NCBI GenBank assembly: GCA_037446215.1
Contig: JBBIJB010000043.1
Coordinates: 1-19,778 of the forward strand
Source of the DNA: Armatimonadota bacterium
GTDB lineage: Bacteria > Sysuimicrobiota > Sysuimicrobiia > Sysuimicrobiales > Humicultoraceae
DNA length: 19,778 nucleotides
Reading direction: 5' to 3'
This document shows, one piece after another, positions 1-19,778 of this stretch. Position 1 is the first letter of the stretch; every line of letters begins with the position of its first letter. The translations under genes and the position numbers were made by a program. Under the pieces are notes generated by a model. The model did no database searches. It worked only from the letters and a program-made list of their open reading frames with translations, and was not told the DNA's origin.

Positions 1-502
1 CCTCGGCGCCCAGCGCCGAGGCGAGCGCAACCGCCGTGACATCCGACCCGCCGCGGCCGAGCGTCGTGACCTCGAGGTCCGGGGTTATCCCCTGAAAGCC
101 CGCGACTATCACGATGCGGTCCCTGGCGAGCTCGGCGTCGATCCTCCTCCTGTCGACATCCACGATGCGGGCCTTGGTGTGAACCCCGTCGGTGAGGATG
201 CGCACCTGTGCCCCGGTCAGCGAGATCGCCTGCTCGCCGAGCTCTCCGACCGCCATGCTCAGCAGGGCGATGGAGACCTGCTCGCCGACGGCCATCAGCA
301 TGTCGAGCTCGCGGGCAGGCGGCCTATCCGTGATCTCCCGTGCGCGGGCTATCAGGTCGTCGGTCATGTCTCCCGGAGCGGAGACCACAACGACCATTCT
401 GGCGCCTTCCCGGCGTCCGGCTACGACGCGGGAGGCGACGTGGCGGAGCCGCTCGGTCGTGGCGACGGAGCTCCCACCGTATTTCTGAACGATCAGGCGC
501 AC
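1..502 (-). CDS. lysC: Aspartate kinase, N-terminal part (runs off the left edge of the window)
   Basis: Not in the ORF track; translated by hand from GTG at 502: [23 protein letters not shown]...[14 protein letters not shown]...[18 protein letters not shown]...[29 protein letters not shown]. Contains the aspartokinase KYGGSSV, GFQG and TTLGRGGSD motifs. Confidence 0.95.
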
Positions 503-604
503 CTTCCACCGCCCAGCGCCGGAGCCCGCCCGGCTGTCGTTCTCCAATACTACACCACACGCCGGCGTTGTGCCCGGGCCCAAGAGCAACTGAGGCTGTG
601 GGGG

Positions 605-1129
605 CTAAGGCGCCAGAGCCTCGACCACTGTCTGTGCGAGGCGTACCGCCTCGGGCTCGGCGAGGTTCAACTCGGTGGCCTTCCCGTGCACCAGCGCGCG
701 TATCTGCCCGAGGCGATCCGGTCCAAGATCTATCGGCATGGGAGGCAGCGTCTCGGGCTCGGCGGGCGATGGCTCATCTGGCCCTCGCCCCTTCGCCGAT
801 AGCGCGGCACGGAGCCTCCGAAGCAACGCCCTGACGGCGTCGCGGACCGAGCCCGCGGCCTCCTGCTTGACGGCCTTGATGATCTCTCCGATGAGGAACT
901 GCGCGACCTCGCTTGCCACCAGCAGCGCAACAGAGGTCACCCCGGCCCGGGGCATGCCCTCGAACAGCGTCGAGGGCGCCGCTGCCAAGGCAGCGCCTCC
1001 TGCCCCATCCCGGCGCTCCAGGAACTCATCGAGCCCAGCGTCGAACCCGGCGAGCTCGCCGGGCGCCAGACGCGAGACCACGAAGCGCGCGAGCTCGCCT
1101 GCCAGCTGGTCCTGCTCGGAGTCGCTCAT
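605..1129 (-). CDS. Hypothetical protein, 174 aa, predicted helical
   Basis: ATG preceded by purine-rich GGAGAGGGAG. It fills the gap between the TPR regulator and lysC on the same strand, and the composition is protein-like. Confidence 0.8.
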   Translation of the reverse strand: MSDSEQDQLAGELARFVVSRLAPGELAGFDAGLDEFLERRDGAGGAALAAAPSTLFEGMPRAGVTSVALLVASEVAQFLIGEIIKAVKQEAAGSVRDAVRALLRRLRAALSAKGRGPDEPSPAEPETLPPMPIDLGPDRLGQIRALVHGKATELNLAEPEAVRLAQTVVEALAP

Positions 1130-1174
1130 CGCCCGCTCCCCTCTCCAGACGTTGGGTCCGAGTTGCTCGGGGAT

Positions 1175-2467
1175 CTACCTAACGCCCACCGCCTCATCCT
1201 GCGCGAGAAAGGCGCGCGCGAACATCTGCGCGGCGAGGCGATCGTTGCCGCTCTCCAGAAGCAGGAACGCGTAGTCACGGCTGACGCGGGCGATCTCGTC
1301 AGCGGCTCTCAGCCGCTCGAACTGCTCCAGGGCGTAGGCGTACCTGCGGGCTGCTTCCTCCGCGCGTCCCTGGCGCTGACAGACCGACGCGATCACCGCC
1401 TCGGCCCGCGCCGCCTCCGCGGGGTCCTGTATCTTCACCGAGATCCGGATCGCCTCTTCGGCGTGCCTTCGCGCGTCCTCCAGATCGCCGCGCAGGACGG
1501 AGGCGCGGGCAAGCTCCGTGAGCGTCTGCGCCCGCCCCGCGTCGTCTGCAAGCCTGGCTGCCACGTTGAGGCTCTGCTTCAGGGCCTCGGCGCCCTCGCC
1601 CAGACGGCCGCGGCTGATAAGCAGTATTCCTATGCTGCGCTTGACGGTGCCGAGCAGGTGGAGGTTCTCCTGCGCCTCGAACAGCGCCGCAGCCCGCTCT
1701 AGATGCGTACCCGCCAGGTCGTACGAGCGCTGCCGCTCGTAGGCCACCCCCAGGTTGAAGTGAAGCAGCCCCAGCGCGCCCAGGTCTCCGAGGGGCTCGA
1801 GCCTCTCCAGGGAGGCCTGATAGCACTCCAATGCCTGTGCCGGAAGGCCGAGCTCCGAGTAGGTACGGCCCAGATTTGCCAGCTGCCGGCCTTCGAACGC
1901 GGTATCTACCGGGGTAGAGACCCTGGCGGCCTCGAGGGCCCGTGCGAAGGCGTCTCGGGCGGCCGGGAAGTCGCGCTGCCGGAGGTGGAGAAAGCCCGTT
2001 GCGCTTGCCACCCACGCGACCAGGTCCGGCCGCCCGAGCGCGCCCGCAAGGGTACGGCCTCGCTCGAGGTGCTCGCCGGCAAGATCGAACTGCCTCAACC
2101 CGGTCAGGGCCTGACCGAGCCCTATCTGTATCTTGAAGGCCACATCGAGGGGAGCGCCCGAGAGGGACGCCCGTTCGGCGATCTGAAACGCCTCCAGCGC
2201 TCCGGTGAAGTCGTGCTGACGCAGCAGCAGGCCACCCTGCTCCAGCTTCAGCGTGACCTGGCGGCTTGGAGGCGGATCGGCCTCAAGCAGGTCGGCCAGC
2301 GGTAGGTTCAGGCGCCCCGCGAGGAGGCGGAGGGTCTCGAGCGAGGGGCGTACCTTCCCGTGCTCGAGCATGCTGATGAAGCTCTCCGACAGGTCACCCC
2401 CTGCGAGAACCCGCTGGGTTATCCCGCGGCTCTTCCGCGCCTGCCGGATCTTCTCGCCTAGTGTCAA
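1175..2467 (-). CDS. XRE-family HTH + TPR-repeat transcriptional regulator (RRNPP/NprR/PlcR-like architecture), 430 aa
   Basis: N-terminal HTH_3-type domain (LGEKIRQARKSRGITQRVLAGGDLSESFISMLEHGKVRPSLETLRLLAGRL), then roughly 8-9 TPR-like repeats (e.g. QLANLGRTYSELGLPAQALECYQASL, LHFNLGVAYERQRSYDLAGTHLERA). TTG start with AGGGG 7 nt upstream. Confidence 0.9.
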   Translation of the reverse strand: MTLGEKIRQARKSRGITQRVLAGGDLSESFISMLEHGKVRPSLETLRLLAGRLNLPLADLLEADPPPSRQVTLKLEQGGLLLRQHDFTGALEAFQIAERASLSGAPLDVAFKIQIGLGQALTGLRQFDLAGEHLERGRTLAGALGRPDLVAWVASATGFLHLRQRDFPAARDAFARALEAARVSTPVDTAFEGRQLANLGRTYSELGLPAQALECYQASLERLEPLGDLGALGLLHFNLGVAYERQRSYDLAGTHLERAAALFEAQENLHLLGTVKRSIGILLISRGRLGEGAEALKQSLNVAARLADDAGRAQTLTELARASVLRGDLEDARRHAEEAIRISVKIQDPAEAARAEAVIASVCQRQGRAEEAARRYAYALEQFERLRAADEIARVSRDYAFLLLESGNDRLAAQMFARAFLAQDEAVGVR

Positions 2468-2482
2468 GGCCGGGCCCCTATC

Positions 2483-2707
2483 CTATCCGAGCTCTCCCCA
2501 GGCCCCGCCCAGCAGCTCGCCGTCGCCATGGCCCGCGAACTGACCGCCCAACAGCTCGCCGTCGCCGTGGCCCGCGAACTGACCGCCCAACAGCTCGCCG
2601 TCGCCGTGGCCCGCTGTCTCGAGCAGGCCCGGATGGGTCGAGGCGGTCGCCCCGAGGATGAGCACCGCAACAGAGATCACAGCGAAGATCTGCCGAAGCC
2701 TTCTCAC
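2483..2707 (-). CDS. Small secreted pro-peptide (74 aa) with three AGHGDGELLGG repeats; putative signalling-peptide precursor
   Basis: GTG at 2707 with a strong SD (AAGGAGG, 2716-2722) 8 nt upstream. Sequence MRRLRQIFAVISVAVLILGATA-STHPGLLET-AGHGDGELLGGQF-AGHGDGELLGGQF-AGHGDGELLGG-AWGELG has a basic n-region, hydrophobic h-region and A-T-A signal peptidase site. The in-frame 39-nt repeats differ only synonymously. Confidence 0.85.
   Translation of the reverse strand: MRRLRQIFAVISVAVLILGATASTHPGLLETAGHGDGELLGGQFAGHGDGELLGGQFAGHGDGELLGGAWGELG
2504..2614 (-). repeat. Tandem coding repeat, 39-nt unit, 2 full copies plus a 33-nt third copy
   Basis: 2576-2614 and 2537-2575 are identical (GCG GGC CAC GGC GAC GGC GAG CTG TTG GGC GGT CAG TTC on the minus strand). 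2504-2536 has three synonymous changes. Confidence 0.97.
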
Positions 2708-2897
2708 CTGACTTCCCTCCTTCATATCGCCGGGCACCCTCCAGGGGCACGGCGCGCGATACGTGCGCAACTCCGGGACGGCAGGCCGCCCTTCATACCT
2801 TCAATCGGCGTCCAAGGTGAGTTTGTGGCGTGTGGCTAACGCGTCGAAAGGTGTGGTTGTGCTCCGGGTCAAGCGCGGGTCCATTCGACACCCCTCG

Positions 2898-2970
2898 CTG
2901 AAGTTCCTCTTCCCATCGGGCAGGAATCTGAGTCCTGCTTAAGTTCCACCCGTCGAGGCACTGAAATTCC
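2898..2970. promoter_or_regulatory. Cluster of CTnARRTTCC motifs; candidate transcription-factor operator
   Basis: CTGAAGTTCC 2898-2907, CTTAAGTTCC 2938-2947, CTGAAATTCC 2961-2970, plus an inverted imperfect copy GGAATCTGAG at 2923-2932. Confidence 0.4.
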
Positions 2971-3273
2971 GACCTCCAGGGCCTATTCGCCCTCTGGGCG
3001 GCAGGAGCAGGGCCCTCTGTCAAGAAGGCTGGGCTCAGAGCAGCAGGACCCAGGACAGTCCCATAGAGTCAGGGCCGGGGTGTCTCCTCCGGGCCGACGG
3101 TGCCGGAGGTCGTCGTTCCGGTTTCCCATCCCCGGCCCTTCCGATCCCAGGCCCCGCGGCGCCCTGCTGCGGGGCCTGGTGAACTCAGGTGGGCGGTCGA
3201 ACCCCATCCCCTGCCGCGGGTCGGGGCGGCCGCGGCAGGAGTAGGGAGCACCGCGCAAGTAGTATGGAGTGCG

Positions 3274-3320
3274 TGGCTGACAAGAGAACCAATTTGGCTG
3301 TGGTACTTTACCGGCAGTCA
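3274..3320 (+). promoter_or_regulatory. Candidate MocR-family operator overlapping an extended -10 promoter
   Basis: TGGCTG direct repeats at 3274-3279 and 3295-3300 (21-bp period) and an inverted near-copy CAGTCA at 3315-3320. TGTGG-TACTTT (TGn + -10) lies at 3299-3309, upstream of the MocR gene. Confidence 0.45.
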
Positions 3321-3395
3321 TCCCTCGCCTACCCTTACCCTGGCCTCTTACAGAGAAGTGGCCGCGCACAGGACAAGTGACCCCCAGGGGGCCGC

Positions 3396-5054
3396 ATGGC
3401 CAGATCGGCACTCTCGCGGACTTCGCCTGAAAGCCCGGTAGGGGCAGGGTTCGCGGGATTCCGAATCGATCAATCGTCGCAGATGCCCCTCTACGCTCAG
3501 ATAGCATCGGAGATCGAGCGCCGGATCGAGCGCGGCCGGCTCGTCGTCGGCGAGCGACTGCCCCCACAGAGGATGCTTGCCGAGCTGATCGGGGTCAGCA
3601 GGAATACCGCGGTCCAAGCCTATCGCGAGCTTGAGCGCCGTGGGTGGGCCCGCAGCCGCGTGGGTCGGGGCACCTTCGCCGTCCTCCCAATCGACCGCAC
3701 GGTGCCGGGCTATTCGTGGCAGCCGCAGTTCTCGACGTCCATCAGCAGGGTCACGAGCCCGTTCATGGGCGAGGTGAGCACCGCGCCGGCGGGCAGACTC
3801 AGCTTGGCATCAGGTAAGGTCGCGGCCGATCCCTCGATAATCGGAACATTCCGGCAGATGTTTGACCTGGTCCTTGAGCGGGAGGGCGCACGGGCCTTCG
3901 AGCCCGGTCCCCCGCAAGGGATCCCCGCGTTGCGCGCAGCCCTCGCGGCTCACCTTCGCGCCGGAGGCGCGGATGCCCGGCCGCAGGAGATCCTCATCAC
4001 CGCGGGGGCACGGCAGGCTCTCAGCATCCTGGCTTCGATCCTCGTTGACCCGGGAGACACCGTCGTCATCGAGGGCCCCACGTACCGGGGTGCCATCCAG
4101 GCCTTCCAGAGTGTCGGGGCGCGTATCATCTGCGTGCCAGTAGACGGCGCCGGCATCGACGTGGAGGCTCTCGAGTCCGTGCTGGCCTACACGAGACCGA
4201 AGCTCATTTATCTCGTGCCGACGTTTCAGAACCCGACCGGTGTCTCGCTTTCGCTCGAACGAAGGCATCTCCTCATCGAGGCCGCTGCCCGCCACGCGGT
4301 GCCGATCGTGGAGGACGATCCCTACTGGGAGCTGCGCTACGAGGGCACGCGGCTCCCGCGCCTGAAGGCGCTCGACACGTGGGGGGGCGTCATTCACGTT
4401 GGCACCTTCTCCAAGCTTGTCTTCCCTGGTGTCCGCGTCGGATGGATCGCCGGACCACCCAGCGTCGTCCGACAGGCCACCGTCGCCAAGGCAGGAGGCG
4501 GGCTGCACGTCAGCAGCCTCCCGCAGTGGGCGATGGCCCGGCTACTCGAGGAGAACCTGCTGGAGCCACACCTCCGCCGTGCGTGTCAGCGACTCAGGTC
4601 GAAGCGCGACCAACTGCTCGAGTCGCTAGCACGGCACACTCGCGGCCGGCTGACAGCGCGCAGACCGGAGGGCGGGTTGTTCGTATGGGCTCGGCTGCCC
4701 GCTCCCGTGCAGGCCGCGGATCTGCTCAAGAGCACGTCATCGAAGGGGGTCGACTTCGTGGCGGGCCCAGCCTTCTGGCCGAGTGGAGGCGACCCATACG
4801 CTATGCGGCTGTGCTTCGCGGGGCTCGATGAACCGCAGCTCGACGAGGCGGCCGCGACGGTGGGGCGGAGCTTGATCAACGCCCTGACAGGGACGGAGCC
4901 CGGTGAGGCAGAGATGCGGAAGCGTCCACCCGACAGCGTTGGGGAGTGTGGACGCAGAAGAGGGCGGGCCATCCGTGGGAGTGGGGCTAAGGGAGTGGGG
5001 CCCAGTACGGCGCCGGGTAGCGCAGAAGGACCGAGACCTACTCCGCCGCTGTGA
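3396..5054 (+). CDS. MocR/GabR-family regulator (GntR wHTH + PLP-dependent aminotransferase class I/II domain)
   Basis: wHTH PLYAQIASEIERRIERGRLVVGERLPPQRMLAELIGVSRNTAVQAYREL. Aminotransferase motifs PTFQNPTG, IVEDDPY and GTFSKLVFPGVRVGW (PLP lysine present). The exact start is uncertain; AGGGGG precedes ATG 3396. Confidence 0.93.
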   Translation: MARSALSRTSPESPVGAGFAGFRIDQSSQMPLYAQIASEIERRIERGRLVVGERLPPQRMLAELIGVSRNTAVQAYRELERRGWARSRVGRGTFAVLPIDRTVPGYSWQPQFSTSISRVTSPFMGEVSTAPAGRLSLASGKVAADPSIIGTFRQMFDLVLEREGARAFEPGPPQGIPALRAALAAHLRAGGADARPQEILITAGARQALSILASILVDPGDTVVIEGPTYRGAIQAFQSVGARIICVPVDGAGIDVEALESVLAYTRPKLIYLVPTFQNPTGVSLSLERRHLLIEAAARHAVPIVEDDPYWELRYEGTRLPRLKALDTWGGVIHVGTFSKLVFPGVRVGWIAGPPSVVRQATVAKAGGGLHVSSLPQWAMARLLEENLLEPHLRRACQRLRSKRDQLLESLARHTRGRLTARRPEGGLFVWARLPAPVQAADLLKSTSSKGVDFVAGPAFWPSGGDPYAMRLCFAGLDEPQLDEAAATVGRSLINALTGTEPGEAEMRKRPPDSVGECGRRRGRAIRGSGAKGVGPSTAPGSAEGPRPTPPL

Positions 5055-5098
5055 GGGGTTCGGGCAGCGGGGGAACAACGAGAGGAGGTCAAAGAGCA

Positions 5099-6415
5099 AT
5101 GAGAGGGAGGACGAACGGCTTGGAGTCCTTGCTCAAGGCGGTTGCCTGGACAGCGGTGGCCGTGCTTGCCGGTGTCACGGTGCTTTCCCCTATCGGCTCC
5201 TTGCAGGCCCTGGGGCAGGCGCGCGAGATACGCGTGGGGCTGCTCGGGGCCCGCACGGGCGTGTTCTCGGCCTTCGGCGAGCCCCAGATAAGGGGCTCGA
5301 TTCTCGCGTTCGAAGAGGCCAACCACATGGCGGCCGGGCGTCGCATCCGCGTCTTCATCGAGGACACCCAGTGCACCGCGGACATCATGATGACGAAGGT
5401 GCGCGCGCTTCACGAGCGTGACAGGGTGGACGTCGTCGTCGGGCCCACCTGTGGCGGAGAGGGCCTGGCCATGGTGGATTGGGCCCGGGGTACTGGATTG
5501 CCAGTGGTGATCGGCTACTCGGCCCCGGAGGACATCACGATGCGCCTGCGGGCGCACAACGTCGTCCGCGCGGGTTGGAGCGGTGCCCAACCGATGTTCC
5601 CGTTCGGCCAGTACGTGGCCCGGACGTTCGGATACCGCCGCATAGTCTCTATCGGACAGGACTACTCGTTCCCGTGGAACCAGCTCGGAGGCTTCGTTCG
5701 GGGCTTCTGCATGGCCGGCGGCAGAGAGGTTGTCAAGATATGGCACCCCGTCGGAACACGCGACTACAGCTCGATCATAGCGGCGATGCCGCGCGACGTC
5801 GACGCGGTGTTGTATAACGGCGCGGGGACGGACATGGTGGCGTTCTACAAGCAGTTCCGCGACTTCGGCCTCCTTGACAAGTACGTCTTGCTTGGCGCAT
5901 CAAACGCCTACGAACCGATCACCCTCCAGGAGTTGGGCGACAGCGCAATCGGCTCGATATCTGCGATCCAGTACGCCGAGACGCTGAAGACCCCGGCCTT
6001 CCTCAAGTTCCGAAACGCATACGAGAAGCGGTGGAATGAGATACCACCTACCTCCGCCGAGCACGGCTACGTGGGAGCCAGGATGGTGCTGAACGCGATC
6101 GCCGCCGTCGGGGGCAAGATCGAGGACCGTGACGCGTTCATCAAGGCGCTGCGCGCAACCAAGATGCCGGATGCCCCGCGCGGTCCCTTCTACTTGGACG
6201 AGTACGGCAACCCGGTGCAGAATATTTACATCCGAAAGGTCCAGCGCGTCGGAAACCGCCTGATCAACACGGTCATAGCGACCTTCAAGGATGTCTCTCA
6301 GTTCGGCCCGTTCGATCCAGAGGCCTACATAGCGGCGCCCCCTGACACGCGCGACTTCCCGCCGAGTGATTGCGCGGCGGTGCTCACCAGGCTCCCCCGG
6401 CTCCGCGGCAAGTAG
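5099..6415 (+). CDS. ABC transporter substrate-binding protein, HAAT/LivK-like (PBP type 1)
   Basis: ATG at 5099 with AGGAGGT SD, preferred over GTG 5051. N-terminal signal peptide; motifs IRVGLLGARTG, EDTQ, DVVVGP, GQDYSFPW, PRGPFYLDEYGNPVQNIYIRKV. Confidence 0.9.
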   Translation: MRGRTNGLESLLKAVAWTAVAVLAGVTVLSPIGSLQALGQAREIRVGLLGARTGVFSAFGEPQIRGSILAFEEANHMAAGRRIRVFIEDTQCTADIMMTKVRALHERDRVDVVVGPTCGGEGLAMVDWARGTGLPVVIGYSAPEDITMRLRAHNVVRAGWSGAQPMFPFGQYVARTFGYRRIVSIGQDYSFPWNQLGGFVRGFCMAGGREVVKIWHPVGTRDYSSIIAAMPRDVDAVLYNGAGTDMVAFYKQFRDFGLLDKYVLLGASNAYEPITLQELGDSAIGSISAIQYAETLKTPAFLKFRNAYEKRWNEIPPTSAEHGYVGARMVLNAIAAVGGKIEDRDAFIKALRATKMPDAPRGPFYLDEYGNPVQNIYIRKVQRVGNRLINTVIATFKDVSQFGPFDPEAYIAAPPDTRDFPPSDCAAVLTRLPRLRGK

Positions 6416-6459
6416 GCTCTGTGGCTGACCAGGACCGGCGAAAGCAGAACGCGCACCAT

Positions 6460-7221
6460 ATGGACCGTCAGGCACTCGAAGTACTCAACGTGGAGAGGCT
6501 CACCAAGACCTTCGGGGGCATTACCGCCCTCGACGAGGTGAGCCTCTCCATCCCTGCCGGCGAGCGCCGGGGGCTCATAGGCCCGAATGGCGCCGGAAAG
6601 ACGACGCTCTTCAACTCGATCACGGGCGAGATACCCCCCGATTACGGCCGGGTGTCGTTGTTCGGGGAAGATGTCACTCGCCTGAGCGTCCAACAGAGAA
6701 CGCGACTCGGCCTCGGCAGGACATACCAGGTCACGAACCTCTTCTTGAGCCTCACCGTCGAGGAGAACCTTTTCCTCGCCTCCGGCGGGGACGTATCAGC
6801 CAACATCCTCAGACCTTGGCGCCTCCACGCGGCCCGCCTCGACAGGGCGAGAGAGGTAGCGGAGTTCGTCGGACTGGGCGAGAGAGCCTCTGCGAGGGTA
6901 GACGCCCTAGGGCACGGCGAGCAACGCCAGCTCGAGATCGGCGTGGCGCTCGCCGCTCGCCCTAGACTGCTGATGCTCGACGAGCCGGTCGCGGGACTGG
7001 CGCCGTCTGAGCGCCAGCGCATGATGCGCTTCCTCGGGAGTCTCGAGCGTACCGTGACACTTCTCATCGTGGAGCATGACATGGATGTCGTGCTGGGTCT
7101 TGCCGATCGCGTTACGGTGCTGCACAACGGACGCGTAATCGCCGATGGCGCGCCCGAGGCAGTGCGCGCGGACGCCCGTGTGCAGGAAGTCTACATGGGC
7201 GAGTGGGTCAATCATGGGTGA
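6460..7221 (+). CDS. livG: HAAT ABC transporter ATP-binding protein (LivG-like)
   Basis: Walker A GPNGAGKT, GLGRTYQ, LGHGEQRQLE, Walker B LLMLDEP, IVEHDMD, C-terminal VQEVYMG. Alternative start GTG 6421. Confidence 0.9.
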   Translation: MDRQALEVLNVERLTKTFGGITALDEVSLSIPAGERRGLIGPNGAGKTTLFNSITGEIPPDYGRVSLFGEDVTRLSVQQRTRLGLGRTYQVTNLFLSLTVEENLFLASGGDVSANILRPWRLHAARLDRAREVAEFVGLGERASARVDALGHGEQRQLEIGVALAARPRLLMLDEPVAGLAPSERQRMMRFLGSLERTVTLLIVEHDMDVVLGLADRVTVLHNGRVIADGAPEAVRADARVQEVYMGEWVNHG

Positions 7222-7924
7222 CTACCTGCTCGAGGTGGACGGCCTGAATGCCTTCTACGGCACGAGCCATGTGCTCCAGGACGTGTCTATCGCGGTGGGC
7301 CACGAGTGCGTCGCCGTAGTTGGGCGCAACGGCATGGGGAAAACTACCCTCCTCCGCTCGATACTGCGCATTACTCCACCCGCCTCCCGTGGGCTCATAA
7401 CGTTCAAGGGTCGCCGGATCGAGGGGCTGCAGTCACACCAGGCGGCGTCCCTGGGCATAGGGTACGTCCCGCAAGGCCGCCGCCTCTTCCCCTCTCTGTC
7501 GGTCGACGAGCACCTGAGACTCACCTTCCGTAGGAGCGCCGATGGCACTGTGTGGACCCCCGACGCGGTGTACGACCTCTTCCCTGAGATCGCCCGCAGG
7601 AAGGCGCTGCCGGGGACGCGGCTGAGCGGAGGCGAGCAGCAGATGCTTGCCATCGGCCGTGCGCTGGTCACGAACCCTGCACTGCTGGTGCTGGACGAGC
7701 CCTCCGAGGGTCTCGCCCCGCTGGTCGTTCAGCACCTCATCGCAACGCTGCAGCGGTTGAGAGAGATGGGAGCTGCGCTGCTCCTCGTTGAGCAGCAGCA
7801 GAGAATCGCGGACGTGCTCGCCGATCGGGTGTACGTGCTGACCGCCGGCCGAATCGTTCACCACGCCACGGGGAAGGAGTTCGCGGTCGATGCCGAGGCA
7901 AGGCGGCAGCACCTTGGGATCTAG
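7214..7924 (+). CDS. livF: HAAT ABC transporter ATP-binding protein (LivF-like)
   Basis: Walker A GRNGMGKT, GYVPQGRRLFPSLSV, LSGGEQQMLAIGRAL, LDEPSEGLAP, LLVEQ. ATG 7214 overlaps the end of the upstream gene. Confidence 0.9.
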   Translation: MGDYLLEVDGLNAFYGTSHVLQDVSIAVGHECVAVVGRNGMGKTTLLRSILRITPPASRGLITFKGRRIEGLQSHQAASLGIGYVPQGRRLFPSLSVDEHLRLTFRRSADGTVWTPDAVYDLFPEIARRKALPGTRLSGGEQQMLAIGRALVTNPALLVLDEPSEGLAPLVVQHLIATLQRLREMGAALLLVEQQQRIADVLADRVYVLTAGRIVHHATGKEFAVDAEARRQHLGI

Positions 7925-7947
7925 GTCGTAGCCGAAGGGAGCGAGCG

Positions 7948-9186
7948 ATGGGCAAGCAGATCGCAATCGTAGGCGCCTTGGACACGAAAGGCCCCGAGTT
8001 CGCATTCGTCAAGCAGGAGATCGAGCGGCGGGGCCACACGGCCATAGTGATCGACACGAGCGTCGTAGGAGTGCCGGCGTTCTCCCCAGATGTACCGCGA
8101 GAGCGCGTGGCCGAAGCCGGGGGCTCGACGGTCGAGGAGCTGCAGGCGAAGGCCGACCGTGGGCACGCGATGGAGGTCATGACAAGGGGGGTCGCGACGG
8201 TCGTCAAGGAACTATACGACGCTGGAAGGATAGACGGAGTGCTCGCGATGGGAGGATCGGCCGGGACGATCATAGGGACCTCCGCGATGCGCGCACTGCC
8301 GGTGGGCATCCCGAAGGTGATGGTCAGCACGCTTGCATCCGGAGACACCAAGCCCTACGTCGGAACCAAGGACGTGGTGATGGTGCCTTCGGTGGTGGAC
8401 GTCGCGGGCGTCAACAGGATCAGCGCGCGGATCTACGCCAACGCCGCCGGTGCAGTCGCGGGGATGGTCGAGACGCCGACGCCCGAGATCCAGGAGAAAC
8501 CCCTCCTGGCCGCCTCGATGTTTGGAAACACGACGCCGATAGTCAACCGCTGCCGCGGCACCATGGAGGAGAAGGGGTTCGAGGTGCTCGTGTTCCACGC
8601 CACCGGGACGGGCGGTCAGACGATGGAGAGCCTGATAGAGGACGGGTACATCACCGGGGTGCTCGACATCACGCCGACCGAGTGGGCCGACGAGCTGGTG
8701 GGCGGCGTCTTGACAGCGGGCCCCGCGCGAATGGACGCGGCGCCCAAGAAGGGCATCCCGCAGGTGGTCGTACCCGGCTGCGTGGACATGGCCAACTTCT
8801 GGGCGCCCGAGACGGTGCCAGAGAAGTTCAAAGCTCGCCGCTTCCACCACTGGAATCCGAATGTGACGCTGATGCGCACCTCTCCGGAAGAAAACGCGGA
8901 GCTGGGGCGTATCATCGCCGAGAAGGTCAGTCGGTCGGCTGGACCGGCGGCCATCTTCCTTCCGCTGAAAGGCGTCTCCATGCTGGACGCGCCTGGCAAG
9001 GAGTTCTGGTGGCCCGAGGCCAACCGGGCACTGTTCGATGCTATCAAGACGCACGCCGGCGCCGGCGTCGAGGTCCACGAGCTCGACAACAACATCAACG
9101 ACGATGCTTTCGCCGACGCGGTGAGCGCCAAGATGCTGCAGTTCCTCGCAAGGACGACAGAGGGAGAGGAGCAACTCCATGGGTAA
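7948..9186 (+). CDS. Tm-1-like ATP-binding domain protein (UPF0261 family)
   Basis: [13 protein letters not shown] start, [61 protein letters not shown] motif ([11 protein letters not shown]). Confidence 0.9.
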
Positions 9187-10015
9187 GCGTATTCCGCGAC
9201 AAGCTGTCCTTGAGCGGTTTCGTGAGAAGATCGGCCGCGGCGAGCCAATCATCGGCGGCGGGGCCGGCACCGGCATCTCGGCCAAGATGGCAGAGGCCGG
9301 CGGCATCGACTTGATAATCATCTATAACTCCGGCCGCTACCGCATGGCCGGGAGGGGTTCCCTTGCCGGCCTGATGCCGTACGGCGACGCCAACGCCATC
9401 GTGATGGAGATGGCGTACGAGGTCATCCCCGTGATCAAGCAAACACCGGTCCTGGCCGGGGTCTGCGGTACCGATCCCTTCAGGGACATGGAGCTCTTCC
9501 TTGGCGAGGTGGCCCGGCTCAACTTTTCGGGCGTCCAGAACTTCCCAACCGTTGGTCTCATCGACGGCGTCTTCAGGGAGAACCTGGAGGCAACCGGAAT
9601 GGGATACGACAAGGAAGTCGAGATGATCCGGATGGCCCATGAGTTGGACCTCATAACCGCACCCTACGTCTTCGACTCCGACACGGCCATGAGGATGGCC
9701 AAGGCGGGCGCGGACATCCTCGTGCCCCACGTTGGGCTGACGACGGCAGGGACGATCGGGGCCGCGGTCGCCCTCACCCTTGACGAGGCGATCCAGAAGG
9801 TCACGGCTATGGCAGGGGCGGCAAAGGCCGTGCGGCCCGACATCATCGTGCTCTGCCACGGAGGGCCGTTCGATGAGCCGGAGAACGTTGCCAAGGCCTT
9901 GGCGAAGATGCCGGGGATCGCTGGCTTCTTTGGCGCATCCAGCGTGGAGCGGCTACCCACCGAGCGCGCCATCACCGAGCAGGTGCGCTCGTTCAAGTCG
10001 ATTAGGCTCGCCTAG
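9179..10015 (+). CDS. TIM-barrel signal-transduction / phosphoenolpyruvate-hydrolase-like family protein
   Basis: [78 protein letters not shown]. Overlaps the UPF0261 gene by 8 nt. Confidence 0.9.
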
Positions 10016-10096
10016 ATCGATGGCCAGCCCGGCCCGCCTCAACGCGCCCCGAGAGGACACCCACGGTCGGCGGGCCGGGAAGCCGGTGACGACCAG

Positions 10097-10942
10097 ATGC
10101 TGAATCTGCTGTTCCTGAACGGGCTAACCTATGCGGCGTTGCTGTTCGTCATGGCGAGCGGGCTGACTCTCGCGTTTGGACTCATGCGCATAGTGAACCT
10201 GTCGCACGGTGCCTACTACCTCGTCGGCGGGTACCTGGGCCTGACGGTCTTCAGGATTACCGGCAACTGGCCCTTGGCGTTGATCGCCGGCGGCCTCTCG
10301 ATCGCGGTCATCGCCTGCCTGATGGAGCGGGCGCTCCTGGTGTGGGTAAGGGGTAAGGAGCTGCCCGAGTCGCTGCTGACGCTCGCCGTAGCCATGATCC
10401 TCGGTGACGCCGCCGTGGCGATCTGGGGGGGCAACCCTCTCAATCTCCAGCCCCCGGCGCTGCTCACGCCGCGCTTGCAGATGCTCGGGGTGGTGTATCC
10501 GGGGTTCCGGGTCTTCGTGCTGGTCTTCGGGGTCCTCGTGGGCATTGGGCTGTGGCTGCTGCTGATGAGGACCTCGCTTGGAATGGCAGTCCGTGCGGGC
10601 GTGGATGACCGGGAGACAACCGCGGCGCTCGGCATCAATATCGGACGCACGATGACCGCGGTCTTCATGCTGGCCGGGCTGTTGGCTGGCTTCGCGGGAG
10701 TCATCGGGGGATCCTACTGGGCTCTCGCACCGGGCGAGGACTTCCAGGCGCTCGCCCTCTCGCTGGTCACTATCGTCATCGGCGGGATGGGTAGCCTGGT
10801 AGGAGCGGCCGTGGGCGCCCTCATAACCGCGATGACCCTCAGTTTCGCCACCGCCTACTTCCCGGACTTCTCGCTGTTCTTCGTGTTCGCGCCGATGGCG
10901 CTGGTTCTGGCGGTCAGGCCGCAGGGCCTATTTGGGAGATAG
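10097..10942 (+). CDS. livH: HAAT ABC transporter permease (LivH-like)
   Basis: NGLTYAALLFVMASGLTLAFGLMRIVNLSHG, RTSLGMAVRAG, IVIGGMGSL, C-terminal RPQGLFG; many TM segments. Confidence 0.9.
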   Translation: MLNLLFLNGLTYAALLFVMASGLTLAFGLMRIVNLSHGAYYLVGGYLGLTVFRITGNWPLALIAGGLSIAVIACLMERALLVWVRGKELPESLLTLAVAMILGDAAVAIWGGNPLNLQPPALLTPRLQMLGVVYPGFRVFVLVFGVLVGIGLWLLLMRTSLGMAVRAGVDDRETTAALGINIGRTMTAVFMLAGLLAGFAGVIGGSYWALAPGEDFQALALSLVTIVIGGMGSLVGAAVGALITAMTLSFATAYFPDFSLFFVFAPMALVLAVRPQGLFGR

Positions 10943-10944
10943 GG

Positions 10945-11928
10945 GTGGCCATGCGCCGGATCGGCAGTTGGGCAGTCGCCGTCGTGGGAGTGGTCCTACT
11001 CTTGACGCTACCGGGATGGATGCCCGCATACTACCTGACGCTGACCAACCGGATCCTCTTCTACAGCCTGCTCGCGGTCAGCTTCAGCTTCCTGGCAGGG
11101 AGGGCGGGTATGACCTCGCTTGGCCAGGTGGCGTTCTTCGGGTTCGCGGCCTACGCGGCGGGGATCATGACCGCCAGGTACAGCATCCCGTTCCCGTGGC
11201 CGGTTGTTGTGGGGGTAGGCGGCGCGGCACTGCTGGCCGCCGCGGCCGGACTGATCGTGATCCGAACAACCGGGATCTACTTCCTCATGATAACGCTCGC
11301 ACTCGGACAGGTGATGTGGGGAGTAGCGAATCGGTGGGTGTCGCTGACCCATGCCTACGACGGGATCCCAGGTGTAGTGCCGCCCGTGGTCATGGGGGTC
11401 GCACTCAAGAACCCGAGCAACTTCTACTTCGCGCTATTGGCCACCTCGCTCGCCTGCTTCGCCGTGATGCTGGCGATAGCGCGATCACACTTCGGCCTCG
11501 CACTAAGGGGGATAGCCGCCAGCCCCACCCGAATGGCGGCGCTTGGCTATCCGGTATCGCTACTGCGATACCTGGCCTTCGTATTGGCCGGAACGCTCGC
11601 CGGCATCTCCGGCATCTTCTACGTCTACCACACCGGGTTTGTCCACACCAGCGTCTTCGACCTCCAGCGCTCGGTCTGGATCCTGCTCGTCTCAACGCTG
11701 GGCGGAGTCGGTACGTTCGCGGGACCCATCGTTGGGGTGGCAATCGTGGTGCTGCTGGAGAGCTTCATCGGCCAGCTCACCCACCGGCACGCGACGGTAA
11801 TCGGCACGTTGTTCATGCTCACGATAATCCTGGCGCCCCAGGGGGTCACAGGGCACCTTGGCTCCATCGCTGACTACGTGGCCCGCAGGAGAGGGGCGCG
11901 CCCCGCGGCACCTGGCAGTCTGTCCTGA
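10945..11928 (+). CDS. livM: HAAT ABC transporter permease (LivM-like)
   Basis: GMTSLGQVAFFGFAAY, GIYFLMITLALGQ, SHFGLALRGI, LGGVGTFAGPIVG, APQGV. Alternative ATG 10951. Confidence 0.9.
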   Translation: MAMRRIGSWAVAVVGVVLLLTLPGWMPAYYLTLTNRILFYSLLAVSFSFLAGRAGMTSLGQVAFFGFAAYAAGIMTARYSIPFPWPVVVGVGGAALLAAAAGLIVIRTTGIYFLMITLALGQVMWGVANRWVSLTHAYDGIPGVVPPVVMGVALKNPSNFYFALLATSLACFAVMLAIARSHFGLALRGIAASPTRMAALGYPVSLLRYLAFVLAGTLAGISGIFYVYHTGFVHTSVFDLQRSVWILLVSTLGGVGTFAGPIVGVAIVVLLESFIGQLTHRHATVIGTLFMLTIILAPQGVTGHLGSIADYVARRRGARPAAPGSLS

Positions 11929-11973
11929 GGAGCGCATGCAGGGTCTGCTGTCGATGACACAGAAAGCGAAGAC

Positions 11974-12762
11974 ATGGCGAAAGCGAAGCTGCGTGGATTC
12001 CTCTTCGACATGGACGGCGTCCTGTACCGCGGGGCCCGTCCGCTGCCCGGCGCGCGCGCGATGCTCGAGGAGCTCGACCGGCGGGGTATCCCCTACGCGC
12101 TGGTAACCAACAACAGCACCCGCACGCCGCGGCAGTACGCGATCCACATGAGGAAGCTGGGCATGCGGGTCCCGGAGGGTAGGATAGTCACATCCGCTGC
12201 CGGCGTAGTCTCCCACCTTAAGGGCACACTGACGCCCGGCGACAGGGTCCTGATAGTCGGGGAGAAGCCGCTCCGGCGGTTGGTCACCCGCGCCGGATTC
12301 GTCCCGGCCTGGAAGGGAGTCGAGGCGGTAGTCGTCGGGTTGGACCGGGGGTTGACGTTTCGGAAGCTGAGCTACGCGACCGAAGCGCTGGTCGGCGGCG
12401 CGGCGTTCGTCGCCTCGAACCCCGACCCCCTGCTCCCCACCGAGAGCAGCGCCCTGCCCGGGGCGGGAGCCTTGGTGGCCGCGCTCAGCTACGCCACCGG
12501 GCGTGAGCCGGTCGTCATTGGAAAGCCCAACCCGGCGCTGCTGCGCGAGGCGATGAGGAGAACGGGCACGCGGCCGGCAGAGACCGCAATGGTCGGCGAT
12601 CAGCTGGGGACGGACATCGCGGCGGGCGCGGCCGCCGGCCTGTTCACGGTGCTGGTCAAGACAGGGGTGGTGGCGTATCGGCGGAGACGAGGAGACCCCC
12701 GGCCCGACCTCACGGTCGCGAACATGGAGGAACTGAGGAAGTGGATGGAGGCCCGCCTCTAG
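11974..12762 (+). CDS. HAD-IIA family hydrolase (NagD-like phosphatase)
   Basis: Motif I FDMDGVLY, motif II VTNNS, NPD, GKP, MVGDQLGTDI, VLVKTG. Confidence 0.93.
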   Translation: MAKAKLRGFLFDMDGVLYRGARPLPGARAMLEELDRRGIPYALVTNNSTRTPRQYAIHMRKLGMRVPEGRIVTSAAGVVSHLKGTLTPGDRVLIVGEKPLRRLVTRAGFVPAWKGVEAVVVGLDRGLTFRKLSYATEALVGGAAFVASNPDPLLPTESSALPGAGALVAALSYATGREPVVIGKPNPALLREAMRRTGTRPAETAMVGDQLGTDIAAGAAAGLFTVLVKTGVVAYRRRRGDPRPDLTVANMEELRKWMEARL

Positions 12763-13931
12763 CCGACTATCCCGTGGGTGTAGGGGCTGTGGATCAGCGC
12801 ACCCTCCTCGAATCGCGAGGCGCGAAACAGCCCCAGATCGATCGCTCCCCAGCCGCCGGTGACGATCAGCGAGGCCAGCTCCTCGCCCACCGCCGGACTC
12901 AGCTTGAAGCCGTGGCCGCTGAAGCCCGCGGCGACGAACAACCCCTCGTACCCGGGCAGGGAGCCCAGCACCGGCTGCCAGTCAGGCGTCACGTCGTAGA
13001 GACTGGCGTAGCCGTCCCTGAACGCCACGCCCTCGAAGGCGGGTATCCTTCTCTCCAGACAGGCGGCGATCCGCTCGACGAAGTCAAGGTCCGCCCCCTC
13101 GTTGAATGAGTCGGGGGAGACCTCCTCTTCCGGGCTCTCCTCCACCGATCCGCCAAGGAACTGGCCTCCGATGTCGGGCCGGAGATAGAACCCTTGGCCG
13201 ATATCGACCAGCACGGGCCCAAGCGGCGACTCGTTTGGCGGCGCCTCCAGGATCACCACCTGGTGCCGGGTCGACCTGATCGGCAGGTCGATCCCGAGCG
13301 GAGCGAGCAGCCCCCTGGTCCATGGTCCGCCGGCGACCAGCACCGCGCCGGCGCTGATCCGGCCCGACGGCGTCTCCACCCCCGTGATCCTAGAGCCCTC
13401 AACGAGCAGCCTCGTAGCCGGGGTGCGCTCCATCACCGCGGCCCCGCTCCGCCGCGCCGCGGCCGCGAACGCGGTCGAGGTGGCGTATCCGTCCGCGTAT
13501 CCGGAGCCGGGCTCGTAGGCCGCCTTGCCGATGTCATCTATCGTCAGCCTGGGGTCTACCTCTCGGATCGCTCGGGGATCCAGCAGGTGCGTCTCGACGC
13601 CGATTTGCTGCTGGAGCCTGACGTTGGCGGCCAGCGTCTCCTCCAATCCCGGCGGCACGACGATCAGGAAGCCCGTCCTGCGGAAGTCGGCGCTGCCGCC
13701 GACGGCGGACTCGAACTCCTGGAGCTGCTCCAGGCTGCGCAGCGCCAGCCTTATCAGCGGGTCAAACGAGTAGTGCATCCGCACTATGCCGCTCGAGCGG
13801 CCTGTCGGGCCCGAGGCGATCGTGTCTCGCTCGAGGAGCACGACCCTCGTATTGTGGCGAGACGCCAGCCAGAAGGCGGCGCTGGACCCGGTGCACCCCC
13901 CACCAACTACGACGACATCGGCGACGGCCAT
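12759..13931 (-). CDS. FAD-dependent oxidoreductase (DAO / sarcosine oxidase beta-like)
   Basis: Rossmann VVGGGCTG, TGRSSGIVRMHY, YDVTPDWQPVLG, AAGFSGHGFKLSPAVG. ATG 13931 with GGGAGG 6 nt upstream. Confidence 0.92.
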   Translation of the reverse strand: MAVADVVVVGGGCTGSSAAFWLASRHNTRVVLLERDTIASGPTGRSSGIVRMHYSFDPLIRLALRSLEQLQEFESAVGGSADFRRTGFLIVVPPGLEETLAANVRLQQQIGVETHLLDPRAIREVDPRLTIDDIGKAAYEPGSGYADGYATSTAFAAAARRSGAAVMERTPATRLLVEGSRITGVETPSGRISAGAVLVAGGPWTRGLLAPLGIDLPIRSTRHQVVILEAPPNESPLGPVLVDIGQGFYLRPDIGGQFLGGSVEESPEEEVSPDSFNEGADLDFVERIAACLERRIPAFEGVAFRDGYASLYDVTPDWQPVLGSLPGYEGLFVAAGFSGHGFKLSPAVGEELASLIVTGGWGAIDLGLFRASRFEEGALIHSPYTHGIVG

Positions 13932-13966
13932 TGTCAACCTCCCATGCAGGTGTGCGCCCTCGGGGC

Positions 13967-14374
13967 CTAGCGGATCCCCAGGCTGTTGACCGATAGTGGG
14001 CGTATCACAAGGGTGACGCGGTCCTCCGGCCCCCCCCCGTAGCTGTAGTCGTAGGGCTTGCCGGTGTATCGAAGGGAGAGGCGGTCTATGTCGCGCGCGC
14101 CGGCGTCGGGGTCGAATCGGACCACCTTGCCCCGGATCTGGACGTACCTGTACATGCTCTCCGGGTCCACGACCACCAGGGAGAGGTGCGGGTGCTCCTG
14201 GAGGTTCTTGAGCTTGGCGCGGCCGCGGCTCGTGTTGACGAGGATGTCATCTCCGTCCAGCATGAACCAGACCGGCGTCGCCTGGGGCCTCCCGACGGCG
14301 GAAACCGTCGCGAGCACCGCAGGGTAGGGCTCCTCCAGAAACGATCGCACCGCCGCGCTGAGCTTGCCGGGCAT
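13967..14374 (-). CDS. PPOX-class (pyridoxamine 5'-phosphate oxidase-like, putatively F420-dependent) oxidoreductase
   Basis: AVLATVSAVGRPQATPVWF, NTSRGRAKLKNL, YRYVQIRG, IDRLSLRYTG. ATG 14374 with GAGGAGG SD. Confidence 0.88.
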   Translation of the reverse strand: MPGKLSAAVRSFLEEPYPAVLATVSAVGRPQATPVWFMLDGDDILVNTSRGRAKLKNLQEHPHLSLVVVDPESMYRYVQIRGKVVRFDPDAGARDIDRLSLRYTGKPYDYSYGGGPEDRVTLVIRPLSVNSLGIR

Positions 14375-14496
14375 CGGTAACCTCCTCGTGCGCGCTGTCA
14401 CACGTCTTCAACGGGCGGCGGCCCGGACCTCTTCCCATCGCCCAGATGCCTGGGTGAGAGAAGGATGATGAGGCGAACCGTGGAATTCAACTCTTT

Positions 14497-15531
14497 ATGC
14501 GCGAGAACAGCGATCTGCCCACGGCCGGCCCACGACCTCGCGGAGCGACGCGCGCGGCGATCCTGGGCCTGGGCGTTCATGTGCCGCCTCGGGTCATGAC
14601 CAACCAAGACCTCGAGAAGATACTCGACACCAGCGACGAGTGGATCGTCGCCCGCACAGGCATCAGGGAGCGCCACATCATTGATCCCGACCTCGCGGCG
14701 TCGGACCTCGCGATACCGGCTTCCGAGGCCGCCCTACGCGACTCGGGCGTGGCGGCCGGAGATCTTGACCTGGTGATCTGCGCCACCACCACGCCGGACA
14801 TGTTCTTCCCGGCCACCGCCTGCATAGTCCAGGATCGGATAGGCGCCCGCAAGGCGGGCGCGTTCGACCTGCTCGCGGCATGCTCGAGCTTCGTCTACGG
14901 GGTGATCACGGCCTCCCAGATGATCGAGTCGGGGATAGCGCGCTATGTCCTGGTGGTGGGGGCCGAGGCACTGACCAGGCTTGCCGACTGGAACGACCGG
15001 ACGACTTCGGTCCTGATCGGAGACGGGGCCGGGGCCGTGGTCATGGGACCGTCCCAGTCGGGTGCCGGGGTCATCTCCAGCGTCGTCGGCTCGGACGGCT
15101 CCGCGAGCGATATCCTGAAGCTCCCCGCGGGAGGCAGCCGCATCCCGATGACGATGGAAGCGGTGGAGAAGTCGCTTCACCGCGGCCGGATGGACGGGCA
15201 GTCGGTGTTCAAGCTGGCGGTTCGGATAGTCCCCGAGTCGATAGGCAAGGTGGTCGCCGGCGCCGGATTGACGCTGGACGACATAGACTGGATCGTCCCG
15301 CACCAGGCAAATCAGCGGATCATCGAAGCCGTGGCGCGCGGGCTCGGCTTCCCAATGGAGCGCATCGTCAGCACGATCGACCGCTACGGCAACACCTCTT
15401 CGGCCTCGGTGCCCCTATCGCTCTGGGAAGCCCTCAAGGACGGCAGGATCAAGGACGGCAGCCGCGTGGTCCTGGCTGGGTTCGGCGGCGGGTTCACCTG
15501 GGCGTCGTGCGTGCTGACCTGGGGGCGCTAA
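14497..15531 (+). CDS. fabH: Beta-ketoacyl-ACP synthase III
   Basis: DTSDEWIVARTGIRERH, catalytic Cys (AACSSF), His (PHQAN), Asn (YGNTSSAS), GFGGGFTW. Confidence 0.95.
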   Translation: MRENSDLPTAGPRPRGATRAAILGLGVHVPPRVMTNQDLEKILDTSDEWIVARTGIRERHIIDPDLAASDLAIPASEAALRDSGVAAGDLDLVICATTTPDMFFPATACIVQDRIGARKAGAFDLLAACSSFVYGVITASQMIESGIARYVLVVGAEALTRLADWNDRTTSVLIGDGAGAVVMGPSQSGAGVISSVVGSDGSASDILKLPAGGSRIPMTMEAVEKSLHRGRMDGQSVFKLAVRIVPESIGKVVAGAGLTLDDIDWIVPHQANQRIIEAVARGLGFPMERIVSTIDRYGNTSSASVPLSLWEALKDGRIKDGSRVVLAGFGGGFTWASCVLTWGR

Positions 15532-15536
15532 TCTGA

Positions 15537-15563
15537 GGACCCCCGGCTTGCCGCCGGGGGTCC
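15537..15563. terminator. GC-rich hairpin downstream of fabH, between convergent genes
   Basis: Perfect 11-bp stem GGACCCCCGGC / GCCGGGGGTCC with a 5-nt loop, 5 nt after the fabH stop. No U-tract. Confidence 0.55.
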
Positions 15564-15655
15564 GACGATCGTCGTAGCATAGGTGCTCGCGCTCTTCTGG
15601 AACAATCGGGGTAGAGATCTGTGCTTCCCCGACTAGATATGCGCGGCGTTCGGTC

Positions 15656-16291
15656 CTATCGCGCCTTGTAGCTGACCAGCTCCGAGAAGCCGCTGATCTG
15701 CCTGTCGCCGCGAAAGCCCTTGCGCTCCGTGCGCACCATCCCGATGCCCGGCGCGTACCAGGTCACGGTTGTCATCTCAGAGTCCTCGCCGACCATCACG
15801 CTTTGAAGCTTCCATGCGCGATAGGTGCCGGCGGGGACCTTGATCGTCTCCTCCCCGATCCACTTGTCGGTGATCTTGAGCTCGAAGGCCGAGTCCTGCG
15901 GGGACCAGGTCCAGGTCTGCCCTGCCCGCGGGGGGAACTTCAGGATCGGTCGAGGAGGCTTGCTCTCAACCAGGCCGCGGGGTGTGGTCGACTCGATGAC
16001 CAGCACCTCGGTGGCCGTCACAAGGTAGCAGGTGTGGGTGGTGCGCTCACGCCCGCGCTCGACCGCCTTGCGCTCCACGGCGGTGCATCGCGTGGACCCG
16101 ACGGTCTTGGGACCGGTCACCTTCGTGACCGCCTCGGTCCCCTCATCGGTCTTGCGCACCCAGACCGCTCCCGTGATCAAGGGGAACAGAGAAGGGGCCG
16201 GGGTAGCGGCCCCGGCGAAGGCCTGGCTACCGGCGGGAACCGCCAGGGCCAGCACCAGAAGGCAGAGCGAAACGCGCAGCAGCAACGCCAT
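15656..16291 (-). CDS. Secreted hypothetical beta-rich protein (DUF3108/TapB-like)
   Basis: Signal peptide MALLLRVSLCLLVLALAVPAGSQA. Motifs FPLITGAVWV, ETIKVPAGTY and WYAPGIGMVR; GAGGAGG SD. Confidence 0.75.
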   Translation of the reverse strand: MALLLRVSLCLLVLALAVPAGSQAFAGAATPAPSLFPLITGAVWVRKTDEGTEAVTKVTGPKTVGSTRCTAVERKAVERGRERTTHTCYLVTATEVLVIESTTPRGLVESKPPRPILKFPPRAGQTWTWSPQDSAFELKITDKWIGEETIKVPAGTYRAWKLQSVMVGEDSEMTTVTWYAPGIGMVRTERKGFRGDRQISGFSELVSYKAR

Positions 16292-16405
16292 GAATGCCTC
16301 CTCACGGATCCTTCAATACTCTTCTTTGACCCTTAGACCCCAGCGGGGGGTTCAGGGTTTATCGCTTCGGCAGGAACACGGCGATCCCTGCGGGAACGCC
16401 TGGGT

Positions 16406-17572
16406 ATGCGCTCAGGGCGATCTGCCACGCTCGTGCACCTGGACCGTCTGTGCGACCTTGGGCCCCGGGGCTCTGCCACGGAGGCGGAGCGCAGGGCGGC
16501 CGGCGAGCTGGCCGCGGGTCTTAGGGCGATGGGGGCGGAGGTGGAAGTCGAGGGGTTCAGGTCTCCCCCGTCGTTCGGGTACGGCTACCTCCTAGTCTTC
16601 GGCGGGGTGGCAACGGCCGGGCTCGCGGCGCCGCTCGCGCCGTGGGCCGCCGGGGGGGCGATAGTGGTCCTGCTGGTGCTGTACCTGGGAGAGCACACCT
16701 CGATAGGACCGTGGGCAGGCGCGCTCTTCGCATCGAGACCGTCCCAGAACGTGGTGGCGAGGTTCGCCAGGCCCGGCGCACGCGGGCGCCTCGTGGTCTC
16801 CGCCCACTACGACTCCTCGCGCGCGGGGCTGCTGTTCCACCCCCGGCTGGTATCGGGCATACGCACCTCGTTTCTGCTGGGCGTGGCCACGCTGGCTGCG
16901 GTTGCGGCGGCGGTGATCGCCCAGGCGGCCGGGGCGCGGGGCGCGCCGCTGGACTGGATCCGGTGGGCGGGAGGCGGCTACCTGCTCTTCGGCTGCGCGC
17001 TGGTGCTCGAGCGAGAGCTGCGCGGCCGCCACGTGGTGGGCGCGAGCGACAACGCCTCCGGGGTGGCCGTCGCGCTGTCGCTTGCCGAGGAGCTCCAGGC
17101 CCGGCCCCTCGGGAATCTCGATCTGTGGGTGGTGCTGACCGGCTGCGAGGAGGCCGGCATGGTGGGCATGCGGCGTTTCGTGGCGCGACATGGCGAGCTG
17201 GATCGCGACTCGACGCACTTCCTGATCCTGGACAACGTGGGCAGCGGCCGGCTCCGGTATGCCACCGGCGAGGGTATGATCCGGTTCTTCCCGTACCCGG
17301 GCCTTCTGGTGGCCGCGGCGAAGGAGGTCGCCGCGAGCCACCCGGAAGTCCGCCCCCTGGAGTACCGGCTGGCCTACCTGGACGCCCTGGTTCCCGCGGC
17401 CCGGGGGTACAGCACGCTCGCTCTGATCGCGATGGATGAAGCGGGCGGAATCCCGAACTGGCACTGGTACACCGACGTGCCGGAGAACGTCGACGCCGAG
17501 GTCTTGGACGCGGCCCTGGCGTTCTCGGCGGAGGTCGCGAGAGAGCTGGATCGCTCGCTGTCCCGCGCCTAG
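16406..17572 (+). CDS. Membrane-embedded M28-family metallopeptidase
   Basis: Zn-ligand motifs SAHYDS, GASDNASG, GCEEAG, LDNVG, WHWYTD. About four hydrophobic TM segments inserted in the N-terminal half. Confidence 0.88.
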   Translation: MRSGRSATLVHLDRLCDLGPRGSATEAERRAAGELAAGLRAMGAEVEVEGFRSPPSFGYGYLLVFGGVATAGLAAPLAPWAAGGAIVVLLVLYLGEHTSIGPWAGALFASRPSQNVVARFARPGARGRLVVSAHYDSSRAGLLFHPRLVSGIRTSFLLGVATLAAVAAAVIAQAAGARGAPLDWIRWAGGGYLLFGCALVLERELRGRHVVGASDNASGVAVALSLAEELQARPLGNLDLWVVLTGCEEAGMVGMRRFVARHGELDRDSTHFLILDNVGSGRLRYATGEGMIRFFPYPGLLVAAAKEVAASHPEVRPLEYRLAYLDALVPAARGYSTLALIAMDEAGGIPNWHWYTDVPENVDAEVLDAALAFSAEVARELDRSLSRA

Positions 17573-17586
17573 CCCCACGATTAGCC

Positions 17587-18936
17587 CTAGCGGGCCGAAG
17601 CTGGCCCCACGATGGCCACCGTCTGTCGGCCCAGGTAGCGCCGGGCCACACGCGCCACGTCCTCGGGCGTGACCTTCTCTATCTCCCTCGGGAAGCGCTC
17701 GTCGTAGTCGAACCCCACGCCGAGGATCTCGTACCAGCCAAGGTAGAACGCCTGCGCCTCCAGGTCTTCCCGCGAAAGGGCATAGCGGCCGACCACGCCC
17801 CGCTTAGCCGCCTCCACCTCCTCGAGCGGAGGCGCGGCCGCGCGCAGGCGCTCGACCTCTGCCAGCATCGCCCCCACGACCTTGGACGTGTTCGCCGGAT
17901 CGGTCCCCGCGATCAGGCGGATGTGGCTGGGTCCCGAGCGAACCGGCAGCGAGGACCCAACCTGGTAGGCCATCCCGCCCTTCTCGCGGATCTGGACGAA
18001 CAGCCGCGACGACATCCCCTCTCCCAGCAGGGCATTCATCACGCGGAGGGCGGCGAAGTCCGGATGCCCGACCGGCACCGCGAGATAGCCCAGAGAGATC
18101 CAGGAGGCGGCCACCGGCCGGGTCTCCCTGACCTCGACAGCGGTTCCTGCCGGCGTGGCCAGGGCCCGCTCCACCAGACGCAGCCATCTCGAGCGACGGG
18201 GAGGCGGCTCGCGCCGGAGCCCTTTGAAGGCGCGGCCAGCCGCGTCCAGCGCCGCGGATCTGGTCACGTTGCCCGCGATCGAGAGGACCATGTTCGGCGC
18301 GGTGAAGTGCGTCCGGTAGAACTGGATGAGCTGCTCGCGGGTCAGGGCGGCGACCGTCGCTTCGTAGCCGAGCACCGGCTGGGAGTAGGGATGGTAGGGG
18401 TAGAGCGCCTCCAGCATCAGGTCCGTCGCCCGCTGCAGCGGCTGGTCCGCGTTCTGGCGGATCCTCGAGAGGCCGATGGAGCGCTGCACCTCCACATCCC
18501 TGACCTCGAAGCGGGCGTTCGTCAACAGGTCGGCCAGCAGCTCCATCCCGACGCCGAGGTGGCGGCTCGGCGTGACGACGTAGAGCGAGGTGAAGTCCGT
18601 GCCGGTTCCCCCTCCGAGCAGGCCTCCCACTCCCTCGATCGTCTGCGCTATCTCGGCAGCCGAGCGGCTTGCCGTTCCGCGGACGAGCATGCTTCGAGCG
18701 AAGAAGGTGATTCCGCTCTCGTCGTGTCTCTCCACGCGCGGGCCGGCGTCTACGACCGCCTCGATCACTACGAGATCGCTCGATCGGCTCTCCTTCACCA
18801 GGACAACCAGCCCGCCGTCCAGGAGGTGCCGGGAGACGGGCTGGCGGGCGGCTGCCGGGGGGGCACCCGCTCCGGGTGCGGCCGAGAGCGCCAGGGCCGC
18901 GGAGAGCGTCGCTACGAGCGCAGGGATCCGCACCAC
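17587..18936 (-). CDS. M16 (pitrilysin/MPP-like) peptidase, non-catalytic subunit with signal peptide
   Basis: M16 fold motifs (RGTASRSAAEIAQTIEGVGG, HPYSQPVLG, SSRLFVQIREKGGMAY). The HXXEH position reads FFARS. N-terminal signal peptide. Confidence 0.9.
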   Translation of the reverse strand: MVRIPALVATLSAALALSAAPGAGAPPAAARQPVSRHLLDGGLVVLVKESRSSDLVVIEAVVDAGPRVERHDESGITFFARSMLVRGTASRSAAEIAQTIEGVGGLLGGGTGTDFTSLYVVTPSRHLGVGMELLADLLTNARFEVRDVEVQRSIGLSRIRQNADQPLQRATDLMLEALYPYHPYSQPVLGYEATVAALTREQLIQFYRTHFTAPNMVLSIAGNVTRSAALDAAGRAFKGLRREPPPRRSRWLRLVERALATPAGTAVEVRETRPVAASWISLGYLAVPVGHPDFAALRVMNALLGEGMSSRLFVQIREKGGMAYQVGSSLPVRSGPSHIRLIAGTDPANTSKVVGAMLAEVERLRAAAPPLEEVEAAKRGVVGRYALSREDLEAQAFYLGWYEILGVGFDYDERFPREIEKVTPEDVARVARRYLGRQTVAIVGPASAR

Positions 18937-18938
18937 GG

Positions 18939-19778
18939 CTACCTCCCCCCAGGCTTGATCACGGCCACCGCGTACCGGCGGGTGTCGAGGATCCTCCTCG
19001 CGGCCCGCCGCACCTCCTCCGGGCCGATCCGACGTACCCGCTCCACGTAGGAGAGCCCGAAGCCGAGATCTGCCACCGTCGCATAGAACCCGAGGCTGAA
19101 GGCGCGGCCCCTGGTGGTGTGCGAGCCGTAGAGATGCTCCCCCTCCAGCAGGTTCTTGGCACGGATGAGCTCCGCCTCCGAGATCCCTTCTTCTGCCACC
19201 GCGCGCAGCTCCGAGACGATGGCCGCCTCGGCGCGGGAGGCCAGCGCGGGGTCCACCACGGCCGAGATGACAAAGGGCGAAGGGTCCACGGTCGACAGGT
19301 AGGAAGCGCTGATGCTCTGCGCGAGGTTCGCTCCCTCCACCACGCGCTGGCGCAGCCGGGCGCCGAGCCCCCTGCCCAGCGCGTAGGCAAGCACGTCCGC
19401 GGCGTCCGAGTCGGGGTCTCTCACAGCCGGCCCGGGGAAGCCGATTGAGATGTAGGCGACGCGCACGTCGGCCTCGACCTCGTTTCGGCGCACCGCCTCC
19501 AGCGGCGGCTCCACCGTATGCGGCCTCCGGGCCGGGGGGCCGGCCCGGAGGGTGGAGTAGGCCTGCCGCACCTTGGCCACCGCCTCATCCGACCGAACGT
19601 CGCCTACCACGACCACGACGATGTTGGCTGGAACGTAGTGCGTCCTGTAGAAGCGCAGCAGCGCCTCCCTTGGCATCCGCTCTATCGTCTCTCTGGTCCC
19701 GAGGACCGAGCGTCGATATGGGTGCGCGGTGTAGAGTGTGGCCCTCATGAGCTCATGCGCCCGCGTGGCGGGCGAGCC
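18939..19778 (-). CDS. M16 peptidase, C-terminal part (start lies beyond the right edge)
   Basis: Frame is open to the window edge. HPYRRSVLGT, FYRTHYVPANIVVVVVGD, GISEAELIRAK. Ends 2 nt before the partner M16 gene. Confidence 0.9.
   Translation of the reverse strand, partial: GSPATRAHELMRATLYTAHPYRRSVLGTRETIERMPREALLRFYRTHYVPANIVVVVVGDVRSDEAVAKVRQAYSTLRAGPPARRPHTVEPPLEAVRRNEVEADVRVAYISIGFPGPAVRDPDSDAADVLAYALGRGLGARLRQRVVEGANLAQSISASYLSTVDPSPFVISAVVDPALASRAEAAIVSELRAVAEEGISEAELIRAKNLLEGEHLYGSHTTRGRAFSLGFYATVADLGFGLSYVERVRRIGPEEVRRAARRILDTRRYAVAVIKPGGR

Follow-up and report, generated by a model that had tools for sequence, protein, structure and literature searches.

The window (the whole stretch of 19,778 nucleotides that was analysed) carries on its minus strand the gene of a small repeat-containing pro-peptide, followed by the gene of an HTH-TPR protein, and this pro-peptide/receptor pair is real and old. 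Judged by comparison of sequences, the pair is probably an RRNPP-like peptide/receptor signalling module that lies outside Bacillota and has its gene order reversed. A sequence-only reading had proposed a cognate pair of the quorum-sensing type. The conserved adjacency of the genes, the paralogue-specific peptides, the synonymous variation of the core codons and the likeness of fold speak for that proposal; its statements on binding, export, re-import and density dependence are kept here in conditional form.

Organization of the two genes and their products

The features of the locus are collected in Table 1. The components described in the sequence-only reading were all found: the 74-aa ORF with its strong Shine-Dalgarno sequence (GGAGGG), a signal peptide (by our own simple rule), three 11-aa cores and a co-oriented 430-aa XRE-HTH + TPR gene that begins 15 nt downstream on the same strand (gap from the pro-peptide stop to the receptor TTG, 2482-2468). 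The peptide gene does come first, as had been claimed.

Table 1. Features of the pro-peptide/receptor locus (positions in the window)
Feature	Position	Strand	Remarks
Degenerate palindrome copy TTAA-N7-TCAG	2928..2942	-	3 of 8 half-site letters differ; presumed operator
Two further direct half-site-like copies	2938..2970	-	GGAATTTCAG (2970-2961), GGAACTTAAG (2947-2938)
Promoter-like element GGAACTTCA-N9-GTCGAA	2884..2907	-	conserved in f1
Ribosome-binding site GGAGGG	2715..2720	-	7 nt ahead of GTG; aligns with AAGGAGG of orthologues
Pro-peptide gene	2483..2707	-	74 aa; GTG start 2707-2705, TAG stop 2485-2483
Signal-peptide-like N-terminus	2639..2707	-	residues 1-23: MRRLRQ, then IFAVISVAVLILGA, then TAS
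Three GHGDGELLGG cores	2504..2611	-	2611-2582, 2572-2543, 2533-2504; Ala before each; QFA joins
Receptor gene	1175..2467	-	430 aa; TTG start at 2467
XRE-type HTH domain	2282..2467	-	residues 1-62; almost invariant across phylum; five helices in model
TPR superhelix	1184..2269	-	residues 67-428; 18 paired helices (AlphaFold2 model)

An alternative in-frame ATG at 2725 would give a pro-peptide of 80 aa. When the orthologues are aligned, their ATG/GTG starts and ribosome-binding sites match the GTG at 2707, not this ATG. In the N-terminus our rule recognised a basic n-region, then a hydrophobic h-region free of charged residues, and a c-region of small residues with an AxA-like site. A lipoprotein signal was considered and rejected, since no lipobox Cys is conserved among the orthologous pro-peptides. 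The sequence AGHGDGELLGG occurs three times (residues 32-42, 45-55 and 58-68), one copy every 13 aa, and Tandem Repeats Finder delimited the array to 2505-2614 (39-nt period, 2.8 copies, 97% matches). Contigs of four public DNA runs over 2300-2900 stop inside the array and none spans it, so that the copy number of three is that of this assembly; they yielded no variants in the ORF. No RNA data set containing the locus was listed among the public runs. An aromatic-Ala junction stands ahead of every core and resembles the AFA↓G signal-peptidase site of single-core relatives. Candidate peptide forms derived from the core of this locus are GHGDGELL, AGHGDGELLGG and GHGDGELLGGQF. The core had been called unrecognised, and rightly; no family model matched the pro-peptide in Pfam, and none exceeded the cut-off in NCBIfam.

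In the receptor, Pfam placed HTH_3 at residues 7-60 (E 3.2e-10) and detected TPR_12 (5.6e-29), TPR_2 (5.2e-16), TPR_1 (1.4e-14) and TPR_MalT (8.8e-12). In the PDB, it matched the HTH regions of PlcR, DdrOC and SinR. NCBIfam gave nothing over cut-off for the receptor or for the two neighbouring ORFs. The AlphaFold2 model (pLDDT 92.2) comprises a 5-helix HTH and a TPR superhelix. The asparagine motifs LANLG and HFNLG, to which the sequence-only reading had drawn attention, are present, and N198 and N238 are almost invariant in 23 orthologues; the Asn of an NLG motif is a general feature of the TPR consensus, however, and is no mark of RRNPP proteins. When the complex of the TPR domain (62-430, with alignment) and pro-peptide residues 24-74 was predicted, the score was 0.01 (mark 0.32), a result of no weight for or against. 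In the 28 complete orthologues first examined, the receptor is 428-432 aa long and its start is a GTG at the same place, except for one row printed as ACG. The TTG of the window is preceded by a weaker ribosome-binding site than in the relatives.

Most orthologous loci have a TTCA-N7-TGAA palindrome in their upstream DNA, directly ahead of a conserved GGAAyTTCA...GTCGAA element. The exact box TTCA-N5-9-TGAA was present in 17 of 25 orthologue loci in f1 and 7 of 17 in f2, as against 1 of the 46 others, and in 0-0.15 loci per group after shuffling. The leader in the window is longer than in the relatives; this, the degenerate state of the palindrome and the receptor's TTG start with its weaker ribosome-binding site count against the RRNPP-like reading. 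The pattern GGAACTTCA-N9-GTCGAA was found in 21 of 25 f1 orthologue loci as against 0 of 63 others, and within the host genome GGAACTTCA is intergenic only here. As a general promoter type the pattern was rejected, since its loose form occurs three times in the genome and the 9-mer is intergenic at this locus only; an alternative-sigma promoter specific to the pro-peptide/receptor operon is possible. A sigma-70 scan found no promoter in the window, and the lone terminator-like match (1413-1425) is at the level of shuffled sequence. Rfam gave no match in the window at the gathering threshold, nor at E<=1 in 2700-3500, and no tRNA was found in the window.

Conservation of the pair and diversity of the cores

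The sequence-only reading held that the host taxon could not be fixed. The host could, in fact, be placed in Candidatus Sysuimicrobiota (CSP1-3), described in sections of PMC11604079 as a phylum without cultured members, and it is a high-GC organism as had been stated. At a cut-off of E<=1e-40, 69 of the 94 genomes in the phylum set contained a receptor orthologue (f1, 28/33; f2, 17/22; f4, 21/23; f5, 0/12). A lack of adjacent secreted small ORFs beside the receptor homologues had been named as an argument against the pairing. Instead, a co-oriented upstream mini-ORF with a signal-peptide-like N-terminus and a ribosome-binding site was present at all 43 assessable orthologue loci, which share at least 44% identity (44-100%) and belong to two families. 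Complete mini-ORFs numbered 42 (39 by rule, 3 by eye); the remaining one is cut by a contig end, with five repeats visible. When one fixed rule was applied to 86 receptor loci, a signal-peptide-like small ORF was found upstream on the same strand in 55, and on the opposite strand, used as the control, in 2. Upstream of long ORFs of the host genome the background was 88 of 899; requiring in addition a ribosome-binding site and an ORF end no more than 200 nt away lowered it to 27 of 899. The orthologous pro-peptides, among those printed, are 36-88 aa long, and the spacing to the receptor is 15-149 nt.

The codons of 23 core copies from 7 genus-level loci were compared. Nine nucleotide sites were variable: seven at third positions, two at first positions (Leu CTG/TTG and one Ile) and none at second positions. 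Such variation is almost all synonymous, which, on comparative grounds, indicates translation of the peptide and selection acting on it.

The cores differ by clade (GHGDGELL, GHGDGPVL, GDGxIEVI, DHGGGEAF, GxGDxDSF, GHGGGELL and GDDNGPG), and their number per locus ranges from 1 to 8 or more. Cores of other clades that are presumably non-cognate to this receptor include GHGGGELL, GRGDMDSFG and GDDNGPGAV. Among 20 distant receptor paralogues, 10 have a peptide of their own that looks unrelated. From the sequences, this diversification is likely pherotype-like. Core type does follow receptor clade; co-variation was one of the checks suggested in the sequence-only reading. As proof of co-evolution, however, this was dropped: the core clades equal taxonomic families, so that vertical co-inheritance suffices to explain the correspondence without co-adaptation.

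About half of the distant paralogues and part of the f4 clade show no peptide gene, which counts against the RRNPP-like reading. Eight f4 receptor loci adjoin a tRNA gene, and the ~450-700 nt of DNA ahead of them contains no ORF for a peptide. In six of these that were re-examined, the tRNA was tRNA-Thr, and no peptide gene lay within ~0.5-1.6 kb on either side. These f4 receptors resemble the orphan receptors of the RRNPP literature, where peptide-less receptors are discussed (PMC9765709, in the sections available).

The conserved unit consists of the two genes and their upstream DNA; no modifying enzyme, exporter, immunity or protease gene is conserved beside the pair. The 174-aa ORF downstream (605-1129) has relatives in the same genus only, where they are not adjacent to the pair, and the downstream ORFs of 19 loci formed no common cluster, the largest having 5 members. 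No receptor relative was found in the viral contigs searched and no full-length one in the plasmid records searched, where 2 partial TPR matches came from Nostoc. A metagenome scan with the single protein P0153 returned only 3 weak TPR matches. Receptor relatives were also seen in MAGs labelled Bacillota, and look-alike HTH-TPR clusters in Dormiibacterota, Actinomycetota and Chloroflexota.

Comparison with RRNPP systems and rival explanations

All 48,161 PDB representatives were searched with the receptor model. Among RRNPP proteins the best matches were RapI (Z 30.5, 354 residues aligned) and the Rap of phage phi105 with peptide (Z 30.4), followed by NprR-NprX (4gpk; Z 26.4, 341 residues), AimR (Z 21.7) and PlcR (Z 21.0); the PlcR alignment covers model residues 1-282, HTH included. 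The family profile matched RapF (E 6.6e-20), PlcR (E 1.9e-18) and NprR (E 2.6e-17), that with PlcR being one collinear stretch (profile 2-270 against PlcR 5-273). The expected likeness to NprR, PlcR and AimR was thus obtained, but generic TPR proteins match equally: LGN (Z 31.8) and Pins (Z 31.1) fit the model as well as Rap does, and by sequence generic TPR proteins score higher than RRNPP members. Over the fold and sequence comparisons together, LGN, Pins, OGT and proteins of designed TPRs come out level with RRNPP members or above them. On the model, the fold match is not RRNPP-specific. Pfam RNPP_C had no match in the host genome at E<=0.1.

The signature used by RRNPP_detector, as given in the available part of PMC10075063, has five points: a pro-peptide of 10-100 aa, Sec secretion according to SignalP, a receptor of 250-500 aa, TPRs, and direct neighbourhood of the genes. 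The present pair has a 74-aa pro-peptide, a 430-aa receptor, TPRs and a distance of 15 nt, which agree with the first, third, fourth and fifth points of that text; for the second, our own simple rule was positive, the published criterion being SignalP. The survey in that paper is illustrated, in the part available, on Firmicutes and viral genomes (PMC10075063).

NprR and the present receptor are of similar total size, and in both an XRE-type HTH at the N-terminus precedes an extended TPR superhelix. The gene next to that of NprR encodes NprX, a small Sec-type pro-peptide with the active part towards the C-terminus, and the pro-peptide here is predicted to be built alike. The differences are that the peptide gene is upstream and presumably co-transcribed here, and downstream in NprR-NprX; that the host is a diderm of a candidate phylum; and that the core is unrelated, precursors may be multi-core and no protease or target neighbour is conserved. 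With PlcR-PapR the pair shares an HTH and TPRs with collinear similarity over both, and a palindromic box upstream of its own genes. PlcR binds a PlcR box and is autoregulated, and papR lies downstream of plcR. PlcR is, however, shorter (a 293-residue chain), the peptide gene is upstream here, and the box here is TTCA-N7-TGAA. Rap proteins, which provide the best RRNPP fold matches, are not known to have an HTH; they belong to Bacillus and its mobile elements, with phr downstream, whereas here the repeats are near-identical and number up to 8 or more. Still, the Rap-Phr systems of phages phi3T and phi105 are alike in having several pheromone copies in one precursor, from tandemly duplicated pro-peptides (PMC11343458, in the sections available). 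Our literature search found no paper linking RRNPP with this phylum or with Armatimonadota; among the matches listed, 'RRNPP-like' referred to Bacillota, and the main text of the CSP1-3 papers, in the portions available, contained neither 'quorum' nor 'tetratricopeptide'.

Three other explanations have to be weighed against RRNPP-like signalling. Spurious ORFs are many in high-GC genomes and the peptide is matched by no family model, so the mini-ORF might be open merely by chance, or might be an upstream ORF with a regulatory role and a functionless product. The frame, ribosome-binding site, start and signal-peptide-like N-terminus are nevertheless kept in 42 of 43 orthologue loci of two families, and the synonymous core variation and the opposite-strand control (2/86) point the same way; by these comparative data the explanation appears already contradicted, and we give it next to no credence. 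It is unlikely, though far less remote, that the small protein is a secreted effector (metal- or calcium-binding, an envelope or matrix component, an antimicrobial or a modified peptide) and the HTH-TPR protein a co-transcribed regulator that senses something else. Gly, Asp, Glu and His abound in the cores, a composition that might serve equally for the binding of metal or calcium; repeat numbers of 8 or more would suit a bulk product; and TPR domains bind many ligands, the top fold matches including non-RRNPP proteins. But the His and acidic positions vary between clades (GxGDxDSF, GDGxIEVI and GDDNGPG are without His), and no modifying enzyme, exporter or immunity gene accompanies the pair. 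The paralogous receptors also keep their own different peptides; without a match between receptor and peptide this would be difficult to account for.

The remaining explanation accepts the same parts and the contact of peptide with receptor, but makes the loop private to the cell: the peptide would reach the periplasm and return via Opp, reporting secretion, periplasmic proteolysis or uptake capacity and not density. Outer-membrane and LPS genes are present in the host genome, where the matches to Omp85 (114.7 bits) and LpxC (286.1 bits) point to a diderm with LPS, and Sec export of the pro-peptide would consequently end in the periplasm. The Opp/Dpp complement is very large, with 32 SBP_bac_5 matches (~30 Opp-type binding proteins) and 19 OppC_N matches in 2.16 Mb. 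The system is inherited vertically like a core gene, and searches of phage and plasmid records did not recover it; in this it differs from the RRNPP systems described in PMC9765709 (in the sections available), which are rich in mobile elements. On the other side, rapid diversification of the cores and distinct peptides of paralogues are expected if signals must differ between cells, and multi-copy cores raise the output of signal. Small peptides may also pass porins. Taken together, we regard such a private loop as rather improbable.

Proposed mechanism and meaning

For the favoured RRNPP-like reading, we propose that the two genes form one operon, peptide gene first, for a peptide signal and its cytoplasmic receptor. 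The 74-aa pro-peptide would be exported by Sec and its signal peptide removed, as the sequence suggests, and proteases may then free one to three short peptides around GHGDGELL. Such a peptide could be taken back up via one of the many Opp-type transporters, whose genes are present, and would bind to the concave face of the TPR superhelix. This binding might alter the contact of a dimeric XRE-HTH with the TTCA-N7-TGAA box ahead of its own promoter-like element, giving feedback.

In a broader form, about which we are more hesitant and which may hold or fail on nearly equal terms, pheromone signalling of the RRNPP type would not be confined to Bacillota. It would be an old, vertically inherited core system of the diderm, LPS-bearing Sysuimicrobiota/CSP1-3, with the peptide gene first, up to at least 8 cores, duplicated and diversified pairs and some orphan receptors. 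If so, the relatives in Bacillota-labelled MAGs and the look-alikes of Dormiibacterota, Actinomycetota and Chloroflexota would make up one much wider peptide-receptor family.

RRNPP systems figure, in the available parts of PMC10075063 and PMC9765709, as characteristic of Gram-positive Firmicutes and the mobile elements of these; for Proteobacteria and Actinobacteria, small molecules are named as the signals used instead (PMC10075063). A pair conserved throughout an uncultured outer-membrane phylum would extend RRNPP-type signalling to further taxa and to another type of cell envelope, and one may ask how a peptide signal gets across the outer membrane or is confined by it. The diverged cores and receptors form a natural series that offers ready data for the study of peptide-receptor specificity. 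With defined peptides, a receptor and a DNA box, the pair would also offer a handle on the biology of a phylum that, as sections of PMC11604079 describe it, is uncultured.

The peptide gene and the proposed receptor gene

When the sequence was read again and searched against Pfam, the sequence-only reading proved accurate in its description of the mini-ORF, its cores, the spacing of the two genes and the HTH-TPR receptor. The product of the mini-ORF is MRRLRQ-IFAVISVAVLILGA-TAS..., followed by AGHGDGELLGG cores with a period of 13 aa. Three cores are present, but repeat numbers here and in related MAGs may be mis-assembled, since short-read contigs from 4/4 public runs break within the 39-nt repeats. 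An alternative in-frame ATG lies at 2725; the GTG was preferred because it aligns with the starts and ribosome-binding sites of the orthologues. The receptor matched HTH_3 (3.2e-10), TPR_12 (5.6e-29) and TPR_MalT (8.8e-12), is present as a single full-length copy in its own genome, and is named in databases just as 'hypothetical', 'helix-turn-helix' or 'tetratricopeptide repeat protein'.

Divergent from the peptide operon are a gene for a MocR-type regulator (GntR HTH and aminotransferase fold) and then a Liv-type ABC transporter operon, followed by a HAD hydrolase gene; this adjacency is not kept in other genera. The pair is some 14 kb away from a group of peptidase genes, and it would be pure speculation that their products process the pro-peptide.

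Features of the window
Feature	Position	Strand	Remarks
Ribosome-binding site GGAGGG	2720-2715	minus	7 nt ahead of GTG start
Pro-peptide ORF	GTG 2707 to TAG 2485-2483	minus	74 codons
DNA repeat array	2505-2614		39-nt unit, 2.8 copies, 97% matches
Receptor gene	TTG start at 2467	minus	430 aa; start 15 nt past mini-ORF stop
GGAACTTCA, sole intergenic copy	2907-2899		19 occurrences in genome
Palindrome copy, degenerate TTAA-N7-TCAG	2942-2928	minus	
GC-rich hairpin-forming element, ~72 nt	3069-3141	minus orientation; either strand may be the true one	83-95% identity among f1 loci
194-codon open frame	2983-3567	minus	no family match; overlaps conserved hairpin and intergenic region
MocR-type regulator, Liv-type operon	3396-12762	plus	
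UPF0261 gene and PEP-hydrolase-like gene of Liv-type operon	7948-10015		
M28 peptidase gene and two adjoining M16 (insulinase-type) peptidase genes	16406-19778		

Conservation of the pair and diversity of the cores

The assembly (2.16 Mb, 149 contigs, 91% complete, 68% G+C; the window is contig 43) has close relatives titled 'Armatimonadota bacterium' and 'Candidatus Fervidifonticultor', the latter being Candidatus Sysuimicrobiota, formerly CSP1-3, in the NCBI taxonomy. When a phylum set of 94 genomes from one order and seven families (f1-f7) was searched, receptor orthologues (E<=1e-40) were found in 69 of them (f1 28/33, f2 17/22, f3 0/1, f4 21/23, f5 0/12, f6 1/1, f7 1/1). Receptor length was near-constant: the 28 complete orthologues measure 428-432 aa.

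For 92 collected receptor loci, the 450 nt preceding the receptor gene, on its own strand, were scored by one fixed rule, namely an ORF of 28-140 aa with Lys or Arg ahead of a 12-residue uncharged stretch of mean hydropathy >=1.9. The rule was positive at 55 of the 86 loci having at least 200 nt upstream, as against 2/86 for the opposite strand. Upstream of long ORFs in the genome it fired in 88/899 cases, a background that dropped to 27/899 when the ORF also had to have a ribosome-binding site and to end no more than 200 nt away. Among orthologues of at least 44% identity (f1 and f2), 39 were rule-positive and three more were positive by eye, the rule having failed there in start detection. 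Locus L010 has just 207 nt to the contig end, yet five VSAGHGDGG repeats are visible in it; two loci without the receptor N-terminus were left out as unassessable. The sequence-only reading took the lack of an adjacent secreted small ORF in homologues as grounds for its own refutation, but the mini-ORF was present in every assessable f1/f2 orthologue of this identity.

All 23 core copies of seven genus-level loci encode AGHGDGEL[LI]; the copies were picked by amino-acid pattern, yet they are all that these precursors contain. Over the 27 nt of the cores nine sites vary, seven at third and two at first positions, both of the latter in Leu codons (CTG/TTG, once ATC), and none at second positions. 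This pattern indicates that purifying selection acts on the peptide sequence, as in a translated frame.

Core sequences by group
Group	Cores	Copies or placement
Own genus	GHGDGELL	2-4 copies
Other f1 genera	GHGDGPVL x5, GHGDGEVL x3, GHGDIEAL x2, GDGxIEVI x2, DHGGGEAF, GVGDGDTTF, GHGDGG x5	
Second f1 subclade	AFA/GRGDMDSFG..., AFA/GSGDFDSFG..., AFA/GHPDADFFG...	single, immediately after AFA signal-peptidase-like site
f2	GHGGGELL	1-3 copies, just after AFA site or at extreme C-terminus
f4	AGDD-type ends and long ...PQGDDNGPGAVxGVPPLV... arrays	2 to at least 8 units
Distant paralogues	AGDVGPGGG, ADGPGWNGGG, AGENLPNGN, GDDPPDSD x2, GQDGPGQ x2	C-terminal motifs

In multi-core precursors an aromatic residue and Ala stand before each core (QFA/G, GWA/G), copying the AFA/G junction of the single-core forms. 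We read the repeated junctions as a probable trace of duplications that took in the cleavage site, and processing may occur at them. Half of the sampled distant paralogues (10/20; 27-37% identity) have a signal-peptide mini-ORF of their own with a different C-terminal motif. Eight f4 receptor loci (L081, L082, L085-L088, L091, L099) have a tRNA neighbour and no peptide ORF in about 450-700 nt upstream; when six of them were re-examined, flanks of about 0.5-1.6 kb on both sides contained none, and the tRNA was tRNA-Thr(GGT). In at least two of these f4 genomes (G053, G080) there is a further receptor, accompanied by a GDDNGPG precursor with multiple cores. The tRNA-adjoining receptors may be orphan or eavesdropping receptors.

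Upstream DNA and receptor fold

Element 1, GGAAyTTCA-N9-GTCGAA, was found in 21/25 f1 orthologue loci versus 0/63 others, and a looser form, AGGAnTTnA...GTCGAAT, is visible in the f2 alignment. About 20-25 nt upstream of it is element 2, a 15-bp palindrome, TTCA-N7-TGAA, which is exact in 17/25 f1 and 7/17 f2 loci versus 1/46 paralogue and f4 loci (shuffled-sequence control, 0-0.15 loci per group). The leader in the window is longer than that of its relatives. The HTH is near-invariant across f1 and f2, consistent with a common box; a receptor dimer may bind the TTCA-N7-TGAA box and control its own operon. Element 1 may alternatively be read as a promoter recognised by an alternative sigma factor. 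In f2 loci such as L029, L030, L033 and L074, a cold-shock protein (CspA-like) gene is immediately upstream of the operon.

The hairpin element is single-copy in the genome and gave no Rfam match; in the f1 loci it always precedes the peptide gene by a few hundred nt. Its consensus fold has 22 pairs, with compensatory changes in only two. As part of the module, it might act as a small RNA, as an insulating terminator or as a site for protein binding. The 194-codon frame is probably not a gene.

An AlphaFold2 model of the receptor, built on 23 orthologues (pLDDT 92.2, pTM 0.75), has five helices at its N-terminus and a further 18 paired helices. Foldseek ranked LGN/Pins first, with RapJ, RapF, RapI and phage Rap within the top 50. 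A fold search independent of Foldseek, over 48,161 PDB representatives, gave Z scores of 31.8 for LGN, 31.1 for Pins, 30.5 for RapI, 30.4 for phi105 Rap with peptide, 26.6 for pLS20 Rap, 26.4 for NprR-NprX, 25.5 for RapH, 23.3 for MalT domain III, 21.7 and 20.0 for AimR, and 21.0 for PlcR, HTH included. The fold resembles those of Rap, NprR, AimR and PlcR, but LGN/Pins score higher. The orthologue profile matched PlcR in the HTH only (4.7e-9) and Rap105 weakly (1.9e-5). The wider family profile matched RapF (6.6e-20), NprR (2.6e-17) and PlcR (1.9e-18, a single collinear stretch across HTH and TPR), with designed and eukaryotic TPR proteins outscoring the RRNPP members; Pfam RNPP_C had no match anywhere in the genome. 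Asn-containing TPR motifs had also been pointed out, and N198 and N238 of the NLG motifs are almost invariant in orthologues, but Asn at these positions is a feature of the TPR consensus in general. On fold and sequence, the protein is best read as built like, and working like, an HTH-bearing RRNPP receptor, and common descent is plausible.

Searching 1.84 billion representatives with a profile brought up 1,010 proteins at E<=1e-30, many of them long TPR proteins. Dozens, of 420-470 aa, align end to end; two of these, P0156 and P0181, come from MAGs labelled Bacillota and have 28-29% identity to a Sysuimicrobiota paralogue. The ESM Atlas has look-alike HTH_3+TPR_12 clusters in which Dormiibacterota, Actinomycetota and Chloroflexota are the most frequent phyla.

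Known systems and interpretation

Of the five-point RRNPP signature of PMC10075063, the small pro-peptide, the receptor length, the TPRs and the direct adjacency of the genes are seen here, while Sec secretion is predicted by a simple hydropathy rule. The RRNPPA survey (PMC9765709) covered Firmicutes, with the family concentrated in Bacilli, and multi-pheromone precursors are known in phage Rap-Phr systems (PMC11343458). No paper tying RRNPP to Sysuimicrobiota/CSP1-3 was found in the literature searched, and quorum sensing is absent from the main text of two CSP1-3 genome papers. Unlike known RRNPP systems, the peptide gene comes first and is co-oriented, the host belongs to a probably diderm candidate phylum, the core sequences are new and repeats reach at least eight. 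Inheritance is also vertical and core-gene-like, and no phage or plasmid copies of the system were found in the viral contigs and plasmids searched.

We give almost no credence to a meaningless ORF. A secreted effector peptide beside an unrelated regulator is unlikely. A peptide-receptor loop confined to the periplasm, private to the cell, is somewhat less likely than the effector. When 80 receptors were placed in a quick maximum-likelihood tree, core type tracked receptor clade; as the clades are taxonomic families, the pattern is evidence of co-inheritance rather than co-adaptation. Omp85/BamA (114.7 bits vs cut-off 24) and LpxC (286.1 bits vs cut-off 27) are encoded in the genome, pointing to an LPS-bearing outer membrane. 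Opp/Dpp-type peptide uptake is strikingly expanded in the 2.16-Mb genome, and with 32 SBP_bac_5 and 19 OppC_N matches a candidate return route for the peptide into the cell is available.

All the in-silico tests run support the peptide-receptor pair proposed from the sequence, and we consider it fairly probable that the pair is an RRNPP-like module of secreted peptide and cytoplasmic HTH-TPR receptor. In such a module the pro-peptide would be exported and processed, the peptide would be taken up, bind the receptor and affect its DNA binding, and signalling would be density-dependent.
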